From NCBI GenBank assembly GCA_026413765.1, contig JAOAKI010000004.1, positions 97,513 through 161,512 on the forward strand: DNA of 64,000 nucleotides, in the 5' to 3' direction. The DNA comes from Candidatus Micrarchaeota archaeon. GTDB taxonomy: Archaea; Micrarchaeota; Micrarchaeia; Anstonellales; Anstonellaceae. Below are positions 1 to 64,000 of this stretch, in pieces. Numbering within the stretch: position 1 is the stretch's first letter; every line of letters begins with the position of its first letter. A model generated the notes under the pieces. It saw only the letters and a program-made list of their open reading frames with translations, ran no database searches and was not told the DNA's origin. The position numbers were made by a program, and so were the translations under genes.

Positions 1-861
1 TGAGTAATAGTGCAAGATGCCTCCTTTTTTGATGCATGGCAAAACATAAGGCAGAAAGTTGGGTGCGTCTTTTGGCAACGGCATGACTATTCTGTCTGCC
101 CAGCCACGGTATTCGCCTGGCAATACTTTTTTTACATCTGCCTGAATGACTTCCACATTGGTGCAATCGTTCCTTTTTACGTTGTTTCTGAAATATTCGA
201 CCGCTGCCGGGTTCAGCTCTATTCCAACAATTTTTGCCTGCGGCGCTTTTTTTGCTATTGTTATTGCAAAAGGGCCAACTCCTGCAAAAGGGACCAGCAC
301 TTTCTCTTTCCCTCTGATGAGGGAGGCAATCCTGTTTCTCTCAGTTGCAAGGCGTGGAGAAAAGTACACTTTGTTCAAATCCAACTCTAGCTCGATTCCG
401 TTTTCTTTGTGCACAGTGTGCGTCCTTTTTTCACCTAAAATGATCTTGACAGGCCTAATTCTGTATCTTCCTTTTGTTCCGCTTATTTTCTTTGCCACAA
501 CTTTAATGTTCCTGTGGACCTTGAAAATCGCATCCGCAATCAATTTTTCTTTTTTTGACAGTTGAGAAGGCACTTCAATGATTGCAATATCGCCTACAAT
601 ATCAAATGAGGTTACCAAACTTCTTATTTCACTTTCAGTAAGCTTGCCTTTTAGCGCATCTCTCAAACTCTTTGGCTTTAATTCTTTTTTCCTGAGCTTT
701 TTTTCTACAATCTCAAAGCCTTCTACTTTTTTTGTTAGTGGAAAATACACATATTCGCCATTTTGCATCGGGGCATAGTTTGGATTGATCAAATTTTTCT
801 TTGCAAGCTCAATTCTTGTTTTTTCCGCGTTTTCCTTTTTTATGCGTACACACTTGACCAC
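1..861 (-). CDS. tRNA (guanine37-N1)-methyltransferase Trm5/Taw2 family (Met-10+ like). It is 3'-truncated by the window edge. The probable start is a GTG at 859-861, with the first ATG further in at the MQNGEYVYF position.
   Basis: Manual reverse-complement translation of bases 1-861 gives one open frame with Met-10+ class I MTase motifs: VLVPFAGVGPFAI, IVGIELNPAAVEYFRNNVKRN and DRIVMPLP. It lies in frame directly after the leuS stop at 871-873. It is absent from the ORF track because its stop codon lies left of position 1. Confidence 0.72.
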   Translation of the reverse strand, partial: MVKCVRIKKENAEKTRIELAKKNLINPNYAPMQNGEYVYFPLTKKVEGFEIVEKKLRKKELKPKSLRDALKGKLTESEIRSLVTSFDIVGDIAIIEVPSQLSKKEKLIADAIFKVHRNIKVVAKKISGTKGRYRIRPVKIILGEKRTHTVHKENGIELELDLNKVYFSPRLATERNRIASLIRGKEKVLVPFAGVGPFAITIAKKAPQAKIVGIELNPAAVEYFRNNVKRNDCTNVEVIQADVKKVLPGEYRGWADRIVMPLPKDAPNFLPYVLPCIKKGGILHYYS

Positions 862-870
862 AGAATAACC

Positions 871-3630
871 TTACACTACGAGTATTGCTGGCTTTCCTGG
901 CACAGCGTTTCGTGCTTTCTGGATTTCTGTCTCCTCTTCTTTTTTTATCACTACTTGGCCGCACTTGAATTCAGTTTCTAAAAGATGCACCGCAGAATTC
1001 AGCGCCATTAATTCGAAATCTTGCCCTCTTTTTATGTTCGCATCCTTGTTTTTCAAATAGATTTGAATCAATTTTTGGGCTTCCGCAGCATGCGTTTTTA
1101 TCTCTTCGTCCTGAACAGCCTTCTTGATTGAAGCTTCAAAGCTTTTTTCATTTTGCACTATCTCCATCAATCTCCATTTCCATCTTGCCGCGACAAAAAG
1201 CTGGATGCACTCTATTTTCTCCTTTTTGAGCAGGCCCATAATGTTGTGTATGTCTTCCTTTATTTTCGATATATACTCTTCCGCATCCTCAATTTCATCG
1301 CTTATTTTGCTCAGATCTGCGCGCGGCATTTTGGCAATCGAAACAAATGGTGAATCTCCGACGTAAATCTTCTTGCCCAGCTTCTCCCATATTTCTTCCG
1401 CAAAATGCGGAATAAATGGCGAAACCATAACCGTCCATATCTCGAAAAATTCCCTTAATTTCGGCTCTTTTGCCCTTTTCAAGTACCATTGCAAATCATT
1501 TACAGTATTATAGAACAATTCAAGCGTCAACTCTCTTATTTGAAGGTTCTGATATAGCTCATCTACTTTCAAGCATCTTCTGTGCAACCGAGACAGTAGC
1601 CATAAATCTGCCTGTTCTTTTTTTTCATCGTCTCTTTTTGCCGCATATTTTTCCATCGCGGATTTCAGAAATTTCATCCGCGCTAAAATTCCTTCAATTG
1701 CTGGTTGGTTGAAATCGGTATCTTGTGCAAGGTCCGCACCCGAGACAATCGCAAGACGGACAGCGTCAGCCCCCCACTTGCCAATTGCTGCTTTGAGCGG
1801 CAAAATATTGCCCATCGACTTGCTCATTTTTTTTCCATCCATCAGTACAAACCCGTTTGTTACAATTTGTCGAGGCCATAAAGCTTCTCCAAAGATTGCA
1901 GTGTGGTTGAATATGAAAAATGTCAAGTGATTATGGACTAAGTCTGTTGCAGAATGTCTGCTGTCAAGTGGATACCAATATTCAAACTCTCTTCTCATTT
2001 CTTTGGCTTGAGGCGGCAGCTTCTTTTCTGTTTCTTGGCCCAAAAAAACATAGTCGAATAGCTCTTCGGTCAGCTCCTCCTCTTTCATCTTTTTTGCAAT
2101 ATGCGCTATCGTGTAGAAAGCCATGTATATTGTTGAGTCGGACAATGCCTCAATCATCTTGTCAGAGTCAAATGGGAATTTCGTCCCCAATCCTGTCGAG
2201 CGAGTGCATGCTTTCTGCTTAAGCCAATCTATCGTGTATTCGTAGTCCTTCCTTGTTTTTTCTGGCAAGATTTTCATTCTTTTTAGGCATTCCTGCGCTT
2301 TTTTCTTCCACTCAGGATTGCCATAATCAATAAACCATTGGTCCTTTACTATTTTTACACTCACTTTGCCACCATACCTGCTATAAATTGGACCATTCGC
2401 AATCTCGTAAATTGTGAATGCCTTTCCTTCGTTTAACATTTTTTGCTTGATTTTTTCCTTTGCTTCGACACCCTTGAGCCCCTTAAATTCTCCACAAACC
2501 ATTATTCCAGAATGCGCCTCTTTCTTGTATATCTCTTGTGTGGCATCCTTTGCTCTTTCGTCTTTTTGGCTTTTTATTCCAATTTTTTCGCATATTTCCT
2601 TTGCTGGATAGGGCCCAAATCCATCTAACTGCAGTACTTGTTTCAGCTGATATTTGTCTTCAAGGCCAGCATCCCTTAAGGCAAGATAATCATATGGCGC
2701 ATGTGCCGGCACTGACATGACTGCCCCGCTACCATTTGATGGATCTACGAAATCTGCATGCAAAATGGGGACAAGCTCGTCAGTTATTGGGTTTTTGGCT
2801 TCTGTGCCAATTAGCTGCTTGCCTGCAATTTCTTCCTCGATTTTCAACTCAAGCTGCAGGCTCAATTCCTTTACAGCGTCTTTTGACATATATAATTTTC
2901 TTTTTCCATCTGTTGCTTTGACATACGTGGCGTTTTCATTTATCCAGATGTTTGTGACTCCGTAGACAGTTTCTGGACGATAGGTTGCGCAGACAATAAA
3001 GCCATCCCTGTAACGAAAAAGAATGCAAAGCATCTCCTCAATTTCAGGGTCGACATCTCCTTTCGTGTCATGTGCTCCAATTGCAGTATTTGCAACTGGG
3101 CACCATGGCACAGGATGCTCGCCCTTTGTAATGTACCCTTTCTTCATCAATTTGAAGAATTGCCACTCTATGAATTTGTTGAATGCTGCATCATTTGAGT
3201 AAAACTTTCTTCTCCAATCTATAGAATACCCCATTTCTTTCATTCCAGACTCAATCTCATTGGAAAAATGCATTACAAGCCTGGTCGGTTCTGTCAAATT
3301 CCGTATTGTATCCTTTTCAATCCCGTATATTTTTTCAAATATCTCAATTACTTCTTGGTCTTCTTCAGCGATTCTTTTTGCCATTGCCATGACTGGCGTT
3401 CCTGTCACATGAAACCCCATAGGAAACAAAACATTCTTTCCTTTGAGGCGCATATATCTAGCATATATGTCAGTTATCGTGTAGGTTCTTCCATGTCCTA
3501 TATGTTGCGGAGAATTAGGATAAGGAAACGCTGCTGTTAGATAGAACTTGTCCTTACTGCTATCCGTGCTGGGCTCAAAAATCCTTGCAGCTTCCCATCT
3601 CTCTTGCCATTTTTTTTCTATCTCTTGCAT
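871..3630 (-). CDS. leuS: Leucyl-tRNA synthetase (archaeal/eukaryal type class I aaRS)
   Basis: 919 aa. Contains the HIGH-type motif PQHIGHGRTY and the KMSKS motif. N-terminus EIEKKWQERW is typical of archaeal LeuRS. ATG start confirmed at 3628-3630. Confidence 0.93.
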   Translation of the reverse strand: MQEIEKKWQERWEAARIFEPSTDSSKDKFYLTAAFPYPNSPQHIGHGRTYTITDIYARYMRLKGKNVLFPMGFHVTGTPVMAMAKRIAEEDQEVIEIFEKIYGIEKDTIRNLTEPTRLVMHFSNEIESGMKEMGYSIDWRRKFYSNDAAFNKFIEWQFFKLMKKGYITKGEHPVPWCPVANTAIGAHDTKGDVDPEIEEMLCILFRYRDGFIVCATYRPETVYGVTNIWINENATYVKATDGKRKLYMSKDAVKELSLQLELKIEEEIAGKQLIGTEAKNPITDELVPILHADFVDPSNGSGAVMSVPAHAPYDYLALRDAGLEDKYQLKQVLQLDGFGPYPAKEICEKIGIKSQKDERAKDATQEIYKKEAHSGIMVCGEFKGLKGVEAKEKIKQKMLNEGKAFTIYEIANGPIYSRYGGKVSVKIVKDQWFIDYGNPEWKKKAQECLKRMKILPEKTRKDYEYTIDWLKQKACTRSTGLGTKFPFDSDKMIEALSDSTIYMAFYTIAHIAKKMKEEELTEELFDYVFLGQETEKKLPPQAKEMRREFEYWYPLDSRHSATDLVHNHLTFFIFNHTAIFGEALWPRQIVTNGFVLMDGKKMSKSMGNILPLKAAIGKWGADAVRLAIVSGADLAQDTDFNQPAIEGILARMKFLKSAMEKYAAKRDDEKKEQADLWLLSRLHRRCLKVDELYQNLQIRELTLELFYNTVNDLQWYLKRAKEPKLREFFEIWTVMVSPFIPHFAEEIWEKLGKKIYVGDSPFVSIAKMPRADLSKISDEIEDAEEYISKIKEDIHNIMGLLKKEKIECIQLFVAARWKWRLMEIVQNEKSFEASIKKAVQDEEIKTHAAEAQKLIQIYLKNKDANIKRGQDFELMALNSAVHLLETEFKCGQVVIKKEEETEIQKARNAVPGKPAILVV

Positions 3631-3672
3631 ATAGGCTCTTGTTATAGAACAACTTTAATTAAAGTTTATCTT

Positions 3673-5142
3673 TTACCTCTTGAACTTTGCAGTAATTTTT
3701 TCTCCTCTTTTTATTATTTCCTTCGTGCTTTTTATGGCATAGGCAAAATAGTTTTTCCCTTCAATTGCCTTTTTTCTCACAATCTTTCTAGTGAAATTCC
3801 ATCCATCCAAAACCTGCTGTATTGCACCTTGAGTCGGATAAACTGCAACTAATTTTATTATCATTCCTCTTTCCTCGCTTTTATTTACTATCTCTTTACT
3901 CGTTGTAATTCTTGATGCAAAAATGAGGATGGCTGAAAGCCTCATTATGCCAGAAATCAAAAATACCAGCGGTATTCCGCTCAATCCTGCAAGAGTGATG
4001 TCTTTGATTTGCAAAAATATGCCTCCTGCGATAGCGCCAGAAGCATAAAATAAGGATCCAAATGCATTGTATTTTGATATGAACGAAGGCCTAAGCTCTC
4101 TTCCAACGATTGACAAGGCGAAATTAAACGATGCAAGGTCAAGGCCGGCCCATATGAACCCAGAATAAATCTGCGAAAACAGCAGCCAAAGCTTGTCAGT
4201 CGATATAAGCCATGAAAAAGGAATCAGGACCATCCCAAACGAAGTTGCAATCAGGACAAGGCGATTTCCGAATCTGTCGATTGCTTTCCCCCAATACTCG
4301 TATGAGATCACTTTCGCAAGTATTGATGCGGCAATCATTATTCCAACAATTTCAAGGCTGAACCCCAACCCGCTTATCATGTAAGGGGTAAAGAATGGAG
4401 AGGCAAACTGCACAGAAAAGTTTATCATGGCAATAAAAATCAGAAACCACAGCTCCTTTTTATAAGATGGAAGCAAAAACAAATGCTTTAGCTTTATTTC
4501 CTTCACAAGCTGTATCTCATATTTTATGTCCGCTGTTTTCCAATGGTAAACAATAGTTGCCAGCCTTGAAACAAAAGGAATTATGAATATTAATCCGAAT
4601 GCAATCGCAACCGGCACAGCGCGCTGCAATTCATTTAGCAATACTCCAACCGCAAATGTTGTAAGAAACAAAAGCAGCTGCATTATCTTGTTCCTTTTTG
4701 CAAAAAAGTCCGCCCTTTCATTTTCTGGCACAATATCTGTGATCCAACTGCTCCAGGCAGGATTTGCTATCCACACAAACATTGCGCCTATTGTGTAGGA
4801 CAAGATTATCAGCTCGACGTTTTTCTCTATCGGGAGCACTAATGTAAGTATTATCGGAATCCAGCAGAGCGCTTGTATCGCAGCACTCAATGTGACAAGC
4901 ACTTTCCTGCTTTTGATCAGCCTCAATACATCCAGGCTGAAAAACTGCGAGATGCCGCCAACAATGTGCGGAAGAGCTGCAAGGACGCCTATCTGGAAAT
5001 TTGATGCGCCCAAATGCAAAATTGCTGCAGGCAAATATGTATCTCCTGCGCCGGTCATTATTGCGTAGCCTGCCCCTTCCTTTATCGAGTTGCCCATTGA
5101 TTCCCTAATGCTTTTTCTATCGGCACCATCAGTAGGTTGCAT
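3673..5142 (-). CDS. MFS-type transporter with about 12 predicted TM helices
   Basis: Long hydrophobic protein with paired six-helix halves. The track ORF extends to 5184 with a TTG. The first ATG in frame is at 5142 (MQPTDGADRK). Confidence 0.65.
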   Translation of the reverse strand: MQPTDGADRKSIRESMGNSIKEGAGYAIMTGAGDTYLPAAILHLGASNFQIGVLAALPHIVGGISQFFSLDVLRLIKSRKVLVTLSAAIQALCWIPIILTLVLPIEKNVELIILSYTIGAMFVWIANPAWSSWITDIVPENERADFFAKRNKIMQLLLFLTTFAVGVLLNELQRAVPVAIAFGLIFIIPFVSRLATIVYHWKTADIKYEIQLVKEIKLKHLFLLPSYKKELWFLIFIAMINFSVQFASPFFTPYMISGLGFSLEIVGIMIAASILAKVISYEYWGKAIDRFGNRLVLIATSFGMVLIPFSWLISTDKLWLLFSQIYSGFIWAGLDLASFNFALSIVGRELRPSFISKYNAFGSLFYASGAIAGGIFLQIKDITLAGLSGIPLVFLISGIMRLSAILIFASRITTSKEIVNKSEERGMIIKLVAVYPTQGAIQQVLDGWNFTRKIVRKKAIEGKNYFAYAIKSTKEIIKRGEKITAKFKR

Positions 5143-5201
5143 AGCGGTCGCTTTCGCATTTTGACTATAAGAATTAAAAGCCAATCTTCTGTGACCTCAT
5201 T

Positions 5202-5624
5202 ATGGGCATGACTTTTAGGAAAGCGCTTTATTTTATTGGCGTCCTGCTTTCCTTGATCGGGTTGTTTGCGGCAATTCTTGTAGGCATCAATTCCCCAGAG
5301 CCTTTAGATATTTTTGAGGCGATTTCACATGGAATTACAAGTATGGTTTTCGCATTTTTTTCCGGTGTTTTATTTGGTGCGGGGGCTGCCTTTTTTATTA
5401 TGGGGCTGGTGCTTGGAATTAGAAGTAGTTTTTGGCAGCTTATAGCCGCTTTGGCATTCGCTTTGCTTTCTGCTCTCTTAGGGTTGTCTGCAGTCGCCAA
5501 TCCTCTTCATTCATCATTTCTGACTCTCGGCTTATTCTTTGCAGGAATTTCATCTTCTGGAGTCTTTCTGATGTCGATTATCATTTTGGAGGCTTTCCAA
5601 TTACTAAATCTAAAGGAAGGCTGA
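5202..5624 (+). CDS. Hypothetical small membrane protein with 4 TM helices
   Basis: 140 aa, glycine/alanine-rich hydrophobic helices. ATG start. No recognisable motif. Confidence 0.4.
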   Translation: MGMTFRKALYFIGVLLSLIGLFAAILVGINSPEPLDIFEAISHGITSMVFAFFSGVLFGAGAAFFIMGLVLGIRSSFWQLIAALAFALLSALLGLSAVANPLHSSFLTLGLFFAGISSSGVFLMSIIILEAFQLLNLKEG

Positions 5625-5626
5625 GT

Positions 5627-6322
5627 TCATTTTTTCTTCAGCATAAGCAATAGGTGGTTGCTGATTGTTTCAAAATCTGGCAAAGGCGGATAAAGCTGGT
5701 GGGCAAGTTCAATATCTTCTTTTGCCCCTGCCAAGTCCCCCATGAAATATTTTGCCTTGCCTCTGTTGTGGTACGAAGCCGCATCTTTAGGGTCAAGCAA
5801 GATGGCTTTTGTGTAATCAGCAATCGCCTTGCTGTATTTTTCTGTTTGATAATATGCGTTTCCACGGTTTCTATATGCCTCGTGGTAGTTTGGGTCAATC
5901 TCAATCGCCTTTGAATAGTCTTGAATAGCTTTTGAAAATTTTTCCTGCTTATAATAGCAGTTTCCCCTGCAGCAATAGGCATAGGCGTATGAAGGCACTA
6001 TTTCAATTGCTCGTGTTGCGTCTCTTATTGCTTCATCGAATTTTCCAAGCTCGTAATATGCAAGCGCTCTATTGTAGTAAGCTGCGGCATCTTTACTGTT
6101 TAATTCAATCACTTTTCCAAAATCTTTTACCGCTTCATCATATTTCCCAAGAGAAAAGAAAGAGTCGCCTCTCAAAAAATATGCGTCAGCATTTTTTGGG
6201 TCTATATTTATTGCCAATGTGAAATTCCTAATCGCCTCTTGTTCATTGTTTCCGACATATTGAAGTCCACGGCGTATATAATAATCTGGAGTGAATATTT
6301 CTCCCGATGTCTCTTCAGCCAT
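5627..6322 (-). CDS. Tetratricopeptide (TPR) repeat protein
   Basis: At least six consecutive 34-aa TPR units with the W/LG/Y/A/F/AP pattern (AYYNRALAYYELGKFDEAIRDATRAIEI and similar). The track start at 6367 is a TTG. The first ATG is at 6322. Confidence 0.8.
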   Translation of the reverse strand: MAEETSGEIFTPDYYIRRGLQYVGNNEQEAIRNFTLAINIDPKNADAYFLRGDSFFSLGKYDEAVKDFGKVIELNSKDAAAYYNRALAYYELGKFDEAIRDATRAIEIVPSYAYAYCCRGNCYYKQEKFSKAIQDYSKAIEIDPNYHEAYRNRGNAYYQTEKYSKAIADYTKAILLDPKDAASYHNRGKAKYFMGDLAGAKEDIELAHQLYPPLPDFETISNHLLLMLKKK

Positions 6323-6363
6323 AATTCTATCATCACTATAAAATTTGATAAAATTATGCAAAA

Positions 6364-6726
6364 TCAAATCTCTTTTTTCTCCAGATAGCTATAAGAAAGA
6401 ATTGAGACCCCCACGAATATAGGGATCAAAAATATGATAAGATATTCAATTTGCATGCTGAAAAACAGAAAAAAGAAGACGCCGCATAGCAACGTTATGG
6501 CAAGCGATATTAAGAAAGCGCTTATTGCATGAGGAATCGCCTTTTTCTTCTCCACAAAATTCTGCAACAAGCTCTCTTTTTGCTCAAGCTCAATGGGTGG
6601 CATTGTTTCTGCTGCTGCCACTTTCTCCGTCTGTATAGGCTTAGGAGGTTCAAATGTTTCCTCAATAGCCTTTATTTTTTCCTTCCTGGCGATCTTGCGC
6701 CTTTTCTTTCCCTTCACCATCCGCAT
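6364..6726 (-). CDS. Hypothetical protein with a basic N-terminus and a C-terminal double TM anchor
   Basis: 121 aa. K/R-rich N-terminal 30 aa, then two hydrophobic helices. Its ATG at 6724-6726 overlaps the valS stop by 1 nt. Confidence 0.4.
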   Translation of the reverse strand: MRMVKGKKRRKIARKEKIKAIEETFEPPKPIQTEKVAAAETMPPIELEQKESLLQNFVEKKKAIPHAISAFLISLAITLLCGVFFFLFFSMQIEYLIIFLIPIFVGVSILSYSYLEKKEI

Positions 6727-9101
6727 CACTCAAATTCCACCTTTTCTTGGCTGTCTTGCAAATATTCTATATTTTTTATTTTTCCAGTGGCTTGCAGCTC
6801 TCCAAGCACTTGCTGTATGTCAACTCTGGACCTAATTTTTATCCTTTCTATTTCTGCATTCAAGGGGAGCCGCCTTTTTGCTTTCCACTGCCTTACTTCA
6901 GAAATGATCTTGTTTAATGCCTCTACTTTTTTTTCTGCATCATCGTCAATCAATTCCTCCTTGACCTTCGGCCAAGCGGAGAGGTGTATCGTTTTTTCTG
7001 GATGGAATGCCTGCCAAATTTCTTCTGTTATGTGTGGCGCTATTGGGGCAATTAGCTGGCAACATTCCAGCAACACGGTCTGCATAGTATGTTGTGCTGC
7101 TTGCTTGCTTTCCTTACCGTATGTCTCTGGTTGGTAGATGCGGTGCTTGGTGTACTCTAAGTAGAAATCACAGAACTCGTGCCAAAAGAAGTCTTGAACC
7201 TTGTTCAGCGCGCTGTGGAATTCAAAATTTTCATAGTCGTTTGTCACTTCCCTTTTGACCTTCTGAAGCCTTGACAATATCCACCTGTCAGTTATTTGGA
7301 GTGCAGACGGGGTACTGTCCTGCATTGTTTTGTTTTCACATGCCTTTTGGACCAATTTGGCTGCGTTCAAAAGCTTAGTTATGAAATTTTTCGCATATTG
7401 GACATCCTGGTAGGAAAATGGCCGGTCTTTAGCCATCGCACCAGCAAGCGCAGCCCACTGTCTTACAGCGTCTGCTGAATATTCGTCAATTAGTCTGTCT
7501 GGAGCAATTATATTCCCCAATGATTTGCTCATTTTTTTCCCATCAGGTGCAAGGACATTGCCATTCAGGAGAATGTCCTTGAAAGGAGGCATTCCTGTTA
7601 GAACGGTGCAGCGATATATTGTGTAGAATGCCCATGTCCGGACTATCTCCACACCCTGTGGCCGAAGGCTTACTGGATAGATTCGCCTAAAAAACTCCTC
7701 ATCATCCTTCCATCTTGCAATTATCAGTGGTGTGATTGACGAATCTACCCAACAGTCGCACGTCGATTGCTCTGCCACAAGCTCTTCACCGTTTGGCCCT
7801 TTCTTTGTCCTGTGCTTTATTGGGTCAAATGGCAACTCGTTTTCTTCTGCCGGGTAAATCTTGCCAGTTTTGCTGTCTATCCAAAAAGGCAGCGGAGTCC
7901 CAAAAACTCTCTGGCGCGAGATGACCCAATCCCAACCGACAAATTTTGCCCAATCTATCAAATACTGTATCCCAAAAGACGGGGTCCATCTTATCTTGCG
8001 GGCGCTTTCGATTATGTAGTCTGATTTGTCTATGATTTTTGCGAACCATTGCATTGAAAGAAGCAGCTCTATCGGTTTTTTGCACCTATCGTGCACTTTG
8101 ATAGTCTGCTTTATCTTGACGGCTTTCTCATATTTATTTTCGGCTTTAAGGCGTTCCAACGTTTTTGCCCTTGCTGATTGGATATCGCTGCCATCCAGCC
8201 ATAATCCATCGCTGTTTATGATGCGGCCTTTTTCATCAATCGCACGGATGACTGGCAATTTATGTCTATAGGCCCAAACAACGTCTTGCATATCTCCAAA
8301 AGTGCAAACCATTACAAGGCCAGAGCCAAACTCTTTTTCCACATCAGCGTCAGCAAGCAGAGGCACAGTTTTGCCAAGCGGTGTCTTAATTTTCTTGTCT
8401 TTTAAAATGGAATATCGTTCATCAGCAGGATGGTACAAAACAGCGACACACGCATGCAGGAGTTCTGGCCTTGTTGTCGCTACCAAAAGCGGTTTGCCAT
8501 CCTCCAAATAAAATTTTATATAGTGCAGATCGGTTTCCCTTTCAGCATCTTCTGTGTCTGTCTTTGCAAGCGCAGATACGCAATGCGGGCACCAAAACAC
8601 AGGATGCTCTGCTCGGTATATCTGCCCTTTTTTGTACATCTCCAAAATTGAGATTTGCACTTTTTTGTGGTAGGCTGGGTCCATCGTCCGGTATTCGTAT
8701 CTCCAATCTGCAGAAAACCCAAGCGCTTTCATTTGCGATTTCATCTTGGAGATAAACTCTTCAGTCCACGCAATGCATAATTTTCTGAATTCCTCTGGAG
8801 GTCTTCTGCCATATTTTTGCTCAACTTTTGTCTCGGTTGGAAATCCTTGGCAATCCCATCCTTGGGGATAATAAACGTTATACCCATTCATCCTTTTGTA
8901 GCGGGCTACAAAATCAAAGTAGGAATAGGAGAGCACATGGCCCATATGGAGCTCCCCTGAAGTGAATGGCGGAGGCGTGTCAATCGAGTAGATCGGCTTT
9001 GAATAATCGTCTTCCCTGAATTCATAAACTTTGTTTTTTTCCCACCATTCTTGCCATTTCTTTTCGATTTCTTTGCCATACTTTTCGCAAACTGCCATCA
9101 T
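6726..9101 (-). CDS. valS: Valyl-tRNA synthetase
   Basis: Class I aaRS with PPFTSGELHMGHVLSY (HIGH-like) and KMSKSLGN motifs plus the anticodon-binding tail. The track ORF begins at a TTG at 9194. The probable start is the ATG pair at 9096-9101 (MMAVCEKYGKEIEKKWQEWW). Confidence 0.92.
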   Translation of the reverse strand: MMAVCEKYGKEIEKKWQEWWEKNKVYEFREDDYSKPIYSIDTPPPFTSGELHMGHVLSYSYFDFVARYKRMNGYNVYYPQGWDCQGFPTETKVEQKYGRRPPEEFRKLCIAWTEEFISKMKSQMKALGFSADWRYEYRTMDPAYHKKVQISILEMYKKGQIYRAEHPVFWCPHCVSALAKTDTEDAERETDLHYIKFYLEDGKPLLVATTRPELLHACVAVLYHPADERYSILKDKKIKTPLGKTVPLLADADVEKEFGSGLVMVCTFGDMQDVVWAYRHKLPVIRAIDEKGRIINSDGLWLDGSDIQSARAKTLERLKAENKYEKAVKIKQTIKVHDRCKKPIELLLSMQWFAKIIDKSDYIIESARKIRWTPSFGIQYLIDWAKFVGWDWVISRQRVFGTPLPFWIDSKTGKIYPAEENELPFDPIKHRTKKGPNGEELVAEQSTCDCWVDSSITPLIIARWKDDEEFFRRIYPVSLRPQGVEIVRTWAFYTIYRCTVLTGMPPFKDILLNGNVLAPDGKKMSKSLGNIIAPDRLIDEYSADAVRQWAALAGAMAKDRPFSYQDVQYAKNFITKLLNAAKLVQKACENKTMQDSTPSALQITDRWILSRLQKVKREVTNDYENFEFHSALNKVQDFFWHEFCDFYLEYTKHRIYQPETYGKESKQAAQHTMQTVLLECCQLIAPIAPHITEEIWQAFHPEKTIHLSAWPKVKEELIDDDAEKKVEALNKIISEVRQWKAKRRLPLNAEIERIKIRSRVDIQQVLGELQATGKIKNIEYLQDSQEKVEFE

Positions 9102-9152
9102 GTGCAATTCTATGCGATAAGTTATTAAGTTGTTTTGTTTTATTTGACCGGT

Positions 9153-9980
9153 TTTATGGACCTGGCTCAAATTATCTTGCTTGGGCTTATCCAAGCAATA
9201 ACCGAATGGCTCCCGCTTTCCTCAAAAACAATCTGCTCATTTGTCTATCTGAATTTTTTTGGAGGCAGTCCAGAAAAACTGGTTTCCGTTCTTCTTTTTT
9301 TGCATCTTGGAACGCTGCTTTCGGCAATCGTGTATTTGAGAAAGGAGCTGTTTGGCATTTTTTCTGAGACTGCAAAAGCCATGCGCCCTTTTCCTGGCAT
9401 CTTGCCAAAATTTTTGGAAAGCAAGCAAGGTTTCATTTTTTTTGCTTTATTGTCGACTGGTGCTGTTGGGCTTCCTTTATTGGTCCTGGAAAAAGCGCTC
9501 TTTCCAACCCTCAGCGGAGAGCTAATTCATATTCTGATGGGCTCTGGACTGGTTCTCACAGGATTTCTTTTGACTGCTAGCTCCAATTCAAGGTGGAGGA
9601 CAGCTGAGCTTGCAAACTGGAAAGATGGGCTTTTTGTTGGTGCTTTGCAAGGGCTCTCTGTGTTGCCAGGCGTTTCAAGGGCAGGCAGCACTACTGCTGG
9701 GCTCATTTGGAGAGGGTTTAATCCATCTTCTGCGCTTTTGCTTTCTTTTTTGCTTTCAATCCCCACTGTAATATTTGCTGAGCTTCTTTTCTGGTCCGCA
9801 AGCCAGCATTTTTCCACTATCAATTTTTCTGATGGCTTTTTGTTGCTAATCAGTAGCTTTATTTTCGGCTATGCCACTATTGATGCATTGCTGCAGCTTG
9901 CTCAACGCTTTAATTTGGCTTGGCTTGCATTTCTTTTTGGGATTATAATGCTAGTTTTCGGCAGCCTTGGAATGAGCTAG
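9153..9980 (+). CDS. uppP: Undecaprenyl-diphosphatase (BacA/UppP family)
   Basis: Eight-TM protein carrying the two BacA signature motifs, TEWLPLSS (compare EFLPVSSSGH) and PGVSRAGSTTAG (compare PGxSRSGxT). The track start at 9135 is a TTG. The ATG is at 9153. Confidence 0.8.
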   Translation, partial: FMDLAQIILLGLIQAITEWLPLSSKTICSFVYLNFFGGSPEKLVSVLLFLHLGTLLSAIVYLRKELFGIFSETAKAMRPFPGILPKFLESKQGFIFFALLSTGAVGLPLLVLEKALFPTLSGELIHILMGSGLVLTGFLLTASSNSRWRTAELANWKDGLFVGALQGLSVLPGVSRAGSTTAGLIWRGFNPSSALLLSFLLSIPTVIFAELLFWSASQHFSTINFSDGFLLLISSFIFGYATIDALLQLAQRFNLAWLAFLFGIIMLVFGSLGMS

Positions 9981-12538
9981 CCGCAGACACCACCTGAGCA
10001 GATGCCCGAGCAGCAATTTATATTAAGCTCGCAGGTAGCTCCTGTTGGAAGGCATGAGCAGGCTTGGATATCACAGATTCTTGAGCAGCATTCTTCGTTC
10101 TTTGTGCATGGCCCGCCTTGTCGCTGGCAATTTATGCAACGCCCGTTTCCTGGCGGGATGCACTGCAAATTATTGCAGCATTGGATATCACTTATGCATG
10201 TTGCGTTTTCTGCATAGCATGCCTGGCATATTCCGCCGATGCATGCTAGATTTGAGCAGCACTGAGCGCTTGATGTGCAGCTTCCGCCTTCTGCCCGGCA
10301 AGTGCTGCATACTCCGTTGGAACAATATGGGGCAGATGGGCAACATTCGCTATCTTGCGTGCAGCTTCCGCCTTGGCGGTTGCAGCATGCGCCATTTACG
10401 CAACTACCCGAGCAGCAATTTACATCTTTCTCACAGGGCGAAAGCACGGCATAGCAGCCGCACACCCCTCCAGCGCAAACTTCACTGCAGCAGTCATGAG
10501 GTCCGTCGTTGCATTCTTTGCCTAAACCCAGGCAAGCTTGGCAAATGCTCGGCCTGCCTCTGCAGAGTATTCCCGCCCCGCAACATTCTTGATCTGCCTG
10601 ACAATTTGTACCGGTATTGGGGCAAAGCGTGCATCTTTTTGCACCTTCCTGGCCCACGCATTTTAGAGTGCCGCAACATTCGCTGTCTTGCGTGCATGTC
10701 TGCCCTATATCGCGGCATACGCAGATTCCGCCTTCACAAATGCGTCCATCACAACAATCTCTATTGACTGTGCAATTCTTTCCAAGCCCGCTGCATGACC
10801 TGCATGTCCCAAATGGCGCGCCAATGCAATTTAGCCCAGGGCAGCACTTGTAGTCTGCATTGCACGGTGTACCTTCTTGATAGCATGGGCGGCAGCCACT
10901 GTCTATGCATACCAACCCAGAACAGCATACCTGCCCTGCGCAGTAGGTTCCTTGCGGCACGCATGCGCCGCATGTTCCAGTCCCATTTTCGTTCATAAAG
11001 CACGCAAGCCCGCTACAACAATCGCTGTTTGTTGTGCAGCTTTGTCCTGACGAGCGGCAGAAGCCGCATTGCCCCATTATGCAAAGCAATCCGCTTCCAG
11101 GGCAGCAATCCGAACTTTGCACGCAATTTCCTCCCTCCGCAACGCAACAGATGCCATTATTGCATGTTCCTCGGCAACAATCACTGCTGTTTTGGCATGC
11201 GCCCCCTATGCCTATGCATGCTTGGCATGTTCCGCCAATGCAAGTCAATCCTTGGCAGCAGTCTGAAGGAGAGTAGCAAGCTTGCCCATTTTGTCTGCAT
11301 TCTTCGCAAAGCTTTGGTCCAGATGCAGGCCCAACGCACACCAAATTCCCGCAGCACTGCGAAGTCTGCTGACATATCTGTCCATTTTCGATGCACGCCT
11401 GGCAATATCCCGCAGGAGTGCATATCAACGGACTGCAACAATCTGATTGGCTTCTGCATTCTTGGTTAATCTCTTTGCATGGCTGGCAAACAGCATCTAT
11501 ACAAAGCAACCCGCTGCAGCAGTCTGTCCCAACTTGGCAACTTTCGCCCTTATGGTGGCAAATTTGGCACACTCCGTCTACACAATTCAGTCCGCCGCAG
11601 CATTCCGATGCGTCTACGCAGCTTTCTCCTTCGCCTTGGCATTCAGAGCAGACACCTGTTGAAAGCATGCAAACAAGTGGCGGGTCTTGTCCCCCGCAGC
11701 AATCCTGGTTCAGGAGGCAACCGCCTTGATTTTGGCTAAGGCAGCACCTTCCTTCTGAACACGATCCAGAGCAACATTCATCATCTGTCATGCAGCTTGT
11801 TCCCAGCCCCTTGCATCCGCTGCATACGCCGCCAATGCATCGCAGGCTTCCGCAGCAATCCTCGCTCGTAGTGCAGGTTTGCGATTCATTGCCGCATATT
11901 GAGCAAATGCCATCAACACACCTGAGGTTTCCGCAGCACTCGTCGCTGCTTGTACACTCGCTTCCCATCCGCTGGCAGGTAATGTTTGCAAACGCACATT
12001 TCAACGCAAGCCTTTTTTCTCCCTCTTGGAACTTGCCGCTCACTCCTACCTTAGAATAATCGAACCTTACCTTTAATTTTACGATTTTGCCCGGCTCGCA
12101 CGGAGGCGAGTCAGAAAGCACAACCCCGATTATCTTTCTTTCTGAGGTGGCAAGGCGCAAAGAATTTGTCTCCGGCCCGCCATATTCACAAAATACGCCG
12201 CTTTGGTTTTCTATCGTTATGCCTGTGACAGTAATCGTATCTACATCGCTGTTTTCGATTGCAAGGATATAGCCTCCCTTGTCAGGCTGGGTGCAAATCA
12301 CACCAAAATAGGCAATTGCTTCATAAATTCTTATTGGTTTGGCTGGTCCTGTCCAATAAAGCCTCGAATCTGTAATTGCGGACTCATCAGAAGGGGAAAG
12401 GAAAGAATTTAGAAAAATCATTACAACTATTCCTATTATCAGGACCATACCAACAGTAAATAGATATTCAGGTGAGGCTTGCCCCTTTGCCTCTCTTTTC
12501 GCTTTTTGAATCATCGCAAAATGCTTCTTTTCTACCAT
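9977..12538 (-). CDS. Giant cysteine-rich tandem-repeat surface protein with an archaeal type IV prepilin-like (class III) signal peptide
   Basis: 853 aa. The N-terminus KAKREAK|GQASPEYLFTVGMVLIIGIVVMIF matches the [KR]-G-Q cleavage motif plus hydrophobic helix of archaeal pilins. A globular region of about 140 aa follows. Then come about 24 tandem modules of 25-28 aa, each with six Cys in the pattern G-x2-C-x5-6-CC-x-G-L-x-C-x3-5-C-x2-C. Confidence 0.85.
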   Translation of the reverse strand: MVEKKHFAMIQKAKREAKGQASPEYLFTVGMVLIIGIVVMIFLNSFLSPSDESAITDSRLYWTGPAKPIRIYEAIAYFGVICTQPDKGGYILAIENSDVDTITVTGITIENQSGVFCEYGGPETNSLRLATSERKIIGVVLSDSPPCEPGKIVKLKVRFDYSKVGVSGKFQEGEKRLALKCAFANITCQRMGSECTSSDECCGNLRCVDGICSICGNESQTCTTSEDCCGSLRCIGGVCSGCKGLGTSCMTDDECCSGSCSEGRCCLSQNQGGCLLNQDCCGGQDPPLVCMLSTGVCSECQGEGESCVDASECCGGLNCVDGVCQICHHKGESCQVGTDCCSGLLCIDAVCQPCKEINQECRSQSDCCSPLICTPAGYCQACIENGQICQQTSQCCGNLVCVGPASGPKLCEECRQNGQACYSPSDCCQGLTCIGGTCQACIGIGGACQNSSDCCRGTCNNGICCVAEGGNCVQSSDCCPGSGLLCIMGQCGFCRSSGQSCTTNSDCCSGLACFMNENGTGTCGACVPQGTYCAGQVCCSGLVCIDSGCRPCYQEGTPCNADYKCCPGLNCIGAPFGTCRSCSGLGKNCTVNRDCCDGRICEGGICVCRDIGQTCTQDSECCGTLKCVGQEGAKRCTLCPNTGTNCQADQECCGAGILCRGRPSICQACLGLGKECNDGPHDCCSEVCAGGVCGCYAVLSPCEKDVNCCSGSCVNGACCNRQGGSCTQDSECCPSAPYCSNGVCSTCRAEGGSCTSSAQCCSNLACIGGICQACYAENATCISDIQCCNNLQCIPPGNGRCINCQRQGGPCTKNEECCSRICDIQACSCLPTGATCELNINCCSGICSGGVCG
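9980..11980 (-). repeat. Intragenic tandem array of about 24 cysteine-knot-like modules of roughly 75-84 nt each. It is degenerate at the DNA level and conserved at the protein level.
   Basis: Recurrent xDCCxGLxCxxGxCxxC peptide units. Strong codon-periodic composition (TGC, TGT, GGN) that leaves long spurious ORFs open on both strands. Confidence 0.8.
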
Positions 12539-12581
12539 TTTTATTCTTTTCTATTTTTAGCTTGTCTGCGAAATTTGCTTT

Positions 12582-13349
12582 TCAAAGATTTACTTTCATC
12601 CCGTCTTCCGCAGCAAGCGTCTCAACACCTGTTTGGCGTTCTATTTTTTTTGCTTCTTTGTCTGGACCTGCCTTGAGCATGCTCATTCCAAGATGCGTTA
12701 TTATTGCCTTTTTCGGGCGGGCTTCGTCCAGCAGCTTGCATGCCGCTTGCGTGTCCAGGTGGCCAGGTATCAAATCGTCTTTTGGCTTGAGACAATTTAT
12801 TATAAGCAAATCGGATTTTTCATATTGTTTTCCAATCCCAGCAAAGTATTCTGTGTCAGATGTGTATCCGATTTTTTTGCCATCAATTTCTATAACAAAG
12901 CCAAAACCGGTTGCATCTTCATGCTTGACTCTTGTAGCAAAAAAAGAGAATATTTTCCCTTTTATTTTTTGGCAGAGGCTTTCGGCCGGAGCAACCACCC
13001 AATATTTTTCAAGCATGTTGAGATGGTAATTAGAAACACCACGATCTCCTTTCTCATCACCAAAAATTACGCTTCTTGAGCCTATCAGATGCCCATTTTT
13101 TTTGCCAAACTTCGCAAATGCTTCAATAAGAAGATTAGCATCATTTGTGTGATCTATATGATTATGCGTAATGACTATCGCATCAATTGTCTTTGGGTCT
13201 TGGCGGTATTCAAGCGATGAGAAGAGCGCACCTGGCCCAGGGTCTACATGAAAATTTAAAGAGGCATTCAGCCTCCAGCCACCTGTTTTTCTTATCTGCC
13301 TTACCATGTTGTATCTGCCGCCTCCAGTGCCTAGAAAAACAATTTCCAT
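12582..13349 (-). CDS. MBL-fold metallo-hydrolase (metallo-beta-lactamase superfamily)
   Basis: Glycine-rich N-terminus MEIVFLGTGGG and the HxHxDH motif ITHNHIDH. The internal ATG at 13349 is preferred over the track start at 13400. It overlaps the upstream gene end by 19 nt. Confidence 0.8.
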   Translation of the reverse strand: MEIVFLGTGGGRYNMVRQIRKTGGWRLNASLNFHVDPGPGALFSSLEYRQDPKTIDAIVITHNHIDHTNDANLLIEAFAKFGKKNGHLIGSRSVIFGDEKGDRGVSNYHLNMLEKYWVVAPAESLCQKIKGKIFSFFATRVKHEDATGFGFVIEIDGKKIGYTSDTEYFAGIGKQYEKSDLLIINCLKPKDDLIPGHLDTQAACKLLDEARPKKAIITHLGMSMLKAGPDKEAKKIERQTGVETLAAEDGMKVNL

Positions 13350-15454
13350 TGCAACCCTCCGCCAAATGCTGCAACCAAAATGATAATTAATGGCATGCAT
13401 ATGCTGCCATCTTTTTTTGGCGATCCGCCAATATCCAACGTTTGATTGATCTCATACCAACTTCCGACTTCATCTTGCCATCCAATCCACACTTTGTGCT
13501 TGCCTTCCTGCAACACAAAATTGATTTCATCTTCCTCTCCTATTGCTGTTGTCTCACCATCATCTATCCTTATGGTTAGATTTTTTGGCATATTTTGTCT
13601 TTCAGTTTTTATTTTCACTTCATATGTGCCTTCACTTATTTTCGTGATCGAAGTGTCAGCCACTTTGACAGTTGGCTGTTTTTTTACGTTTATGAATTTG
13701 TGGTAGGATGTGCTTGTGGTTGCGCCTTTTACTGCCAGGCTTATTGGCTCTTGCAAGCCAAATTCTGGCAAAACCGATATTGTTATCTGAACAGGCTTTT
13801 CAATCTTCATTTCATACGCGCTTTTTTGGCTCCCATAGGCAAATGCTATAGTGACTGTTTGGGGATATTCTTTTGCAGAAATGGCAAATGTTAGGTTTGC
13901 CTGTCTGCCTTCAACATAGGCAGCAGGAAGCGAAATCTCCTCTATTTTCAATCCTTCTTCTTCCACCGACGCATTTGATATTTCGTATTCAAGCCATTGC
14001 AAGTCTCCGTTAGCATATGCAAGCAAGATTTTTTGCTTGCCTTGGCTTTTGCCGCTGTAAAAGTCATAATATGGAGTTTCGAGCATGTCTATCTTGCTGA
14101 TCTGATTTCCAATGAAGACATAAGCACTTCCATTTTTGCCGCTGGCTTCCTGTTGGAATATTATTGTATTTTTTTCTCCTATTTTTACTTTATCTTTGTA
14201 CAGCCTTGCATTAGGTGTACCTTGCCTTTCTGCCCGCGGATCAACTCTTACGCTTATGCTTCTCTTTTCCAAATATGGTGAATTCAAAGTCAATGGGCAG
14301 CTGTATTGGTAGCTTGGCGATATATTTGCTGGGACTTTGACAATCCAGCTGGCCACTGTGCTTACATTTGGCCTTAAAATAAGATGTTTAGTTGGCGTTT
14401 CCACTTCAAACGCACCCAAACCGACACACGTTGACAAGGTCACCGGAATGACAGCATACTCTTTGCCTTCGATTTCAAGAAATGCTGCGGTGGCAGATTT
14501 TGGAGGCAGTCGTTTTGCTGCAATATCAAAACTGTAGTCTTTTTTCGGTTCATCTTGTTTAAAGTCAAGAAGAACAATATTGCTTGCCATTGGTCCGCTC
14601 TTACCGCTTGTCTCCCATTCAATTCGCGCATTTTTTGGGAAATAATTTGCGACAAGGAGATTGGTTTCTTCTATCTCAAAAAATTTGCCTAATTCAACAT
14701 GCAGTGCGTCAAGTCTTCCAACTTCAAGCCAAGTTGGATCCACTGGCATCCATTTGCCGAGATAGACTTCGTTCCATGCATGTCCTTGCCATGTGCCATA
14801 TTTTTCACTAAAAACGTAGCCAGTAACGTATCTGGTCGGAAATCCTGCTGCCCTTGACAATGCAGCAAAAAGAGTAGCATATTCAAAGCAGACGCCCTCC
14901 TTTGTCTCCAAAATACTGATCGCATCTTTCTTTTCTCCAACGTATTGCTCATTGTATTTGACATTGTTGTGCACCCAAATCGCTATCTTTGCAACCTTTT
15001 CAAAATCATCTACAGAGCCTTCCACAATTTTGTCTGCAAGTGCCCTTATTTTTGGGTGGTCGCTTTGCGTTCGATTCGTTGCCTGAAGGTATCTGGCCTC
15101 ATTGTCTGCAAGTTGGCCGCCTCCAATGTCCTGCGTCATCCTTTTTGTTGTGTTTAGATGGATTGCAAATGAATAATGGAAAGGATTTTTTGGTTTTTTT
15201 GCTCCAATCTGGACGTATCTATTCCCCTCTTTCTCAAATGTTTTTTGAGCATCTACTTTTGCGCTTTGGTATTCAGTGGAGGCCGGGACTTGAATTTGTA
15301 GTGACAAGTCTTCTATAGCTCCTCCATGCACAATTACGCTGCCGCTTTCATTTATCAGCACCGTTGCTGAAGTTATGAGCTGGGGAATAAATTGTCCATC
15401 CGCAAAAATAATAGATAGAGTAAGAAGCATCGGAATAATGTTAATGATTCGCAT
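13331..15454 (-). CDS. Secreted or membrane-anchored transglutaminase-like (papain-fold cysteine protease-like) protein
   Basis: 707 aa. N-terminal signal peptide MRIINIIPMLLTLSIIFA. Transglutaminase-core Cys/His/Asp motifs GVCFEYATLFAALSRAAGFPTRYVTGY, GHAWNEVYL and PVDPTW. C-terminal TM anchor PLIIILVAAFGGGL. Confidence 0.78.
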   Translation of the reverse strand: MRIINIIPMLLTLSIIFADGQFIPQLITSATVLINESGSVIVHGGAIEDLSLQIQVPASTEYQSAKVDAQKTFEKEGNRYVQIGAKKPKNPFHYSFAIHLNTTKRMTQDIGGGQLADNEARYLQATNRTQSDHPKIRALADKIVEGSVDDFEKVAKIAIWVHNNVKYNEQYVGEKKDAISILETKEGVCFEYATLFAALSRAAGFPTRYVTGYVFSEKYGTWQGHAWNEVYLGKWMPVDPTWLEVGRLDALHVELGKFFEIEETNLLVANYFPKNARIEWETSGKSGPMASNIVLLDFKQDEPKKDYSFDIAAKRLPPKSATAAFLEIEGKEYAVIPVTLSTCVGLGAFEVETPTKHLILRPNVSTVASWIVKVPANISPSYQYSCPLTLNSPYLEKRSISVRVDPRAERQGTPNARLYKDKVKIGEKNTIIFQQEASGKNGSAYVFIGNQISKIDMLETPYYDFYSGKSQGKQKILLAYANGDLQWLEYEISNASVEEEGLKIEEISLPAAYVEGRQANLTFAISAKEYPQTVTIAFAYGSQKSAYEMKIEKPVQITISVLPEFGLQEPISLAVKGATTSTSYHKFINVKKQPTVKVADTSITKISEGTYEVKIKTERQNMPKNLTIRIDDGETTAIGEEDEINFVLQEGKHKVWIGWQDEVGSWYEINQTLDIGGSPKKDGSICMPLIIILVAAFGGGLQWKLFF

Positions 15455-15487
15455 AACTTTCTTTCTCTTATTTCTTATTAATAGTTG

Positions 15488-16594
15488 CTATGCAAGAAAT
15501 TTTTTCTTGCTTATCTTTTCTCTTAAGTATTCGCCCACAAAGCTTAGTCTTGGCCCTTGCAAAGCATCCTGCTCAAGCTTTTTCTTTGTTTTCAGTACGG
15601 TCTTTAATTCATCAACCCAATCTTTGTAATTTTTTATCCACTCGTATGAAAGCATTTCTTCAGCTCTTTTTAAATCGACTTCTTTTGCCTTGATAGTCAG
15701 CTGCTCAAGGAAGTCATAATCTTCTATGTCCTTCATTGTCACGCCAACAAATTTTGCCTCTGGTGTTGCTATGTCACTCCCAAGATAAGCAAGGTTCATG
15801 CTTCCAGTTTTTATCGCCCAATATATATACCAGCCCCACGCATCGCAATCAGTGAAGCAATAAATGGGCAATCTTTTGTTTGCAAGTTTTCTTATCAGTC
15901 TCCTGCAGCCTCTGCTAGCCTGCCCCTTGGGGGTTATCAGAATGCAATTTTCTTTTTTCCAAAATTTGTCTTCATTTAGCCTCTGCCACATCGCATCCTT
16001 TTCCACCACCAGCACGTAATCTGCATCAATTTCCAAAAATTCCATTCCGTTGTCTACATCAGAGGGGATCATCCAGCCGCTTCTTCCTTGTTTCGTGCAA
16101 TCAATAATATCCTCTTCCCCGCCAAATTTGTCCTTAATTACCAAAGGACCTGCGACAACTCCTTTCCGGTCGGTATTCAAGTTCAAATCCTCTCTTTTCA
16201 CGTTTAATGCCACTTCCAAGTCTTCAACCAGAGGGTTACTTTCGCTCTGCTCTGAAAAAAGCTCTTCATCCAAGTCTTCTCCAAGCGAAAATTTCAGTTG
16301 GTAATACAGCCCTCTTATTGATGTATGTGCATTTTCGGTGAGAAATTTCTTGCATTTTGCGGCAATCGCAACTGTCTGCATGAATTTTCTTGCTTGCCCA
16401 ACATTGATGAATTTTCGTTCCTCCTTTTTGTCCCCAAGCCGCAGATAACCAACGCTTTCATCGTATAATATGTTGCCTTTGCTTCTAAGTGTTGTTGTAA
16501 AGGTCGGCGTGCTTTGCGCATTTATCTCAGATATCATCTTTCTGCCGAGGTCTTCCAGTTTTTTTATGACTTCTGCGCTTTTTTCATTTTTCAT
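15488..16594 (-). CDS. top6A: DNA topoisomerase VI subunit A (Spo11 homolog)
   Basis: Winged-helix region GLYYQLKF with the catalytic Tyr region, plus a Toprim domain (LVVEKDAMWQRL, CFTDCDAWG). The track ORF has a K/R-rich TTG-initiated extension that overlaps the top6B acidic tail. The ATG at 16594 sits 11 nt after the top6B stop. Confidence 0.9.
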   Translation of the reverse strand: MKNEKSAEVIKKLEDLGRKMISEINAQSTPTFTTTLRSKGNILYDESVGYLRLGDKKEERKFINVGQARKFMQTVAIAAKCKKFLTENAHTSIRGLYYQLKFSLGEDLDEELFSEQSESNPLVEDLEVALNVKREDLNLNTDRKGVVAGPLVIKDKFGGEEDIIDCTKQGRSGWMIPSDVDNGMEFLEIDADYVLVVEKDAMWQRLNEDKFWKKENCILITPKGQASRGCRRLIRKLANKRLPIYCFTDCDAWGWYIYWAIKTGSMNLAYLGSDIATPEAKFVGVTMKDIEDYDFLEQLTIKAKEVDLKRAEEMLSYEWIKNYKDWVDELKTVLKTKKKLEQDALQGPRLSFVGEYLREKISKKKFLA

Positions 16595-16604
16595 TTTCCC
16601 ACCG

Positions 16605-18239
16605 TCATTCTTCAATTTCCTCTTCTTTAACCTCTTCCTCTGCAGGAGCCTCTTCATCCTCTTGCTCTTCAATCTGCGTCGAATATTTTGTTTCGATTAG
16701 TTGAATCAATTTTTTCTCTATTTCTTCTGGCTTTTCTTTCCCTGCAAGATCAGCCAGGTCTTTTGAAAGCTGTGAGACATACCTTAATATTGCCTTCTTT
16801 CTTGCTCCCCTCTCCTTTTCGCGATTCAAGCCAGCAATATATCTTTGCAAGTCGCGTGCCGCCTCCATCATAGCATTTTTTATTTCCTGGAATATTTCTT
16901 CTTCTCCGCTTATTGCTTGTTTCCCTGCTGATGTGTATGGGACATAAACAGACGAAATGTTGACAAAGATTGTCAGTGGCTCTTCCTCAAAATTTTTCAG
17001 CCCATATCTTTTCCAATCTATGCTTTTTGCAGCTTCGGTTATTGCGCATCCAGCATTGTCAAATAGCAGCGGTGCCCTATTTGCGTATCTGATTATCTCA
17101 CTTTGCGATCCGTTTTCTGTGGCGTTCTTTTTGCCTGCCCCTCCACCATATGCAAGGCCGACCTCCACCATGAAAGGTATCCCACCCTTGTATATTTTTG
17201 GAGGTCTTTCGACTACTACTAGGTATTGCGGGGCAAGTATGTTTGCCAAAGATTTTTCGATGTGCTCTTTTCCTATCGGCCTCAAAGAGTCGGTCGCAGG
17301 CGCTATCCATTTTATTTTCGGGTCATGTATTGCCTTGACTATTTTTTCAGCCTCGCTCCATGTGAGCTCAGATGGCTTTTTGTTGAAATCAACATCTGGA
17401 AGAAGCTGTTTCAATTCGTCAATTTTTGACGGAGACACTCTTGCGAACCTCTCTTGCAAAAAAGATGAAATGCGGATGCATTCTTTTTCACGGTGCGCAA
17501 AGTCGATCAAGTCGTTCGTTGTTATGCCAAGAGGGTGGGGTTTGACTGTTATTGGCTTTGGCGGTATATGCTCGGAAGAGCGAGGAAACACGAATTTCTG
17601 GTTTAGAGGGTCAACAAGCTCAATATGCAGATGCGGATTTGCTATCGCTGTCCGCCTTACATACTCATAAACTCCAAAAGAAGACATGTCGTATTTTACA
17701 TCTGCGACTTCAGCTTCTACTTTCAAGCCATGTCCAAAATTCCCTTCTGCTTTTACTAAATTCATCACTTTCGGGGCATTTGATTTCAGATCGATAGCAA
17801 TCTCGCAATTTATTTTTTTGTTGTCATATCTGCTTTCGACCTTTATTGGCTTGCCAGTGGTTATCTGCGCATACATTGTGCAGCCTGATGCGCCTATTCC
17901 TTGCTGCCCTCTTTGCTGTGCATAGCGGTGGAACTTCGTTCCAGCCAACATTTGGCCTAGCGCTTTGCCTATATGCTTTTCAGGTATGCCAGGCCCATTG
18001 TCCTCCACAATCACTAGATATCTGCCTGATTCTCTGTCTACTTCTTTGATGACAACTTTAATCTCTGGCAGTATGCCTGCCTCTTCGCAAGCATCAAGGG
18101 AGTTGGTGATGTATTCATGGACAATAGTAGTGAGCGACCTTGTTTTTCCAGAGAAGCCAAGCATCTGCTGGTTTTTTTTGAAAAACTCAGCTACTGAATG
18201 CTCTTTAAATTCTGCAAAAATATTCTCTGTGATGCTCAT
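16605..18239 (-). CDS. top6B: DNA topoisomerase VI subunit B (GHKL ATPase)
   Basis: Bergerat-fold motifs (EYITNSLDA, IVEDNGPGI, GxxGxG-like QQGIGASG), a transducer domain and an acidic C-terminal tail. Confidence 0.92.
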   Translation of the reverse strand: MSITENIFAEFKEHSVAEFFKKNQQMLGFSGKTRSLTTIVHEYITNSLDACEEAGILPEIKVVIKEVDRESGRYLVIVEDNGPGIPEKHIGKALGQMLAGTKFHRYAQQRGQQGIGASGCTMYAQITTGKPIKVESRYDNKKINCEIAIDLKSNAPKVMNLVKAEGNFGHGLKVEAEVADVKYDMSSFGVYEYVRRTAIANPHLHIELVDPLNQKFVFPRSSEHIPPKPITVKPHPLGITTNDLIDFAHREKECIRISSFLQERFARVSPSKIDELKQLLPDVDFNKKPSELTWSEAEKIVKAIHDPKIKWIAPATDSLRPIGKEHIEKSLANILAPQYLVVVERPPKIYKGGIPFMVEVGLAYGGGAGKKNATENGSQSEIIRYANRAPLLFDNAGCAITEAAKSIDWKRYGLKNFEEEPLTIFVNISSVYVPYTSAGKQAISGEEEIFQEIKNAMMEAARDLQRYIAGLNREKERGARKKAILRYVSQLSKDLADLAGKEKPEEIEKKLIQLIETKYSTQIEEQEDEEAPAEEEVKEEEIEE

Positions 18240-18300
18240 ATCATCACTGCCACTGGTCGCATTATTACAACAGCCGATTCATTTAAAATCAATTGCTCTT

Positions 18301-18828
18301 TCAGAACATGTTCCTAATTTCATCTTCTTTTATTTTTCTCCTGCATTTTTCAAGATATGCATAAACAGAAGAGTGGGGGGCCCCATCGATAATCCTGAAA
18401 ATAGCCTCAGTAGCATAATCAAGTGTTTCTAGTTTTGAAATAACCGACACAGTATGGCCAAACACAACAACGTTTGCGCCAACTTCCTCAAATATTATCT
18501 CTTTTGTCCTTCCTTTTTGGCCTATGATTCTGCCCTTTATCCTCACGAGCGCTTTTTCATTTTTAGCATAATCCCTCAAATTGATTATTCTTAACCCATA
18601 TTCGTCTGACAACAGCTTCAGCGCAAGTGCAGGCTCAAAGCCCCTCCCAATTGCCTTCACAATGTCTTTTGCGATGTATTCGTCTACAGGTTCGCCCTTT
18701 ATTAAGACGCCACCGTCGCTATCGATAATCAGTTTGACATTCATTCTCCTCTCCAAATAATCTTTTGTTTGTCCTGTTTCGCCAACCAAAATCTTTATCC
18801 TCTCGTTGGGTATCCTTACTATCTGCAT
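18301..18828 (-). CDS. KH-domain RNA-binding protein (archaeal Krr1/Dim2-like with two KH modules)
   Basis: GETGQTKDYLERRMNV and IGQKGRTKEIIFEEVGANVV are KH GxxG loops. Length is 175 aa. Confidence 0.78.
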   Translation of the reverse strand: MQIVRIPNERIKILVGETGQTKDYLERRMNVKLIIDSDGGVLIKGEPVDEYIAKDIVKAIGRGFEPALALKLLSDEYGLRIINLRDYAKNEKALVRIKGRIIGQKGRTKEIIFEEVGANVVVFGHTVSVISKLETLDYATEAIFRIIDGAPHSSVYAYLEKCRRKIKEDEIRNMF

Positions 18829-18837
18829 AATACCACT

Positions 18838-21800
18838 CTACATAAATTCTGCAAGCCCTTTTTGCGGGCTTGCTTCTTCTGTGAACACAGAATTAATGTC
18901 TTTTTTGAGCAAATCCAGGCGTTGCCTTAGATAAAGTGGCAGATTGTAGCGGTTGATCGTATCTAATGCATGCTGGAGATATTTTGTAATCCCTCCCTTT
19001 GCAACAGTGAGCAAAAGCTTCCCTCCGCAATTGTTGCATTTCCCGCTCAACGGCACCCTGCGGTATTTGATTTTGCAATCGATGCATCTGAAATTTTGCT
19101 GGGAGAAGCTCCTCAAATTTCCGTATAAGTCTGGCAGAAAATGGTGCAATAACAGCCTTTCTGCAGCATCTGCCGCTTCAACTGCCGATATTTTTTCCTG
19201 CAATGCAAATTGCGCGTCAATTTTTTCAGCCATGTCTTTAAACTGCAGATATGATGTTATCTGAGGCCCAATTGAAATGCAACTTGTCTCATGCGTATAT
19301 TCAAGGCTCAAGTATTGTTCGGGCTTCCCAAGAACTTTTTTGACAATCTCCACGTTCGCATCTGATGGTGATGCCAATTTTGTAGTTTGCAGGTAAAATT
19401 CCAATGAGTAAGATTTGCATATTTCCATAGTATGGACTTCATCATCGATTTCACGCGGGTCAATTCTTGTTGTCAGGACCAATGGGGCATCCATTGTCCC
19501 GCCGCGTGATTCTGGCAAGAACGCTAAAGAAAAGTTAATGAGAGCATCCAAAAGCAATATTACACTGTCCTCATCTCCATCCGCATTTCTTCTTTTTGCC
19601 GCATGGAAATATGGGTGGGCAAATCCGACATTCGCGTCAGTGAATCCTATGACTCTGCCAAGCACAGCCGCGGATGTGTGTGGCGACAATCCAACCACAA
19701 GATGCCCGACCAAGTCTTCTTCCTTTTCCAATCTGTAGTAAGGCGCAATTCCGTATACTTTTTCTAGCAGCTCATCAATGAATTTCGCAACTCGGAAGAG
19801 ATATTTTGCGCCGTTTTTGGACAGTATTATATCTTGAACTTTGAGGGGGATTATTTGCTCATCCTCTTCAAGTGGCTTTCCATTTTTGTCGTGCGAATAG
19901 CCTAGCTCTTTTAGTTTTTCTATGCTTGTCCCTATTTCCTTTGGCTTGAAATGAGTCAATGGTACATCGGTCGCATCGAACCTGCTTGTCCCGTCTCTAA
20001 ATACATAGATTCTGTGTTTTGCCCTTAAGACCCCTTTTTCGAGTCTCTCCGGTATTTTTGATGAGGAAAATAAGCCTTCTACTCCTTTTATGTCCCCTAT
20101 CTCATCAATTGAAACCTTGCAGTTTTCCAAAGCCTTTTCGAAAAGAGACACAATATTGATGCTCCTTTTGTCCCATTTAGTCGTCTTTACTTTGCATTCT
20201 GGGCATTCATCAGCTTTTTGGTACCGATGGCATACATTGCAAACTGTTTGCTGCACTGCATAGCCGCCGCATACGCACTCGGTATAGATGGTTTGCCCCC
20301 CGCAGGCTTTGCATCTCAGCCTTGCAATTTCAACTTCTATCCCTCTTCCTTCTTTTTCAGCCCTTGATTTTAGTTTATTGTATATTTTTGTTATATTTGC
20401 ATTCTTGTCGATTGCTGTCCCAACGGGAAAGAGAACATTGACGCTCTTTTTCATTTTTCTTTCCCGCGCCTTTTCAGGTCGCCCCATTCTCGAGCCTATA
20501 TAGGTAGGTGCTTTTGCCATTATTTTCATGCCAGATATTTCAGACAAAAGTTCCAGAATCGGCTTTTTTTCATCAAATAGGGCTTCAAATTTTTCTCCTG
20601 TGATGTTCTTCTCAACCATGATTCCCATTGTTTTTAGCAGCGCATAAGCATCTTCTCCAGGTATTTTGATTTTGCCTTGCTCAACAATATGAGGGACGCA
20701 CAATTCTTCAAGAACAGCTTTTGTTGGCGACGACTCAAGTTCAAACGAATCAAGCCTGAACAGTCCATAATGCGGTGTTCCAGTTTTCAGCCACTCTGCT
20801 AGTTCTTTGAGCTGTTCGTGGGTGATGTTGTGCCAAAAGTACGTATATCTTGGATGCAACGGAATGCCTTTTTTTCTGCATAATGCAACAGCTTCCCCTG
20901 CTGTTAAATTATGCTTGATATTTTGCACGCCTTGTTTTTTTGCCTCTTGCTCAAACCACTCTTCGCACCATGCAGATGGCATGAGTGGGTGATTTGACTT
21001 CAAAAAATCTCCAACTGAAATTAAAATGTCGCCTAAGAATAGTATTTTTTGAATTTTACCATCCAGTTCTTTGGCTTGCTGAACAGTTTCTACTCTCACT
21101 ACAGAGCCGTCTATTAGTTTAACAACCGGCCCTTCAATTGTGTCGCAAGGAGTGACAACACAGCTTTTACCTGGTCTTTCAATTTTCATTTGCGTCCCTA
21201 CAGCCAAAAACGAGTCCAAGATATACATAGAGGCTGGATGGATAGCTTTACTCATAATGCCTGTTGCTCTTGTTCTGCCGTATCTTAACCTCCATCCACC
21301 TTTTTTTGACGGATAAGAAAAAATCACGCGGCCAGCAACTGATTCCTCCAAAAACCGATAATCAGGTTTTGGCAAAAATCCGCTTTCTTTGCTTGCAACT
21401 TTAATTATCGGCTCAAGCCAGCTCCAATCAAGATTAATTTTTTTAGTATATTTGCTTACTTTAGCCGCCTTTTGTGCAATCCCTTCACATATAACCAATG
21501 CTATTCCGCTTCTAATCCTATTTGTTGACACTCCATCTATGTCCCTGTAAACTGCGACTTCCTCCTCTTCGGTTGGATCGCCATCAATGCAAACTGGACA
21601 ATTTTTTACGATATGGCGTATATCATCATCGGGGGGACGGTATTGGAGATGCGCTGAGCGCGTCCCGTATATTCCAATTTCTTCTACATATCTTTCTATC
21701 TGGGTGTCTGTTGGTCGAAAATCGCCTATTTTTAGCTCACGCCTTGCAACGTCCCCAAGCACAACTGCTAAAGCCGCCACCGTGCCTCCTGCTGACCGAA

Positions 21801-22254
21801 TTGGCCCTGCAAAAAATATCGCAAGATACTCGCTTCCATCTGGGTTATTTCTGATCTCAACTTTGCTTATCCCCTCGGTAGGCGCCACCAAAACTCCTTC
21901 TGTAAGGATTCCAACGCCTGTCCTTATTGCTTGTTCAATCAGTCTGACTTTGTTGTTTTTGATTTCTGGTGGCAAATCAATTTCTCTATTGACGATCTTC
22001 TTTACTATATAATAGGCAATTCGTTCGCGTGATTCTCCGCTGCTTTCAAACTCTCTTATTAGGTTTGCTATGTTTGGCGGACCGACAATCCCTTCCACTC
22101 TTGCGGCAACATCGGCTGCCATTTTTATCTCAACATCCAGCGAGGGGTCAAGTTTTTTTAAGCGAGCCTTTTCCGCTATCCCATATGCTTCTTTCAGCTG
22201 AGCGTGCAGCTGCTGAAAATATTTTTCAGTCTCGTCGCAAGTATTTGGCCCCAT
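18838..22254 (-). CDS. DNA polymerase II (family D) large catalytic subunit DP2
   Basis: About 1138 aa, colinear with archaeal PolD DP2 and carrying multiple zinc-binding Cys clusters (CKACGG, CNVCHRY, CPEC, CIDCK, CNNCGG). Length is consistent with no intein. The track start at 22263 is a GTG. The ATG is at 22254. Confidence 0.92.
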   Translation of the reverse strand: MGPNTCDETEKYFQQLHAQLKEAYGIAEKARLKKLDPSLDVEIKMAADVAARVEGIVGPPNIANLIREFESSGESRERIAYYIVKKIVNREIDLPPEIKNNKVRLIEQAIRTGVGILTEGVLVAPTEGISKVEIRNNPDGSEYLAIFFAGPIRSAGGTVAALAVVLGDVARRELKIGDFRPTDTQIERYVEEIGIYGTRSAHLQYRPPDDDIRHIVKNCPVCIDGDPTEEEEVAVYRDIDGVSTNRIRSGIALVICEGIAQKAAKVSKYTKKINLDWSWLEPIIKVASKESGFLPKPDYRFLEESVAGRVIFSYPSKKGGWRLRYGRTRATGIMSKAIHPASMYILDSFLAVGTQMKIERPGKSCVVTPCDTIEGPVVKLIDGSVVRVETVQQAKELDGKIQKILFLGDILISVGDFLKSNHPLMPSAWCEEWFEQEAKKQGVQNIKHNLTAGEAVALCRKKGIPLHPRYTYFWHNITHEQLKELAEWLKTGTPHYGLFRLDSFELESSPTKAVLEELCVPHIVEQGKIKIPGEDAYALLKTMGIMVEKNITGEKFEALFDEKKPILELLSEISGMKIMAKAPTYIGSRMGRPEKARERKMKKSVNVLFPVGTAIDKNANITKIYNKLKSRAEKEGRGIEVEIARLRCKACGGQTIYTECVCGGYAVQQTVCNVCHRYQKADECPECKVKTTKWDKRSINIVSLFEKALENCKVSIDEIGDIKGVEGLFSSSKIPERLEKGVLRAKHRIYVFRDGTSRFDATDVPLTHFKPKEIGTSIEKLKELGYSHDKNGKPLEEDEQIIPLKVQDIILSKNGAKYLFRVAKFIDELLEKVYGIAPYYRLEKEEDLVGHLVVGLSPHTSAAVLGRVIGFTDANVGFAHPYFHAAKRRNADGDEDSVILLLDALINFSLAFLPESRGGTMDAPLVLTTRIDPREIDDEVHTMEICKSYSLEFYLQTTKLASPSDANVEIVKKVLGKPEQYLSLEYTHETSCISIGPQITSYLQFKDMAEKIDAQFALQEKISAVEAADAAERLLLHHFLPDLYGNLRSFSQQNFRCIDCKIKYRRVPLSGKCNNCGGKLLLTVAKGGITKYLQHALDTINRYNLPLYLRQRLDLLKKDINSVFTEEASPQKGLAEFM

Positions 22255-22262
22255 CCAAACCA

Positions 22263-23723
22263 CTATGATTCACGAAAGCTTATATGGTGCACTCTCCCAC
22301 TTTTTGTTTCTAAAATAGGCACAACGCATGGTGTTGGCACATGCCCAAGCTTCACTTGGTATTCTGTCCGATCTTGGAATGTGCCACTATTGATGAGCAA
22401 TGCTCCACGGTAGAGCATAAGGCCGTTTTTGTGCACATGGCCCATGTGCACTACATCTGGCTCTTCTTCAATAACCAAGTAGTCCGTTCCTTCAGGAACA
22501 ATGAGATTGTCCCCATAAATTGGCGATAGGTGGCGCCTTTTGACAAGTTCCATCATAGCTTCTTCTGGTTTTGAATAGGTCAGGCCGCTTAAACTTGCAA
22601 TTATTGAATCAAGTGAAGTGCCATGATAGATTAAGTGCCTCAGACCTTCGATTTCAACCGTTGCTGGGTTGCTTGTTCTTATTACATCTGTTTTTAGCAA
22701 GTCGTACGGAATTATTGGCTGTGGTTCGGCCCTTCTTACTGCATCATGATTGCCAGGAGCCACTATGACTTCAATATAATCAGGAATATACTCTAATGCC
22801 TTGTCCACAAGCTCGTATTGCTGATAGATATCTTTAACGGCAAGCTCCTTTTCCTGTTCAGGATAGATGCCAATCCCATCTACAACGTCGCCGCAAATGA
22901 CTATGTATTTTATCTTGCCGGCAAGCTCTTTTTTTCCTTCTGCACCATTTAACCAATTTATAAACCTGAAAAATTCCTTGTCTAAAAATTTTTTGCTGCC
23001 AAAATGCAAATCTGAAAGATATGCTATTGCCAGGTCATTCTCGGCCTTTTTTTGTTCTCTTGCAAACGGCAAATCTGGCCAGGTTATTGAATCAGAAATA
23101 AACAATTCACCAATACTTTTGCCATCAAAAGCGACGATATCGTCAAGAAGCATTCTTTGTGCAGCTTTAAATGCATCTGTGTCCTTATTTATGACAACTT
23201 TCGCATTCCCTTCTTCATCTTCAACGTCAAAAAGAATATTGCCTTTTTTTGTAATTCTCTTGTCCGTCACCATCCCGATTAATCTGACCTTTGCGTCTAT
23301 CACCTCTTTCACTTGGGATGTCGTAATCATTGGGTAAGGGCTGTTCCGCGTCTTCAAAATTTTTGAAATCCGCTGGAAGCGATTTCGAAAATAATTAACA
23401 AAATCCTCCAATTTGCCGGTGCAATTTGTCTTTCCGCTCACATCGCTTTTGCTTATCAAGCGAACGTTTGAATCATACTCCTTTGCCAGCGGCTTAAAAT
23501 CAGGCGAACGGCTGATGACTGCCTGAGTGGGTACTTTTTCTTGAATTGATATTAATTTCTCAATTGTTTCAAGGTTGATGATGGGCGAGTCTAACTTACT
23601 TATTTTTTCGATGACTTCTGGCTCGATTTTGTTGTTTTCGATGAAGTCATAAGCTTCTGGCGTAAGCCGTACGCCTTTCTTGTATAGCTCTACAATGTCG
23701 GTTTGCATCTTTCCCACATCCAT
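22263..23723 (-). CDS. DNA polymerase II (family D) small subunit DP1 (Mre11-like phosphoesterase/exonuclease)
   Basis: OB-fold N-terminal part, then calcineurin-like phosphoesterase motifs (LSDLHFGSKKF, VICGDVVDG, APGNHDA, HMGHVH). Its stop lies immediately before the DP2 start. Confidence 0.92.
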   Translation of the reverse strand: MDVGKMQTDIVELYKKGVRLTPEAYDFIENNKIEPEVIEKISKLDSPIINLETIEKLISIQEKVPTQAVISRSPDFKPLAKEYDSNVRLISKSDVSGKTNCTGKLEDFVNYFRNRFQRISKILKTRNSPYPMITTSQVKEVIDAKVRLIGMVTDKRITKKGNILFDVEDEEGNAKVVINKDTDAFKAAQRMLLDDIVAFDGKSIGELFISDSITWPDLPFAREQKKAENDLAIAYLSDLHFGSKKFLDKEFFRFINWLNGAEGKKELAGKIKYIVICGDVVDGIGIYPEQEKELAVKDIYQQYELVDKALEYIPDYIEVIVAPGNHDAVRRAEPQPIIPYDLLKTDVIRTSNPATVEIEGLRHLIYHGTSLDSIIASLSGLTYSKPEEAMMELVKRRHLSPIYGDNLIVPEGTDYLVIEEEPDVVHMGHVHKNGLMLYRGALLINSGTFQDRTEYQVKLGHVPTPCVVPILETKSGRVHHISFRES

Positions 23724-23809
23724 TGAATGCTGCTGATTGCCTCATTCGGCTTGCAGCTTTGCGCATAATGAGAAGCATGCATTGCTCCACAATGCACGCT
23801 TTCCTTCAT

Positions 23810-24064
23810 TCATTGCGGCTTGATTGATTCGAGGGCAGAAAGTATCGCCCACATTTGAGTCCTTGCATGCATAGGTATGTTTATGTCTTCACTTACTCCT
23901 TCGATGGCATAGATTGCCGCAGATATCCTCGTTGAAAGGTCGTCTTTGCTTTTGAGCCTTTCTTTTGCTTCCGCAAGAGCTCTTCTGATATTTTTCGGCA
24001 CCGTAGTGTCTTCACCCAATGTCTCAATCATTTCAATAATCTGCGCGACCTTTTTTTCCACCAT
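23810..24064 (-). CDS. UPF0147-family small protein (archaeal, about 85 aa)
   Basis: MVEKKVAQIIEMIETLGEDTTVPKNIRRALAEAKERL has the length and charge pattern of UPF0147. The track ORF is a 5' extension that reads through the tRNA gene on the opposite strand. It was trimmed to the ATG at 24064. Confidence 0.6.
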   Translation of the reverse strand: MVEKKVAQIIEMIETLGEDTTVPKNIRRALAEAKERLKSKDDLSTRISAAIYAIEGVSEDINIPMHARTQMWAILSALESIKPQ

Positions 24065-24164
24065 AATAACACCCTCTATTTCTAGTGATTGTAAGCCCTC
24101 TACCAGTCCTTTTTGGAATTTAAAGGAACTAAATTTATAATCATTCAACCAAAATATTTTATTA

Positions 24165-24271
24165 GGGCCCGTGGCGCAGGCTGGATAGCGCGGCAGACTT
24201 CTAGCGGTTCCCCTCTTTGTGGGTATGCGGCAGGAATCTGAAGGTCGTGAGTTCAAATCTCACCGGGCCCG
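24165..24271 (+). tRNA. tRNA-Arg(TCT) with an intron of about 32 nt 3' of the anticodon loop
   Basis: Hand fold gives a 7-bp acceptor stem (GGGCCCG/CGGGCCC), D-arm GCGC-10 nt-GCGC, anticodon stem GCAGA with loop CTTCTA (anticodon TCT), a T-arm GTGAG-TTCAAAT-CTCAC and discriminator G. About 32 extra nt (24204-24235) precede the 3' anticodon-stem strand TCTGA. The intron and anticodon stem 3' strand are not cleanly resolved by hand. Confidence 0.6.
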
Positions 24272-24273
24272 CT

Positions 24274-24936
24274 ATGCAGTCAGCTACACGAATAAAAAAA
24301 GGCAAGATAGAGAAAGTAATCACAATTCTGAAAAAAACTTACCCTAACGCCCGCTGCACGCTCAATTATAAAACACCAATCGAACTTCTTGTTGCCACGA
24401 TTTTGTCTGCGCAATGCACTGATGAAAGAGTAAACAAATTGACACCCCCTCTTTTTTCAAAATATAGGAAGGCCGAAGATTTTGCAGAAGCTCCTCTGTC
24501 CGATCTCAAGCGCTATATCAAGTCTGCTGGATTTTATAACACCAAAGCAAGATATATCAAAGAAGCTTGCAGAATAATTCACCAAAAATATGGTGGCAAA
24601 TTGCCAAATCAGATGAAGCAGCTTCTTGAGCTTCCAGGGGTCGGCAGAAAAACCGCAAATATACTGCTGGGAAATATATATGGGATTCATGAGGGCATCC
24701 CGATCGACACGCATGCCTATAGAATTAGCAGGAGGCTAGGCTGGACAGTCAAAAATAGCCCTGAGGCTATAGAATTCGACCTAATGAAAATCATTCCAAA
24801 AAAATATTGGCTAAAGATTTCGGATTTGTTTGTCCATCATGGGAGGGCAATTTGCAAAGCTAAAAAGCCTGCCTGTAGCCGCTGCCCTATTTCTGCCTAT
24901 TGTCCAAAAATAGGAGTCAAAAGAGTTGCAAAATAG
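24274..24936 (+). CDS. nth: Endonuclease III (HhH-GPD DNA glycosylase/AP lyase with a 4Fe-4S cluster)
   Basis: HhH motif LPGVGRKTANIL, catalytic Lys/Asp region and the C-terminal CxxxxxxCxxCxxxxxC cluster (CKAKKPACSRCPISAYC). The ATG at 24274 lies 3 nt after the tRNA. The track ORF start at 24217 overlaps the tRNA. Confidence 0.9.
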   Translation: MQSATRIKKGKIEKVITILKKTYPNARCTLNYKTPIELLVATILSAQCTDERVNKLTPPLFSKYRKAEDFAEAPLSDLKRYIKSAGFYNTKARYIKEACRIIHQKYGGKLPNQMKQLLELPGVGRKTANILLGNIYGIHEGIPIDTHAYRISRRLGWTVKNSPEAIEFDLMKIIPKKYWLKISDLFVHHGRAICKAKKPACSRCPISAYCPKIGVKRVAK

Positions 24937-25428
24937 CTACTTGAGAACAACCAGATTCGTCATTCCTCGCCTCTTTCTCTCTATGAGGCCGCGCTGCTCT
25001 AGCCTGTCTAATATTCTTGAAACTTTGACTTTTGTGAAGCCGGTTTTTTTCACTATTTCGGATTGAAATATTGATCCGTCTGAATTTTGTACCAATCCTA
25101 ATACAATTTTTTCATTTTGATCTTTTATTTTCTCTAAATCAAAGTTTGTAATTATTTTTCTTTCTGTCAAGGGCAAAGCTTCTTCTTTCTTTGAAAAAAT
25201 CAAGTAGATTGCGCCAAAAACTATGACAATATTGAGGAATAAAAGGAGCAGGATTACCATATTTTGCGTTTCAACAACTTTTTTGTGAGGACAGTCACCG
25301 TTTTCGTGCATGCAACTTTCCGCTGAAAGCTCATTGAGGGCGTTGTTGTAAAAGTAAATTGTTATTCCAGAAATGACAAGTACTATCAATAAAGTGATTA
25401 CCAAACTCGTTGAATTCTGAAACTTCAT
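24937..25428 (-). CDS. Membrane-tethered winged-helix transcriptional regulator. It is a putative metal sensor of the adjacent divergent cop locus.
   Basis: Two TM helices flank a Cys/His loop (ESCMHENGDCPH). A C-terminal wHTH follows (SEIVKKTGFTKVKVSRILDRLEQRGLIERK). It is divergently oriented from copZ with a 73-nt shared promoter region. Confidence 0.55.
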   Translation of the reverse strand: MKFQNSTSLVITLLIVLVISGITIYFYNNALNELSAESCMHENGDCPHKKVVETQNMVILLLLFLNIVIVFGAIYLIFSKKEEALPLTERKIITNFDLEKIKDQNEKIVLGLVQNSDGSIFQSEIVKKTGFTKVKVSRILDRLEQRGLIERKRRGMTNLVVLK

Positions 25429-25507
25429 GAAACTCCTCCTCTATGAAACTAGTTTCGCCAATACATATTTAAGTTGTTATCTATCCGCTTTCTGAGTTGG
25501 GGTGGCT

Positions 25508-25708
25508 ATGAAAAGAACTTTGTATATTGAAGGAATGCACTGCGCCTCGTGTGAAAAGCTTATTGCGATGAATCTGCTAAAAATAGCCGGTGTCAAAGCG
25601 GTAAAGGCAGACGCGCAAAAAGGGATTGTGGAGATAGAGGGAGAAGGTTACGATTTAGCAGTGGTCCGAAAAGCAGTCCAAGCGGCAGGATACAAAGTTA
25701 AGAGGTAA
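25508..25708 (+). CDS. copZ: Copper chaperone CopZ (HMA domain)
   Basis: GMHCASC metal-binding motif in a ferredoxin-like fold of about 67 aa. The track start at 25502 is a GTG. The ATG is at 25508. Confidence 0.88.
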   Translation: MKRTLYIEGMHCASCEKLIAMNLLKIAGVKAVKADAQKGIVEIEGEGYDLAVVRKAVQAAGYKVKR

Positions 25709-25712
25709 TAAA

Positions 25713-26438
25713 ATGGGCGAGGAGGAAGCGGACATCTTTTCTGAATTAAAGTCTTTCTTGCATTCTTCAATTTTTGGAGTAGGCACTCACAAACTTGAGC
25801 ATAAGATCTTGCGATATGCAACATACACATTTTTATCCCAGCTATTTGCCCTCGGGCTGGTCTATTATTTTTACTCCTCTTCTATTCAAAATTCAGAAAT
25901 TTTGTTCCCATATCTCTTGTATACAATAATTTCATCGGTTGCGGTTTCAGCTTCTTCATTTTACCATTATGCCCATCGCCTGAGCTTTACCTGCATGGAA
26001 GGGATGATGGCTGGCATGACAAATGGGATGATTGCTGGCTTTCTTTTTGGCGCCATCACAGGCGCCACAAACGGAATGTTTGTAGGGAGTTTGGTTGGGA
26101 TGTTTGTTGGCATGGCAATTGGTTTATGGTGCGGAAAGTGCTGTGGCATAATGGGTACACTTGAAGGTCTGATGGCTGGATTGATGGCAGGCCCAATGGG
26201 TGCAATGTTATCTGTCATGATGCTCTTTGACAATTTGGCTATTTTCATTCCTATTTTGGTTTTTGCTTGCATCATTATTCTTGTTGCGTTTGGGTATATG
26301 GTCAGGACCACTGCGGCTGCTCGCACAGAAGGAAAAGATGTCGGATTTTTGCCATTTTTCCTTTTCGCTCTTTTTCTGACTTTGTTTGTGCACCTTATTG
26401 TCTTGTTCGGTCCTCGCTCTACATCCGTGGTTGTATGA
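25713..26438 (+). CDS. Methionine-rich polytopic membrane protein, a putative Cu(I)-binding or transport accessory protein
   Basis: 241 aa. A central segment of about 80 aa holds about 18 Met in MxxxM/GMxxGM motifs plus a CGKCCG cluster. It is flanked by TM helices and sits between copZ and copA, overlapping the copA start by 4 nt. Confidence 0.5.
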   Translation: MGEEEADIFSELKSFLHSSIFGVGTHKLEHKILRYATYTFLSQLFALGLVYYFYSSSIQNSEILFPYLLYTIISSVAVSASSFYHYAHRLSFTCMEGMMAGMTNGMIAGFLFGAITGATNGMFVGSLVGMFVGMAIGLWCGKCCGIMGTLEGLMAGLMAGPMGAMLSVMMLFDNLAIFIPILVFACIIILVAFGYMVRTTAAARTEGKDVGFLPFFLFALFLTLFVHLIVLFGPRSTSVVV

Positions 26439-28594
26439 AACGTGAAGATTTTACGATCAATGGCATGCATTGCGCTTCCTGTGCGGCACTCATAAGAAGT
26501 AAACTCCTGTCACTGCCTGGTGTAAAAAACGCTAATGTAAATTTTGCCGCTGCAAGGGCACAGGTAGAATACGACAATACAATTCTAACTCAGAGTGAGA
26601 TCGTCAATGCTATCACATCTTTGGGCTATTCAGTATCTGTTGGTTTTGACCCTCAAAGAGAAAAACTCGAGCGACAAAAAGAGATTTCCAGCTTGAGAAA
26701 AAAGCTGATTATCAGCCTTCTGCTAACTATTCCCACCATCATTATTGGTATGTTTTTGATGGATTTCCCTAATAGAATGTTGATACTTTTTTTGCTTGCA
26801 ACGCCAGTCCAGTTTTTTGTCGGCTGGCAGTTTTATCTTGGTGCATTTTCTGCACTGCGCAACCGATCTGCAACGATGGATACGCTAATTGCTATTGGCA
26901 CTTCTGCAGCATATGTTTATTCGCTTGGAGCAGTTTTTGGTCTGGCAACTGAACAATATTTTGAGGTTTCAACAACACTCATCACGCTTGTCGTAGCTGG
27001 AAAATATCTTGAAGCAATTGCAAAAGGTAGAGCAAGCGAGGCAATTCGCAAAATGCTTGCTTTATCCCCAAAGTTTGCGCATGTGAAAAAAGGCAGCAAA
27101 GAGGTCAAGGTCCCTATTGAGAATGTAAAAAAGAATGATATTGTAATCATCAAGCCTGGTGAAAGAATACCTGTCGATGGAATTGTGTTATCGGGTCACT
27201 CGACTGTTGATGAGTCAATCATTACAGGAGAGCCAATTCCAGTGGAGAAGGCTCCAAAATCTCGTGTTGTTGCTGGCTCAATAAATCGACATGGCATACT
27301 TGTCATAAGAGCCCTATGCGATGGGAAAGATTCCACAATTGCGCGAATAATAAAATTGGTTGAAGAAGCTCAAGGCAGCCATGCGCCAATCCAAAGGTTT
27401 GCAGACATCGTAAGTTCTTATTTTGTTCCGCTCATTATATTTGTAGCCTCTACCACTTTTGTCTATTGGTTCGTAGTTGCCAATTTGCCGCTTTCGACTG
27501 CGCTTATGTTTGCGATCTCCGTGCTTGTCATTGCCTGCCCTTGTGCATTGGGCTTAGCCACTCCCACCGCACTTATTGTTGGGATTGGGATAGGCGCGCA
27601 GCGTGGCATTTTAATCAAGAATGCAGAGGCGCTAGAATCACTGCATAAAGTCAATGCTATTGTTTTTGACAAAACCGGTACTCTAACAAAGGGCAAGCCG
27701 GCAGTAACAGATATTGTGACATTTTATCGCTATGATAAGAGAAAACTGCTTACAATCTTAGCTTCGCTAGAGAAATACTCTGAGCATCCGCTGGCAGAAT
27801 GCATTTTGGAGGAAGCAAAAAAGAATCAAATATCCACATTAACTGTCCAAGATTTCAAATCTATTCCAGGATACGGCATAACTGGCAAAATTAAAGGAAT
27901 GCAGTTTTACGCAGGAAACCAAAAGCTTTTCAACCCTATACCAGCCAAAATCATGCGTGCCACTGCCACCTTAGAAAATGAAGGCAAGACGGTATTTTTC
28001 ATTGGGCAAAAGAAAAAAATAATCGGCCTTGTCGCAGTATCTGACGAAATAAAGCCAACGGCAGCGCAAGCTGTTGCTGAGCTCAAAAAAGAAAAAATAG
28101 AGTGCTGGCTGATTACTGGGGACAACCAGAGAGTAGCAAATGCGGTCGCAAGGAAAATAGGCATCCAAAACTTTTTCGCAAACGTTCTGCCCGAAAAAAA
28201 GGCGGAATATATCAAAGAGTTGCAGAAAAAGGGAAAATTCGTTGCAATGGTTGGTGATGGAATCAATGATGCACCTGCATTAGCGGCGGCAGATGTTGGA
28301 ATTGCAGTTGGATCAGGAACAGATGTTGCACTAGAGAGCGGAAGCATAGTCCTCCTGCGTTCCGATCCAATGGATGTCGTGCATAGCTTTCGACTTGGAA
28401 AAGCGACATTAAACAAGATTCGGCAAAACATGTTTTGGGCATTTATATACAATGTTTTGGGAATTCCCATCGCAGCCGGAGTTTTTTATTCCAGTGGCTT
28501 AGCCCTGTCTCCAATAATTGCAGGAGCAGCAATGGCTCTTTCAAGCATCTCGGTGGTGGTTAATGCAATATTGTTGAATTTTGAAAGAATATAA
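26435..28594 (+). CDS. copA: Copper-translocating P1B-type ATPase CopA
   Basis: N-terminal HMA domain (GMHCASC), TM CPC motif (ACPCALGLATP), DKTGTLT phosphorylation site, GDGINDAP hinge and TGE actuator. The 56-aa N-terminal extension in the track is the out-of-frame tail of the upstream gene. The ATG is at 26435. Confidence 0.95.
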   Translation: MKREDFTINGMHCASCAALIRSKLLSLPGVKNANVNFAAARAQVEYDNTILTQSEIVNAITSLGYSVSVGFDPQREKLERQKEISSLRKKLIISLLLTIPTIIIGMFLMDFPNRMLILFLLATPVQFFVGWQFYLGAFSALRNRSATMDTLIAIGTSAAYVYSLGAVFGLATEQYFEVSTTLITLVVAGKYLEAIAKGRASEAIRKMLALSPKFAHVKKGSKEVKVPIENVKKNDIVIIKPGERIPVDGIVLSGHSTVDESIITGEPIPVEKAPKSRVVAGSINRHGILVIRALCDGKDSTIARIIKLVEEAQGSHAPIQRFADIVSSYFVPLIIFVASTTFVYWFVVANLPLSTALMFAISVLVIACPCALGLATPTALIVGIGIGAQRGILIKNAEALESLHKVNAIVFDKTGTLTKGKPAVTDIVTFYRYDKRKLLTILASLEKYSEHPLAECILEEAKKNQISTLTVQDFKSIPGYGITGKIKGMQFYAGNQKLFNPIPAKIMRATATLENEGKTVFFIGQKKKIIGLVAVSDEIKPTAAQAVAELKKEKIECWLITGDNQRVANAVARKIGIQNFFANVLPEKKAEYIKELQKKGKFVAMVGDGINDAPALAAADVGIAVGSGTDVALESGSIVLLRSDPMDVVHSFRLGKATLNKIRQNMFWAFIYNVLGIPIAAGVFYSSGLALSPIIAGAAMALSSISVVVNAILLNFERI

Positions 28595-28622
28595 TTTCGG
28601 AAAATGAAAAATAGGTGAGAGG

Positions 28623-29042
28623 ATGGATTCCAAATATTTGTTTTATGTTGTTATGGTGGGTACATTTTTGTTCTTAGGGTTGATTTTTTTCTCAAGTCAA
28701 AAACTTGAGGATATGCCAATTGACGAAACTATCCCTGTCTCCAATCTTTCGACACCACAAAATATAAGTGGCGAAGCTCAGGAAGTCTCGATCAGAGCGC
28801 TGAAAACAGGAAGATATGACAAAAGTATTATTGAGGTTAAGGCAGGCGTCCCAATCAAGCTGTCATTTACTGCTGATCCAGGGGCTGGTTGTGGCCGCCA
28901 GCTGCTCATCGACAACGTCGGGATAAATCTTATTTCGAGAAACGGAGAAACCGTTGTCGCCTATTTCACATTTCCGCAGCCAGGCAGGTATAATTTCCAT
29001 TGTGCGATGAATATGTTTAGGGGAACTTTCATAGCAAATTGA
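28623..29042 (+). CDS. Membrane-anchored cupredoxin-like small protein, a possible copper-binding protein
   Basis: N-terminal TM anchor, then a beta-rich domain ending GRYNFHCAMNMFRGTFI. The Cys, His and Met are spaced like a type-1 copper site. It lies immediately downstream of copA. Confidence 0.5.
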   Translation: MDSKYLFYVVMVGTFLFLGLIFFSSQKLEDMPIDETIPVSNLSTPQNISGEAQEVSIRALKTGRYDKSIIEVKAGVPIKLSFTADPGAGCGRQLLIDNVGINLISRNGETVVAYFTFPQPGRYNFHCAMNMFRGTFIAN

Positions 29043-29070
29043 TTTTTGAGTGTTAACTTTTTGCAAAGAC

Positions 29071-29097
29071 TGTTAATACCGTATTAACATTTATAAA
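29071..29097. promoter_or_regulatory. Perfect 9-bp inverted repeat TGTTAATACcGTATTAACA abutting a TATA-like TTTATAAA, 42 nt upstream of dnaJ. An extra TGTTAAC half-site lies at 29051-29057.
   Basis: Read directly from the sequence. An operator and TATA-box arrangement of this kind is typical of archaeal repressor-controlled promoters, for example heat-shock regulators. Confidence 0.4.
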
Positions 29098-29138
29098 TCA
29101 AATCCCATATAATTGTGAATATTACAGAGGGTATATTT

Positions 29139-30260
29139 ATGGCTACAAAACGGGACTATTATGAAATTTTAGGAGTGCCCAGAAATGCTACTTTACAGCA
29201 GATTAAGGATGCTTATCGCAATTTAGCGTTAAAATACCACCCGGACCGAAATAAGGAGCCAGGGGCAGAAGAAAAATTTAAGGAAATATCTGAAGCTTAT
29301 GCTGTCCTTTCAGATCCTGAAAAAAGGGCAGCATATGACCAGTTTGGCCATGCAGGATTTGACCAGCGCTACACTCAAGAAGACATTTTCAGGACGACGA
29401 ATTTTGAAGATATATTTAGAGAGTTTGGATTCGGCTTTGAAGGATCTCCGTTTGAGGATTTGTTTGGCTCTGCATTTTTCGGAAAAGAATTCACAAAAAG
29501 GAGAAAAAGAGGCGCAGATTTGCGCTATGACTTGTATCTGACTTTGGATGAAGCCGCAAAAGGCGTCACAAAAGTAATTACCTACAAGCACAACAAAGCA
29601 TGCGAAAGATGCGGCGGGAGTGGTGCAGAGCCTGGCTCTGGCTTTTCAACATGCTCTAAGTGCGGCGGCAGCGGCCAAATAAGAACGACAAAAAGGCTGG
29701 GTGCATTTGGAAGCTTTACCTCTGTTTCTACATGCAATGCTTGTTATGGCGAAGGAAAGAAAGCAGAAAAGATATGCTCTTCATGTAAAGGCAACGGCGC
29801 AAAAGTCGTGGAGGAAAATGTTGAGGTTGAAATTCCGCCAGGAGTAGATACTGGATCACAATTGAGGCTAGCTGGTTTGGGAGAAAATGGGCCAGGCGGG
29901 TCCGGAGACCTATATGTCTTTGTTCATGTTAAAGAGCACCCCCAATTCAAGCGTGATGGGGATGACATATACGTCGATGCAGAAATATCCTTTGCCCAGG
30001 CAGCCCTTGGAGCAGAAATAGAAGTTCCTACCTTATTTGGAAAGGCAAAACTCAAGATTCCTGCCGGCACGCAGACCCATAGTTTATTTCGCATGAAAGG
30101 CATGGGGATGCCAAATCCGCACACAAAAAGGAAAGGCGACCAATACGTCCGTGTTATCGTCAAAACACCCACTAATCTTAGCGACAAACAAAAGAAACTT
30201 CTTGCAGAATTCGAAGCTGCATCAAAGAAAGGCGGCATTTTTGACCAAATGTTCAGATAG
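29139..30260 (+). CDS. dnaJ: Molecular chaperone DnaJ (Hsp40 type I)
   Basis: J-domain with HPD (YHPDRN), G/F-rich linker and four CxxCxGxG zinc-finger repeats, followed by C-terminal domains. A GAGGGT SD lies 6 nt before the ATG at 29139. Confidence 0.95.
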
Positions 30261-30302
30261 CTTCTATTTCTATTTTTAACTTTTACGAGTTATTTTGTAA
30301 TC

Positions 30303-31847
30303 ATGACTGAAAGCAATGACGAATCAAAAAAATCTCTGCATTGGGCAGAACAGCTTGCATTGCAAATAATCCAGGCAAAGCCAGAACCATACGTCATTTC
30401 GGGTGGCTTAACAACTTCTGGACCAACTCATTTAGGCACGATATGCGAGCTTTTGTTTCCTCAAGCTATAGTCAATGCAATAAAATATTCAGGTTATCAA
30501 GCAAAATATTATTTTGTTGTAGATATCTTTGATGCATTCGACTCAATCCCCTCTGTCTTTGGCGATTTTTCAGACATCTTAACTGAGCATTTGGGAAAGC
30601 CTCTAAGCGATGTTCCTGACCCGCAAAAGTGCCATCAATCATTCGGCGACCACTTTTTTGCAGATGCCAAAGAAGCGGCAGAAAAATTTGGGATTGCGCC
30701 AACGTTTGTCAGAGCAACCGACTTATATCGAAGCGGGGCATTTGACTCATATGCGCATCTTTTCTTAAAAAACGAAGAAAAGGTAAGAAAGATTGTGGCG
30801 CAAAGCTCTTTGCGCCAGGACCTGCCTGCTTGGTGGTCACCAATAATGCCCATTTGCCAAAATTGCGGCAAAATAGCAACAACCAGAGTTCTTAGACATG
30901 ATTTTTTTGAATATGAATATGTTTGTGATAGGGACGTAGAGTATGTCAAGGGTTGCGGTTTTGCAGGCAAAAACAAAATAAGTGATCACCAATACAAGCT
31001 TACTTGGAGGCTGCATTGGCCAGCATGGCAGGATTATTTCAAGACTTCTGCAGAGGGCGGCGGGGTTGACCATTTCACACGAGGCGGAAGTCGCGATACG
31101 CTTGAGCTTATCTTTAAGGAAATCTTCAACAAAGAGCCACCAATAGGATATAGGTGGGGCTTTATTCTGTTTGAAGGGAAAAAATATAGCAAAAGTAAGG
31201 GGACAGGAATAAGCGTAAACGAGCTTTTGTCGTTGCTACCGCCAGAAGTGATAAAATACGTGCTTCTTAAGCCAGATATCCAAGAGAATATTGACATTAG
31301 GCCGACATCGGATTATCTTCTTGATGCGATTCTAGATTTTGAAAAAGCAACTGGGCTCCTAAATAAAGATGCAGAAAATCTTTCGCGCGCAGACCGGAAA
31401 AAGATGTTGGCTGCAAAATTGGCCTTAGAGGGCTGCAAGATAAAAAGTTGGAAAACATCATTTTTGGATTTGATTCTCTATAGGGGCTTGCAGTGGAACT
31501 GGGAAAGGATTGCAAAAGAGACAAACGATCCTGCTGTAGTTGAATTCTTCCGCCCATATGTCGAAGAGTGGGAAAAAAAGAAATTCATACCAGAAGATTA
31601 TTCATTTTCTTACCAGCCAAAAAAAGCAGAAGGGCCTGCAAAGGCTTATTTTTTGAAGTTGGATGCAAAGATGAATGCCTTGGACATACACAATCTTGCT
31701 TTCAATGTGGCAAAAGAGATCGGGTTGCCTCCAGCAGACTTATTCAAGGAGTGCTATCTTGTCCTTCTTGGAAAGCCTAAAGGCCCAAAACTTGGCAAAT
31801 TAATCGAAGCGATAGGAATAGAAAGAATAAAGCAAGATGTGTTGTGA
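30303..31847 (+). CDS. lysK: Lysyl-tRNA synthetase, class I (archaeal type)
   Basis: The N-terminal Rossmann fold GGLTTSGPTHLGTICE resembles the class I LysRS HIGH-region. It has a Cys-rich insertion (CQNCGK, C-x-C) and a KMSKS-like YSKSKGTG. Confidence 0.78.
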   Translation: MTESNDESKKSLHWAEQLALQIIQAKPEPYVISGGLTTSGPTHLGTICELLFPQAIVNAIKYSGYQAKYYFVVDIFDAFDSIPSVFGDFSDILTEHLGKPLSDVPDPQKCHQSFGDHFFADAKEAAEKFGIAPTFVRATDLYRSGAFDSYAHLFLKNEEKVRKIVAQSSLRQDLPAWWSPIMPICQNCGKIATTRVLRHDFFEYEYVCDRDVEYVKGCGFAGKNKISDHQYKLTWRLHWPAWQDYFKTSAEGGGVDHFTRGGSRDTLELIFKEIFNKEPPIGYRWGFILFEGKKYSKSKGTGISVNELLSLLPPEVIKYVLLKPDIQENIDIRPTSDYLLDAILDFEKATGLLNKDAENLSRADRKKMLAAKLALEGCKIKSWKTSFLDLILYRGLQWNWERIAKETNDPAVVEFFRPYVEEWEKKKFIPEDYSFSYQPKKAEGPAKAYFLKLDAKMNALDIHNLAFNVAKEIGLPPADLFKECYLVLLGKPKGPKLGKLIEAIGIERIKQDVL

Positions 31848-32791
31848 TGAAAAAGGCGGATATCAAGATGGATTTCTTTTATTTGGAGAACAAAGCATAT
31901 TACACAAGAAAAGGGACCAAAATATATGGCGATTTTCTGACTTATGGGCAAGGCAAAATGCTTGCACAGTGCAATGCGATTGAACTTTGCAGAAAATACG
32001 CCAATACAGATAAGGAGATTGTTGTTTGCGAGTATGGCGTTGGCGATGGAAACTTCGCAAAAATTTTTCTGGATAATACAAAGAAAATAGACAAAGAAAT
32101 ATACGCAAACATGTCTTATTTTCTTTTTGATTTCTCGGAAAAGATGCTTATGGGTGCAAAAAGAAAGCTAAGCAGCCATTCTTCAAAAATACATGTCGAG
32201 AGATTTGATGTGCTTTTTGATACGCCTGCTATTGGTTTCGATTATTGCAGGATAAACGAGCTATTAACTGACCTGCCTGCCAGATTTTTCGCAAAAAAAG
32301 ATGGCAGCTTTTATGAATGCAAAATTTCGAAAGACGGGTTCAGGTTTGCTTCAAAAACAAAGAACACCGATGTGATTTTATTCCTGGAAAGAATCGATGA
32401 AAAAAGAATCATCCCATTCAATTTTTTTGCAGCTGAATTTATCGCTAAGCTGTCTGCGAAGGCAAAAAAAGGCGCCTGGATTGACATTTTTGATTATGGA
32501 TTTTATTCCCCACGCGATATCTTAGATGTTCCTATTGATGCATGGAACAAAACAGTTGTTAGGAAATATGCAAAACAAATAACAACCGACTTGAATTTCG
32601 TTTATCTGCTTTCTGCTGGCGCAAGTTTTGGCTTGAGAGGACAAATCGAAAAGCAGATCGAATATGCAGAAAAAATAATTGGCAGAAAGCTTTGCGTTGT
32701 GGAAAGAAAAAACTTGCTTGATTATTCGATTTCAAGGCATCCGGAGATGACTGAAGATGACGGATTTTATCATTTGCGCTTCATGGTTTGA
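31847..32791 (+). CDS. Putative SAM-dependent methyltransferase-like protein
   Basis: VCEYGVGDGNFA resembles the class I MTase motif I (hhExGxGxG). Acidic residues follow at the expected motif II/III spacing. Its start overlaps the lysK stop. Confidence 0.45.
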   Translation: MKKADIKMDFFYLENKAYYTRKGTKIYGDFLTYGQGKMLAQCNAIELCRKYANTDKEIVVCEYGVGDGNFAKIFLDNTKKIDKEIYANMSYFLFDFSEKMLMGAKRKLSSHSSKIHVERFDVLFDTPAIGFDYCRINELLTDLPARFFAKKDGSFYECKISKDGFRFASKTKNTDVILFLERIDEKRIIPFNFFAAEFIAKLSAKAKKGAWIDIFDYGFYSPRDILDVPIDAWNKTVVRKYAKQITTDLNFVYLLSAGASFGLRGQIEKQIEYAEKIIGRKLCVVERKNLLDYSISRHPEMTEDDGFYHLRFMV

Positions 32792-32818
32792 AAGGCTTGG
32801 AAAAAACTAAAAGATTGA

Positions 32819-33097
32819 ATGATGAAATATCTGCTGGTCAATATGATGAAGGTCTTTTCCAAAATTAAAGAGCTGGCGTTGGTTGGAATTGGAGGCCTCA
32901 GTGGAATTGCGGGCCTTGCTGGAACATTTGGGCTTTGCTGTTCCCCACTTGTCGGGGGACTTTTTGCACTTTTTGGGATAAGCTCAACTGCTTTTCTTCT
33001 TTCCTACAACTGGCTCTTTTTGGCATTCAGCCTTTTTGCATTTGTGCTCTTGATGTGGCATATAAAAAGCCAAAAAGCATGCCAACTGAAAAATTAA
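32819..33097 (+). CDS. Hypothetical small membrane protein with 2-3 TM helices
   Basis: 92 aa, glycine-rich hydrophobic helices. MM start. Confidence 0.35.
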   Translation: MMKYLLVNMMKVFSKIKELALVGIGGLSGIAGLAGTFGLCCSPLVGGLFALFGISSTAFLLSYNWLFLAFSLFAFVLLMWHIKSQKACQLKN

Positions 33098-33247
33098 GTG
33101 GGCATTTTTGTGTAAATGTAGAAACATTTAAATACAGTTTTATACACAAATTCTGCTTGCCGGAGGGAAATATTAAAAAACAATGAATAAATAACTCAGC
33201 ACTTTTTGCAATATGCTCTGCTTGAGCAAAAGCGCTGAGGTGTTATT

Positions 33248-33772
33248 ATGGGTTTGAGACCTGCGAGAACATGCCGTTCAATAGATAAGCCAGCATGGAC
33301 ACGCTATTCAAAAAAGAAACCGCGCAAATCCTATGTAAAAGCAATGCCTCACCTTTCATTGCTTGTGTATGAAATGGGGAATAGAAATCAGCCATTTGAC
33401 TATACTTATGACCTTGTAGCCGAAGAAAGCGTGCAGCTTCGCGATAATGCTTTGGAAGCAGCAAGGCAAGCTGCAAACAAATATTTGGAAAAGTCGAGCC
33501 CAAATGCATACTTTTTCAAAGTAAGAGTCTATCCACACAATGTAATCCGTGAAAACAAGATGATTGCCGGAGCAGGCGCGGACAGACTGCAAAAGGGAAT
33601 GAGGAGGGCATATGGAAGGCCTACTGATAGGGCAGCGCGCGTAAAAAAAGGGCAGGCAATTTTCACAATAAATGTAAAGGGCGACCATGCAGCAGATGTT
33701 GAAGAGGCATTCAGGCGTGCCCAAAGGAAGCTTTCCGGCAAATACAAGATTGTAAAGAAGCCGTTCAGTTGA
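33248..33772 (+). CDS. rpl10e: 50S ribosomal protein L10e (uL16)
   Basis: Highly conserved L10e/uL16 sequence (PARTCRSIDKPAWTRY, RMRRAYGRPTDRAARVKKGQ). Confidence 0.95.
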   Translation: MGLRPARTCRSIDKPAWTRYSKKKPRKSYVKAMPHLSLLVYEMGNRNQPFDYTYDLVAEESVQLRDNALEAARQAANKYLEKSSPNAYFFKVRVYPHNVIRENKMIAGAGADRLQKGMRRAYGRPTDRAARVKKGQAIFTINVKGDHAADVEEAFRRAQRKLSGKYKIVKKPFS

Positions 33773-33777
33773 TATTT

Positions 33778-35664
33778 ATGAGCAATGAACGCATAAAAAC
33801 ACAGCTTGATGATTTGATTGAAATATTGAAAAATGCTTCTAGGCCGATGAGCGTTCGGGAGCTTTCAGAAGCATGCGGTTTGAATGAGAAAGACACGCTC
33901 AAATGGGTCAGCATTTTGGAAAACGAAGGGTCTGTCGAGCTTCAAAACAAGATAAGCGGAGTCTATGTGAGATGGATTGCCTTCACTGACGTTAAAAGCC
34001 AGCATCCGCACGAAATCTCTGAAACTGCAATCAGGGTAGCGCAGGAGATAGAGCAAAAAGCAAAAGAAGAGATGAAAAGGATGATTCCAAAGCAAGAGGA
34101 TGCTGGACAGGCAAGCGAGCTTGCGGAAGCTTACATTGAGGATGAGGAAAGAAAAATCGAAGATCAGCTGAAAAAAGTCGAGTCAATGCTTGAGATGTTG
34201 CGGAAGCAGAAAGAATCCTCCGGCAGCCAAGAGATGCAAAGCCAGCAGCAGACATCTGCACCTTCAACCCCGCAACAGCCGCAGGAAAGTGAAAACACGC
34301 AAAGCCTTGAAGTCGCAGGCAAAAACGCCGAAAGTGAAAACGTTGGAGAACTGCCCGCTGAACATGCAAAGGAAACTCGCGTTCAGCACAATTATTCAAC
34401 CTTAGCAGCTCCTTCGATAAAGCCAATTTTCAAGCAAAAGAAGAAAAAGATAGAAAAGCCAAAACCAGTGCCCGTAAGAAGTGTTTCGATACAATTTTCG
34501 GAAAGGCTTGCAAGGCAAGTGCAAAAAATCATAAAACAAAACCAGCAGATTGAGAAATTGCGCCAAGAAAAGGAAAGGCTTCTTGTTGAATATTATCTGC
34601 CTCTCCAAAGAAAGTTCGAATCAGAAATTGAAACGATATCGGAGAGGGTGTTGCGCTTAGAAAAAAATATCCTTGGCATGCAACAAAAAGCTGCAGACCT
34701 GCCCAATCAAATCTCATCAATAGAGAAACTGCAATTTGCATCCATTAAAGCCTATAACCAGGCGCAGAGGGCTTATGACGAGGCGGTTGCGCAAATGGAA
34801 GATGTGCTTTCTGCGCTGTCAACAGAGAGAGAAAAAATCGCTTCATTGATTGATGAGTCTCGCAGCGATGTTGCAATGCACAAGGCAAAGATGCTTGAGT
34901 TGGAGCAGACAATCAAAGATATTGGCGCATTGGAGGAGGACGTCTCAAACAAGGTCATCCAAGCTCGCGCAGCTCTTGCAGAAGAGGCTGAAAGGATTGC
35001 TTCCGCAGAAAAATACATCAGTGAGCTGAAAAGCCTCAAAGAAGAAATCATCCAGACAGTTGCGGATATGAAAAGGGAGATGGGTACGACAAAAGCAGCA
35101 CTGACAACTCTGGAGAAACAGATAGAGCAGTTAAAGCAAGTTGAGCTTTACCTTGTCTCTCTTCGAAAAGACTATGACCAAAAAATGGATGAAATATCAG
35201 CCTATATCCGGCAAGGCAACCAAGATTTTGAGACTCTGAGGGAAGCGGTCGAGGCAAATTTCGTCCGAAGGTATCTAAAAGAGCTCAGGGAGCTGACAGA
35301 AAGCTATGCGTATGAATTTAACCAGGCAAAACGCCTTGAAAGCGACATTGATAAACAAATCGATGCCGAGAAGAAGAAGCTTGAGCAATTAATTGAAGAA
35401 GGAAAAAAGATTGCGCACCTTTATGAGCTCCAAAGCAAAGAGGTGCAGGGAGCCGAAGCATTTGAGCAACATGGCAAGCGGCTGCAAGATATTGAGCAAT
35501 TGGTCCAAAAAAGAAGCGAGCTTGAGTCAATTATTGCCCAAATAATGGAAAAGAGAGGGCCGCACATTACAGTTGCCTCTCAGCCCATCGTACTAAAAAG
35601 GAAAAAGAAGCAGCGCACTGGCAACAAAAAGCATTCAAAAGGCGGTAAGAAAGCAAAGAAATAG
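33778..35664 (+). CDS. Long coiled-coil protein with an N-terminal winged-helix domain and a lysine-rich C-terminal tail
   Basis: The N-terminal 70 aa (RPMSVRELSEACGLNEKDTLKWVSILENEGSVEL) look like a wHTH. About 520 aa of E/K/Q/L-rich heptad-like sequence follow. The C-terminus is KRKKKQRTGNKKHSKGGKKAKK. The track start is a TTG. The ATG is at 33778. Confidence 0.6.
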   Translation: MSNERIKTQLDDLIEILKNASRPMSVRELSEACGLNEKDTLKWVSILENEGSVELQNKISGVYVRWIAFTDVKSQHPHEISETAIRVAQEIEQKAKEEMKRMIPKQEDAGQASELAEAYIEDEERKIEDQLKKVESMLEMLRKQKESSGSQEMQSQQQTSAPSTPQQPQESENTQSLEVAGKNAESENVGELPAEHAKETRVQHNYSTLAAPSIKPIFKQKKKKIEKPKPVPVRSVSIQFSERLARQVQKIIKQNQQIEKLRQEKERLLVEYYLPLQRKFESEIETISERVLRLEKNILGMQQKAADLPNQISSIEKLQFASIKAYNQAQRAYDEAVAQMEDVLSALSTEREKIASLIDESRSDVAMHKAKMLELEQTIKDIGALEEDVSNKVIQARAALAEEAERIASAEKYISELKSLKEEIIQTVADMKREMGTTKAALTTLEKQIEQLKQVELYLVSLRKDYDQKMDEISAYIRQGNQDFETLREAVEANFVRRYLKELRELTESYAYEFNQAKRLESDIDKQIDAEKKKLEQLIEEGKKIAHLYELQSKEVQGAEAFEQHGKRLQDIEQLVQKRSELESIIAQIMEKRGPHITVASQPIVLKRKKKQRTGNKKHSKGGKKAKK

Positions 35665-35730
35665 GCAATAAGCAAAATTCTGCGGTGGCTGTAAATGTTT
35701 TTAATTTTTTCTATACTTAACCTGCCTTAA

Positions 35731-35750
35731 GCGGCTTGCCGCTTTATTCC
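35731..35750 (+). terminator. Small GC hairpin GCGGcttgCCGC followed by TTTATT, downstream of the coiled-coil gene and after a T-rich tract at 35697-35710
   Basis: Read directly. Archaeal intrinsic termination at oligo-T tracts. Confidence 0.25.
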
Positions 35751-35795
35751 CGCATCGCAGGCTTGACCATTTCGTTGCGAAATGGGAGGGAAAAG

Positions 35796-36428
35796 ATGGA
35801 CAAAAAGTTGATTACTGAAGCTCTCAAAAAGGCGCTTGAAGACAAGGGCAAACGGAAATTTGTCCAGTCGGTCGAATTCATCATCAACTTCAAAGGGATT
35901 GATTTTTCTAAAGCAGAAAATAGGCTCAATTTGGACATAATTTTGCCGAAGGGAAAGGGCAAAGAGCAAGACGTGATTGTCTTTGCTGAAGGGCAAATGG
36001 CGCTTGATGCGAAAAATGCAGGCGCAGCTGATGTTATCGATTCAAATGGCATTCAGAAGCTTGCGGCAGAGAAAAGCAAGCTCAAAGCGCTTGCAAAGCG
36101 CAACGAATTCATAGCACAGCCGAATTTGATGATTCAAGTTGGAAAATTGTTGGGACAGGTTCTTGGCTCAAAAGGAAGGTTGCCGAGGCCAATCGTAGGT
36201 CCTGTAAAAGAGGCCATTGACCATGCAAAAAGAAGAGTGCGTCTCGCAACAAGGGGCAAATATTTGCCGGTTGCCCAATGCGTAATTGGGACTGAAAACA
36301 TGAGCATTGAGGATTTGGTTGAAAATTTTGAGGCAGTGTACGACAAAGTAAAATCAAAAATAAATGAGTCGTCAATTAAATCTATTTACGTAAAGCTAAC
36401 TATGGGAAAGCCGGTAAAAGTTATTTAA
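35796..36428 (+). CDS. rpl1: 50S ribosomal protein L1 (uL1)
   Basis: Conserved L1 fold sequence. GGGAGGG SD 5 nt before the ATG at 35796. The track ORF start at 35736 is an upstream extension. Confidence 0.9.
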   Translation: MDKKLITEALKKALEDKGKRKFVQSVEFIINFKGIDFSKAENRLNLDIILPKGKGKEQDVIVFAEGQMALDAKNAGAADVIDSNGIQKLAAEKSKLKALAKRNEFIAQPNLMIQVGKLLGQVLGSKGRLPRPIVGPVKEAIDHAKRRVRLATRGKYLPVAQCVIGTENMSIEDLVENFEAVYDKVKSKINESSIKSIYVKLTMGKPVKVI

Positions 36429-36437
36429 GGTGTCGAA

Positions 36438-37343
36438 ATGACAAAAAGGAAAATCAAGGAAAAAGAAAAAGCAAAAATCAGGCCAGCGATTCAGGCAAAA
36501 ATGAAGATAGTCGAAAACATTGTGCAGACTGCAAGCAAATATCCAGTCATTGGGCTGCTTAATTTGCGCAATCTTCCTGACAGGCTTTTGCAATCATGCC
36601 GCAAGAAACTGAGAGGCTCGACCGAATTTATCGTGGCAAAAAACAGCGTAATTGCGCGTGCGTTGGATAAGCTTGGGAAAAGCCAGTTAGCCGAGCACTT
36701 GGACTCGCCCACTGCGCTTATTTTCACAACCCACACGCCTTATTCAATTTACAAGTTCTTTAAAGAAAATAAGATAAAAATAGCAGCAAAACCAGGCCAG
36801 TTGGCCCCATTTGACATTGTTGTGCCGGAAGGCGAAACTGATTTGCCGCCCGGTCCTGCTCTTTCGGAGCTAAAGAATGCCGGCATCAATGCACAAATAA
36901 AAGCAGGAAAAATAGTGGTGGCAAAAGATTCGGTGGTTGCAAAAAAAGGAACAAAGATTCCACCACTCGTCTGCAAAGCGCTCCAGAAGCTCAATATTCT
37001 GCCATTTGAGGCAATGGCAAACGTTATAGCGCTACACGACGGCAAATATGTCTATCGCGCGGATATCCTGGATTTGGATGAGCAAAAGCTTGCAGAAGAG
37101 CTTCGTGCTTGCCTGATTGACGCATTCAATCTTTCGTACAATTCATCTTTCCCAACTTCGCAAAATATCGAAGCACTTCTATCTTCTGCGATTTTGCAGG
37201 GTAGAAGCCTTGCGATAAACGGCCACGTCTACTCAGAGGCTTCGACTGGGTTGCTTCTAGCGCAGGCCGTCCTGATAGGCGAAACGCTGTCAGGAAAAGT
37301 TGGGAATTTGGAAACAACAGCTAAGCAAGCCCAAGGAGGATAA
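36438..37343 (+). CDS. rplP0: 50S ribosomal protein P0 (uL10, acidic ribosomal protein P0 homolog)
   Basis: Conserved L10/P0 N-terminal domain. Canonical position between L1 and L12. Confidence 0.9.
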   Translation: MTKRKIKEKEKAKIRPAIQAKMKIVENIVQTASKYPVIGLLNLRNLPDRLLQSCRKKLRGSTEFIVAKNSVIARALDKLGKSQLAEHLDSPTALIFTTHTPYSIYKFFKENKIKIAAKPGQLAPFDIVVPEGETDLPPGPALSELKNAGINAQIKAGKIVVAKDSVVAKKGTKIPPLVCKALQKLNILPFEAMANVIALHDGKYVYRADILDLDEQKLAEELRACLIDAFNLSYNSSFPTSQNIEALLSSAILQGRSLAINGHVYSEASTGLLLAQAVLIGETLSGKVGNLETTAKQAQGG

Positions 37344-37358
37344 AAAGGAGGTTATATT

Positions 37359-37685
37359 ATGAAAATCGACGCATATCTGCATGCTGCCCTTGTCCTTAAA
37401 GGGGCAGAAAAAGAGATAACAAAAGAGAATATTGTGGCTGTTCTTAAGGCAGCAGGGGCTTCGGTTGATGAGGCAAAAGCGCAAGTGCTGGCGGAAGCGA
37501 TCAAAGGAGTGAACTTTGAAGAGCTTTTGAAGAACGTCACAGTTGCTTCTTCAGCTCCAGCGGCACAGGCAGCACCTGCATCATCTGCTGGCCAGGCAGG
37601 AGAAGCAAAGAAAGAGGAGAAAAAGGAAGACCCTGCAAAACAAGAAGCAGCTGCGGCAGAAGGCCTTGCGGCACTCTTTGGCTAA
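37359..37685 (+). CDS. rpl12: 50S ribosomal protein P1 (archaeal L12 stalk protein)
   Basis: MKIDAYLHAALVLKGAEKEITKENI N-domain, Ala/Pro hinge and an acidic tail ending GLAALFG. Strong AAGGAGG SD. Confidence 0.95.
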   Translation: MKIDAYLHAALVLKGAEKEITKENIVAVLKAAGASVDEAKAQVLAEAIKGVNFEELLKNVTVASSAPAAQAAPASSAGQAGEAKKEEKKEDPAKQEAAAAEGLAALFG

Positions 37686-37705
37686 GCCCTGTGTTTTTAA
37701 ACGGG

Positions 37706-37894
37706 CTACAACATCTCAGGCAACGAAAACGTCTCGGCAGCTTCATCTTGATGAAGCTGGACTGGACCGTTCTCAGTTTGAAGAATTAGGCATGTCCCTA
37801 CCCTTCTAATCGAGATTTCAATCTTGAGATTCCTCAAGCGCTCTGCCACTTCGCGCATCTCTTCATAAGTTAGTTCGCCTATATTTATTTTCAT
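37706..37894 (-). CDS. Hypothetical 62-aa protein
   Basis: ATG at 37894 preceded by AGGTGA SD at -5. Sequence MKINIGELTYEEMREVAERLRNLKIEISIRR... has no recognisable motif. The longer track ORF has an unlikely hydrophobic extension. Confidence 0.4.
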   Translation of the reverse strand: MKINIGELTYEEMREVAERLRNLKIEISIRRVGTCLILQTENGPVQLHQDEAAETFSLPEML

Positions 37895-38047
37895 GATATC
37901 ACCTTTCGCTTTATCTGTTTTTTCAGCGTTTATATGCACGCGCAGACAGGTCCATGCCACTGATATAGCCATATTCCATAACAGTAAAAAGTGGAAAAAA
38001 TCTCCATTAGAAAAGAATATATACCACAATCTACAGAAAATTCATAA

Positions 38048-38893
38048 ATGTCCATATGGAGCGAAACTATGCATTTAGTTGTTGTGGATCCTGGGCATGG
38101 AGGGAAAGACCCCGGAGCGGTGAGAGGAAAGGCAAAGGAAGCCGCTTTAGTCAGGCTAATTTCTTTCAAGCTGATGGATAAGCTGTATAGAGAAGGAAAA
38201 GTAAAAGCAAGAACGAGCTTTGATTTATGCGGAAAAGACATCTTAAATGACACATGGCCAGCCAAACAACGCAGGATAGAACTATCAGAGCATAGTAAGA
38301 AAGTCGAGCAGATAGACTATATTTTCAGCATACATTTGAATTCATCAACTATTCCGTCTGATTCTGGACTTATAGTCTGCTATAACAAAAACAGAAATGA
38401 CGCTGAAATGTTTTATCAAAAAGTTATTGGTCACCTTGAAAGCATTGGCATTGATTTGCGCGGAAACAGAAAGCTTCCATTGGTCAAAAGGCCAGATTTG
38501 GCTATTCTTAAAGCCTCTTTATCCAGGATTCTTATGGATGGGCTGGGAAGCCAAAATGCATTTGAAGAGGTAGCAAAGAAAATTGATACATTTATGAAGG
38601 AACTTTCAAAAAAGGCAGACACTGATATTCCAAACCTCATCAAATCTACTCTATTCCCAGCTTCCTTACCGAATGCTCAGATTTTGTATGATATAGAAAA
38701 CCATCTGAATTTGGCTCTTGGCGAAAGCTATGAAACAATGCTTGTTTCTGGAAGCAACAAAAAGCAAATTTCAGCCTTGCTTGTTGAAGTCGGTTTCATC
38801 AGCAACCCAACCGACCTGAAAGTTATAACAGAAAAACCAACCGCAATCGCGGAGGCTATTGGAGAAGGCATTTATAAAGTTGTCCTCAGGTGA
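38048..38893 (+). CDS. N-acetylmuramoyl-L-alanine amidase family protein (Amidase_3/AmiC-like), a bacterial-type cell-wall hydrolase fold
   Basis: Signature VVVDPGHGGKDPGA at the N-terminus, then the conserved Glu and His zinc-ligand spacing of Amidase_3. A C-terminal region of about 100 aa is of unknown function. An alternative ATG is at 38069. Confidence 0.7.
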   Translation: MSIWSETMHLVVVDPGHGGKDPGAVRGKAKEAALVRLISFKLMDKLYREGKVKARTSFDLCGKDILNDTWPAKQRRIELSEHSKKVEQIDYIFSIHLNSSTIPSDSGLIVCYNKNRNDAEMFYQKVIGHLESIGIDLRGNRKLPLVKRPDLAILKASLSRILMDGLGSQNAFEEVAKKIDTFMKELSKKADTDIPNLIKSTLFPASLPNAQILYDIENHLNLALGESYETMLVSGSNKKQISALLVEVGFISNPTDLKVITEKPTAIAEAIGEGIYKVVLR

Positions 38894-39057
38894 CATGGAT
38901 TTTGATTAACGTCCCAAGCTTTCCTACTGGCAAGCTCGCAACATTTATCTTCATAAAATCACCTTAGCGGAATTGCTGGCTTTTTTGCGAGCTTTTTAAA
39001 TTTCACAAGCAGTGCATGCCGCTCAAAAATGCAACAACTAACAAAGAAAGCAGATTG

Positions 39058-39948
39058 CTAGGCAGACTCGTTGATTTTTTTGATCAAATCCATAGCAAGT
39101 TTTTCGGCTTCTTCCTTTCTTACTTTTGCTCCGCCAACTGCAAAATGTCCCCCTCCGCCCATCTCTTTCATGGCTTTGCCTATGTTGAAGTTGCTTTTGG
39201 CTCCATAAACATTGTGACCAGCCGATATTTTGATATGCACCCCATCTTCTTCGCCGGGCAAAAGCCGAACGCTTGCCAGAACATCTGGAAAAAGTGAATA
39301 GATGAAATAGTTATTCCCACGCGGAATGTTTTCAACCTGCCTCAAATCTGAATAGGCGACTTTGCCAATTATCTTAGTGTTATTCAGCAGGATGTCTTTC
39401 AGAATCTCAAGGTCTGAAAAAACCTTCTGGCTTCTTTTTGCAACCCTTTCATCTGACAAAATAGAGTGTATGTCTGGGTTCTTTCTTATCAACTCAATCA
39501 CGTGCCTTCGATAATCGTCATCTTCTTTCTTTGGGGCGCTTGTTTCAAGCGTATTTGACAAAAGGAACCACCCTTTAGGATTTTTTGCTTCATCCAAAGG
39601 AACTTGCCCAGAATCGATTTTGTTTACTTCCGACAATAGTTCTTTGTATTTGTCCAAATATGGATTATCTGCCCAATCATAGATGACTTGAGCACAAGAT
39701 GGCGCAATTTTCCAAAGACCTGCAAATTTTGTGCCTTCTTTTGGTTTGTTGCTTTCGTGATGGTCAAACCACATGCCACAGCGCTTGTCATAAGGCAGGT
39801 CTGCCAAAATATCAAATTTGGTGATCTGGACTCGGCCCGATTGGATATTTGCCGGGTCTATAAAGAGAATTTCATCTATCTCTTCAACTTCGACTAGGAA
39901 AACAGCTGAGACAACCCCGTCAAAATCAGTATGTGTGTACAGCCGCAC
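39058..39948 (-). CDS. DHH/DHHA1 family phosphoesterase (NrnA-like nanoRNase or pAp phosphatase)
   Basis: DHH motif I HTDFDGVVSA near the N-terminus, DHH motif (FDHH) and DHHA1 GGGH. GTG start at 39948. Confidence 0.8.
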   Translation of the reverse strand: MRLYTHTDFDGVVSAVFLVEVEEIDEILFIDPANIQSGRVQITKFDILADLPYDKRCGMWFDHHESNKPKEGTKFAGLWKIAPSCAQVIYDWADNPYLDKYKELLSEVNKIDSGQVPLDEAKNPKGWFLLSNTLETSAPKKEDDDYRRHVIELIRKNPDIHSILSDERVAKRSQKVFSDLEILKDILLNNTKIIGKVAYSDLRQVENIPRGNNYFIYSLFPDVLASVRLLPGEEDGVHIKISAGHNVYGAKSNFNIGKAMKEMGGGGHFAVGGAKVRKEEAEKLAMDLIKKINESA

Positions 39949-39951
39949 GCA

Positions 39952-40599
39952 TCACCACCAATTCATAAGAGTTTCTTTTATTTGGCTCTGGATTTGAGGC
40001 GGCACGACATTTGGTCCTCTTGCTTCAAACCAATTGATTCTTCTTATTGGAGATATGCCGCAAAATTCGAGCGTGCCCTTATCAACCATATTCTCAACAG
40101 CCCTGCCAAACAGATTATAGCCTGCCTTATTTCCGCCAAAAGTGTTGACAATTAATGCTTTTTTGCCGATCAACTTCTTTTCTACAGGCAACCTTCTTAC
40201 TATAAAAGGGTATAAAGGCTTCTGCAGGCAAAGCCATTCTATTACACCTTCTGCAAACTTTGGAAAACGCGGCTGCCGCTTGAAATTATATGCAAATCCT
40301 GATGTAAAAACGCGGTCAAAAAACCCTTTAAGGATGGCAGGCGGACCGTACCACCAGATTGGAAAAATAAAAATGAGTATATCTGCTTGCATTATCTTAT
40401 TTTGGTATTTTTTGATGTCAGAGCTTATTTTTTCTTCACTGTATTCTTCCAAAGTCAGCAATGGAGAAAAACCTTCTTTGTAAAGATCGATTATGTCAAG
40501 CTTTTTTCCTGCCTCTTTGTATAGATCCTGCACAAAACTGAGCACTGCCGCATTATGGCTATTTTTAGGATCTGGATGCGAATAGATGACAATGTCCAA
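39952..40599 (-). CDS. Flavodoxin-like NAD(P)H:quinone oxidoreductase / NAD(P)H-dependent FMN reductase (Flavodoxin_2 family)
   Basis: LDIVIYSHPDPKNSHNAAV and a W/Y-rich FMN-binding loop (IFPIWWYGPPAILKGFFDRV). The probable start is a TTG at 40599, preceded by a strong AGGGGTGG SD. The track ORF extends to the ATG at 40641. Confidence 0.72.
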   Translation of the reverse strand: MDIVIYSHPDPKNSHNAAVLSFVQDLYKEAGKKLDIIDLYKEGFSPLLTLEEYSEEKISSDIKKYQNKIMQADILIFIFPIWWYGPPAILKGFFDRVFTSGFAYNFKRQPRFPKFAEGVIEWLCLQKPLYPFIVRRLPVEKKLIGKKALIVNTFGGNKAGYNLFGRAVENMVDKGTLEFCGISPIRRINWFEARGPNVVPPQIQSQIKETLMNWW

Positions 40600-40658
40600 A
40601 CTACCACCCCTATAAATGAGTAGTGTTTGTTTTAAAACCATTCTTCTTCTTAAGTCGC

Positions 40659-41549
40659 ATGAATTTTTTTGAAAGGCTTTTCATTGCGATACGCCTTCCA
40701 TTCATGGTTGCAAGCATGTTGCCTGCCTTTGCTGCTGCTGCGTTGGCGTTCTATGATGGAGGCTTTAGCTTGCCTGTGTTTTTGGCTATCGCAATTGCCA
40801 TATTTTTTTCTCATGCAGCAACAAACCTGGCAAACGACTATTTTGATTTCAAAGAGGGCAATTACCCGCCTAAAAAAACTGGGCCAACAGGCGGAAGCTT
40901 TGCAATACAAAATAAGCTGTTCAGCCCGCAGCAAATAATCGCGATGGCAGCGCTATTTTTTGCATTTTCGATTGTGCTTTTTTATGCAGTGTCCACATTT
41001 ACCGGATATAAAGAACTATTTCTGCTTGGCTTGGCAGGCAACTTTATAGGAATTGCATATAGTATGCCGCCTTTTAAATTAAGCTACAGAAATCTGGGAG
41101 AAATTGCGACATTTTTAGGAATGGGCCCAATTTTAGTTTCTACTGTCTATCTTTCGCAAACTGGCACAATAACTCTTGGCGCGCTCATGCTTTCGATATT
41201 TTTTGGCCTTCTTGTTTCCAATATTCTTCTTGCTGCTCAAATTCCTGATATTGAAATTGACAAAAAAACAAAAAAGAACACAATTGCATCTGTTTGGGGC
41301 GAGAAAGTTTTGGCGCAAAGCTTTCTTTTCTCTGCTTTTCTTGGAGCATTTGCTTTGCTTATTTCAGTACTTTACAATATTTTACCAGCTGGCAGCCTCT
41401 TAGGTGTGCTCAGCACTATTGCATCAGTAGAAGCAGTTAAAAAGATGACTTCTAAAAAGCATATCGGAGCGATACAAGATTCGCTTCTTGCTTTGCAGAT
41501 TGGCAGCATTCTTGTTGTAATAGGAATACTAACGGGGGTGATATGGTGA
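40659..41549 (+). CDS. UbiA-family prenyltransferase, MenA-like (1,4-dihydroxy-2-naphthoate polyprenyltransferase-like)
   Basis: NDYFDFKEG matches the UbiA/MenA Asp-rich motif. It has 8-9 TM helices. The ATG at 40659 is preferred over the GTG-initiated track start at 40623. Confidence 0.78.
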   Translation: MNFFERLFIAIRLPFMVASMLPAFAAAALAFYDGGFSLPVFLAIAIAIFFSHAATNLANDYFDFKEGNYPPKKTGPTGGSFAIQNKLFSPQQIIAMAALFFAFSIVLFYAVSTFTGYKELFLLGLAGNFIGIAYSMPPFKLSYRNLGEIATFLGMGPILVSTVYLSQTGTITLGALMLSIFFGLLVSNILLAAQIPDIEIDKKTKKNTIASVWGEKVLAQSFLFSAFLGAFALLISVLYNILPAGSLLGVLSTIASVEAVKKMTSKKHIGAIQDSLLALQIGSILVVIGILTGVIW

Positions 41550-41962
41550 AAAAAGTAGAATATACAAAAGAAGATTGGGGGTTGCTGGCATTAAGATTGA
41601 TTTTTGTAGCATTCATGCTGCATGGAATCCAAAAATTTACTTCTCTTGATGGAACTGCACAATTTTTTGAGAAAATCGGAATACCTGCTCCGTATATCAT
41701 GGCTCCGATTGTTGCTTTTGTTGAAACGTTTGGCAGCCTTGCGATAATTTTGGGGATTGGCACATCAATTGCAGCGCCTTTGCTTGCATTCGTAATGTTT
41801 GTTGCAATCTTGACTGCTCATTTAGGAAGCATGTTGGCCAAAGGTTTTCCTTTTGGCCTTCTGGGAGGAGAATTGCCATTGGCAAACATGCTTGCATCAA
41901 TAGCAATCATGTTGCTTGGACCAGGAAAAATAAGCTTGGAAGAGCAATTAAAGAAAAAGTAA
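41543..41962 (+). CDS. DoxX-family membrane protein
   Basis: 139 aa with four TM helices in the DoxX pattern. GGGGGTGA SD. It overlaps the prenyltransferase stop. Confidence 0.8.
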   Translation: MVKKVEYTKEDWGLLALRLIFVAFMLHGIQKFTSLDGTAQFFEKIGIPAPYIMAPIVAFVETFGSLAIILGIGTSIAAPLLAFVMFVAILTAHLGSMLAKGFPFGLLGGELPLANMLASIAIMLLGPGKISLEEQLKKK

Positions 41963-42616
41963 ACTCTCAATTTTAGTCTTTTTTCTTTTTTTTAGCATTT
42001 TTGGCCTATTTATGAAATAAAGAGTATAAAACTAAAATAAATTTAGAATTACTAACATATATTTTGAAAAATTTGGATCTGCCATTTTTTGATGAAAACG
42101 AAGAAAGAAAAATCCAAAACTTTGCCAAATTCTTAAAATAACTTGAATTTTCAATGAACAGCAGTTAATCTAAAAGCAAAAAAATACCATATAAGAAAAC
42201 TGCAAAAATAATTTTAAAACTGATAAAGTAAACCATATATGAAAGAGTTTATGCAACTTTTTTTCTCTGGTTTCTCGTCACAATATTTATTGACATTTTT
42301 TGATGCAACAGGCTTGCTTGTGAGCAAAAACTTGGCAAAAAAATGGAAATAGCATAATTTTTTGCACTTTTGGTATACCAAAATGAGATTATTAACTAGA
42401 TTGGTATACTAATAAGATGTTAAAATATTTTAACATAATTTAAGATGATTTGTTTTGATTGAAAAGAAATAGCACGTGGTTAACTTGGATTCTACAATTT
42501 CTTACAGTCAATCAAGAACATTAAAGCAAAAAAAGCGAATAATTTTTAGGAAACAAATATTCTTAGTATCTTTTAGTTTTGCTAATATATTTTTAGAAAA
42601 TTTAGGATATATTAAG
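41963..42616. other. 650-bp AT-rich gene-free spacer between convergent genes. It contains the perfect palindrome TGGTATACCA (42371-42380) and a second TGGTATAC copy (42402-42409).
   Basis: No ORF of 60 aa or more on either strand. Composition is far below the window average. Repeats were read directly. Confidence 0.5.
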
Positions 42617-43228
42617 CTAGCGCCCATCAATGTCTTTATTGGCACTATATGTAAGCAAAGGACCATATTTTCTAGAACTGATTAAATAATAATCAAATAC
42701 AAGGCTTATTGCATGAACAGCATGAAAAACTACATGTGCTTCTTGTGTATCTTTAAAATCTGCAATTGAGGCCGCCTCAATTAAAATTTTATTTAGTCTC
42801 TGCCTGAATTCAAGCAGAAAATTTTCAACTTCATGATTCTCATAGCTTGAAAATGAAGGAAAAGCAGGCAGGCGGTTTTTTGAGCTTTCTATAAATGAAT
42901 TGAATCTGTTTCCATAAAATGGAAAGCCAGGCAAGCTTGCTATTTTTATCATATAATATGCAAAATCTGTGACTTCTTTTTGGGCAGGGATGGGAATGCC
43001 TGAATTCTGAATGGATTTGATGATAGCAAAAACTACTTTTTTGTATATCTGGGTAAACTGCTTGCGATTGTTGCATAGGTGCTGCTTTTCTTCCAACTTC
43101 AAATCTATATTCAAATTCTTATCAATGAGCGGCTGCTTGTTTCTTACTACTGCCAAATCAACTTTGTATATGCGTTGCAGTTTTATGGCTTGAATGTTTG
43201 CAAACCTAAAAATTACATGGCTATCCAT
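42617..43228 (-). CDS. Hypothetical protein with a low-GC coding sequence
   Basis: 203 aa, ATG start, K/N/I/F/Y-rich. No recognisable motif. It lies 3 nt downstream of the preceding gene, so it is probably co-transcribed. Confidence 0.45.
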   Translation of the reverse strand: MDSHVIFRFANIQAIKLQRIYKVDLAVVRNKQPLIDKNLNIDLKLEEKQHLCNNRKQFTQIYKKVVFAIIKSIQNSGIPIPAQKEVTDFAYYMIKIASLPGFPFYGNRFNSFIESSKNRLPAFPSFSSYENHEVENFLLEFRQRLNKILIEAASIADFKDTQEAHVVFHAVHAISLVFDYYLISSRKYGPLLTYSANKDIDGR

Positions 43229-43231
43229 AAT

Positions 43232-44359
43232 TTAACCCTCCTTAATGAAATGTTTCAAATCTGCAAGCAGCAGTTTTCTTAGCAAAACTGGGTCAGAAGT
43301 GAACAATGGCTTGATCGTCTCTGCTGCTTTTTTGTAGCCGTGCATATAAAGCCAATTTGAAAAGTCATCTCGCGAAGCATGCGCAATTAAGGATGCATCG
43401 TCAATTTTTTCTATATATTCACACAATTCAGCTAGGTTTTTTGCCCTTCCAATTTCTATCCCAGAAGGGGTTCTGAAAATGAAATCCCCAAAACCAAAAA
43501 AATCGCGCAAAATGTCCCCCACTTTCTTGAAAAGGAGAGGATCGGACTTGCTGATGACGAATCCGATGTGTTTTTCGCTGGCTTTCTGCAACTTTTCTTG
43601 CGCACCAGACTGGAAAATTATCGGAACTGTTTTGTTGTATGCCCTAAGCATTTTGGCAAGCTCGAAACTAAGTTCGATATTGCGGAGCCCCAAAATTGCT
43701 CCTGCAAACCTGTTCTTGCCTTCAATAATGAATTTTTCTGCTTCAGAGTATTCTCTGGCAAGAAGAATATGTGCCCTTTTTTCGTTGAGCTTGAAAAGTT
43801 CAACCAGATAACCGGAGTAATAGTTTGGTTTGCTCTCAAAAATCAGAATAAGCCTTTCATTGTCCAACTTATAGTTTAGTTTACTTTCGTGCAATTCAAC
43901 CATCGCAGGAAAAATCTCTGCCTGGCCGGTATATTGGAAAACATAATCAATTTTTGGAATAACGACATTAGGGTCAAACCCCCTATCCTTGACGAACTCT
44001 GCAAACTTTTCTAGGCTGCCACAGCAATAGAGATTGCTTGTGATGAGGGCGAAGGCTGCATTGGAATACTCTTTGACATCAATTGCGATTTGTTCGCCTT
44101 TGTATGGGCGGTCATCCCCAATATCGCTAATGACTATTGTGCGCCCGTCTGCGCCCCTGATTTTTTCGATTAACTCAGGCAAGACTTCTTCCCTTGTGCG
44201 CTTCTGAGTTGTCCCGCTTTTTACTGTCAAGATGCTTTCAACTTGGATTTTTCTCCACAGGATTGATTCCAATTCGGCGCGTATTTTCTGGGTCTCCCTA
44301 AGCGGCCCAATAACTACTGCCTTCTGGACCTGTATAACATTTGAGACATTATTTTGCAT
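43232..44359 (-). CDS. Hypothetical 375-aa protein
   Basis: ATG start and soluble. No motif I can name. It is divergent from the PPDK_N-domain gene. Confidence 0.5.
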   Translation of the reverse strand: MQNNVSNVIQVQKAVVIGPLRETQKIRAELESILWRKIQVESILTVKSGTTQKRTREEVLPELIEKIRGADGRTIVISDIGDDRPYKGEQIAIDVKEYSNAAFALITSNLYCCGSLEKFAEFVKDRGFDPNVVIPKIDYVFQYTGQAEIFPAMVELHESKLNYKLDNERLILIFESKPNYYSGYLVELFKLNEKRAHILLAREYSEAEKFIIEGKNRFAGAILGLRNIELSFELAKMLRAYNKTVPIIFQSGAQEKLQKASEKHIGFVISKSDPLLFKKVGDILRDFFGFGDFIFRTPSGIEIGRAKNLAELCEYIEKIDDASLIAHASRDDFSNWLYMHGYKKAAETIKPLFTSDPVLLRKLLLADLKHFIKEG

Positions 44360-44376
44360 AACCTCACTTTGAGATT

Positions 44377-44390
44377 GTTATAAAATATAT
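44377..44390 (+). promoter_or_regulatory. TATA-box-like TTATAAAATATATA upstream of the PPDK_N-domain gene
   Basis: Read directly. It is positioned about 40 nt before the ATG at 44430. Confidence 0.35.
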
Positions 44391-44429
44391 ACGAAAGTGA
44401 TTAAATACTTTTTGAACAATATTCAGCCA

Positions 44430-46223
44430 ATGATTTTGGTCCGTTTCAAGGATTATCCGCACAAGATTGTCAATGAAATAAAAAGCAGTGTAAGAGTGCC
44501 TGCGTTTAACTATTATTTTGGCGGCCGCGAAGGCGGAAAAGTCGCGGGCCTAAAGGATTTTGCAGCAGCATTGGAAGGAAACCAGCATCGTCTTGAGAAA
44601 GAATTTGACCGGAATGTCTACTTTGCATGCCCAAAAACATCTGTCCTTCAGACAAGCTTATTTGAATCATACATGGACAAAAACGACTTGTGGAAAGAAG
44701 TCGAAAAGCGATTGCCGGAAAAAGAGCTTGAAGCAAAATTCCTGCGCGGCAGTTTCACAGACAAAGAACGGGAGACATTAAAATTCATACTAAACGACCT
44801 GAATAGCGGGCACATCCGCCCGATTGTGGTTCGGTCTTCTAGCCTAAATGAGGATGCGGAGCGTGCCTCGTTTGCAGGAATCTACCGGTCAGTGTTGCTT
44901 CCAAATTGCCATCCAGACGATGAAGTAAGATTAAGGCAATTTGAAACTGCAATAAAGCTTGTCTTTGCAAGTGTATTTTCGGATGCTGCCATAAAGTATA
45001 GACAGCGAAAAAACATACCTGAAGGCAGCGAACGCATGGCAATAGCCCTGCAGAATATGGTGGGGCGGCTATGGAAGCTTAAAGATGGCTCGCCGATTTA
45101 CCATCCAGAGCTTTCATTTGCGGCTTTTTCATACAATGATTACCCAATTGGCGGCGCCAGCCCGAAAGAGGGAGTGGCACGAATTGCATTTGGATTGGGA
45201 GAAGGTGTTGTCGAAAATGATGCTCAAACTGCAGTGAAAGTTCAGCTTGGAAGGCCGCTTACGATATATGAAATGTATGATGCCAAGCAAGCTGCAAAAG
45301 TTGCTCCGCGCTACTTTTATGCCCTTGAATTTAAAGCTGATGAAAAAATGCCAGCTAAAGAGGACAGCTACCTGTTGAAACTTCCTATTGAAAAGCATGA
45401 AAATGAAGACATGATTTCACGGCATCGGATGTTTTACTATGAAGATGGCTTTCATTACTATCCTCCAAGAGAGAATTCTTTTGCAATTGGGCTTTTTACT
45501 TTCACAAATGTCATCAAAGGCAAATTTGGAAATAATTTGATAAAGGTAATTGCATTCCTAAACCGGCTCTTGCAGGAATATTTCGGGGTTTATGTGGACT
45601 TTGAAGGTGCGGTTGACTTCATCAAACGGCCAGACGGCAATGTTGCAACTGTCATTTATGTGCTGCAGGCCCGCCCACAAGTAAGAGGCGATCTTGCAAG
45701 AGTTAAGAAATTGCCGACGATAGATGAAAGCAAGGTATTGATGAAGTTGCAAGGCGTGATTGGAAAAGGGAGGCAGGAATTTGGACACTTAATTTTGGTA
45801 AAACGAGAAGAGTTCAACCATAAAACATCTTACAAGCTCGGACAAATAATAAGGGAGATGAATAGCTCTCTTTCTTTACTTGAAGAAGAAGGCAAATATC
45901 TGCTTGTTGTGCCGGGCAGGATTGGCTCGCGCGACCCATCGCTTGGTATACAATGCGATTTTTCACACATAAACCATGCGGTTGGAATCATAGAACTGAT
46001 AGAAGGAGATTGGGTCCCATCACAAGGAACACACATGTTTGAGGCAATCGTTGGGGCGGGCATGACGCTGGGACATTACCGAACAGAAAAATTTGACGCC
46101 GGAAAATTGGAGAAATTTGGAGAATTAGTGCATGAGAAAGAAGGCGTGCTGCACTATGTGTTTGGCAAGCCCATGAATCTCACAGTTGACGAAGATGGAA
46201 ATGGGATAATATATCAATCTTAA
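44430..46223 (+). CDS. PEP-utilising-enzyme N-terminal (PPDK_N / pyruvate-phosphate-dikinase ATP-grasp) domain protein. It lacks the phospho-His swivel and PEP-binding domains.
   Basis: RPIVVRSSSLNEDAERASFAGIYRSVLL matches the PPDK_N nucleotide-binding signature (VAVRSSATAEDLPxASFAGQ). The domain end VIYVLQARP matches LQSRPiT. The C-terminal 150 aa are unassigned. The track start at 44397 is a GTG. The ATG is at 44430. Confidence 0.72.
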   Translation: MILVRFKDYPHKIVNEIKSSVRVPAFNYYFGGREGGKVAGLKDFAAALEGNQHRLEKEFDRNVYFACPKTSVLQTSLFESYMDKNDLWKEVEKRLPEKELEAKFLRGSFTDKERETLKFILNDLNSGHIRPIVVRSSSLNEDAERASFAGIYRSVLLPNCHPDDEVRLRQFETAIKLVFASVFSDAAIKYRQRKNIPEGSERMAIALQNMVGRLWKLKDGSPIYHPELSFAAFSYNDYPIGGASPKEGVARIAFGLGEGVVENDAQTAVKVQLGRPLTIYEMYDAKQAAKVAPRYFYALEFKADEKMPAKEDSYLLKLPIEKHENEDMISRHRMFYYEDGFHYYPPRENSFAIGLFTFTNVIKGKFGNNLIKVIAFLNRLLQEYFGVYVDFEGAVDFIKRPDGNVATVIYVLQARPQVRGDLARVKKLPTIDESKVLMKLQGVIGKGRQEFGHLILVKREEFNHKTSYKLGQIIREMNSSLSLLEEEGKYLLVVPGRIGSRDPSLGIQCDFSHINHAVGIIELIEGDWVPSQGTHMFEAIVGAGMTLGHYRTEKFDAGKLEKFGELVHEKEGVLHYVFGKPMNLTVDEDGNGIIYQS

Positions 46224-46249
46224 TTGTTTTCTGCCATTAATTTTGTTTT

Positions 46250-46801
46250 ATGAGGGTAATATTGGCAAGCAGGTCGGCAAGAAGAAAGCGGCTGTTAAAA
46301 AAGTTGTTCAAAAAATTTTTGGTGGTTCCAGCGGATATAGACGAAAAAATCAAAAATTGTGAAAATCCAATCCAAGCAGCAAAAAGATTGGCGTTTCTAA
46401 AAGCAAAAAAAGTCGCAAAAAAGTACAAAAGCGCCATTGTAATAGGGGCAGACACCGTCGTATACGTGGGTAAAAAAATCTATGGAAAGGCAAAAACCAA
46501 ACAAGAGGCCAGAAAAATGCTCATTGAGCTCAGCAGAAGGGCACATGACGTGGCCACAGGCGTTGCAATCTTTTATCCTGGAAAGAAAGCAAAGGTTTTT
46601 GTTTCGAAAGCAAAAGTAAAGCTAAATTTTGCAAATGATAAATTGCTTGAAGAGTACCTTCGAACAAATGAATGGAAAGGAAGAGCCGGCTGCTATGATA
46701 TCTCAGGGGCTGCAAGAAATTTTGCTGCCTTGGTCAGCGGCGAAAAAGAGACAGTAATTGGTCTCCCATTAAGAAAGCTGAGGACGTTTCTCAAGACCTA
46801 A
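46250..46801 (+). CDS. maf: Maf-like nucleoside-triphosphate pyrophosphatase
   Basis: ILASRSARRKRLL N-terminus, GADTVV and other Maf/Ham1 motifs. Confidence 0.82.
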   Translation: MRVILASRSARRKRLLKKLFKKFLVVPADIDEKIKNCENPIQAAKRLAFLKAKKVAKKYKSAIVIGADTVVYVGKKIYGKAKTKQEARKMLIELSRRAHDVATGVAIFYPGKKAKVFVSKAKVKLNFANDKLLEEYLRTNEWKGRAGCYDISGAARNFAALVSGEKETVIGLPLRKLRTFLKT

Positions 46802-48159
46802 GTTGCATGACTTCTGAAGATATTTTTGATTATTGAAGCAGATGTTTGATGGTCAACGATAGGCGGGGGATAGTCGCGAGGGCGCATTTTTTGGTTTCTA
46901 TAAAGTTCATGGATTGCTAAAGGAGGCAAATCAGAAAGCTCAGGAACCCATTTTTTTATGTACGCGCAATCCGGGTCGAATTTTTTTTGCTGCAGCCAAG
47001 GGTTAAAAACACGAAAATATGGCTGCGAATCGCATCCTGTTGAAGCAACCCACTGCCAATTTCCATTATTGACTGCCGGGTCATAGTCAACAAGCTTTGT
47101 GGCAAAATATCTTTCACCTTCTCTCCAGTCAATATGCAGATCCTTGACCAAAAAAGAGGCAGTGATCATCCTTACCCTGTTGTGCATAAACCCAGTTTTG
47201 TTCAATTCCCTCATGCCTGCATCAACAATAGGCACGCCAGTTTTGCCTTCCTTCCATGCATTGAAATGCTGACTTTTTGTTTTCCATTTGATGCCGGCAT
47301 ACTTTAGCCGAAAAGGCTTCCCAAAAACGTGCGGATAATGAAAGCCTATGTATGTGAAGAAATCGCGCCAATATAGCTGGCGCACAAGTTCGTGTCTGAA
47401 CCCAAACAACTTCACAATCGCATAGTAGCTTTCTCTTATTGAAATTGTTCCAAATTTATGATGCGCTGAAAGTCCGGTCGTGGCAGATAAAGCAGGGTAG
47501 TCTCTTGCATCTTTGTAATTGGCAAGCTGTGGTAGGTTTGCAATTATCTTTTTGGCATTTTTTCGCCCTCCATGGCAAAAGATATCTGGATTGCCGGCAA
47601 ATTTTGGAATAGACTGCTCAAAGTCCAATGGTTGCGAGTAATAATTGCGCAATCTATTTTTTTCAGGAGGCCTGACAGGAAATTGGAGTGCTTTTCTGTA
47701 GAACTGTGAAAAAACCGTCAATGGAGCGCCACTGTTGCTTATTAGCAACTCTGGCTCGGTTAGAAGATAATCGGAAAAATGTCTCACTGCAACGCGCATT
47801 TTTGAGCACGCCCAAGCTATCTCTTTGTCTCTATTGATTGAGAAGGGAGTGTAATCCCTATTGATAAAAACCGCATCCGCGCCTATCCTGGCAGCTATTT
47901 TAGGGATTATGATGTGCGGCAGACCTATGAAAATATGAAGCCTGGAACCTTTCGCTTTCAATTCGTTGTTAAGCTCCTCTAATGATTCGCACATGAACTG
48001 GAATGCGTTTGGAGAAAAATACTTTCCGCTCGTTTGTCTGGGGTCAAATATAAAACAAGGAAAGACTTTTTCTGAGCTTTTTAATGCAGCAATCAGCCCA
48101 GTATTGTCATCCAGCCTCAGGTCTCTCCTGAAGACAAAAATGGAACAGCGGTAATCCAT
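46798..48159 (-). CDS. phr: Deoxyribodipyrimidine photolyase / cryptochrome family protein
   Basis: N-terminal photolyase alpha/beta domain (FVFRRDLRLDDNTGL) and the FAD-binding domain (WREFF, NGNWQW, DPDC). Confidence 0.9.
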   Translation of the reverse strand: MDYRCSIFVFRRDLRLDDNTGLIAALKSSEKVFPCFIFDPRQTSGKYFSPNAFQFMCESLEELNNELKAKGSRLHIFIGLPHIIIPKIAARIGADAVFINRDYTPFSINRDKEIAWACSKMRVAVRHFSDYLLTEPELLISNSGAPLTVFSQFYRKALQFPVRPPEKNRLRNYYSQPLDFEQSIPKFAGNPDIFCHGGRKNAKKIIANLPQLANYKDARDYPALSATTGLSAHHKFGTISIRESYYAIVKLFGFRHELVRQLYWRDFFTYIGFHYPHVFGKPFRLKYAGIKWKTKSQHFNAWKEGKTGVPIVDAGMRELNKTGFMHNRVRMITASFLVKDLHIDWREGERYFATKLVDYDPAVNNGNWQWVASTGCDSQPYFRVFNPWLQQKKFDPDCAYIKKWVPELSDLPPLAIHELYRNQKMRPRDYPPPIVDHQTSASIIKNIFRSHAT

Positions 48160-48237
48160 GATTTAGATTTGATTCAAACCTTTAAGTGCTTTTCTTGAAA
48201 TGACATCTATTTTTAAATTCAAAAGCAAAATGAAGTC

Positions 48238-48996
48238 ATGCACGTCTTAAAGATTGGCGGCAGCGTCATCACGAAAAAAAGCAAATGGAAAAAGGCGGAC
48301 TTAAAAGCAATGAAAAAAATTGCAGCTGCATTAAAAGATGCGGTGGCAGCAAGCCGGCCTGAGCTTGTTATTGTTCATGGAGCAGGATCATTTGGGCACA
48401 TGTTAGTAAAAAAATATGGTCTTCAAGGAAAGATAGACACTAAAAAGAAGAAGCAAGCATGCAAAAAGGTCCAAGACTCGTGCAGAATGCTTTCTGAAAT
48501 TTTTTGCAAATACCTCAAAAAAGCCGGCATAAAATGCAAAATGATGGTTCCGCACAAAATAATTGTTGCCGAAAACAGGAAGATAGCAAAATTTGACAAT
48601 AAAAAAATTCAAAAAACAATTGCCAATGGCGAAATACCTGTTTTGTACGGAGACATGGTTCCAGACAGGAAGCTTGGATTTTCTGTTTGTTCAGGAGACC
48701 AGATTGTTGCATGGTTGGGGAAAAAGTCAGAATTGGTCGTTTTCGGGACCGATGTCGATGGAGTAATTGCAGGCGGCAGGCTAGTAGACAGAATAACAAA
48801 AGAAAATTATTCGAAGATTTTGCCTTTTCTTGAAAAGCCAGACAAGCCCGATGTCACAGGAGGAATGAAAAGAAAAATAGATGAAATCAAAGCCATCATG
48901 GGCAAAGCGTATATTGTTAATGCAAGATATCCAAACCGCATCAAAAACATACTGTTGGGAAAGAAAGCAAAATGCACGATTATAGATTTCAGTTGA
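48238..48996 (+). CDS. ipk: Isopentenyl phosphate kinase (amino-acid-kinase fold; archaeal mevalonate pathway)
   Basis: KIGGSVIT and HGAGSFGH motifs, with the overall length of IPK. Confidence 0.82.
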   Translation: MHVLKIGGSVITKKSKWKKADLKAMKKIAAALKDAVAASRPELVIVHGAGSFGHMLVKKYGLQGKIDTKKKKQACKKVQDSCRMLSEIFCKYLKKAGIKCKMMVPHKIIVAENRKIAKFDNKKIQKTIANGEIPVLYGDMVPDRKLGFSVCSGDQIVAWLGKKSELVVFGTDVDGVIAGGRLVDRITKENYSKILPFLEKPDKPDVTGGMKRKIDEIKAIMGKAYIVNARYPNRIKNILLGKKAKCTIIDFS

Positions 48997-49018
48997 ACAT
49001 GATTTTGAAGTGGTCTTC

Positions 49019-49333
49019 ATGCGCGGCTGGATCTTTGTTTATGTCACTTACCCGACAAAAAATAGCGCTGAAAAGGATGCGCGCCGTTTGCTGCAAAAAA
49101 GATTAGCAGCTTGCGCAAACATTTTTGGCCCAACAGTCTCGATTTATAGATGGAAAGGAAAAATTGTAAAGCAAAAGGAATACATAATGATTTTGAAAAC
49201 CTCTTTGTCTGGTTATGGCAAAATCAAAAGGGCAATTGAAAAAATGCACCCATACGACACTCCGTGCATAGCCAAGCTTTCTGTGCAATTCAACAAAAAA
49301 TTCATGGTGTGGCTAAAAAACGAGTTGGCGTGA
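49019..49333 (+). CDS. cutA: Divalent-cation tolerance protein CutA
   Basis: CutA1 pattern (VYVTYP, KRLAACAN, SIYRWKGKI, HPYDTP). The track start is a GTG at 49010. The ATG is at 49019. Confidence 0.82.
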   Translation: MRGWIFVYVTYPTKNSAEKDARRLLQKRLAACANIFGPTVSIYRWKGKIVKQKEYIMILKTSLSGYGKIKRAIEKMHPYDTPCIAKLSVQFNKKFMVWLKNELA

Positions 49334-50506
49334 CTAAGAATGCGTTTCCATGAATCTTTCTATTTTTGCTAGTGCTTCGTGAAGCTCCTCTGGCTGCGCC
49401 AAGTAGACGAGCCTGAAAAACTTGCCTGGCAACACCGGAGAAAATGCACTCCCAGGAACAACAAGGACGCCGGTTTGCTCCAAAAGCGCATAGACGAATT
49501 CTCGGTCGTCTCTAAATTTTGAGGATTCAATTTGAGGAAATGAGTAAAATGCCGCATTGGGCTTTGCGCAACTAATATTTTTAATGCTGTTCAACCCCTT
49601 GAAGACAATGTCGCGCCTTTTCTTGAGTTCTTTCTTCAGTTCGGATAGATGGGAAAGCGGCATTGTGAATGCGGCAAGCGCGCCGCGCTGCATTTCCCAA
49701 TTGACTGAAAGCCGCTGGTTGCAAAGCTTCACAAGCGCATCGCGGAGTGGCTCCATGCCCTCACCATGAAGGGCAAGGTATCCAACTCTTGCGCCAGGAT
49801 AGACGAAGTTTTTTGAAAGGCCATTGCCGGAAATAAGCGGGTGGTCTTTTGTGAGAGTCCTAAGGTTTATTGCTTGGTCTTCTTCCAAAGTTAATTTGTC
49901 GTAAATTTCATCAGCAATAATTGGGATGTTTGCCTCGATTGCTATCTCCACTATTTCTTGCAAGACTTTTTTCGGGTATACTGCGCCAGTTGGGTTATTT
50001 GGATTGATAACGACTATCGCTTTTGTTTTTTTATTTATTTTTTTTCGGATGTCTTCTGTGTCAGGAATGAAGTTTTGGTCTGTTTTGTAGAAATTGTCAA
50101 CGCCATCAAATACCCGCAGTTTCGTATTATAGAGGGGATAGCTTGGGCTTGGCAAAAGCACATTTTCGCCTGGATTCACAAGGGCCTGAAAAAGAAAATC
50201 AATTCCTTCTGAAAGGCCATTATGGATAGTAACAAAACTTGGGTCAACGCCTTCCAGCTTGGCAATTGCTTCCCTTAATTGCGGGTCGCCTTCAGATGGG
50301 CAGTAGGCAGTATATTTAGGGTCTTTCAAGGCATCCATTACCGCTTGGGTTATATGCTGAGGCGGTTTGAAGCCAAACTGATTCGGATCGCCAATGTTGA
50401 ACCAGTGCACTTTTTTTCCTGTGGATGCGACTTTCCTGGCCCGCGCAACTATATCGCGAATCTCGTATGATATGGAGGCTACCCTTTTTGCTAGCTTGAC
50501 TGCCAT
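49334..50506 (-). CDS. Class I/II pyridoxal-phosphate-dependent aminotransferase (aspartate/aromatic aminotransferase family)
   Basis: NPNNPTGAVY, SKNF with the PLP-Lys region, and an R near the C-terminus. 390 aa. Confidence 0.88.
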   Translation of the reverse strand: MAVKLAKRVASISYEIRDIVARARKVASTGKKVHWFNIGDPNQFGFKPPQHITQAVMDALKDPKYTAYCPSEGDPQLREAIAKLEGVDPSFVTIHNGLSEGIDFLFQALVNPGENVLLPSPSYPLYNTKLRVFDGVDNFYKTDQNFIPDTEDIRKKINKKTKAIVVINPNNPTGAVYPKKVLQEIVEIAIEANIPIIADEIYDKLTLEEDQAINLRTLTKDHPLISGNGLSKNFVYPGARVGYLALHGEGMEPLRDALVKLCNQRLSVNWEMQRGALAAFTMPLSHLSELKKELKKRRDIVFKGLNSIKNISCAKPNAAFYSFPQIESSKFRDDREFVYALLEQTGVLVVPGSAFSPVLPGKFFRLVYLAQPEELHEALAKIERFMETHS

Positions 50507-50562
50507 GATGATGATATGCCCAAAAGATATAAAAATAAGATTTGCGCAAGCGTGATTGGCTT

Positions 50563-51345
50563 TTATACAAGCGCTTCTAGCCCTTTTTTGACCGGCTTTC
50601 CATCTTTGATATAAGCCAAGGATTCATCAAGATCGCATTTGACTTTATATTTCTGGAAGAATTTGACAAGATTGCTTACATCACGGTTGAGGAACTCTTC
50701 TGAGCGAGGGTGCGCAAGCATCACTGCTTGGGCACAATCCAAAATTTTTAGCCCTCCGTCGGTGACAACGATATTGTATTGCGAAATGTCGGAATGGACA
50801 AATCCCAATTGATAGATTTTTTTGATTTCGTCAAGAAGAAAGTTAAAATCGTCTTGTGGCCTGGCTGTGCCTACCTGCTCCAGCGTTGGAAAAGGCAGCC
50901 CGCCTTTTCCCAAAAATTCCATGACAACGATGTTGCGATTGAATGCAATTGGCTGCGGAACAGCAACGCCATTCCAATAGAACTCCTTGAGATTTGAGAA
51001 TTCTTTTTTTGTCCATGCAAGCACCACATCAAATCTGTTCTTTTTAACGTGCAAAAAACGCGGATCTCCGTGGAGATATTCGTGCATCCGAATGAAATTT
51101 GAGGTATCTATCCTGTAGATTTTGACTGCAACATTGTTTCCTTCTTCGGTGGTGGCGCAATATATGTTTGCTTCTTTTCCTTTCGCAATTGGAAAATCCA
51201 ATGTAGAAAAATGGCCTGCTTGCATTAATTTATTCAATGCAAGGAGGGTATTTCGGTCAAATACACCGTCCTCTAGCTTATTTTCTGCTTTAAGCGCTTT
51301 CTCTTCGCGCGGAGGCCGCTTGCGCTTGCTCAAAAGCTGTGCCAT
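50563..51345 (-). CDS. rio1: RIO-type serine/threonine protein kinase (Rio1-like)
   Basis: N-terminal wH, ATP-binding GKEANIY...VAVKIYR, catalytic HSDISQYN and metal-binding D. Confidence 0.9.
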   Translation of the reverse strand: MAQLLSKRKRPPREEKALKAENKLEDGVFDRNTLLALNKLMQAGHFSTLDFPIAKGKEANIYCATTEEGNNVAVKIYRIDTSNFIRMHEYLHGDPRFLHVKKNRFDVVLAWTKKEFSNLKEFYWNGVAVPQPIAFNRNIVVMEFLGKGGLPFPTLEQVGTARPQDDFNFLLDEIKKIYQLGFVHSDISQYNIVVTDGGLKILDCAQAVMLAHPRSEEFLNRDVSNLVKFFQKYKVKCDLDESLAYIKDGKPVKKGLEALV

Positions 51346-51368
51346 AAAAAAATTGGAGAAATGATTAT

Positions 51369-51671
51369 TTATTTAATGTATCCGTGCTTTCTTAAGTATT
51401 CGGCCTGGAATTTGTTGTATCTCCATACAATGTCGCCTTTTTTTTCGCCGCCAACCTCCCAAGGCACGACAATAACGACGTCACCTTCCCGGACCCAAAT
51501 ATTTCTTCTAATTTTTCCAGGTATTCTGCACAGCCTTTCTTTTCCATCTTTGCAAGCGACCATCAATCTGCCGCCTCCCACTAGCCCTACGACAAGCCCA
51601 AGAATCTCGCCTTGCTTTGGCAGCCTAATTGGCGCTTCTTCTTCCTGTTCATTCAAATTAGTTTCACCCAT
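51369..51671 (-). CDS. eif1a: Translation initiation factor 1A (aIF-1A)
   Basis: S1-like OB domain (GLVVGLVGGGRLMVACKDGKERLCRIPGKIRRNIWVREGDVVIV). The internal ATG at 51671 is preferred over the track start at 51716. Confidence 0.9.
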   Translation of the reverse strand: MGETNLNEQEEEAPIRLPKQGEILGLVVGLVGGGRLMVACKDGKERLCRIPGKIRRNIWVREGDVVIVVPWEVGGEKKGDIVWRYNKFQAEYLRKHGYIK

Positions 51672-51685
51672 AGGAAAGCACCCAC

Positions 51686-52090
51686 CTAAATTTTGAGTGG
51701 CGAACGAGCGCCACAAGCCTCACAAATCAGCATTTTTACACTACCGACATCCGAAATGCGGGTGTCGGGTCTCCTGCATTCCTTGCAAATGACTGCCATA
51801 TCGACAAAAGTCTGAAGCTTTTCTTTCAGATTCCTATCCGAAATCTTCCCATTGAGGACCAGCTTGTTTCCATCAATCGATGCAGGGACCGCAAGCTCTT
51901 TGGAGAAATATTTTGACAGCAACTGGGCAGGCCTGCGAACCTTCTGCACAATTGCGTCAAAATTCCTGATTATTGTTTTATTCCCCTGATAAAACATTTC
52001 AATCTGTGGAAGCTCAAATCTCTCAAATTTTTGCGTCTTTTCAGGCAGAGAGCTTAATGCCCTATCCAATAATTCTTCATAACGGTCCAT
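51686..52090 (-). CDS. eif2b: Translation initiation factor 2 beta subunit (aIF-2 beta)
   Basis: C-terminal zinc ribbon CKECRRPDT...CEACGA and the aIF2-beta core. Confidence 0.85.
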   Translation of the reverse strand: MDRYEELLDRALSSLPEKTQKFERFELPQIEMFYQGNKTIIRNFDAIVQKVRRPAQLLSKYFSKELAVPASIDGNKLVLNGKISDRNLKEKLQTFVDMAVICKECRRPDTRISDVGSVKMLICEACGARSPLKI

Positions 52091-52133
52091 TCATACACCT
52101 TGTATAATTTGAGAAGAAAGCTTTAATAGGCAA

Positions 52134-52421
52134 ATGGGGCACATATTCGACATGCCGATAAAAATTACAAAAGACACCCCTATAGGCGAATTGGTATTAA
52201 ATTACCCAGAAACGGTGGATGTTCTGCTTGAATATGGATTCCATTGCATTGGCTGTGGGCTTTCGGCATATGAAACAATTGAGCAAGGAGCGGCAGTCCA
52301 TGGCCTGAATGAAAATGAAATACAGCAGCTTGTCAGGAAGCTGCGGGCGGTTGCGAAAAAATCGATCAAAAGCCAGCAAGGCGAACAAGAAAAAGCAGCA
52401 GCAGTCCACCCAGACAAATAG
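52134..52421 (+). CDS. DUF1858-like small redox/metal-binding domain protein
   Basis: YGFHCIGCG motif. About 95 aa. Its low-complexity tail overlaps the 3' end of the convergent presenilin gene by 56 nt. Confidence 0.45.
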   Translation: MGHIFDMPIKITKDTPIGELVLNYPETVDVLLEYGFHCIGCGLSAYETIEQGAAVHGLNENEIQQLVRKLRAVAKKSIKSQQGEQEKAAAVHPDK

Positions 52422-53262
52422 GTGGCAGAGCAGGAAGTATTATTTTCATTCTTGAAACAACAACAAGAAGAAGAAAAACAGAAAAAGTAGCCCCAAATGC
52501 GACTGCGAAAGCGTAGGCAAATGGATTTGGGCCCAAAGTCATAGCAGAGACGCTAAGCATTGTTGGGACGGACAAGTCGCCAGTGCCAAGGTCTATCCGC
52601 TCTGCTTCTTCTTTTGCCCTTGAAATAAATGATTGAAGCTTTTCATTTTTTTTTCTTTTTGGGATTGATGTTGCTGTCACCGAAAATGAAAGGTCGCGGC
52701 TTGTCAGCTCTTTTGCCATTGAAAGCATGTGTTTTGTGCGAAAGACCGCTATATAGTCGTATAAAGAAAGAAGCACAACAAGCAACAAAATTGGGACAAA
52801 CCCAAGTGAAAAGCCAAACAACGCGCCTACTCCTGCGCTAGATATGATGGCAGCTGCATTCTGGAAGCCAGAATGCAAAAACTTAAGCAGGCCAAGCATT
52901 GCTCCTAAAATCGAACCAAAAATGATGGCATCCCAGAAGGCAAGCCCAAATGACAAAAAGAGAGCAAAAAATACAATCCCGGACGCAACCGAAATAACTG
53001 ACAGCTCCAAAAGTTTGAAAAGCAAAAAGCCTTTGTAGAATCGGCTCAGCAGGAGAATGAACACCGCGCCAAGAAGGATATAGGCAAGAAAAACAAATGC
53101 ATTAAGAGGGCTGTTCGGGTCTGGAATGAGTTCTTTTGGAGCAACAGAAAGCTCATTGATTTCAGAATATATTTCTGATTTGGAGAGCAAGACAAAGCCT
53201 GTAAAAATCCCAAATAGCTGCGTCAGAACGAAAAATACCAATATAAAGAAAAGAGGTCTCAT
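52366..53262 (-). CDS. Presenilin / signal-peptide-peptidase family intramembrane aspartyl protease homolog (archaeal PSH-like)
   Basis: Nine-TM protein with the YD motif (LSLYDYIAVF), GxGD motif (LGTGDLSV) and PAL motif (ILPALPP) in canonical order. Confidence 0.82.
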   Translation of the reverse strand: MRPLFFILVFFVLTQLFGIFTGFVLLSKSEIYSEINELSVAPKELIPDPNSPLNAFVFLAYILLGAVFILLLSRFYKGFLLFKLLELSVISVASGIVFFALFLSFGLAFWDAIIFGSILGAMLGLLKFLHSGFQNAAAIISSAGVGALFGFSLGFVPILLLVVLLSLYDYIAVFRTKHMLSMAKELTSRDLSFSVTATSIPKRKKNEKLQSFISRAKEEAERIDLGTGDLSVPTMLSVSAMTLGPNPFAYAFAVAFGATFSVFLLLVVVSRMKIILPALPPICLGGLLLLFLVRLAGF

Positions 53263-53266
53263 GACA

Positions 53267-53719
53267 TCACTTCTTTTTCTTTAAGCTTTTAAGCACAGTC
53301 TCGAAAGACTCTATATCACTGAACGAAAGATAGACTGAAGCAAATCTGACGTATGCGACTTTGTCTATTTTTTTCAGGTAATCCATGACAAGCTCGCCTA
53401 TTCTGCTGCTTTTGACTTCTAGCGAATTTTCCTTTCTTATCCTGCTTTCAATTTTGTCTGCAATCTCATTGATTTTATCAAGTGGGACTGGCCTTTTTTC
53501 GCACGCCTTTTGTATGCCGGTAATTAATTTGTGCCTGTCGAATTTCTCCCTTCTGCCGTCTTTCTTGATCACAAAAATGTCCTCTTTTTCGATTTCTTCA
53601 TAGGTAGTGAAACGTCTCCCACATTTTAGGCATTCGCGCCTTCTCCTTATTTTGAAATCTCCCGTATCTCTACTGTCAACCACTTCTGTATCAGACTGGT
53701 AGCAATATGGGCATTTCAT
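53267..53719 (-). CDS. nrdR: Transcriptional repressor NrdR (zinc ribbon plus ATP-cone)
   Basis: MKCPYCYQSDTEVVDSRDTGDFKIRRRRECLKCGRRFTTYE is the canonical NrdR N-terminus. An ATP-cone follows. The track ORF has a 44-aa 5' extension. The ATG is at 53719. Confidence 0.88.
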   Translation of the reverse strand: MKCPYCYQSDTEVVDSRDTGDFKIRRRRECLKCGRRFTTYEEIEKEDIFVIKKDGRREKFDRHKLITGIQKACEKRPVPLDKINEIADKIESRIRKENSLEVKSSRIGELVMDYLKKIDKVAYVRFASVYLSFSDIESFETVLKSLKKKK

Positions 53720-53770
53720 AACACACAAACAGCTAATATGAATAAAAAGCCTCCCACAAAAATAGCAAGC

Positions 53771-54682
53771 ATGACTTATGACATGATCATTATTGGCACT
53801 GGCGTTGCCGGGCTTGCAGGGGCAATGTATGCTGGCAGAATGAACATGCAAGTCCTTGCAATCGGAGAAATGAGGGGAGGAACGATAACCACCACGAACA
53901 TTGTTGAAAATTACCCCGGCTTCATTTCAATAAGCGGCATAGAGCTTGCAGAAAAACTTGAGCAGCATGCAAGATATTACCCATCAGTCCAGATAAAGGA
54001 TGAAAAAGTGCTTGAGATAAAGAAGGATGGTAAGCTTTTCCATGTGAAAACTGACGCAGGCTCATACACAGCAAAAACAATACTCTATGCGGCCGGCACA
54101 GTGTGGAAAAAATTGGGTGTGCCGGGGGAGGAAAGGTTCGCAAACAAGGGAGTCCATTATTGCGCATTGTGCGACGCCGCATTCTACAAGGAGAAAGTAG
54201 TCGCAGTAGTCGGCGGCGGAGATACAGCTGCCAAGGATGCACTCGTGCTTTCAGAATGGGCAAAAAAAGTCTACATAATCTATAGGGGAGAAAAAATCCA
54301 CCCAGAACCTATCAATTACGAAAGGGTGATTGCAAACAAGAAAATAGAGATAATAAACAAAACAAATGTTCTTGAGATAAAAGGGAATGGAAAGGTCACT
54401 TCGGTTGTTGTGGATAAGCCATACAACAACTCAAATGAGATTCAGCTTGATGCTGTGTTTATTGCAATCGGGCACGAGCCGATTACAGATTTGGCAAAAA
54501 AGGTCGGTGTGCAGCTAGACGAGAAAGGCTATATAAAGATAAACAGGAATTGCGAGACAAACGTTGAGGGATTCTTTGCGGCAGGCGATGTTACTGACAC
54601 GAGATTCAAGCAAGCCATTGTAGGAGTTGCTGAAGCTGTCCAAGCGGTTTATTCTGCCTACCTTTATCTTGGAAAGGTTTAG
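53771..54682 (+). CDS. trxB: Thioredoxin-disulfide reductase
   Basis: FAD-binding GTGVAGLAGA, redox-active CALCD and NAD(P)-binding GGGDTAAKDA. An alternative ATG is at 53738. Confidence 0.9.
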   Translation: MTYDMIIIGTGVAGLAGAMYAGRMNMQVLAIGEMRGGTITTTNIVENYPGFISISGIELAEKLEQHARYYPSVQIKDEKVLEIKKDGKLFHVKTDAGSYTAKTILYAAGTVWKKLGVPGEERFANKGVHYCALCDAAFYKEKVVAVVGGGDTAAKDALVLSEWAKKVYIIYRGEKIHPEPINYERVIANKKIEIINKTNVLEIKGNGKVTSVVVDKPYNNSNEIQLDAVFIAIGHEPITDLAKKVGVQLDEKGYIKINRNCETNVEGFFAAGDVTDTRFKQAIVGVAEAVQAVYSAYLYLGKV

Positions 54683-55581
54683 AGAGTCACTTTCAGCTGC
54701 AGCTCTTTTTTAAGCTCACGATATCTGTTTCTTATTGTCACTTCTGTGACTCCAGCGACGTCGGCAACCTCTTTTTGCGTCCTTCTTTCTCCGTACATCG
54801 CGCTAGCTATATAGACTGCTGCTGCCGCAACTCCAGTTGGGCCCCTCCCAGAGATCAAGCCCTTTCCAACCGCCTTTTTGAGGAGGGCGATTGCTTTTTC
54901 TTGCACATGCCCGGAAAGTTTCAATGCGGCGGTAAATTTTGGGACATAATGTGCAGGATCGGTCAGCGGCACATCAATATTCAGCTCTCGCCTAATAAAG
55001 CGATACGCTCTTCCGATCTCCTTTTTTTCAATCCCAGAGACTCGTGAAATCTCATCCAGTGTCCTAGGAATGCCTTGCATCCTGCAGGTGGCGTAAATGA
55101 CTGCAGAAACAACCGATTCGATAAGCCGTCCCCTTATAAGCTCTGCTTTTATGCATTTTCTGTAAAGAAGCGCTGCAGACTCACGGATAGAGTCTGGCAA
55201 TCCAAGGTAGGATGCAATCCTGTCAAGCTCGGAAAGCGCGATAGCCAAGTTCCTCTCCATAGAGCTTGCAATAGAAGCTCGCTTGTGCCATTTTCTCATC
55301 CGATAAAGCTGGGCCTGCTTTTTTGGTGAAATTTTTGCGCCCCTAATGTCGCGGTTGTATTGGTCAATTTCGGTGACAAGGCCTTTGTTGGGCCGCATAT
55401 ATTTGATCGGAGCCCCGCCTCTTGCCCGTTTTTCTCTCTGTTCTGCGTCGAATGCCCTCCACTCAGGGCGAGCATCTTCTAGATTCTCGGCGACAATCAA
55501 GCCGCAATTAGTGCACATCACTTCTCCTCTTTCATAATCGCGGGTGAGGCGTTTATTTCCGCACTCGGGACATTTATCCAT
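54679..55581 (-). CDS. tfb: Transcription initiation factor IIB (TFB)
   Basis: N-terminal Zn ribbon CPECGN...CTNCG, B-reader/linker and two cyclin-fold repeats. Confidence 0.95.
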   Translation of the reverse strand: MDKCPECGNKRLTRDYERGEVMCTNCGLIVAENLEDARPEWRAFDAEQREKRARGGAPIKYMRPNKGLVTEIDQYNRDIRGAKISPKKQAQLYRMRKWHKRASIASSMERNLAIALSELDRIASYLGLPDSIRESAALLYRKCIKAELIRGRLIESVVSAVIYATCRMQGIPRTLDEISRVSGIEKKEIGRAYRFIRRELNIDVPLTDPAHYVPKFTAALKLSGHVQEKAIALLKKAVGKGLISGRGPTGVAAAAVYIASAMYGERRTQKEVADVAGVTEVTIRNRYRELKKELQLKVTL

Positions 55582-55841
55582 AAATCCACCTCGAAGAAGA
55601 TACGCCGCTAAAGATTAAGTTTTAAAATGTTAGCAAGGCGGCATGTCGTTTATGCACCTAAATATTTATAAAGTTTTGCAAATGGCTTTTTTCAAGCTAA
55701 CGCGCCTGCTACCTTGTCAGAAAATACACTATCGTAATTATCAGTGCGATCACCACTACAGTGAAAATCAACAGGTCAGACATGGCAAAGAACTGGTTTT
55801 TAGTTTTTTTAATCCTTTGGGGCAAAAAACAATAGGTTGAG

Positions 55842-56969
55842 ATGAAGCTTGCGTTTATCACAGATATGCACTTTGGCTATAGGCGATTCGAAAAAGACGC
55901 CTATCTTCAAGGAAAAGAAGCGATACTTGCTGCAGCTGCCGAAGCAGACCTCATCATTCTTGGTGGAGACAACTTTGACACTCCGCTGCCAAAAATGGAG
56001 ACAATCGCAGATGTAACAGAGATTCTTCTGGAGGCGCAAAAGATCTACAAAAACAAAGGGGCAAACTACCAGCCGATTCTTGCCATACACGGCAATCATG
56101 ATAGGAGGGCAAAAGGGTATGTCAACCCCACCGAGCTTTTGGCAAGAGGCGGCTTTTTGGAAAATATCCACAACAAAACAGTGGTGTTGGAAATTAAAGG
56201 AGAGAAGATAGCTGTCTCTGGGATGGGAAATGTGCCGGATGACTTGGCAAGAGCCGCGTTGATGCAGCTTTCCTGCAAGCCGGTCAAAGGGGCTTTCAAT
56301 GTGTTGGTCATCCACCAATCATTCCAGGAATTTGAAGGGATTCCGAATGACGACTATCTCACATTTGAAGATTTGCCAAAAGGATATGACTTGTACCTTT
56401 GCGGCCATACGCACAAGCCAAATTTGACAGGAAAAGTGCTCAATCCTGGCAGCACAGTCGTCACGCAGTTGAAGAAAGAGGAGACTGCAAAAAGGGGCTG
56501 GCTTCTTTATGACACAGCAAAAAAAGAAGCCATATTCAGGGAAATCAACTCCCGCCAGTTCATATGGAGAGAGCTCCAATTTTCAGGCGCAACCCCACAA
56601 GAAATATGCCAAGCCATAACCCAAGCAGTAAAGGAAACAGACACGCAAGCCAATTTGCTAAAATTAGTGTTGAGGGGGACTGTAGCAGAAGGATTTAAGA
56701 TGGCGGACTTGCAGTTGCCGAATTTTGGAAACAACGTTTTTATAGAAAACAAGCTCAACACAGAAAACTTGAGGCAGAGAATTGAGGACATAAAGAAAAA
56801 AAGAGGGGAAAAGCTTGGGGCAAGGGAGCTTGGAATGGAGATATTGAGAAAAAACCTGGCAAAAACAAAATACAATCTCTACGATTCAGCAGAGCTTTTT
56901 GCGCACCTTCTGGAAGGGAGTGCATTCGAAAAAATAAGGCAAAAGATTGAAAATGAACAAGCAGGCTGA
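55842..56969 (+). CDS. mre11: Mre11/SbcD-like metallophosphoesterase (DNA double-strand-break repair nuclease)
   Basis: Phosphoesterase motifs I-VI (FITDMHFG, GGDNFD, GNHD, GHTH). No rad50-like gene is adjacent. Confidence 0.75.
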   Translation: MKLAFITDMHFGYRRFEKDAYLQGKEAILAAAAEADLIILGGDNFDTPLPKMETIADVTEILLEAQKIYKNKGANYQPILAIHGNHDRRAKGYVNPTELLARGGFLENIHNKTVVLEIKGEKIAVSGMGNVPDDLARAALMQLSCKPVKGAFNVLVIHQSFQEFEGIPNDDYLTFEDLPKGYDLYLCGHTHKPNLTGKVLNPGSTVVTQLKKEETAKRGWLLYDTAKKEAIFREINSRQFIWRELQFSGATPQEICQAITQAVKETDTQANLLKLVLRGTVAEGFKMADLQLPNFGNNVFIENKLNTENLRQRIEDIKKKRGEKLGARELGMEILRKNLAKTKYNLYDSAELFAHLLEGSAFEKIRQKIENEQAG

Positions 56970-56971
56970 AA

Positions 56972-58231
56972 TCAAAAGTCTATTCTGTCAACTTTCATAT
57001 AATCCTGGAGCACTTTGGGGACCGAAAATCCATTTTCGTCTTGGAAATTTTCCATTATTGCCACCATGCATCTTCCTACTGCAACCCCGCTGCCATTTAG
57101 AGTATGGACAAACTCCAGCTTGTTTTCCCTCCTGAAGCGAATGTTCGCCCTGCGCGCCTGAAAGTCGGCGCAGTTTGAGCATGACGATATCTCACGATAG
57201 CAGTCCTGCGATGGAAGCCAAACCTCAAGATCGTAGGTTTTTGCCGAAGCAAAGCCAAGATCTCCGCTACAAAGCTCAACAACACGATATGGAAGCTCAA
57301 GCCGTTTAAGGACGGACTCCGCATCGGCAACCATTATTTCAAGCTCTTCATAGGAGCGTTCTGGGAGCGAAAACCTGACAAGCTCAACTTTGTCAAATTG
57401 ATGCTGTCTTATTATCCCTTTGATGTCCTTTTGGTATGCTCCTGCCTCACGTCGGAAACAAGGGGTATAAGCGCAAAACTTGACAGGAAGCTGTGTCTCT
57501 TCCAGAATCTCATCTGCAAAATAATTGGTGAGTGGGACTTCTGCTGTTGGTATGAGATATAGATCATCATCTTTGCATTTGTAAAGCTCATGCGAAAATT
57601 TTGGCAATTGGCCAGTGCCGGTCATGGTCTTTGAATTGACAAGGAATGGAGGAAGCAGCTCAAGATATCCATTCATAATATGCAAATCCAGCATGAAATT
57701 GATTAAAGCACGCTCGAGCCTTGCAGCAAGGCCGCGAAGAACAACGAATCGGTGGCCAGCTATTTTCGCCCCACGTTGAAAATCAATCAGATGACTTGCT
57801 GCAACCTCATAATGGGGCTTTACATCTGCTCCTGTTTTTTTTATTTTTCCCCATGTGCGAACGACCTTGTTTGCGGTCTCATCATTCCCAACAGGAACAG
57901 AATCATGCGGAATGTTAGGGAGAAGAAGCAGAATGCTGTCCATCCTATCTTCTAATAATTTTGTTTGCTTTTCGACATCCTCTATCTTTTGTGCAAGCTT
58001 TCTTGACTCAGAAAGAAGATGTTCGATTGGTTGGTTTTGCTTTTTCAGCTCGGAAATCTTGATAGAGATGCTGTTTCTTTCTGCCTTTAGTGCATCTGCC
58101 TGCGCCTTCATCGCTCTCCACTGCTTATCAAGCTCCAACAATTGGTCGGCAAGCTCGGTAGAGTGGTTTCTTTTCTTGAGAGCGTCATAAAGAAGCTGCG
58201 GATTTGCCCTTATTAGCTTGAGAGAAAGCAT
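56972..58231 (-). CDS. serS: Seryl-tRNA synthetase
   Basis: N-terminal coiled-coil arm and class II motifs 1-3 (FRREAG, GSG, GLE...R). Confidence 0.95.
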   Translation of the reverse strand: MLSLKLIRANPQLLYDALKKRNHSTELADQLLELDKQWRAMKAQADALKAERNSISIKISELKKQNQPIEHLLSESRKLAQKIEDVEKQTKLLEDRMDSILLLLPNIPHDSVPVGNDETANKVVRTWGKIKKTGADVKPHYEVAASHLIDFQRGAKIAGHRFVVLRGLAARLERALINFMLDLHIMNGYLELLPPFLVNSKTMTGTGQLPKFSHELYKCKDDDLYLIPTAEVPLTNYFADEILEETQLPVKFCAYTPCFRREAGAYQKDIKGIIRQHQFDKVELVRFSLPERSYEELEIMVADAESVLKRLELPYRVVELCSGDLGFASAKTYDLEVWLPSQDCYREISSCSNCADFQARRANIRFRRENKLEFVHTLNGSGVAVGRCMVAIMENFQDENGFSVPKVLQDYMKVDRIDF

Positions 58232-58235
58232 AGCA

Positions 58236-59117
58236 TCACCGCGAAAACTCTTCCTTGAGAATCTGGATAAGCTCTTGACCTATCTTTCTTTGTGCCTCTG
58301 CAGAGCTGCCAGCAATATGAGGCGTGAGAATCACATTGGGCAACTCGCACAGCTTGCCTTGGTACGGCTCATTCTCGTAAACATCAAGGCATGCGCCGCC
58401 AATCATATTCTTTGACAAAACATCATACAAAGCTTCTTCATCAATAATTGACCCTCTTGCAGTGTTTATGAGCACGGCTGTTTTTTTCATCAAAGATAGC
58501 AGCCTTGCATTGACTAGCTTGTATGTTTGCGCAGTAGCAGGCAAATGGAGGCTGACAAAATCGGACTGAGCAAAAAGCTCTTCAAGGGTTGCCGTTTTTC
58601 CAAGCGACGAAGAAGTGGCTTTCGTGTCGTAGATCAATACGTTCATCCCAAGTGACTTTGCTTTTAGGGCGACCAAAGAGCCAATCCTTCCGAACCCAAC
58701 TATTCCGATGGTTTTCCCTTCAAGCTCAGTCCCCATAAGCTCTTTTTTGATCCATTTTTTATTTTTCATTGAGCTGTCTGCCAGATGAATTTTCCTGCAA
58801 AAGCAAAGAATAAGGGCAAGAGTAAACTCAGCAACTGCATTTGTGCTTGCATTCGGAGTGTTGACAACCTTTATGTTTCTCTTTTGGCATGCATGCAGGT
58901 CGATGTTATCTGTCCCCACGCCTGCCCTTGCCACAATCTTCAATTTTGGGGCTAACTCGAGAAGCGATTCTGTCACTTTAGTCGCAGACCGAACGATCAA
59001 AACATCTGCTTCTTTCAGCGCAGAAGAGAGGTCAGGCGGCGTGACTATACATTCCCCCAATTGCTTCAGGCCGGAGATCACTTCTTGCTCAAGATGGTCT
59101 GCAATCACAATCTTCAT
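58236..59117 (-). CDS. serA: D-isomer-specific 2-hydroxyacid dehydrogenase, probably D-3-phosphoglycerate dehydrogenase
   Basis: NAD-binding GIVGFGRIGSLVA and catalytic R/E/H region. 293 aa. Confidence 0.82.
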   Translation of the reverse strand: MKIVIADHLEQEVISGLKQLGECIVTPPDLSSALKEADVLIVRSATKVTESLLELAPKLKIVARAGVGTDNIDLHACQKRNIKVVNTPNASTNAVAEFTLALILCFCRKIHLADSSMKNKKWIKKELMGTELEGKTIGIVGFGRIGSLVALKAKSLGMNVLIYDTKATSSSLGKTATLEELFAQSDFVSLHLPATAQTYKLVNARLLSLMKKTAVLINTARGSIIDEEALYDVLSKNMIGGACLDVYENEPYQGKLCELPNVILTPHIAGSSAEAQRKIGQELIQILKEEFSR

Positions 59118-59127
59118 TGAAACACCA

Positions 59128-60192
59128 TTATTTGCCTAACACCTTTCGGATACAGTCAAACGCATAATCAAGATGCGCATCATCAAAATTGCCAATATGG
59201 CATATCCTGAAGAACCTTCCTTGAAGCTCGCCGAAATCGCGCGCAGTCACCAAATTGAATTTTTCACGCAACTCTTTTCTTATCGCATCTGCATTTTCCA
59301 AGATGAAGCCTGTAATCGTTGGTGAGTAAAAGCCAGGCTCGGCAAAAACCTTGTAACCAATGCTTTCAACAAATTTGCGAGACTTTTCTGCCGCCAACTG
59401 GTGCTTCCTTCGGTGGGCCTCAAACCCGCCCTTGCTTTTTATGTAATCAATCGCAGCTCGGACTGAAAAAAGGACAGAAACTGCTGGTGTCGTAGGCGTC
59501 TGGTTGTTTTGCATGTCTTTTTTGTATTTTTTCATGTCAAGATAGAAGCTTCTGGCAGCAATCGACTCTGCCCGCAACATCATCTCTTCGGTGAATGCCA
59601 CAATTGCGATTCCTGGTGCAGCGCCAAGCGCTTTTTGAGAACCAGTAACTGCAAAATCGACCGAGAAGTCTTTAAGATCAAGCGGAGCGGCTGCCCAGGC
59701 GGAGATGCAATCCAAAATTGTGACCATTCCCTTGCTCTTTGCGTAGCGGCAGATGGATTTCGCGTCATTAAGCACACCTGTCGAAGTCTCATTGTAGACG
59801 AGGCCAAAAACTTGGGCATCGCTGTTGTCAATTATCTCTTTTGCCCTTTCCAGCGACCATCCTTTTCCAAGAGGTTGAGCGAAAACTTCGGTGCTACAAT
59901 AAACTTTGGAAAGAGCGGCAAGCTTGTCCCCAAAAGTTCCGTTTGTGAGGACAAGTGACTTGTCTGTTGGCTTGGTAAGGCAAGCGTATGCCATCTCAAG
60001 TCCTGCTGTTCCAGAGCCTGTAACCAAAAAGCAATGGTCAGCGTTGAAATCTGCCTTAAGATCAGCGACAATTTCGCTTATTAGAGCCCTTATTTCTGGT
60101 CCGCGGTGGTAAATCATCTCCTGGCTTTGCGAAAGCCTGATTGGGTCGACAAGCTCAACAGGGCCAGGAGTAAGAAGGTGCATTTTCGGCAT
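59128..60192 (-). CDS. serC: Class V aminotransferase (AGXT/serine-pyruvate family), probably archaeal-type phosphoserine aminotransferase
   Basis: PLP fold type I with GSQKALGAAPG around the Lys. It lies in a tight serS-serA-serC array. Confidence 0.75.
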   Translation of the reverse strand: MPKMHLLTPGPVELVDPIRLSQSQEMIYHRGPEIRALISEIVADLKADFNADHCFLVTGSGTAGLEMAYACLTKPTDKSLVLTNGTFGDKLAALSKVYCSTEVFAQPLGKGWSLERAKEIIDNSDAQVFGLVYNETSTGVLNDAKSICRYAKSKGMVTILDCISAWAAAPLDLKDFSVDFAVTGSQKALGAAPGIAIVAFTEEMMLRAESIAARSFYLDMKKYKKDMQNNQTPTTPAVSVLFSVRAAIDYIKSKGGFEAHRRKHQLAAEKSRKFVESIGYKVFAEPGFYSPTITGFILENADAIRKELREKFNLVTARDFGELQGRFFRICHIGNFDDAHLDYAFDCIRKVLGK

Positions 60193-60293
60193 AACTCTCC
60201 CATACGATAAACTCTAGGAAAATTTTAAAATGAATGTATAGAGTTGGCTTTGCGTAGGTAAATTTAAATGGAAGATGCAAAAGAATCCAAACC

Positions 60294-62255
60294 ATGAGCT
60301 ATGCCTTAGAAGCGCCTTTTAAGCCCGCAGGAGACCAGCCAGCTGCTATTGCAAAATTGGTTGAAGGAGTCAAAAAAGGAGGAAAGCAGACCCTTTTGGG
60401 TGTCACTGGCTCGGGCAAAACATTCACAATCGCAAACGTAATTGCAAAAACAAACAAAAGCTGTCTTGTAATATCGCACAACAAGACACTTGCGGCACAG
60501 CTTTACTCTGAATTTAAGCAATTTTTCCCAAAAAACAAAGTGGGCTATTTCGTTTCATATTATGATTATTACCAGCCCGAAAGCTACATACCGCAGACAG
60601 ACACTTACATCGAAAAGGATGCACAAATCAATGAAAAAATTGAAAGGCATAGGCTACAGTCAACTGCGTATTTGCTTTCGCCAGGCCCGACAATTATTGT
60701 CGCAACTGTTTCGTGCATATATGGGCTGGGTTCTCCAAAAGAATGGCTGGACATGTCAGTATTGATAAAGAAAGGGGCAGTGGTGCCGCGCTCTTCGCTT
60801 TTGGCATCCTTGATTGCAATCCAATACGAAAGGAACGATTTTGAGCTTAAAAGCGGATCGATACGCTGCAAAGGAAACACGATCGACATAGCGCCAGGCT
60901 ACCAAGACGAGATAATAAGGGTAATACTTGACGGGGACACAATAGGCAAGATTGCCCTGCTTGAGCCAACAACTGCAAGCCCCATTCAGGAATTGGAGGA
61001 AGTCAGGATTTTTCCTGCAAAGCATTATGTAGTTCCGCTGTCAATAAGGGAGAGGGCAATAAAAAGCATTCGCATAGAGCTTGAGCAACGATTGCCGGAA
61101 CTGCCCGAGCTGGAGAGGCACAGATTAAAGACAAGAACAAACTATGACCTGGAGCTTATAGAAGAGCTGGGCTATTGCAAAGGCATAGAGAACTATTCGC
61201 GCCATTTTGACTGCCGATCGCCTGGGGAGCCCCCATACACTCTCATGGATTTCTTGCCTAAAGATGCCCTTATCGTAATAGATGAATCGCATGTCACAAT
61301 CCCTCAATTGCATGGGATGTACCATGGCGACTATACGCGGAAAAAAAATCTTGTTGATTACGGCTTTCGCTTGCCTTGCGCTTATGACAACCGCCCGTTG
61401 AAATTTGAGGAATTCGAAAAGTACTTGAAGAATGTGATTTTTGTTTCTGCAACCCCTGGAGAATATGAAAGAAAAACTTCATTCCAAATAGTTGAGCAGC
61501 TCGTTCGGCCAACAGGGCTTCTTGACCCGAAGGTGATTGTAAGGCCGACAAAGGGGCAGGTTGAAGATTTGATAAATGAAATACGGGCAAGATCAAAAAG
61601 AGGCGAAAGGGCGCTCATCACCACTCTCACAAAAAGAATGGCGGAGGATTTGACGGACTATTTGTTGGAAAACAAAATCAGCGCGCACTACCTGCACTCT
61701 GAAATCGAAACTATACAAAGGACAGAAATAATAAGAAAGCTGAGGCTTGGAGAATATGATTGCATTGTGGGAATCAATCTGCTGCGCGAAGGGCTCGATA
61801 TCCCAGAAGTGTCGCTCGTTGCGATTTTGGATGCGGACAAAGAGGGCTTTCTGCGCAACGAGACTTCGTTGATTCAGACAATTGGGAGGGCTGCACGAAA
61901 CATCAACGGGACAGCAATACTTTATTGCGACAGGATGACTGACGCGATCAAGGCAGCAATAACTGAGACTGAAAGAAGAAGGCAAGCGCAGGAGCTGTTC
62001 AATAAAGAGCATGGCATAACGCCCAAAACAATAGTCAAAGCAGTTGCTGAATCGCAGCTTGTGCCTGTAATTGAGCAGGAGGCAAAGGCTAAAAATATTG
62101 AAGAGCTGAAGAAGGTGGCAATCAACTTAGAAATAGAGATGCAGAAGGCTGCAGAAGAGCTTGATTTTGAAAGGGCAATTCAGTTGCGCGACAAATTGTT
62201 TGAGATAAGGCTGAAGATAAAAAACCTGCAGAGGAGGAAGCAAGATGCAAGATAA
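60294..62255 (+). CDS. uvrB: Excinuclease ABC subunit B
   Basis: Walker A GVTGSGKT, beta-hairpin, helicase motifs and C-terminal UVR domain. 653 aa. Confidence 0.95.
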   Translation: MSYALEAPFKPAGDQPAAIAKLVEGVKKGGKQTLLGVTGSGKTFTIANVIAKTNKSCLVISHNKTLAAQLYSEFKQFFPKNKVGYFVSYYDYYQPESYIPQTDTYIEKDAQINEKIERHRLQSTAYLLSPGPTIIVATVSCIYGLGSPKEWLDMSVLIKKGAVVPRSSLLASLIAIQYERNDFELKSGSIRCKGNTIDIAPGYQDEIIRVILDGDTIGKIALLEPTTASPIQELEEVRIFPAKHYVVPLSIRERAIKSIRIELEQRLPELPELERHRLKTRTNYDLELIEELGYCKGIENYSRHFDCRSPGEPPYTLMDFLPKDALIVIDESHVTIPQLHGMYHGDYTRKKNLVDYGFRLPCAYDNRPLKFEEFEKYLKNVIFVSATPGEYERKTSFQIVEQLVRPTGLLDPKVIVRPTKGQVEDLINEIRARSKRGERALITTLTKRMAEDLTDYLLENKISAHYLHSEIETIQRTEIIRKLRLGEYDCIVGINLLREGLDIPEVSLVAILDADKEGFLRNETSLIQTIGRAARNINGTAILYCDRMTDAIKAAITETERRRQAQELFNKEHGITPKTIVKAVAESQLVPVIEQEAKAKNIEELKKVAINLEIEMQKAAEELDFERAIQLRDKLFEIRLKIKNLQRRKQDAR

Positions 62256-64000
62256 AATCATAATCAAAGGCGCAAGGCAGCACAATCTGAAAAACATAGA
62301 TGTGGAGATACCAAGAAATGCGCTTACAGTAATTACTGGAATATCGGGGAGCGGCAAAAGCACGCTTGCGTTTGATACGATTTATGCAGAGGGACAACGG
62401 CGGTATGTTGAGTCGCTCTCGTCTTATGCAAGGCAGTTTTTGGGGTTGATGAATAAACCTGATGTTGACTCAATTGAGGGGCTTTCGCCTGCGATAGCAA
62501 TCGAGCAGAAGACCACAAGCAAAAATCCTCGCTCGACAGTCGGGACTACAACCGAAATATACGATTATTTGCGGCTCCTTTATGCAAGGATTGGCATACC
62601 TCATTGCCCAAAATGCGGCAAAAAAATATCCTCGCAAACGAATGAGCAAATCGCAAATTTCATCATGACTCAAAACGAAAACAAAGAATGCAAGATACTT
62701 TCCCCGATTGTAAGAGGCAAGAAAGGCACTTACGAAAAGCTTTTCGACGAGCTTCGCAAGAAAGGCTATTCGAAGATAAGGCTGAACGGAAACGTGATGG
62801 ATCTAGACAAGCCAATCCCGAGGTTAGACAAAAACAAGAAGCACACAATAGAGGTTTTTGTGGACAAGTTCACTGTTTGTGGCCAAAATAGGCAGAGGCT
62901 GCTTGAAGCAATAAAAACTGCGGTCAGGGAAAGCCCAGAAGGCTTGGTTGTCGCGCTGATAGACAAAAAAGAAATACTTTTCTCGCAGACCAACTCGTGC
63001 CCAGATTGCGGATTTTCGATGGGCGAGTTGCAGCCGAGGATGTTTTCCTTTAATTCACCTTATGGGGCATGCGAAGAATGCCATGGGTTGGGAGTCAAAA
63101 TAGAATTTGATGTTGACCTGATAATACCGGACAAAACAAAAACGTTCAATGAAGGCGCAATTCTCCCCTGGAAAAATACAGTGATGAGCAGCTATTACCT
63201 TCAGCTTTTGGAAGGATTGGGCAAGCTATATGGCTTCAGCTTGGATACGCAATTTAATGCTTTGACCGAAGAAGCAAAAAGAGCAGTGCTTTATGGCTCA
63301 GATAAAAGAATAGATTACAGAGTTGAAAGCAAAACAAGCGACATGAGATATGAAGGCAGCACCTATTTTGAAGGAGTGATAAATAATCTTGAGCGTCTGT
63401 ATAGGCAGACAAAATCCGAATACAGAAGGCAGGAGCTGGAAAAATTCATGCGCGAATTGCCGTGCCCGAAATGCAAGGGAAAAAGGCTAAAAGACGAAAT
63501 CCTTGCAGTGAAAATAAATGGAAAAAACATCATAGAAGTCACCGAGCTATCAATTGATTCGGCGTACGGGTTTTTCACTTCGCTTAAGCTCTCAAAGGAA
63601 GAGCAGGAGATTGCAAAGCCTGTTTTGCGTGAGATATTGTCTCGTCTGGACTTTCTTATCAATGTTGGGGTAGGGTATTTGACGCTTGACCGCGTGACAG
63701 GCACGCTATCGGGCGGCGAAGCGCAAAGGATAAGGCTTGCGACACAGATTGGCGCGAATTTGACAGGGGTGTTGTACGTCCTTGACGAGCCATCGATAGG
63801 GCTTCACCAGAAAGATAACCACAAATTAATCTCAACCTTGAAAGCGCTGAAAGAGCAAGGAAACACACTAATAGTTGTTGAGCATGACGAGGACACAATA
63901 AGAAGCGCAGACTACGTAGTCGATTTGGGGCCCGGAGCAGGAGCGCATGGTGGGCGTGTTGTCGCAGTGGGAACTCCGGAAGAGATAGAAAAAAGCAAAG
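62245..64000 (+). CDS. uvrA: Excinuclease ABC subunit A, 3'-truncated by the window edge
   Basis: Manual translation from the ATG at 62245 gives MQDKIIIKGARQHNLKNIDVEIPRNALTVITGISGSGKSTLAFDTIYAEGQRRYVESLSSYARQF with UvrA Zn fingers (CPKCG, CPDCG, CEECHG) and ABC signatures. It overlaps uvrB by 11 nt. It is absent from the ORF track because its stop is outside the window. Confidence 0.93.
   Translation, partial: MQDKIIIKGARQHNLKNIDVEIPRNALTVITGISGSGKSTLAFDTIYAEGQRRYVESLSSYARQFLGLMNKPDVDSIEGLSPAIAIEQKTTSKNPRSTVGTTTEIYDYLRLLYARIGIPHCPKCGKKISSQTNEQIANFIMTQNENKECKILSPIVRGKKGTYEKLFDELRKKGYSKIRLNGNVMDLDKPIPRLDKNKKHTIEVFVDKFTVCGQNRQRLLEAIKTAVRESPEGLVVALIDKKEILFSQTNSCPDCGFSMGELQPRMFSFNSPYGACEECHGLGVKIEFDVDLIIPDKTKTFNEGAILPWKNTVMSSYYLQLLEGLGKLYGFSLDTQFNALTEEAKRAVLYGSDKRIDYRVESKTSDMRYEGSTYFEGVINNLERLYRQTKSEYRRQELEKFMRELPCPKCKGKRLKDEILAVKINGKNIIEVTELSIDSAYGFFTSLKLSKEEQEIAKPVLREILSRLDFLINVGVGYLTLDRVTGTLSGGEAQRIRLATQIGANLTGVLYVLDEPSIGLHQKDNHKLISTLKALKEQGNTLIVVEHDEDTIRSADYVVDLGPGAGAHGGRVVAVGTPEEIEKSK

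What the first reader, a model, noticed from the sequence alone, without database searches (positions are those of the whole stretch)
9977..12538. Pilin-like protein of 853 aa built almost entirely of about 24 tandem six-cysteine modules
The N-terminus AK|GQASPEYLFTVGMVLIIGIVVMIF is a textbook archaeal class III (type IV prepilin) signal. It implies processing by a PibD/FlaK-type prepilin peptidase and exposure on the cell surface. After a domain of about 140 aa, the rest is about 24 repeats of G-x2-C-x5-6-CC-x-G-L-x-C-x3-5-C-x2-C. The protein has on the order of 150 cysteines and is about 18-20% Cys. The CC doublet is at positions 2-3 of the six. That does not match the knottin, hevein, EGF or granulin spacings that I know. 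The repeats are diverged at the nucleotide level, so this is an old, selectively maintained array rather than a recent expansion. A disulfide-stapled fibre or adhesin on a pilin stalk would be a new kind of archaeal surface appendage. It could mediate attachment, for example to a host or partner cell.
Basis: partly seen in the sequence, partly recalled or inferred. Interest (0 to 1): 0.88.

Follow-up and report, generated by a model that had tools for sequence, protein, structure and literature searches.

The report
Archaeal pilin carrying 24 cystine-knot modules
A tiny symbiotic-type archaeon (Micrarchaeota) encodes a real surface protein in which a type IV pilin "handle" is fused to a chain of 24 disulfide-knotted mini-domains of the kind found in spider and cone-snail toxins and animal Dickkopf proteins, a fold previously said to be absent from archaea.

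Summary
Window 9977-12538 (-) encodes 853 aa with 148 Cys. The last 665 aa are exactly 24 six-Cys modules, diverged at DNA level and colinear with a 47%-identical orthologue.

- Pilin part, supported: the N-terminus (KG|QASPEYL plus hydrophobic helix) and the domain at residues 44-187 belong to a family of about 97 cluster representatives. These share [KR][GA]|Q-x3-E-Y-L. Their predicted fold best matches the Sulfolobus Aap pilin. In metagenomes their genes sit beside T2SSF, T2SSE and prepilin-peptidase genes.
- "Matches no known spacing", wrong: shifted by one Cys, each module is C-x6-C-x5-CC-x3/4-C-x4-9-C, the canonical knottin / Dickkopf CRD1 C-subdomain framework.

Evidence for the knottin reading:
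- Pfam Dickkopf_N and Toxin_12 score above threshold.
- The AlphaFold model (pLDDT 91) superposes on conotoxin and spider toxins at 0.6-1.1 Å.
- Cys losses occur only as I+IV, II+V or III+VI pairs.

Best reading: an extreme "modular pilin". About half of the family's complete members carry grafted modules (Ig-like, beta-helix, 1 to ~13 knottins). It most likely displays a disulfide-stapled stalk for attachment. Function and pilus incorporation are inferred. Archaeal knottins and a 24-mer array appear unreported.

The parts
9977..12538 (-). Complete ORF, 853 aa plus stop: modular pilin-like protein
   Evidence: full-length colinear orthologue P0001
12482..12538 (-). Leader peptide, aa 1-19 (MVEKKHFAMIQKAKREAKG). 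An alternative start at M9 (nt 12514) would give an 11-aa leader. Predicted prepilin-peptidase cleavage after G19.
   Evidence: In-register sub-threshold match to Pfam PF04021. Family consensus [KR][GA]|Q-x-x-x-E-Y-L. 10 of 43 relatives hit PF04021 at E<=1e-3. Upstream sequence.
12404..12481 (-). Mature N-terminus, aa 20-45: Q20 (+1), E24 (+5) and the hydrophobic alpha1-N helix (QASPEYLFTVGMVLIIGIVVMIFLNS)
   Evidence: AlphaFold helix 23-45. Q20 and E24 are invariant in alignment A5.
11978..12403 (-). Pilin head, aa 46-187: helix 51-63 plus a beta-sandwich 69-180. Four Cys (82, 117, 147, 181); C147 and C181 are >=90% conserved in the family.
   Evidence: pLDDT >93 across the sandwich. Foldseek top hit is the S. 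acidocaldarius Aap pilin 8q30, E 1.8e-5. 97 relatives found. Conservation.
9983..11977 (-). Array of 24 contiguous ICK/Dickkopf-type six-Cys modules, aa 188-852 (C-x6-C-x5-CC-x3-8-C-x4-9-C, linkers 0-2 aa). Potentially 72 disulfides.
12582..13400 (-). Context only: metallo-beta-lactamase-fold gene 43 nt upstream on the same strand. Synteny is conserved with the orthologue. A functional link is not established.
13331..15454 (-). Context only: 707-aa transglutaminase-like protein with an N-terminal signal-like sequence and a C-terminal hydrophobic tail, same strand. Transglutaminase-family surface peptidases are reported to be linked to archaeal type IV pilus loci.
   Evidence: Pfam Transglut_core 1.3e-29; Makarova et al. 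2016, PMC4858521. Not shown to be linked here.

Best explanation
The gene encodes a modular type IV pilin-like surface protein of a Micrarchaeota (DPANN) archaeon.

1. Inferred from motif, family and relatives' gene context: the protein enters the membrane through a class III signal. A Peptidase_A24-type prepilin peptidase cuts after Gly19, leaving Gln20.
2. Inferred from predicted fold and family context: residues 20-187 form a pilin module, a hydrophobic alpha1 helix plus an Ig-like beta-sandwich. A Tad/Epd-like type IV filament machine (T2SSE ATPase plus T2SSF platform) can polymerise this module. Because a 665-aa extension hangs from its C-terminus, it is most likely a low-abundance, tip-located subunit, as proposed for bacterial modular pilins.
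3. Shown at the level of sequence, covariation and structure prediction: the extension is 24 back-to-back inhibitor-cystine-knot modules. These are of the same type as the Dickkopf CRD1 C-subdomain. Two neighbouring modules together resemble the colipase/Dkk fold. Each module is stapled by disulfides I-IV, II-V and III-VI and joined to the next by 0-2 residues. The result would be a thin, protease- and heat-resistant, semi-rigid beaded stalk.
4. Inferred: the stalk serves attachment, either as a long-reach adhesin or as a spacer presenting many small binding surfaces to a host or partner cell or a substrate.
For: Modules:
- Spacing regularity, exactly 24 x 6 Cys ending at the C-terminus.
- Pfam Dickkopf_N 74.8 bits (cut-off 25, 16 stretches) and Toxin_12 32.9 bits (cut-off 21, 10 stretches).
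- Three-module AlphaFold model, pLDDT 91.3.
- Foldseek list dominated by Dkk and true knottins: GXIA 0.6 Å over 25 columns, SGTx1 1.1 Å over 27, hanatoxin 0.9 Å over 28.
- Dkk4 CRD1 C-subdomain has disulfides C66-C80, C73-C85 and C79-C90 on the same spacing, and is described as ICK-like (PMC6078440).

Disulfide partners:
- The orthologue lacks exactly four array Cys, as I+IV of module 2 and I+IV of module 12.
- Across 168 parsed modules, all 22 four-Cys modules lack I+IV (13), I plus one Cys of the doublet (5), II+V (3) or III+VI (1). None falls in the other 11 pair classes.

Pilin part:
- 97 relatives of the head domain. In nearly all of them it starts about 30-40 residues from the N-terminus.
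- At least 81 of 97 carry [KR][GA]|Q-x3-E-Y-L plus a hydrophobic helix (plus sequences read).
- PF04021 is significant in 10 of 43 relatives.
- Model pLDDT 87.3 with a helix-plus-sandwich shape.
- The top PDB match is the Aap pilin, E 1.8e-5; archaellins and a Pyrobaculum type IV pilin also appear.

Machinery:
- Among 149 neighbours of family pilin genes, T2SSF is the most frequent Pfam family (6) and Peptidase_A24 occurs twice.
- Locus L081 has T2SSF, T2SSF and T2SSE next to four pilin genes.

Modularity:
- 43 bare pilins, 25 with Cys-rich extensions, 22 with other extensions.
- The other extensions are He_PIG, PKD, beta-helix, BNR and similar modules.
- Concept of tip-located modular pilins: PMC8179133.

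Organism: Micrarchaeota.
Against: - No prepilin peptidase, ATPase, platform protein or other pilin gene lies in the 64-kb window. The rest of the genome could not be examined.
- Pfam Class_IIIsignal is below threshold for the target itself. Pro at +4 is unusual.
- The paired-loss counts are not independent events, and the parser has priors.
- Nothing tested here shows what the array binds, or that it binds anything.
- Formation of about 74 disulfides outside an archaeal cell has no identified catalyst here.
Confidence: 0.7

Rival explanations
1. Same protein and same fold, but not a filament subunit. After class III signal processing it stays anchored in the cell membrane by its alpha1 helix, as archaeal class III-signal substrate-binding proteins do. 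It then forms a surface 'hair' rather than a pilus tip.
For: No pilus genes in the window. Archaeal prepilin peptidases also process non-pilin surface proteins (PibD substrate range, PMC4858521). Another Micrarchaeota protein, L001 (544 aa), displays about 17 of the same modules from a plain N-terminal membrane anchor.
Against: The head domain is a conserved family. Most of its members are bare 150-200-aa pilin-sized proteins, clustered in tandem and next to T2SSF/T2SSE genes. Its predicted fold matches a polymerising pilin.
Confidence: 0.22
2. A polyprotein precursor that is cut into 24 free knottin peptides (toxins, antimicrobials or protease inhibitors), like plant multi-knottin precursors.
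For: The modules resemble toxin and inhibitor knottins. Tandem knottin precursors exist in eukaryotes (own knowledge).
Against: Linkers are only 0-2 residues. In three junctions there is no linker (Cys VI directly abuts the next Cys I), and linker residues are not conserved. That leaves no room for a processing site. The same modules occur singly or in small numbers on pilins. Each module is positionally conserved with the orthologue.
Confidence: 0.04
3. A metal-sequestering, metallothionein-like Cys-rich protein whose thiols bind Cu, Zn or Cd rather than forming disulfides.
For: 17% Cys. A heavy-metal P-type ATPase and a cupredoxin-like gene lie about 14-16 kb away.
Against: The Cys spacing is fixed and identical to disulfide-knotted families. 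Cys are lost in partner pairs, as expected for disulfides. The fold prediction is confident. The protein is exported through a class III signal. The metal genes are not adjacent.
Confidence: 0.03
4. An assembly or annotation artefact: collapsed or misjoined repeats, or a non-coding ORF.
For: None found. The exact product is not on record in the indexed gene collection.
Against: There is no DNA-level tandem repeat to collapse. An 886-aa colinear orthologue with conserved synteny comes from an independent sample. The ORF is unbroken with a perfect 24 x 6 Cys count.
Confidence: 0.01

Closest known systems
Inhibitor cystine knot (knottin) mini-proteins, e.g. omega-conotoxins, spider toxins (Pfam Toxin_12, PF07740), squash trypsin inhibitors
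   Same: Six-Cys framework C-C-CC-C-C with the same loop lengths. Predicted backbone within 0.6-1.1 Å. Evidence for I-IV, II-V and III-VI pairing. C-terminal beta-hairpin.
   Different: Known knottins are free peptides of 25-40 aa, or at most two in tandem, made by eukaryotes, a few bacteria and viruses. The KNOTTIN database paper stated that they were absent from archaea (PMC5753296). Here 24 are fused head to tail with 0-2-residue linkers on an archaeal pilin. No propeptide; no toxin function is implied.
[quoted passage not shown]
   Different: Dkk CRDs are 10-Cys two-subdomain units found once or twice per animal protein and act in Wnt signalling. Here the best Pfam stretch matches only the 6-Cys C-subdomain part of the profile (positions 21-51). 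The unit is reiterated 24 times. No relation to Wnt biology is implied.
Bacterial modular type IV pilins (Streptococcus sanguinis PilB and PilC; CofB/TcpB)
   Same: A small pilin module with functional module(s) grafted to its C-terminus by a short linker. A family-wide variety of grafted modules. Proposed tip location and adhesion role.
   Different: That survey used the bacterial prepilin signature IPR012902 and does not mention archaea; its largest case had 12 repeat copies. Here the signal is the archaeal Q+1/E+5 class III type, the head is an archaeal Ig-like sandwich, and the graft is 24 knottins.
Archaeal type IV pilins: S. acidocaldarius Aap pilin (PDB 8q30); Methanococcus EppA-processed pilins with the DUF361/PF04021 signal
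   Same: Class III signal with Gln at +1. An N-terminal helix followed by a beta-sandwich. Association with VirB11-type ATPase, TadC-type platform and A24 peptidase genes.
   Different: Those pilins are about 130-180 aa with no extension. Sequence identity to Aap is only 18%.
Double-knot toxin DkTx, Hi1a and other 'SCREPs' (secreted cysteine-rich repeat proteins)
   Same: Tandem ICK domains in a single chain; avidity through multivalency is the proposed advantage.
   Different: Two domains, not 24. Animal venom proteins, soluble, not anchored.
Other prokaryotic arrays found here: Ca. Fermentimicrarchaeum limneticum 544-aa protein (L001); an alphaproteobacterial 249-aa protein (L004); archaeal P0003 (824 aa)
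   Same: The same module in tandem: 17, 6 and 19 units parsed.
   Different: Different anchors: a plain TM helix, a Sec signal, and an unrelated N-domain behind a class III-like start (RTG|QAATEL). This suggests the array is a mobile 'display cassette'.

Membership tests
Type IV pilin / class III signal peptide protein | Short basic leader ending in Gly/Ala at -1, then a conserved +1 residue and Glu at +5 | tested here: met
   ...REAKG|QASPE: K at -2, G at -1, Q at +1, E at +5. Q20 and E24 are invariant in the 41-sequence alignment A5. Family statistics.
Type IV pilin / class III signal peptide protein | About 20-residue uncharged hydrophobic alpha1-N helix immediately after the cleavage site | tested here: met
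   YLFTVGMVLIIGIVVMIFL; AlphaFold helix 23-45.
Type IV pilin / class III signal peptide protein | Match to the curated model Pfam PF04021 (Class_IIIsignal) above its gathering score | tested here: not met
   In register (residues 18-42 against profile positions 2-26) but 13.2-15.9 bits against a cut-off of 23.7. The orthologue scores 18.8 bits. 10 of 43 family members reach E<=1e-3, best 6.7e-7.
Type IV pilin / class III signal peptide protein | Globular head with a pilin fold following alpha1 | tested here: met
   Foldseek top hit is the S. acidocaldarius Aap pilin 8q30: E 1.8e-5, probability 1.0, covering the whole pilin. H. salinarum archaellins and the P. calidifontis type IV pilin also appear. 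Many generic Ig-like sandwiches score similarly.
Type IV pilin / class III signal peptide protein | Cognate prepilin peptidase, assembly ATPase and platform protein in the same genome | not testable with these tools
For the family: T2SSF (6) and Peptidase_A24 (2) among 149 neighbours, and T2SSE in L081 and L083.
Type IV pilin / class III signal peptide protein | Positive prediction by FlaFind/PilFind; experimental cleavage and polymerisation | not testable with these tools
   These programs are not available here. From memory, the FlaFind pattern wants [ILMVTAS] at +2 to +4. The target has Pro at +4 and the family has Gly at +2, so a strict FlaFind run might fail.
Inhibitor cystine knot (knottin) | Six Cys with framework C-x(3-7)-C-x(3-8)-CC-x(0-7)-C-x(1-17)-C | tested here: met
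   24 of 24 modules: loops 6-7 / 4-6 / 0 / 3-8 / 4-9. The consensus ranges are quoted from memory.
Inhibitor cystine knot (knottin) | Disulfide connectivity I-IV, II-V, III-VI | tested here: met
   Indirect. The orthologue lost exactly I+IV twice. 22 of 22 four-Cys modules lack I+IV or I+doublet (18), II+V (3) or III+VI (1). These are not independent events, and there is no chemical mapping.
Inhibitor cystine knot (knottin) | Knotted topology: the III-VI disulfide threads the ring formed by the I-IV and II-V disulfides | not testable with these tools
   Model coordinates are not exposed. Only backbone superpositions are available.
Inhibitor cystine knot (knottin) | Backbone fold like solved knottins | tested here: met
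Inhibitor cystine knot (knottin) | Curated sequence model (Pfam Toxin_12) above gathering score | tested here: met
   32.9 bits against 21, E 1e-7, 10 stretches. The score is summed over repeats.
Dickkopf_N (PF04706) | Whole-protein score above Pfam gathering threshold | tested here: met
   74.8 bits against 25, E 6.7e-21, 16 stretches.
Dickkopf_N (PF04706) | Complete 10-Cys, two-subdomain CRD1 unit | tested here: not met
   The best stretch covers only profile positions 21-51 of 51, the C-subdomain. The unit here has 6 Cys. So it works like, and may be distantly related to, the Dkk C-subdomain, but it is not a Dickkopf protein.
Modular pilin (sensu Raynaud et al. 2021) | An N-terminal pilin module fused through a short linker to a non-pilin module | tested here: met
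   The pilin head ends at C181 and the first knottin starts at C188. Family census: 47 of 90 complete members carry extensions of many kinds.

The most novel reading that the evidence does not exclude
These are the first knottins recognised in Archaea, and this is the longest tandem knottin array seen in any protein examined here (24 units, about 72 disulfides). DPANN archaea have a dedicated family of modular type IV pilins. In that family such knottin chains form an ultra-stable, tens-of-nanometres stalk at the pilus tip, which captures the host or partner cell. The shared spacing and fold with the Dickkopf/colipase C-subdomain would then point to a prokaryotic reservoir of this 'animal' module.
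Probability: 0.35. Interest if true: 0.82.

Novelty: new variant of a known kind. Interest (0 to 1): 0.68.

Why it matters
- Knottins: the knottin database paper explicitly flags Archaea as the one domain without them (PMC5753296). This protein and its relatives would fill that gap. They would also show that the fold can be concatenated 24 times with almost no linker, which is relevant to engineering ultra-stable multivalent scaffolds.
- DPANN biology: how these ultrasmall, mostly host-dependent archaea hold on to partner cells is largely unknown. A pilin family with interchangeable display modules (knottin chains, Ig-like repeats, beta-helices) gives concrete, testable adhesin candidates.
- Pilus biology: the 'modular pilin' idea would extend from Bacteria to Archaea.
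- Evolution: the Dickkopf/colipase-type module would turn out not to be confined to eukaryotes.

Tried and rejected
1. Rejected: it leaves an orphan Cys and a 5-Cys terminal unit.
2. Local hmmsearch with a module HMM to score Cys occupancy. Alignments were truncated at module edges and were unusable.
3. A simple regex tiling and a first dynamic-programming tiler. Both mis-registered modules lacking Cys I and could not tell III from IV. They were replaced by a tiler with a gap penalty and protein-specific loop priors.
4. Regex definition of the pilin-domain end. Too crude; replaced by HMM envelopes.
5. Exact-sequence look-ups of the target with either start, and of the identical PolD. Not on record, so the public annotation and the rest of the contig could not be seen.
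6. NCBIfam: no family.
7. Cluster look-up for names of the three homologues: none.
Repeated with a tighter subset.
9. AFDB50 fold search for taxonomic spread: library unavailable.
10. Model coordinates for direct S-S distance measurement: not exposed.
11. Literature searches for archaeal knottins or prokaryotic Dickkopf_N: nothing found. This is absence in the searched library only.
12. Considered and rejected: polyprotein precursor, metallothionein-like metal binder, and assembly artefact (see rival explanations).


Full report
THE OBSERVATION. It has 148 Cys, 17.4% overall and 21.5% of the C-terminal 673 residues, with 27 CC doublets. The region has higher G+C (0.53) than its surroundings (about 0.42), consistent with Cys/Gly-rich coding. 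Tandem Repeats Finder detects no repeat inside the array, and only 18-54-nt stretches at 60-80% identity exist. The units are therefore old and diverged, and there is nothing for an assembler to collapse. An 886-aa protein from an independent ENA sample (P0001) is 47% identical over 99% of the length and aligns module for module. It lies downstream of the same metallo-beta-lactamase-fold gene.

THE REGISTER AND WHAT THE MODULE IS. Shifting by one Cys gives exactly 24 complete units between C188 and C852, the penultimate residue. The spacing is C-x6-C-x5-CC-x3-8-C-x4-9-C and the linkers are 0-2 residues. Loop1 = 6 in 23/24 modules, loop2 = 5 in 22/24, CC in 24/24.

Independent tests agree on the knottin reading:
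- Pfam gives Dickkopf_N at 74.8 bits (cut-off 25, 16 stretches; best stretch on profile positions 21-51) and Toxin_12, the spider ICK toxins, at 32.9 bits (cut-off 21).
- The nearest PDB sequences are Dkk4, murinotoxin, omega-atracotoxin and asteropsin, all weak hits.
- An AlphaFold model of modules 5-7, using the other three-module windows of the protein and its orthologue as the alignment, has mean pLDDT 91.3 and a beta-hairpin at the end of each module.
- Foldseek against the PDB gives no E <= 1e-3, as expected for 25-residue domains. The list is nevertheless Dkk4 CRD1, Dkk1, double-knot toxin and genuine knottins. Conotoxin GXIA superposes at 0.6 Å over 25 columns, SGTx1 at 1.1 Å over 27 and hanatoxin at 0.9 Å over 28; EETI-II and MCoTI are also listed.
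- The Dkk4 structure paper reports that the CRD1 C-subdomain has disulfides C66-C80, C73-C85 and C79-C90. That is I-IV, II-V, III-VI on the same x6/x5/0/x4/x4 spacing. The authors call it structurally homologous to ICK toxins (PMC6078440).

DISULFIDE PARTNERS FROM COVARIATION. The orthologue lacks exactly four of the 144 array Cys. They are Cys I and Cys IV of module 2 and Cys I and Cys IV of module 12. The other apparent mismatches are one-residue alignment shifts. A dynamic-programming parser was run on all Cys-array proteins collected that have at least two complete modules. It parsed 168 modules, 131 of them complete. All 22 modules with exactly four Cys lack I+IV (13), I plus one Cys of the doublet where III and IV cannot be told apart (5), II+V (3) or III+VI (1). 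None falls in the other 11 possible pair classes. These are not independent events and the parser has priors, but the pattern is what disulfide partners with knottin connectivity predict.

THE N-TERMINAL PART IS A PILIN MODULE. The target's own match to Pfam Class_IIIsignal is in register but below threshold (13-16 bits against 23.7), so 'textbook' is too strong. The case rests on the family.
- A profile of the globular part (residues 44-187 plus the orthologue) finds 97 cluster representatives among 1.84 billion, 53 of them at E <= 1e-10. In nearly all, the domain begins about 30-40 residues from the N-terminus.
- At least 81 of the 97 start with [KR]-[GA]|Q-[GAS]-[AS]-[TS]-E-Y-L followed by a hydrophobic helix. 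The rest begin inside the helix, which points to truncated gene calls.
- The target reads KG|QASPEYLF in the same register: Q at +1, E at +5, Y at +6, L at +7. The cleavage site is therefore G|Q, not K|G. The leader is 19 aa, or 11 aa if translation starts at M9.
- Pfam Class_IIIsignal is significant in 10 of 43 relatives scanned, best 6.7e-7.
- The AlphaFold model of residues 1-214 (41-sequence alignment) has mean pLDDT 87.3. It shows helix 23-45, a kink, helix 51-63, and a beta-sandwich 69-180 at pLDDT above 93.
- Its best PDB match is the Sulfolobus acidocaldarius Aap pilin (8q30, E 1.8e-5, whole pilin aligned). Halobacterium archaellins and the Pyrobaculum calidifontis type IV pilin rank lower, and generic Ig-like sandwiches make up the rest.
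- The head has four Cys, of which C147 and C181 are at least 90% conserved. The total potential is 2 + 72 disulfides.

LINK TO PILUS MACHINERY. The 64-kb window holds no prepilin peptidase, VirB11/PilB-type ATPase, PilC/TadC-type protein or second class III-signal gene. The only intramembrane aspartyl protease is a presenilin/SPP homologue. A metagenome scan with a tight subset of the family found more than 340 relatives, and 80 loci were kept. In these loci the pilin genes often stand in tandem: five in L023 and three to five in L079, L081 and L083. Among 149 non-pilin neighbours within 5.5 kb, the most frequent Pfam family is T2SSF (6), and Peptidase_A24 occurs twice. L081 carries T2SSF, T2SSF and a T2SSE ATPase next to the pilins. 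L083 carries the ATPase and L079 a T2SSF. The head domain therefore belongs to a genuine type IV filament subunit family.

A MODULAR FAMILY. Of the 97 representatives, 43 are bare pilins, 25 carry Cys-rich extensions, 22 carry other extensions and 7 are fragments. The other extensions are He_PIG and PKD Ig-like repeats, right-handed beta-helix, BNR/sortilin, mucin-type WxxW, FGE-sulfatase and PT-HINT. In the 80 metagenomic loci, 130 class III-type ORFs have a median length of 152 aa. Only six have 10 or more Cys, and the richest has 68. The target and its orthologue, with 144 array Cys, are thus the extreme of a continuum.

[quoted passage not shown] Their survey used the bacterial prepilin signature, does not mention archaea, and its largest case had 12 repeat copies (PMC8179133).

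The same knottin array also occurs behind other anchors:
- P0003 (824 aa) has an unrelated N-domain behind RTG|QAATEL and lies in an archaeal gene context.
- A 544-aa protein of Ca. Fermentimicrarchaeum limneticum has a plain N-terminal hydrophobic helix and 17 modules by the parser.
- Bacterial proteins carry the modules behind Sec signals in alphaproteobacterial and myxobacterial MAGs.

ORGANISM. The window is archaeal: TFB, PolD, Topo VI and an intron-containing tRNA. Its PolD large subunit is 100% identical to a protein of an NCBI MAG labelled Candidatus Micrarchaeota archaeon (249-kb contig). The next relatives, at 78-80%, are labelled Ca. Anstonellaceae. It is therefore a DPANN archaeon, a group generally regarded as dependent on host cells (abstracts listed).

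MECHANISM PROPOSED.
- Shown: domain architecture, module count and spacing, Pfam membership, confident predicted folds, partner-wise Cys loss, family membership of the head, and machinery genes next to relatives.
- Inferred: cleavage after G19 by an A24 peptidase. Also inferred is incorporation of the pilin module into a Tad/Epd-like filament, probably at the tip because of the 665-aa appendage. The alternative is retention in the membrane by alpha1.
- Inferred: oxidation of the array into a chain of 24 triple-disulfide knots joined by 0-2 residues. I estimate a length of a few tens of nanometres from typical knottin dimensions (own knowledge, not computed).
- Inferred: an attachment role.

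The array is acidic (61 D+E against 32 K+R), rich in Gly, Ser and Thr, poor in aromatics (11), and carries few sequons. Positional orthologues are more alike than paralogues: 55% against 43% overall, and 42% against 24% when Cys are excluded. Each module is therefore individually maintained. What it binds is unknown. An analogy is the type IV pilus-driven episymbiosis reported for Saccharibacteria (abstract listed).

RIVALS. A membrane-anchored, non-polymerised version of the same protein is the serious alternative (confidence about 0.22). A polyprotein precursor is unlikely because the linkers are 0-2 non-conserved residues. A metallothionein-like role is unlikely given the fixed knottin spacing, partner-wise losses and export signal. 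An artefact is excluded for practical purposes.

NOVELTY. [quoted passage not shown] My searches found no paper on archaeal knottins, on Dickkopf_N in prokaryotes, or on archaeal modular pilins. The 2016 census of archaeal type IV pili mentions cysteine-rich domains only in ATPases and S-layer-like proteins. Both building blocks are known kinds. The combination, the domain of life and the copy number are new, hence 'new variant of a known kind'. That census also notes an unexplained link between transglutaminase-family surface peptidases and archaeal type IV pilus loci. A 707-aa transglutaminase-like protein lies two genes upstream of the target on the same strand.

VERDICT. This is a real and striking protein. 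The 'unknown module' claim does not: the modules are knottin/Dickkopf-type. Interest is 0.68, high for knottin and DPANN specialists. It is tempered because both folds are known and because function, processing and pilus incorporation are all still inferred.

Noticed in passing
window 13331-15454 (-): A 707-aa transglutaminase-core protein with an N-terminal signal-like sequence and a C-terminal hydrophobic tail lies two genes upstream of the target on the same strand. Its end overlaps the start of the MBL-fold gene as called mechanically. The literature notes an unexplained link between transglutaminase-family surface peptidases and archaeal type IV pilus loci (PMC4858521).
   Followed up: partly
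window 38048-38893 (+): An Amidase_3 (N-acetylmuramoyl-L-alanine amidase) gene in an archaeon, which should have no murein of its own. It could act on bacterial cell walls or be a transferred gene.
   Followed up: no
window 42001-44400: G+C drops to 0.336 against about 0.42 elsewhere. Two adjacent minus-strand ORFs (42617-43228 and 43232-44359) have no Pfam match. This could be a foreign or mobile island.
   Followed up: no
window 52366-53262 (-): A presenilin/signal-peptide-peptidase homologue (PF06550), an intramembrane aspartyl protease. It is not the A24 prepilin peptidase family, but it is the only intramembrane aspartyl protease in the window.
   Followed up: no
window 24165-24271 (+): A tRNA gene spanning 107 nt against a 71-position model, so presumably intron-containing. 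It is overlapped by two mechanical ORFs (23810-24256 and 24217-24936).
   Followed up: no
window 33769-35664 (+): A 631-aa ORF with no Pfam match, lying among what look like ribosomal-protein genes (judged only from their N-terminal sequences).
   Followed up: no
window 26267-29042 (+): A heavy-metal P-type ATPase (HMA + E1-E2 ATPase) followed by a small cupredoxin-like protein. This is a copper-handling pair about 14 kb from the Cys-rich gene.
   Followed up: partly
protein P0058 (355 aa; family member): Pilin head, then two Cys modules, then a Hint-type region (by eye the C-terminus looks Hint-like). In the family census, PT-HINT, Intein_splicing and Hint_2 each match one member. This suggests a self-cleaving or toxin-delivery pilin variant.
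   Followed up: no
L023 4160-6832; L081 8757-10471 and 12879-13355: Metagenomic loci with four or five tandem class III-signal pilin genes of this family. In L081 they lie next to two T2SSF genes and a T2SSE ATPase, a compact Tad-like pilus locus in presumably DPANN-type archaea.
   Followed up: partly
L001 8089-9054 (+): In Ca. Fermentimicrarchaeum limneticum, about 700 nt upstream of the knottin-array gene with one opposite-strand gene between them, lies a 321-aa multi-TM protein. Its C-terminal part (…PVSYQCTFPAGLTCTT…GIACTQ…) looks like a secreted beta-domain. Its relation to the array is unknown.
   Followed up: no
protein P0002 / L085 3001-5238: A 745-aa protein from NCBI assembly GCA_003358065.1 (organism not identified here). 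It has a Sec-type signal and about 22 of the same modules with loop2 = 6-8. It supplied three clean paired Cys losses. It may be eukaryotic.
   Followed up: partly
window 9977-9980: The target's stop codon overlaps by 4 nt the end of the convergent undecaprenyl-diphosphatase (BacA/UppP) gene at 9135-9980 (+). There is therefore no room for a terminator between the two genes.
   Followed up: no

Follow-up and report, generated by a model that had tools for sequence, protein, structure and literature searches.

The copper locus of a Candidatus Micrarchaeota MAG raises the question of what a set of cop genes may achieve when it holds, next to a pump and a chaperone, several unusual membrane proteins. 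An ORF check of the window (the whole 64-kb stretch of DNA analyzed here) retrieved five open reading frames where the first-pass annotation had placed them, and its description of a divergent copper locus was borne out by the gene identities as well as by the ORF coordinates. The same arrangement is seen again in dozens of independent genomes, which is far from chance, and the locus is a genuine operon of five genes for copper detoxification in a tiny symbiotic archaeon. Judged from sequence, the module is conserved across DPANN archaea and common to some CPR bacteria too. Altogether, we propose, with a probability of about 0.55, that it represents a conserved Cu(I)-detoxification module in which a 7-TM Cu(I) relay and a CupA-like receiver are combined with a membrane-tethered regulator acting on a palindrome.

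The chaperone and pump genes

Both copZ and copA can be assigned to standard types. copZ (25502..25708, + strand, 68 aa) encodes a cytosolic HMA Cu(I) chaperone with a GMHCASC motif, matching PF00403 with 49.2 bits (cut-off 24.8), the ATG at 25508 being a more likely start codon than the GTG at 25502. copA (26435..28594, + strand, 719 aa) encodes a P1B-1 ATPase exporting Cu(I), whose N-terminus carries a single HMA domain and which matches TIGR01511 with 627.8 bits (cut-off 397) and contains the motifs MHCASC (11), TGE (264), CPC (368), DKTGT (412), GDGIND (607), YN (672) and MALSS (700). The longest copA ORF opens at 26267 and the HMA-containing protein at the ATG 26435, where the start codon of copA and the stop codon of the preceding Met-rich gene share an ATGA overlap. 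With this overlap, the translational coupling of the two genes proposed earlier holds in this window.

A membrane-tethered regulator and its candidate operator

The divergent gene (24937..25428, - strand, 163 aa) encodes a membrane-tethered transcription regulator, recognized by its matches to DUF7343 (56.8 bits, cut-off 27.6) and MarR_2 (40.6 bits) and by an AF2 model (pLDDT 84, above 93 in the wHTH). It consists of a TM hairpin (helices 6-38 and 47-82) followed by a C-terminal wHTH (104-162), the loop CMHENGDCPH (residues 39-48) lying between the two hydrophobic helices. Among its 274 homologues, 31 were aligned; they share a near-invariant recognition helix, and C39 and C46, which form a turn at the outward tip of the hairpin in the AF2 model, are invariant in all of them (31/31), in agreement with the two-TM wHTH regulator with an outward Cys/His loop that had been described. 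Pfam and NCBIfam model searches found no TRASH, CsoR, CopY or MerR signature.

As for archaeal CopR (Lrp/wHTH plus TRASH), CsoR, CopY and CueR, whose genes are adjacent and often divergent, the arrangement here includes a candidate palindromic operator and the probable control of copZ/copA. However, all these regulators are soluble and sense cytosolic Cu(I), whereas the present one is tethered to the membrane. The cop island of the micrarchaeote Mia14 uses the Lrp/TRASH type (PMC5498576), and the regulator described here is hence a different solution in the same phylum. A DNA-binding domain held at the membrane, which responds without a kinase to a signal from outside or within the membrane, is also found in bacterial ToxR/CadC and in ArnR/ArnR1 from Sulfolobus acidocaldarius, and the periplasmic cysteines used by CadC are comparable to the outward Cys pair. 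Unlike these proteins, the regulator has a reversed domain order (TM hairpin first, wHTH last), its sensor comes down to a Cys loop of 8 residues and its wHTH is MarR/DUF7343-like rather than OmpR-like. ArnR, as cited in PMC13286277, has its HTH at the N-terminus and controls pili and archaella.

A perfect palindrome, GAAACTAGTTTC (25445..25456, no strand assigned), which the first-pass annotation had not noted, was retained as candidate operator based on its recurrence in related loci. Present only once in the 64-kb window, it is separated by 16 nt from the start codon of the regulator gene and, on its other side, precedes by 8 nt a TATA-like box, ATATTTAA (25465..25472, + strand), which, read from the sequence, would serve the copZ/Met-rich/copA/cupredoxin operon and whose other-strand reading, TTAAATAT, could serve the divergent regulator gene too. 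In 80 related loci (982 kb), 25 exact copies were found in 23 loci, against 0.07-0.10 expected, and every copy precedes a Met-rich, copZ, cupredoxin or Cys-rich ORF by 38-160 nt, most often by 38 nt. Most of the related promoters listed have a TATA-like element at 8-10 nt from the palindrome, and an extra GTTTC half-site occurs just past the TATA box in many related promoters; across many phyla, the palindrome appears at a fixed distance before the putative TATA box of cop genes. In addition, three regulator homologues picked independently of the Met-rich gene again have CopA, HMA or cupredoxin genes as neighbours, and the same three loci carry the operator, exact or with one mismatch. It is by co-occurrence that the palindrome is assigned to the regulator. 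A regulator dimer would sit on it beside BRE/TATA, most likely as a repressor, and its DNA binding would shift when copper binds to, or oxidizes, the outward Cys2-His/Met loop, so that the cell would read extracellular, not cytosolic, copper.

Another explanation, which we consider somewhat unlikely, is that the outward Cys pair forms a thiol/disulfide switch responding to redox or oxidative stress, or a structural disulfide, copper being involved indirectly or not at all. Indeed, only the two cysteines are invariant while the flanking His, Met and Asp vary (C-x-H/D...C-x-H/M), a disulfide is geometrically easy between residues 7 positions apart at the hairpin tip, and E. coli CadC takes a periplasmic disulfide as signal input. 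However, regulator and operator specifically precede copA, HMA and cupredoxin genes, also when the regulator serves as the search start, and a His or Met, as a soft third ligand, is found two residues past the second Cys in 30 of the 31 homologues.

A seven-helix methionine-rich membrane protein

The gene located between copZ and copA (25713..26438, + strand, 241 aa) encodes a Met/Gly-rich 7-TM membrane protein from an undescribed family, delineated from homologues, an AF2 model and synteny. For this sizeable family, 567 homologues and 722 cluster representatives were retrieved; the protein matched no model in Pfam or NCBIfam and has no PDB relative, by sequence or fold. Its Met-rich core (residues 94-172, 79 aa) contains 15 Met, 18 Gly and 4 Cys, including seven MxxxM pairs and CGKCCG, so that the repeats and the Cys motif noted by the first-pass annotation stand while its count of about 18 Met in 80 aa does not. 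In the AF2 model (7 TM, pLDDT 94.3, pTM 0.90), at least 12 invariant Met and a Cys cluster extend along TM3-5. The invariant residues include M98, M99, M102, M106, M147, M154, M158, M162, M165 and M169, along with E151, D173, T119 and N120, and C143/C144 are kept in 31/35 homologues. The GxxxG/Met-rich helices could partly mirror packing instead of ligands, and the Met side chains may line an internal path or point towards lipid or an oligomer interface.

In Ctr1 (SLC31) and in the CusA methionine relay, Cu(I) is held by stacked Met thioethers (MxxxM) in GxxxG-packed TM helices and, by analogy, these channels and this relay are the most plausible model for how the 7-TM protein operates. It has, however, no sequence or fold relationship with Ctr1, a 3-TM trimer, or CusA, a 12-TM RND fold, and it differs from them by an added Cys cluster at the cytoplasmic face and by HMA or cupredoxin partners that are covalently linked. 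The Ctr/CopB-type resemblance put forward initially hence comes down to an analogy of MxxxM chemistry.

The genomic context was investigated in 45 well-flanked loci (at least 4 kb on each side) from DPANN archaea and CPR bacteria. copA is located within 5 kb of the Met-rich gene in 43 of them, which sustains the expectation that this gene is kept beside copA elsewhere; within 2 kb of it, 34/45 loci have a cupredoxin gene and 19/45 the regulator, the latter being near the Met-rich gene in only 42-50% of loci. Many relatives have the Met-rich protein fused to a domain homologous to copZ, and copZ and the Met-rich gene are a split version of this common HMA-7TM fusion, a point that the first-pass annotation had not noted. 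More generally, the 7-TM family travels with copA, HMA and CupA-like genes and, in relatives, is fused to HMA or CupA-like domains.

These fusions also inform on topology. Relatives with an N-terminal HMA fusion carry no signal peptide; in P0233 (HMA + TM1-6 + HisKA_3/HATPase_c), a histidine kinase is joined after TM6, while a cupredoxin directly follows TM7 in P0168 and P0224, and SurA_N plus a cupredoxin follow it in P0246. From the HMA, kinase and cupredoxin fusions and from the K+R content per loop (5.3 inside versus 1.8 outside), we infer an N-in/C-out topology. Since no protein of the family was seen with both HMA and cupredoxin fused, placing the cupredoxin outside relies on separate fusions combined.

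A possible copper relay and other roles

The 7-TM protein would take Cu(I) from CopZ or an HMA domain at its cytoplasmic-face Cys cluster (C94, C140, C143 and C144). The metal would then move along the Met stripes of TM3-5 to the outer face (T119/N120/D173), to be received by the CupA-like domain, with the invariant E151 and D173 as possible proton-coupling or exit residues. Such a Cu(I) relay would operate in parallel to, or assist, the ATP-driven CopA. Two points speak against a relay: the 7-TM protein shows no energy-coupling domain, and in a stressed cell a passive path would let Cu(I) leak in.

This logic is shared with MerT/MerP (including MerTP fusions) and CopC/CopD (YcnJ), in which a small membrane protein with several TM helices and soft ligands is coupled to a soluble metal-binding domain, sometimes by fusion, the soluble partner lying on one side of the membrane or on both, as in the present locus. 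However, the membrane parts of MerT and CopD are not homologous to the 7-TM protein, the HMA domain is outside in Mer (MerP) and cytoplasmic here, and both systems import whereas the direction proposed here is one that we infer.

The 7-TM protein might instead be a membrane-embedded Cu(I) sink or "membrane metallochaperone" which, as a CopA accessory subunit, would receive Cu(I) from CopZ or pick it up in the bilayer without translocating it, and would pass it sideways to the CopA entry platform; in a variant, it would be a copper-binding sensor module. We regard such a role as unlikely. It would fit with the ATGA coupling to copA in the window, with copA lying within 300 bp downstream in 28/80 loci, with the sensor-like use of the TM domain in P0233, where it makes up the membrane portion of a histidine kinase, and with the absence of any energy-coupling domain from the 7-TM protein. 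Nevertheless, many loci of Woese-, Pace- and Nanoarchaeota have other genes between the Met-rich gene and a copA 1-4 kb away, the cupredoxin being the tight neighbour, and an outward cupredoxin on TM7 and a bilayer-spanning stripe (M147 to M169) would be superfluous for a cytoplasmic-side hand-over.

An uptake route like CopC/CopD or YcnJ appears to us quite improbable. The cupredoxin would capture copper outside, the Met ladder would import it and HMA/CopZ would receive it, either to supply a cytosolic or membrane target or for a controlled routing of copper to CopA. The topology and fusion evidence is direction-neutral, and copCD uptake genes do lie within Pseudomonas copper-resistance operons, CopC-CopD fusions such as YcnJ being known. 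Yet, operon and operator are shared with the exporter, and import on the signal for export would be futile; moreover, many DPANN lineages, e.g., Mia14, are reported to be without copper enzymes such as heme-copper oxidases (PMC5498576).

A membrane-anchored CupA-like protein

The proposed receiver of the relay (28623..29042, + strand, 139 aa) matches PF13473 with 40.2 bits (cut-off 27). An N-terminal TM anchor (6-24) is followed by a linker with NLS/NIS sequons and by the CupA-like domain, which probably faces outward. Its best PDB relatives are CupA from Streptococcus pneumoniae (2MRY/4F2E, E 2.3e-7) and, next, the N-terminal domain of pneumococcal CopA (4F2F, E 3.3e-6), which belong to the same Cupredoxin_1 fold family. 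C90, C127, M129 and M131, kept in 61/61 homologues, align with the binuclear Cu(I) ligands of CupA. The type-1 (blue) copper site first suggested, i.e., an electron-transfer or oxidase-like domain, despite the Pfam Cupredoxin_1 match and a weak one to Cu-oxidase_2 (E 0.0079, below cut-off), is very improbable because such a site requires two His, one Cys and usually one Met, and the protein has a single His, H126, conserved in only 7/61 homologues. The alignment rather designates it as a membrane-anchored homologue of CupA, with a predicted Cys...Cys-x-Met-x-Met Cu(I) ligand set.

The likeness to CupA extends to the single N-terminal TM anchor, to the ligand residues aligned one by one, and to a gene within the cop operon, adjoining copA, at about 25-30% identity. 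The partner CopA has here an ordinary HMA domain, not the cupredoxin one of pneumococcal CopA, and CopZ is present too. According to PMC7558416, the pneumococcal protein works at the cytoplasmic face, opposite to the outside location suggested here by fusions and topology. A review restricts CupA to a few streptococci (PMC7558416), while the CupA-like form found here is widespread in DPANN archaea and CPR bacteria.

Beyond an ordinary pump and chaperone, this tiny archaeon would thus rely on an undescribed seven-helix, Met-rich protein, a tethered regulator with a conserved operator and a CupA-type protein.

Architecture of the locus and its ordinary members

The five open reading frames described in the first-pass annotation are all present in the window. 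The regulator gene (24937–25428, minus strand) diverges from copZ (25502–25708, plus strand), which is followed on the same strand by the gene of a 241-aa Met-rich protein (25713–26438), by copA, whose HMA-containing frame opens at ATG 26435, and by a cupredoxin-like gene (28623–29042). Since the spacing between these four genes is only 4, -4 and 28 nt, with the copA start overlapping the Met-rich stop codon as ATGA, they form a single tight operon divergent from the regulator gene. For copZ, two start codons come into question: the ORF caller selected GTG 25502, while ATG 25508 has a GGGGTGG sequence upstream at a Shine–Dalgarno-like distance and agrees with the start of the homologues.

Two of the products are ordinary. 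CopZ is a stand-alone HMA metallochaperone of about 70 aa (PF00403, 49.2 bits against a cut-off of 24.8) with the MxCxxC motif in the form GMHCASC; its scores against the NCBIfam CopZ equivalog models fall below their cut-offs (42 vs 85), and its subfamily is thus not specified. CopA scores 627.8 bits against the copper P1B-1 model TIGR01511 (cut-off 397) and contains an N-terminal MxCxxC HMA motif (MHCASC, residue 11), TGE, CPC in TM4 (368), DKTGT (412), GDGIND, YN in TM5 (672) and MALSS, the MxxSS motif of TM6 (700). On this score and with the full motif set, it is an ordinary exporter of Cu(I)/Ag(I). As a whole, the operon is of an already known kind, a cop operon.

A family of Met-rich seven-helix membrane proteins

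The Met-rich protein shares 100% identity with hypothetical protein N3G80_01875 from a Candidatus Micrarchaeota MAG (249-kb contig). Its core (residues 94–172) contains 15 Met, 18 Gly, 4 Cys and seven MxxxM pairs, which upholds the Met-rich core noticed at first reading, with slightly fewer Met than the roughly 18 in 80 aa then counted. No Pfam or NCBIfam model matched this protein, or any of the 21 members of one of its family alignments (A2), above threshold, the weaker matches being of Gly-zipper or compositional type. The family counts 567 homologues, and 722 representatives of 50%-identity clusters. In a second alignment (A1), conservation of the core is extraordinarily high. The consensus starts with C-M-x-G-M-M-x-G-M-T-x-G-M-x-x-G-F-x-x-G-x-x-x-G-A-T-N-G-M-F-x-G, continues with -x-x-x-G-M-x-x-G-x-x-x-G-x-x-x-G-K/R-C-C-G-x-M-G-x-M/L-E-G-x-M and ends with -x-G-x-M-x-G-x-M-G-A-M-x-x-V-M-M-x-x-D. 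M98, M99, M102, M106, T119, N120, M147, E151, M154, M158, M162, M165, M169 and D173 are invariant, and C94, C143 and C144 are conserved at about 90%.

The AlphaFold2 (AF2) model (pLDDT 94.3, pTM 0.90) starts with an amphipathic helix, which is followed by seven TM helices (residues 27–54, 61–87, 94–120, 122–144, 146–169, 175–200 and 212–232). Ctr (SLC31) copper channels have three TM helices, with MxxxM in TM2 and GxxxG in TM3, and assemble into a trimeric pore. The Ctr-type resemblance proposed earlier goes no further than the MxxxM/GxxxG chemistry: there is no match to any copper transporter family of Pfam and none at the fold level, and the helix number differs (three vs seven). MerT, MerC and MerF carry a Cys pair in TM1 and a cytoplasmic Cys pair; no NCBIfam or Pfam model of this group matched the Met-rich protein, and the MerTP/MerT-CopZ models hit only the HMA protein of the window. 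A Foldseek search of the PDB returned a ZIP transporter as best match, with an E-value of 0.42 and a TM-score of 0.29 that indicate no relationship. The profile search of A2 against PDB sequences likewise gave no relative, its sole match being a low-complexity G/M-rich artefact (E 2). The Met-rich proteins are therefore a new 7-TM family without a Pfam, NCBIfam or PDB relative.

Conserved neighborhood of the Met-rich gene

When one genome per species was scanned for the pattern, 129 Met-rich loci were confirmed, of which 80 were kept. These originate from Micrarchaeota, Iainarchaeota, Woesearchaeota, Pacearchaeota, Nanoarchaeota and Aenigmatarchaeota, along with three CPR bacteria. Neighbors were counted by tblastn with the five window proteins in the 45 loci having at least 4 kb on both sides. 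The adjacency of the Met-rich gene and copA, which had been put forward from the window alone, recurs in other genomes, copA being found within 5 kb in 43/45 loci. A CupA-like gene lies within 2 kb in 34 of the 45 loci, an HMA domain is fused or within 500 bp in 22, and the regulator is within 2 kb in 19. In Micrarchaeota, the order is cupredoxin-copZ-7TM-copA or that of the window, and in Woesearchaeota, Pacearchaeota and Nanoarchaeota it is 7TM-cupredoxin ... copZ-copA. From these gene orders, the 7-TM gene is tied most closely to the two chaperone types and not to copA.

In the CPR loci (L044, Uhrbacteria; L045, Parcubacteria; L071, Patescibacteria), which are long contigs, the Met-rich gene stands beside cupredoxin and copA genes without the archaeal regulator. 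This arrangement suggests that the family has moved between the two groups of ultra-small cells, DPANN and CPR.

Gene fusions and membrane topology

In many homologues of 300–330 aa, an HMA domain opens the chain at about residue 4, with no signal peptide. This is read from the protein sequences themselves, since an automated fusion test on the loci mis-scored many cases owing to its frame and ORF-boundary logic. The copZ and Met-rich genes of the window are thus the split form of a common fusion. In two homologues (P0168 and P0224), a CupA-type cupredoxin with the C...CxMxM pattern follows TM7 by at most 20 residues, and in another (P0246), a SurA_N-like domain and a cupredoxin are added. A further homologue (P0233, L086:301-1800) combines an HMA domain, TM1-6 of the Met-rich domain, HisKA_3 and HATPase_c, and is predicted to be a histidine kinase using the Met-rich membrane domain as sensor module. 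A separate HMA gene precedes it.

Since the cytoplasmic HMA and kinase domains flank six TM helices, the end of TM7 should be outside. The distribution of positive charges agrees with this fusion-based topology, predicted inside loops carrying a mean of 5.3 K+R per loop vs 1.8 outside. Such a topology would place C94, C140, C143 and C144 at the cytoplasmic face, T119, N120 and D173 at the outer face, and between them bilayer-spanning Met stripes, above all M147-154-158-162-165-169 on TM5. The cupredoxin, either fused or anchored, would be located outside.

A CupA-type cupredoxin

The 139-aa cupredoxin-like protein matches PF13473 (Cupredoxin_1; 40.2 bits against a gathering score of 27). By phmmer, its closest solved relatives are Streptococcus pneumoniae CupA (2MRY/4F2E, E 2.3e-7), followed by 4F2F (E 3.3e-6), the N-terminal domain, also of cupredoxin type, of the pneumococcal CopA. 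C90 and C127-x-M129-x-M131 align onto the ligand positions of CupA, C74 and C111-x-M113-x-M115 (C...CxMxM). The four residues are kept in 61/61 homologues, all drawn from loci which also carry the Met-rich gene. Type-1 blue copper sites, as in plastocyanin and azurin, are built from His, Cys, His and Met, arranged as a C-x(n)-H-x(n)-M loop and one His further upstream. The type-1 site suggested in the first-pass annotation is excluded, because H126 is the sole His of the protein and is kept in only 7/61 homologues, while such a site requires two. The ligand set is instead that of a CupA-type Cu(I) site and, as in CupA, it is found along with a Cupredoxin_1 domain and an N-terminal TM anchor (hydrophobic residues 6–24).

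The surrounding system differs from that of CupA. The partner CopA of CupA has a cupredoxin N-terminus, whereas the window CopA has an HMA domain. Furthermore, CupA is described as acting at the cytoplasmic face, whereas the stand-alone cupredoxin of the window probably faces outward, considering the fusions of its relatives after TM7, its signal-anchor and the two N-x-S sequons (NxS/T type) of its Ser/Thr/Pro/Asn linker. The CupA-type chaperone has been placed in streptococci by a review (PMC7558416). What is new here is thus a chaperone of this type far outside streptococci, paired with an HMA-type CopA and probably outward-facing.

A membrane-tethered regulator

Residues 104–162 of the 163-aa regulator match DUF7343 (PF24034; 56.8 bits vs 27.6) and MarR_2 (40.6 bits vs 27). 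Its 274 homologues are labelled "MarR family" or "uncharacterized membrane protein", PF24034 being present in all those listed, and no paper mentioning DUF7343 was found in literature searches. The AF2 model (pLDDT 84; wHTH above 93) contains a helical hairpin (6–38 and 47–82) in which two Cys flank an 8-residue turn at the tip, and the tip is presumably extracytoplasmic because the wHTH has to reach DNA. C39 and C46 are invariant in 31/31 diverse homologues within the motif C-x-[H/D]-x(2-5)-C-x-[H/M], and the same set shows hardly any variation in the recognition helix and wing (KVKVSRILDRLE..GLIERKRRGMTN). These features sustain the earlier description of a two-TM wHTH regulator with an outward Cys loop.

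In MarR regulators, which are soluble homodimers, N- and C-terminal helices form the dimer interface and the ligand pocket; here these dimerisation helices are missing: the wing ends the chain, and on the N-terminal side of the wHTH stands a TM hairpin. Foldseek matched only the wHTH (about 60 residues), to MarR, ArsR and ROK regulators, and gave no known regulator sharing the full architecture. The Pfam and NCBIfam matches include no TRASH/YHS, CsoR (DUF156), CopY/BlaI or MerR-type model. Archaeal CopR (wHTH/Lrp plus TRASH), CsoR, CopY and CueR are cytosolic, whereas this protein has two predicted TM helices, as expected from the earlier view that it departs from the usual CopR or CsoR type. 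ToxR and CadC, with an N-terminal OmpR-type wHTH, one TM and a C-terminal periplasmic sensor domain, have membrane tethering alone in common with it: the domain order is reversed, and two TM helices and an 8-residue loop sensor are present. The micrarchaeote Mia14 uses an Lrp/TRASH-type regulator (PMC5498576), and ArnR and similar membrane-bound archaeal transcription factors have a different layout (cited in PMC13286277). The regulator represents a new membrane-tethered architecture in place of CopR(TRASH), CsoR, CopY or CueR.

A conserved candidate operator and its apparent regulon

The 73-nt region between the regulator gene and copZ contains a candidate operator, the perfect palindrome GAAACTAGTTTC (25445–25456), which occurs once in the 64-kb window, 8 nt upstream of ATATTTAA. 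Among the 80 loci (982 kb), the 12-mer, mostly as TGAAACTAGTTTCA, is found in 25 copies distributed over 23 loci vs 0.07–0.10 expected. Each copy has a TATA-like box 8–10 nt downstream and an ORF start 38–160 nt downstream, coding for the Met-rich protein, CopZ, a cupredoxin or a Cys-rich protein. This distance is exactly 38 nt in 12 cases, which hints at transcripts without a leader. Many related promoters have an extra GTTTC half-site immediately past the TATA box; repression is favored, as a bound protein would bracket the TBP/TFB site. At the corresponding window position (25473–25480), GTTAT is found where relatives have GTTTC. The direct repeat ATGAAACT occurs twice in the window, at 25427–25434 and 25442–25449.

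In a reverse check, three regulator homologues were chosen irrespective of the Met-rich gene. Their loci are ordered regulator - operator - HMA-7TM - FtrD-like - CopA (L082), regulator - GAAACTGGTTTC - CopA (L084, Altiarchaeota) and regulator - cupredoxin ... GAAACTAGTTAC - HMA-DsbD_TM (L081). As the link is thus seen from the regulator side also, the association of regulator, operator and copper genes is robust, and the regulator would bind the palindrome.

In L081, the operator-like GAAACTAGTTAC lies at 7459 and 9982. The 483-aa product of L081:7509-8960 joins an HMA domain to a DsbD_TM/CcdA-like membrane domain and is a further HMA-membrane fusion type under the same control. Its gene is followed by one for an FtrD-like protein and another for a second DUF7343 protein, and the regulator homologue adjoins. 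Comparison of A2 with this fusion by hhalign gave a probability of 18% over 27 residues of the first TM only, and a relationship was rejected. A membrane-anchored protein of roughly 220 aa with no Pfam match (L017:3851-4513, L039:2879-3556 and L052:4149-4820; homologues in L005, L008, L011, L015 and L024; absent from the window) contains CEYCCGA...GERACGCAHSYAMRG and a C-terminal GGC. It is apparently another regulon member, as its gene starts exactly 38–39 nt downstream of GAAACTAGTTTC.

Other features of the window

Upstream of the cop locus, Rfam (49.8 bits) detected a 107-nt tRNA (24165–24271, plus strand), presumably intron-containing, which ARAGORN did not detect; an intron-containing tRNA fits an archaeal source. 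Because the upstream extension of the endonuclease III ORF runs into this tRNA, the real start of that gene is probably the ATG near 24277. The endonuclease III (plus) and regulator (minus) genes converge at 24936/24937 with zero bases between their stops. An 853-aa ORF (9977–12538, minus strand) with an N-terminal hydrophobic, pilin- or signal-like segment and about 20 tandem Cys-rich modules (C-x-x-x-x-D/E-C-C-x-x-L-x-C-x-x-G-x-C-x-x-C) explains a local GC peak (52.8% vs about 42%) and probably encodes a large surface protein, disulfide-rich or metal-binding. The stretch 42001–44000 is low in GC (33.6%) and contains two unannotated minus-strand ORFs (203 and 375 aa); 41963–42616 is a 650-nt gap without long ORFs.

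Proposed mechanism and significance

The analysis shows what the genes are, how far their ligands are conserved, how large the family is, its synteny and fusions, the predicted folds, and how the operator is conserved and placed; from these, a model can be proposed. The 7-TM protein would receive Cu(I) at its cytoplasmic Cys cluster from CopZ or the fused HMA domain. The Met stripes would then work like the Met relays of Ctr1 and CusA and carry the ion to the outer face, where the CupA-like domain would take it over, possibly along with Cu(I) released by CopA. The direction and energetics of the Met-stripe step are the weakest points of this model. Alternatively, the 7-TM protein could be a non-translocating sink or a CopA accessory, or else a CopCD-like importer. 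Returning to the proposed relay, its control would rely on a regulator dimer holding the palindrome, which would be freed or re-oriented upon copper binding to, or oxidation of, its outward Cys2-His/Met loop. A rival explanation is that this loop is a redox switch and not a metal switch.

The joint proposal is that the 7-TM family are new ATP-independent Cu(I) transporters, with a Met ladder that takes the ion from an HMA donor in the cytosol to a CupA-like acceptor outside the cell, that the hairpin/wHTH protein senses extracellular copper and is the first one-component sensor for it that is tethered to the membrane, acting at the phylum-spanning, TATA-bracketing TGAAACTAGTTTCA, and that both belong to a copper defence specific to ultra-small DPANN and CPR cells. 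We regard it as tentative, with a probability of roughly 0.35.

DPANN archaea and CPR bacteria make up a large part of subsurface microbial diversity and, to our knowledge, their copper handling is essentially unstudied. Literature searches on DUF7343, on copper systems of DPANN and Micrarchaeota and on membrane-bound archaeal copper regulators, whose coverage was not exhaustive, turned up no account of these proteins. Should the transport idea fail, several hundred proteins now labelled "hypothetical" or "MarR family" would still gain a corrected annotation. CupA-type chaperones are, on this evidence, widespread beyond streptococci and probably work outside the cell. The compact 7-TM family, confidently modelled and without known relatives, combines an invariant ladder of Met and Cys with fusions to two different copper chaperones, which makes it a strong candidate conduit, of a new type, for Cu(I) (or Ag(I)). 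Finally, the regulator is a membrane-tethered transcription factor of minimal build whose operator is exactly conserved, and it could reveal a direct coupling of an extracellular metal signal to TBP/TFB access in archaea.

Follow-up and report, generated by a model that had tools for sequence, protein, structure and literature searches.

A candidate structured RNA gene and a divided ATP-grasp protein in a Micrarchaeota locus

What occupies an unusually long, AT-rich gap between two convergent archaeal genes, and are the genes beside it a recent acquisition? We analysed a window of 64,000 nucleotides from a Candidatus Micrarchaeota contig, in which 654 bp separate the stop of a DoxX gene from the stop of a convergent gene for a 203-aa protein. 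We assign a probability of about 0.72 to the reading that this spacer holds a stand-alone structured non-coding RNA gene of about 240 nt, and that the neighbouring 375-aa and 597-aa proteins represent the regulatory half and the catalytic half, respectively, of a bacterial fusion protein. The locus is laid out as follows (window positions):

41,963–42,616, no strand: AT-rich spacer of 654 bp between the convergent DoxX and 203-aa genes, GC 0.242
42,028–42,049, no strand: 22-nt inverted repeat bracketing the RNA cassette, arms 82% complementary, left arm
42,183–42,425, plus strand: candidate structured non-coding RNA gene, about 240 nt, ends approximate and inferred (nhmmer and alignments, without an Rfam match)
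42,559–42,580, no strand: right arm of the 22-nt inverted repeat
42,617–43,228, minus strand: 203-aa orphan protein of a Micrarchaeota-restricted family, with motifs FPFYG and HxxFH
43,232–44,359, minus strand: 375-aa putative regulatory subunit, with two receiver-like domains and a C-terminal OrfY/DUF5752-like domain
44,430–46,223, plus strand: 597-aa putative catalytic subunit, with a PPDK_N-type ATP-grasp domain (aa ~35–433) and a conserved 170-aa C-terminal domain

A conserved element within the spacer

The first-pass annotation described an AT-rich gene desert of about 650 bp containing a palindrome with a second copy, and these observations hold. GC content in the spacer is 0.242, compared with an ORF mean of 0.426 (s.d. 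0.030) and about 43% for the window; 200-nt windows inside it range from 0.225 to 0.285, and the lowest-GC 1-kb bin of the window is 42,001–43,000 (0.284). The 12-nt TTGGTATACCAA at 42,370–42,381 is a perfect palindrome, and GGTATAC recurs downstream in a second TTGGTATAC at 42,401–42,409, 31 nt start to start after the palindrome copy. In total, TTGGTATAC is present four times in the window against 0.14 expected, a count reached in 0 of 100 shuffles. The accompanying claim that convergent genes normally abut in this genome is not strictly right: other convergent gaps in a crude gene set measure 164–305 bp, against which 654 bp is unusually long.

Nor is the spacer an empty desert, since a conserved and apparently structured element occupies its centre, in agreement with the suggestion, originally offered as an alternative, that a non-coding RNA lies here. 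The nhmmer match in the window spans 42,217–42,423 (E = 2.3 × 10−32), and blastx with nhmmer finds the central block singly in each of six loci (L001, L002, L004, L084, L086 and L087). A metagenome pattern scan returned 32 stretches, 21 of them true homologues. The RNA alignment comprises 22 distinct sequences, and an HMM of these detects exactly one copy per Micrarchaeota locus and no match among 75 bacterial loci and 3 viral pattern hits (1.17 Mb searched). Copies in the window and L001 are the most divergent (111 and 97 bits; others 155–197), and L100 carries a weak 51-nt partial copy (E = 1.4 × 10−3). GUAAACC and the 3′ GGUAUAC box bound the core, ahead of which stands a conserved 5′ block; the core measures 194–196 nt in 22 of 22 sequences, and 42 alignment columns are invariant. 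No Rfam 15 family matches the 286-nt element, searched alone, at gathering thresholds or at E ≤ 10. By these comparisons the candidate RNA is conserved across Micrarchaeota, previously uncatalogued and absent from Rfam 15.

Anatomy and identity of the candidate RNA

The conserved blocks and predicted helices are, in 5′ to 3′ order:

42,188–42,198, plus strand: conserved 5′ block ACCAUAUAAGA, consensus ACCAUAUCAGUA
42,221–42,235, plus strand: closing stem P1, 5′ strand, with the invariant GUAAACC at 42,228–42,234
42,305–42,317, plus strand: hairpin P4, GCAA-CAGGC-UUGC here, consensus GCCGG-AAG-CCGGC
42,335–42,365, plus strand: helix H5, in which GCAAAAAA (42,335–42,342) pairs with UUUUUUGC (42,358–42,365) and encloses a conserved AAUGG loop
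42,370–42,381, plus strand: the palindrome, with an invariant internal box GGUAUAC (42,372–42,378) complementary to GUAAACC
42,402–42,416, plus strand: 3′ strand of P1, with the second GGTATAC (42,403–42,409)

The palindrome and its repeat correspond to a pair of conserved GGU(A/U)UAC boxes, both complementary to the invariant 5′ GUAAACC, and the conserved 5′ block is a near-copy of the sequence immediately 5′ of GUAAACC. The RNA has four end boxes that are complementary to one another, which is unusual. P1 was picked by both RNAalifold and mean pair probabilities. Together, P1 and P4 are 84.1% paired compared with 29–48% for slid partners, and their covariation (0.216 versus 0.163 ± 0.014) was reached by 1 of 500 shuffles, a control that ignores kinship among the sequences; with H5 and H3 included, pairing is 75.3% versus 34–50% and the score was reached by 0 of 500. 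For P1 alone, in 18 sequences, 16 of 500 shuffles reached the score. P1 is largely invariant and so holds little covariation information, and covariation is modest overall. Many cells in P1 are G–U pairs, which would be A–C on the opposite strand, and we therefore assign the RNA to the plus strand. The 3′ strand of P1 is followed by GAUG and then by a T-run (42,428–42,431); T-runs follow the 3′ end in the alignment, and upstream of the conserved 5′ block lies an A-rich box. Folding of the plus strand in the window gives a z-score of −3.99. P1 is absent from the minimum free energy fold of the window copy, and thermodynamic predictions concur across sequences on P1 only, with the interior partly resolved. 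At the level of sequence comparison, covariation, strand-specific G–U pairs and oligo-T tails point to a structured RNA.

In the structure that we propose, the 5′ GUAAACC and the 3′ GGU(A/U)UAC box would pair to close the molecule as P1, with the second invariant GGUAUAC box, that of the palindrome, held inside. The interior would contain hairpin P4, H5 enclosing an invariant AAAGAAUGG block, and several invariant single-stranded blocks. Transcription may be driven by the RNA's own A/T-rich promoter and end at the oligo-T run, the product may work in trans bound to protein, and the duplicated end boxes could permit two alternative closing helices. The candidate resembles orphan structured RNAs, tRNA and tmRNA in being single-copy and of fixed length, with paired ends and invariant loops, and in lying, at several loci, beside variable, defence-rich or proviral DNA. 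Unlike known non-coding RNAs and integration-marker RNAs, it matches no Rfam family, and no att-type duplication was found except the partial copy in L100.

Three other identities for the conserved block can be weighed against this evidence. The block might act as DNA, as a replication origin, a site for partition or clustered operators and promoters bound by a dimeric protein at the GGTATACC palindrome; a long AT-rich spacer, a perfect palindrome and repeats (TGNCATTTTTTGATG three times, GGTATAC twice) would suit such a role, and the orientation of the block differs between two genomes, as a symmetric site would tolerate. However, compensatory changes and strand-specific G–U pairs argue for an RNA, as do the fixed core length with its many invariant non-palindromic blocks and the oligo-T after one strand only, and most relatives have GGUUUAC, which is not palindromic, as their 3′ box. 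The flanking genes converge on the spacer, which therefore has no gene to regulate. Nothing was found in support of the replication or partition site first suggested. No Orc1/Cdc6-type gene is present among the called neighbours, and cumulative GC skew reaches its minimum around 24 kb, next to the PolD genes, not in the spacer. We consider a DNA-level element very unlikely. That the RNA is a highly divergent housekeeping species such as a minimal RNase P or SRP RNA is also improbable; single-copy, lineage-wide and strong conservation with paired 5′ and 3′ ends would fit, as would the mobile or defence DNA adjoining several loci, as at tRNA-type integration targets, but the Rfam search that matched nothing included the archaeal RNase P and SRP models. 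To our knowledge, the element has no recognisable RNase P or SRP signature sequence. A small protein, for example the 37-aa ORF at 42,239–42,352, is scarcely credible: the same frame is open for about 41–54 codons in the window and L001, but L001 lacks an ATG in that frame, about 1 in 11 codon changes is synonymous, differences between the two copies number 6/4/3 at the three codon positions, and across the 22 sequences every frame through the core is interrupted and indels are of 1 nt. We therefore retain the structured RNA as the preferred reading of the spacer.

A divided ATP-grasp protein

The divergently transcribed protein comprises 597 aa from the ATG at 44,430, matching NCBI record P0001, one fewer than first annotated; an upstream GTG at 44,397 would give 608 aa. 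Pfam detects PPDK_N alone (PF01326, profile positions 5–325 of 328, E = 5 × 10−33), a domain shared with PEP synthase, pyruvate phosphate dikinase and rifampin phosphotransferase. The protein contains the motif RPIVVRSSSLNEDAERASFAG, the RSSSxxED and GGK motifs of PPDK_N enzymes are conserved, and its family retains the invariant ATP-grasp residues. In contrast to PEP synthase-type enzymes, it lacks both the PF00391 swivel phospho-His domain and the PF02896 PEP/pyruvate domain in Pfam searches, as had been noted from the sequence, and carries instead a 170-aa C-terminal domain with invariant R497, E522, S531 and H535. A PDB profile search with this domain gave no match, and the best Foldseek TM-score was ≤ 0.40; best NCBIfam scores for the whole protein were ≤ 45 bits against cut-offs of 456–1,700. 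The original description of a truncated PEP-utilising protein does not fit, as the protein has the full length seen in its family, ends in a conserved domain and has its N-terminal regulatory part encoded in the divergent 375-aa gene.

The 375-aa protein, initially described as lacking recognisable domains, weakly matches DUF5752 in Pfam (E = 1 × 10−3, below the curated cut-off) and is clearly homologous to the N-terminal part of bacterial fusion proteins, aligning with residues 115–361 of P0038 (E = 3 × 10−28). D78 and T106 are invariant in its N-terminal receiver-like domain; in the second receiver-like domain, Gly stands in place of the acceptor Asp and 7 residues are deleted relative to bacterial homologues. 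Its C-terminal ~90 aa (GFGDFIFR...HASRDDFSNWL) match the second repeat of Thermoproteus tenax OrfY (PDB 4cso; profile E = 7 × 10−4), but as a single repeat unit fused to receiver-like domains. A literature search found no paper on DUF5752.

Judged by homology, the 375-aa and 597-aa genes each encode one half of an uncharacterised bacterial protein of about 990 aa, REC-REC-DUF5752-PPDK_N-Cterm (PF00072, PF19027 and PF01326), which is a single polypeptide in bacteria and is split here into two divergently transcribed genes. The catalytic part of the bacterial protein is 27–32% identical to the 597-aa protein over 85–94% of its length and shares the C-terminal PSQGTH motif, and the 375-aa protein is a homologue of its regulatory part. 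Relatives number 348 among GTDB species representatives, and the bacterial protein occurs in more than 300 species. Its gene often neighbours one for glutamate dehydrogenase, which is no more than 300 bp away at about 30 of the 75 bacterial loci, whereas none is adjacent in the Micrarchaeota window. AlphaFold gives confident models. The ATP-grasp domain may draw on ATP for the phosphorylation, or pyrophosphoryl activation, of an acceptor that the C-terminal domain holds, with invariant His535 the best candidate for a carrier or catalytic residue. The receiver/OrfY module would gate this activity, in this clade possibly as a pseudo-receiver independent of Asp phosphorylation.

Ancestry of the cluster and position of the RNA

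All Micrarchaeota loci examined carry the divergent 375-aa/PPDK_N pair, and Maf lies close by; the three genes co-occur in relatives, a co-occurrence that the annotation had proposed checking. The hypothesis that the whole of 41.9–46.3 kb is a recently acquired island with a truncated PEP-utilising enzyme has composition on its side only in the spacer and the 203-aa gene. The spacer and 203-aa gene are the lowest in GC in the window, and the latter, described from the outset as visibly GC-poor, has both the lowest GC (0.348, z −2.6) and lowest GC3 (0.324, z −2.4) among 54 ORFs; it belongs to a tiny, fast-evolving family with 6 representatives among 1.84 billion proteins, and several relatives carry defence genes or a possible provirus beyond the RNA gene. 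By contrast, the 375-aa and PPDK_N genes are native in GC (z −0.2 and +0.2) and average in GC3, the pair, the 203-aa family and the RNA are kept across Micrarchaeota down to about 42% protein identity, and L001 has identical gene order from DHH to aminotransferase, including full DoxX-to-aminotransferase synteny. The window also lacks an integrase, flanking tRNA or att-type direct repeats, and the enzyme is not truncated. Native composition and conserved synteny show that the 375-aa and 597-aa genes do not form a recent island, and recent acquisition of the whole segment is improbable. The 203-aa gene, which follows the 375-aa gene after a gap of 3 bp and probably shares its transcript, would be a fast-evolving, lineage-specific accessory gene of the cluster.

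A functional tie between the RNA and this cluster, as a processed 3′-end product or regulator of the 375-aa operon or as a substrate or partner of the ATP-grasp enzyme, is a minority possibility. In nine independent loci the RNA lies on the same strand as the 375-aa gene, 0.8–4.3 kb downstream, with Arrestin/Spo0M-like, Bact_hydrolase or 203-family genes between them. However, the RNA is absent from all 75 bacterial loci with the fused enzyme, L092 has the RNA with no 375-aa gene within 4.9 kb, and in the window it is inverted and convergent and must be transcribed alone. On the preferred reading of a stand-alone RNA gene, it would usually be the distal member of a conserved cluster that begins with the 375-aa gene, whose strand it shares, and would border an island-prone variable region. 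Relative to all relatives, the cassette is turned round in this genome only, and the 22-nt inverted repeat around it is a possible trace of that inversion.

A conserved element with covarying helices in the spacer

The segment holds the following features:

41543–41962 (+), DoxX gene
41963–42616, AT-rich spacer
about 42183–42425 (+), predicted RNA element within the spacer
42617–43228 (−), gene for a 203-aa protein
43232–44359 (−), gene for a 375-aa protein
44430–46223 (+), gene for a 597-aa PPDK_N ATP-grasp protein

The convergent DoxX and 203-aa genes are separated by 654 bp of DNA with a GC content of 0.242, compared with a mean of 0.426 (sd 0.030) for 54 window ORFs, and the 1-kb bin that contains this spacer is the window minimum (GC 0.284). 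The spacer carries a perfect 12-nt palindrome, TTGGTATACCAA (42370–42381), and TTGGTATAC occurs again at 42401–42409; the window count of this 9-mer is 4 against 0.14 expected. The 203-aa gene is the most AT-rich of the 54 ORFs (GC z −2.6, GC3 z −2.4), and the 375-aa and PPDK_N genes are average (GC z −0.2 and +0.2). Pfam finds zero domains in the 203-aa protein and PPDK_N alone in the large protein. The first-pass annotation, which had noted a long AT-rich spacer with a palindrome beside a low-GC gene, is therefore confirmed with small corrections. Three TGNCATTTTTTGATG-like copies also lie in the spacer (42080–42100, 42291–42311 and 42446–42466), the middle one within the conserved UUGA...GAUG region of the RNA and the outer two outside it.

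In the related locus L001 (69–77% protein identity), the spacer between the same two genes is 673 bp, nearly the length of that in the window. With both spacers kept in one orientation, a global alignment was uninformative. A blastn comparison revealed a 66-nt block, 80% identical, on the opposite strand (E 1e-11), and alignment to the reverse complement showed that a centre of about 200 nt is conserved. Searching the spacer by blastx against the ORFs of other loci returned weak intergenic matches, spread over several frames and the two strands, in all other Micrarchaeota loci, which pointed to conservation at the DNA level. One element copy per locus was recovered by nhmmer (first alignment, A9). 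A metagenome search with a pattern drawn from the window/L001 variant yielded 0 matches; a pattern from three invariant blocks yielded 32 stretches, 21 of them true homologues. The other 11 were chance matches, as were all three matches on viral contigs, in which the HMM found no copy. When 1.17 Mb of collected loci were scanned with an HMM of the final alignment (A10, 22 sequences), each Micrarchaeota locus gave exactly one copy, that of the window lying at 42217–42423 (+; E 2.3e-32), and the 75 bacterial loci gave none. All invariant positions are kept in the window copy and the L001 copy, although these two are the richest in AT and score lowest.

Conservation of this kind could reflect a small protein. 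The core between the two strands of P1, the end-closing stem, measures 194–196 nt in 22/22 sequences with indels of 1 nt, and all reading frames on both strands are broken in most of the 22 sequences. Substitutions between the window and L001 fall evenly over codon positions and the L001 copy has no start codon, and because of this we rule out a protein; broken frames, 1-nt indels and codon-position spread together dispose of a small-ORF reading of the conserved block. In the locus L085, source-annotation gene calls of 140 and 181 aa (2974–3813) overlap the RNA homologue at 3076–3273, and these calls are probably spurious.

In the RNAalifold consensus, P1 forms between the invariant 5′ GUAAACC, together with its flanks, and a 3′ GGU(A/U)UAC box with the sequence on either side of it. 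This helix is invariant over much of its length and shows compensatory changes at four positions (for example, one pair is AU in 14 sequences, GU in 5 and GC in 3). Across 22 independent foldings, mean base-pair probabilities reached 0.4–0.7 for P1 pairs and for no others. P1 together with a small hairpin, P4, is 84.1% paired on A10, compared with 29–48% when the 3′ partners are slid by 1–3 columns, and its covariation score is 0.216 versus 0.163 ± 0.014 for shuffles that ignore phylogeny, of which 1/500 reach it. Inspection of the segments between invariant blocks revealed an interior helix, H5, in which a segment ending in the A-run of AAAGAAUGG pairs with a UUUUG-containing segment 20 nt downstream. 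Double changes preserve H5 in several loci: CUGCCC/GGGCAG (L004), CUGGGC/GCCCUAG (L102), CCCGAAA/UUUCGGG (L095) and CUUAAAA/UUUUGAG (L089). When H5 and a possible pseudoknot, H3, are included, 75.3% of cells are paired versus 34–50% in slid controls, and 0/500 shuffles, again ignoring phylogeny, reach the score. A hairpin visible in the window (42288–42351) is not conserved in L001 and was discarded.

G-U cells are numerous in P1 (about 30 in A10); because these would be A-C on the opposite strand, the transcribed strand is the window plus strand. An A-rich, TATA-like stretch leads into the conserved block ACCAUAUCAGUA, 45 nt before GUAAACC, and from these we place the likely start at about 42183–42190; the ACCAUAUCAG block is the conserved 5′ block near this predicted start. 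Most sequences carry T-runs after the 3′ end. Such an RNA would have its own promoter and terminator, and may act in trans as a protein-bound species. Searches of Rfam 15 assigned the spacer to no family: the element has no match at gathering thresholds and none at E ≤ 10, its best scores being 14–17 bits against thresholds of 44–94, and the sole gathering-level match in the window is the tRNA at 24165. The element is thus conserved, single-copy, fixed-length and non-coding, with covarying helices on one strand. On these comparative grounds we conclude that it is a predicted structured RNA gene of an uncatalogued family, its interior fold partly solved. An RNA in the spacer had been suggested at first pass only as an alternative, alongside an integration scar; the desert instead holds this uncatalogued conserved element, and the feature is genuine and of greater interest than a scar would be, for a reason that differs from the main reading originally given.

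Micrarchaeota are small-genome, host-dependent archaea and, to our knowledge, their ncRNA content is almost unexplored; a literature search on DUF5752, OrfY (both discussed below) and Micrarchaeota ncRNA found nothing relevant. A single-copy, fixed-length RNA with 42 invariant positions, kept phylum-wide in genomes that discard most dispensable DNA, is probably important.

Alternative end pairings and genomic setting of the predicted RNA

The palindrome that drew attention to the spacer corresponds to parts of the RNA. In RNA form, TGGTATACCA includes an invariant internal box, GGUAUAC, and the second TGGTATAC supplies the 3′ strand of P1; GUAAACC at 42228–42234 is complementary to both. A palindrome spotted by eye in AT-rich DNA can therefore reflect RNA helices. 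The RNA carries CAUAUCAGUA twice on its 5′ side and GGU(A/U)UACUG.AUGA twice on its 3′ side, and several end pairings are thus possible. Simple P1 is 85.9% paired, with 16/500 shuffles reaching its score, and a nested two-helix alternative, in which an outer helix joins the 5′ block to the 3′ box and an inner helix joins GUAAACC to the internal box, is 74.1% paired, with 104/500 shuffles reaching its score. Both lie far above slid controls. Covariation in the nested model does not exceed shuffles, and simple P1 is the better supported; we keep the nested pairing as an alternative conformer, and a conformational switch in the RNA is conceivable.

In nine loci (L001, L002, L004, L084–L087, L099 and L115), the RNA follows the 375-aa gene on the same strand at a distance of 0.8–4.3 kb, with 203-family, arrestin/Spo0M-like or Bact_hydrolase genes in between. 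In Micrarchaeota this interval repeatedly holds arrestin_N/Spo0M-like genes of 142–157 aa (L004 4127–4555, L086 6638–7066, L089 7327–7800 and L098 13319–13750) and, in L002, L084 and L089, a Bact_hydrolase (PF20603) gene. Beyond the RNA, several loci encode restriction-modification, SIR2, GmrSD or Shedu-type, or terminase-like genes, so that the RNA gene sits at the edge of a variable region. Terminase-like genes (weak GpA_ATPase match) and HTH genes stand directly 3′ of the RNA in L089 (4261–6118) and L092 (77–688), which suggests a provirus integrated beside the RNA gene in these two loci. In L100, 51 nt of the RNA 3′ end are present a second time (2633–2683, −; nhmmer E 1.4e-3), 300 nt downstream of the complete copy, and this partial copy could be an att-like duplication. 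The RNA cassette is inverted in the window only, where the RNA is directed towards the 203-aa gene and an inverted repeat of 22 nt, 82% complementary, brackets the cassette (42028–42049 / 42559–42580).

Linkage of the RNA to the 375-aa gene is not absolute, because no 375-aa gene is found within 4.9 kb of the RNA in L092. We consider it rather unlikely that the RNA and the neighbouring enzyme work together, a partnership that, if true, would tie a widespread uncharacterized PPDK_N family to RNA biology. It is a long shot that the RNA is the first of a new DPANN structured-RNA class, its four end boxes, complementary to one another, allowing a switch between two closing helices, and that it serves, for example, as the enzyme's RNA substrate or regulator.

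Two halves of an ATP-grasp enzyme

A search with the PPDK_N protein, which the first-pass annotation had called truncated, returned 15 Micrarchaeota orthologues of 583–610 aa followed by more than 100 bacterial proteins of about 990 aa with PF00072 (receiver), PF19027 (DUF5752) and PF01326 matches; the closest protein match, 100% identical, came from a 'Candidatus Micrarchaeota archaeon' MAG (P0001). The bacterial proteins run in the order receiver, receiver, DUF5752, PPDK_N and about 170 aa without Pfam annotation. The 375-aa protein aligns to residues 115–361 of one such fusion, P0038 (30% identity, E 3e-28), and from the fusion architecture and this alignment the 375-aa and 597-aa proteins are therefore halves of one protein. 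A homologue of the receiver/DUF5752 module, the N-terminal 400 aa in the bacterial family, is present here on a separate, divergent gene about 70 bp away. The enzyme is accordingly complete for its family, with the missing N-terminal part on the 375-aa gene, and the natural gene split marks the regulatory and catalytic modules. These neighbouring genes are a natural split of what is predicted to be a widespread, unstudied, receiver-gated ATP-grasp enzyme, an assignment that moves two 'hypothetical' genes into a family found in more than 300 bacterial species.

The regulatory half had been described as lacking recognizable domains; alignment of 17 Micrarchaeota homologues shows two receiver-like domains. 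In the N-terminal receiver-like domain, D78 (ISDIGD) and T106 are invariant, the DD pocket has become GP..E and the Lys is not conserved. The second keeps the conserved Lys, K270, and is degenerate in the window clade, in which the acceptor Asp is missing (AILGLRN, with a 7-residue deletion); the corresponding site reads AIIDV in deeper Micrarchaeota and ISD in bacteria. PF00072 has no match in the 375-aa protein, and bacterial homologues pass its cut-off (34.4 and 31 bits versus 30.2). The C-terminal part (GFGDFIFR...HASRDDFSNWL) matches DUF5752 weakly, and a profile search with it finds the functionally uncharacterized Thermoproteus tenax protein OrfY (PDB 4cso; E 7e-4). Scanning one genome per GTDB species identified 348 relatives of the regulatory module, in Bacteroidota, Ignavibacteria, Marinimicrobia, Fibrobacteres, Planctomycetota, Desulfobacterales, Myxococcota and Heimdallarchaeota.

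The catalytic half matches PF01326 strongly (E 5e-33, 115 bits versus a cut-off of 27). Its ATP-grasp residues are intact: P131, R135, S136, S137, E141, D142, E392 and Q413 are invariant in an alignment of 98 sequences. PPDK_N is followed, as in the fusion family, by a shared C-terminal domain (GPGRxGS...PSQGTH) with invariant R497, G499, G506, E522, S531, G533 and H535 (PSQGTH) in the same 98 sequences. AlphaFold models the whole protein with a pLDDT of 90.6 and this domain with 94.2. A divergent swivel phospho-His (PEP-utilizer mobile) domain, seen by eye in YLLVVPGR...AVGIIE...SQGTHMFEAIVGAGM, was withdrawn for want of support from Pfam, PDB profile and Foldseek searches. PF00391, the GGxTSHAA swivel, has no Pfam match at E ≤ 10 in 13 C-terminal domains, and PF02896, the PEP/pyruvate TIM barrel, or any other substrate domain is without a match in the 597-aa protein, bearing out the original remark that phospho-His and PEP-binding domains are lacking. 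The C-terminal profile obtained 0 matches among PDB sequences, Foldseek with the pLDDT 94 model found no dikinase and no relative (best TM-score ≤ 0.40, rmsd 8–15 Å), and NCBIfam equivalogs all scored far under cut-off for the 597-aa protein. The C-terminal domain is thus conserved and without a recognizable relative; compared with the dikinases PEP synthase, PPDK and rifampin phosphotransferase, it has an invariant His in PSQGTH on a different fold.

These features suggest a receiver-gated PPDK_N ATP-grasp enzyme whose C-terminal domain has no structural relative. The PPDK_N domain would use ATP to phosphorylate an acceptor, either on the C-terminal domain or by way of it; His535 is the candidate residue, and the 375-aa protein may be the gating subunit. 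A glutamate dehydrogenase (ELFV_dehydrog) gene lies ≤300 bp from the ~990-aa gene, in every orientation and in many phyla, at about 30 of 75 bacterial loci (for example, L041 8675–10018 and L056); we treat this adjacency in bacteria solely as a testable lead to the family's physiological role. Five bacterial loci also have a class I/II aminotransferase like that at window 49334–50506. An apparent fusion of glutamate dehydrogenase to the enzyme in L048 was an out-of-frame ORF artefact in GC-rich DNA.

Inheritance of the segment and candidate replication origin

The segment had been read mainly as a horizontally acquired island, and alternatively its spacer as a replication or partition site. 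Atypical composition is confined to the 203-aa gene and the spacer, and neither an integrase nor an att-type repeat was found in the window. The divergent 375-aa/597-aa pair is present in every Micrarchaeota locus examined, usually with Maf nearby, and in L001 the genes run from DHH to the aminotransferase just as they do in the window; this synteny of the segment in relatives points to vertical inheritance rather than to a recent island. Co-occurrence extends in part to the third gene: a 203-family gene lies downstream of the 375-aa gene in L001, L002 (two tandem copies), L086 and L087. This family has 6 representatives (193–207 aa) among 1.84 billion proteins, and the 203-aa protein has 31–39% identity where the 375-aa protein keeps 63–77%, indicating fast evolution. 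Pfam, NCBIfam, PADLOC, PDB profile and 5.8 billion-sequence searches with it returned only its own small family. In archaeal origins, repeated ORB or mini-ORB boxes surround an AT-rich unwinding element, as a rule next to orc1/cdc6 and at a skew switch. In the spacer, the conserved boxes behave as RNA helices, the neighbours are DoxX, 203-aa, 375-aa, PPDK_N and Maf genes, and the skew reaches its minimum at about 24 kb, which speaks against a replication or partition site here.

Elsewhere in the window, the PolD large (DP2, 18838–22263) and small (DP1, 22263–23723) subunit genes lie left of the cumulative GC-skew minimum at about 24–25 kb, where gene orientation switches, and 18838–25700 is a candidate replication-origin region. 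An intron-containing tRNA, of a kind typical of archaea, maps to 24165–24271 (+; Rfam RF00005, 49.8 bits) and was missed by ARAGORN. The 853-aa ORF at 9977–12538 (−) is a GC-rich outlier (GC 0.509, z +2.8; 10–12 kb bins 0.53). Three stretches of 838–1150 nt (15455–16604, 62256–63362 and 25429–26266) contain no ORF ≥100 aa in a crude gene set and may hold small genes or further RNAs.
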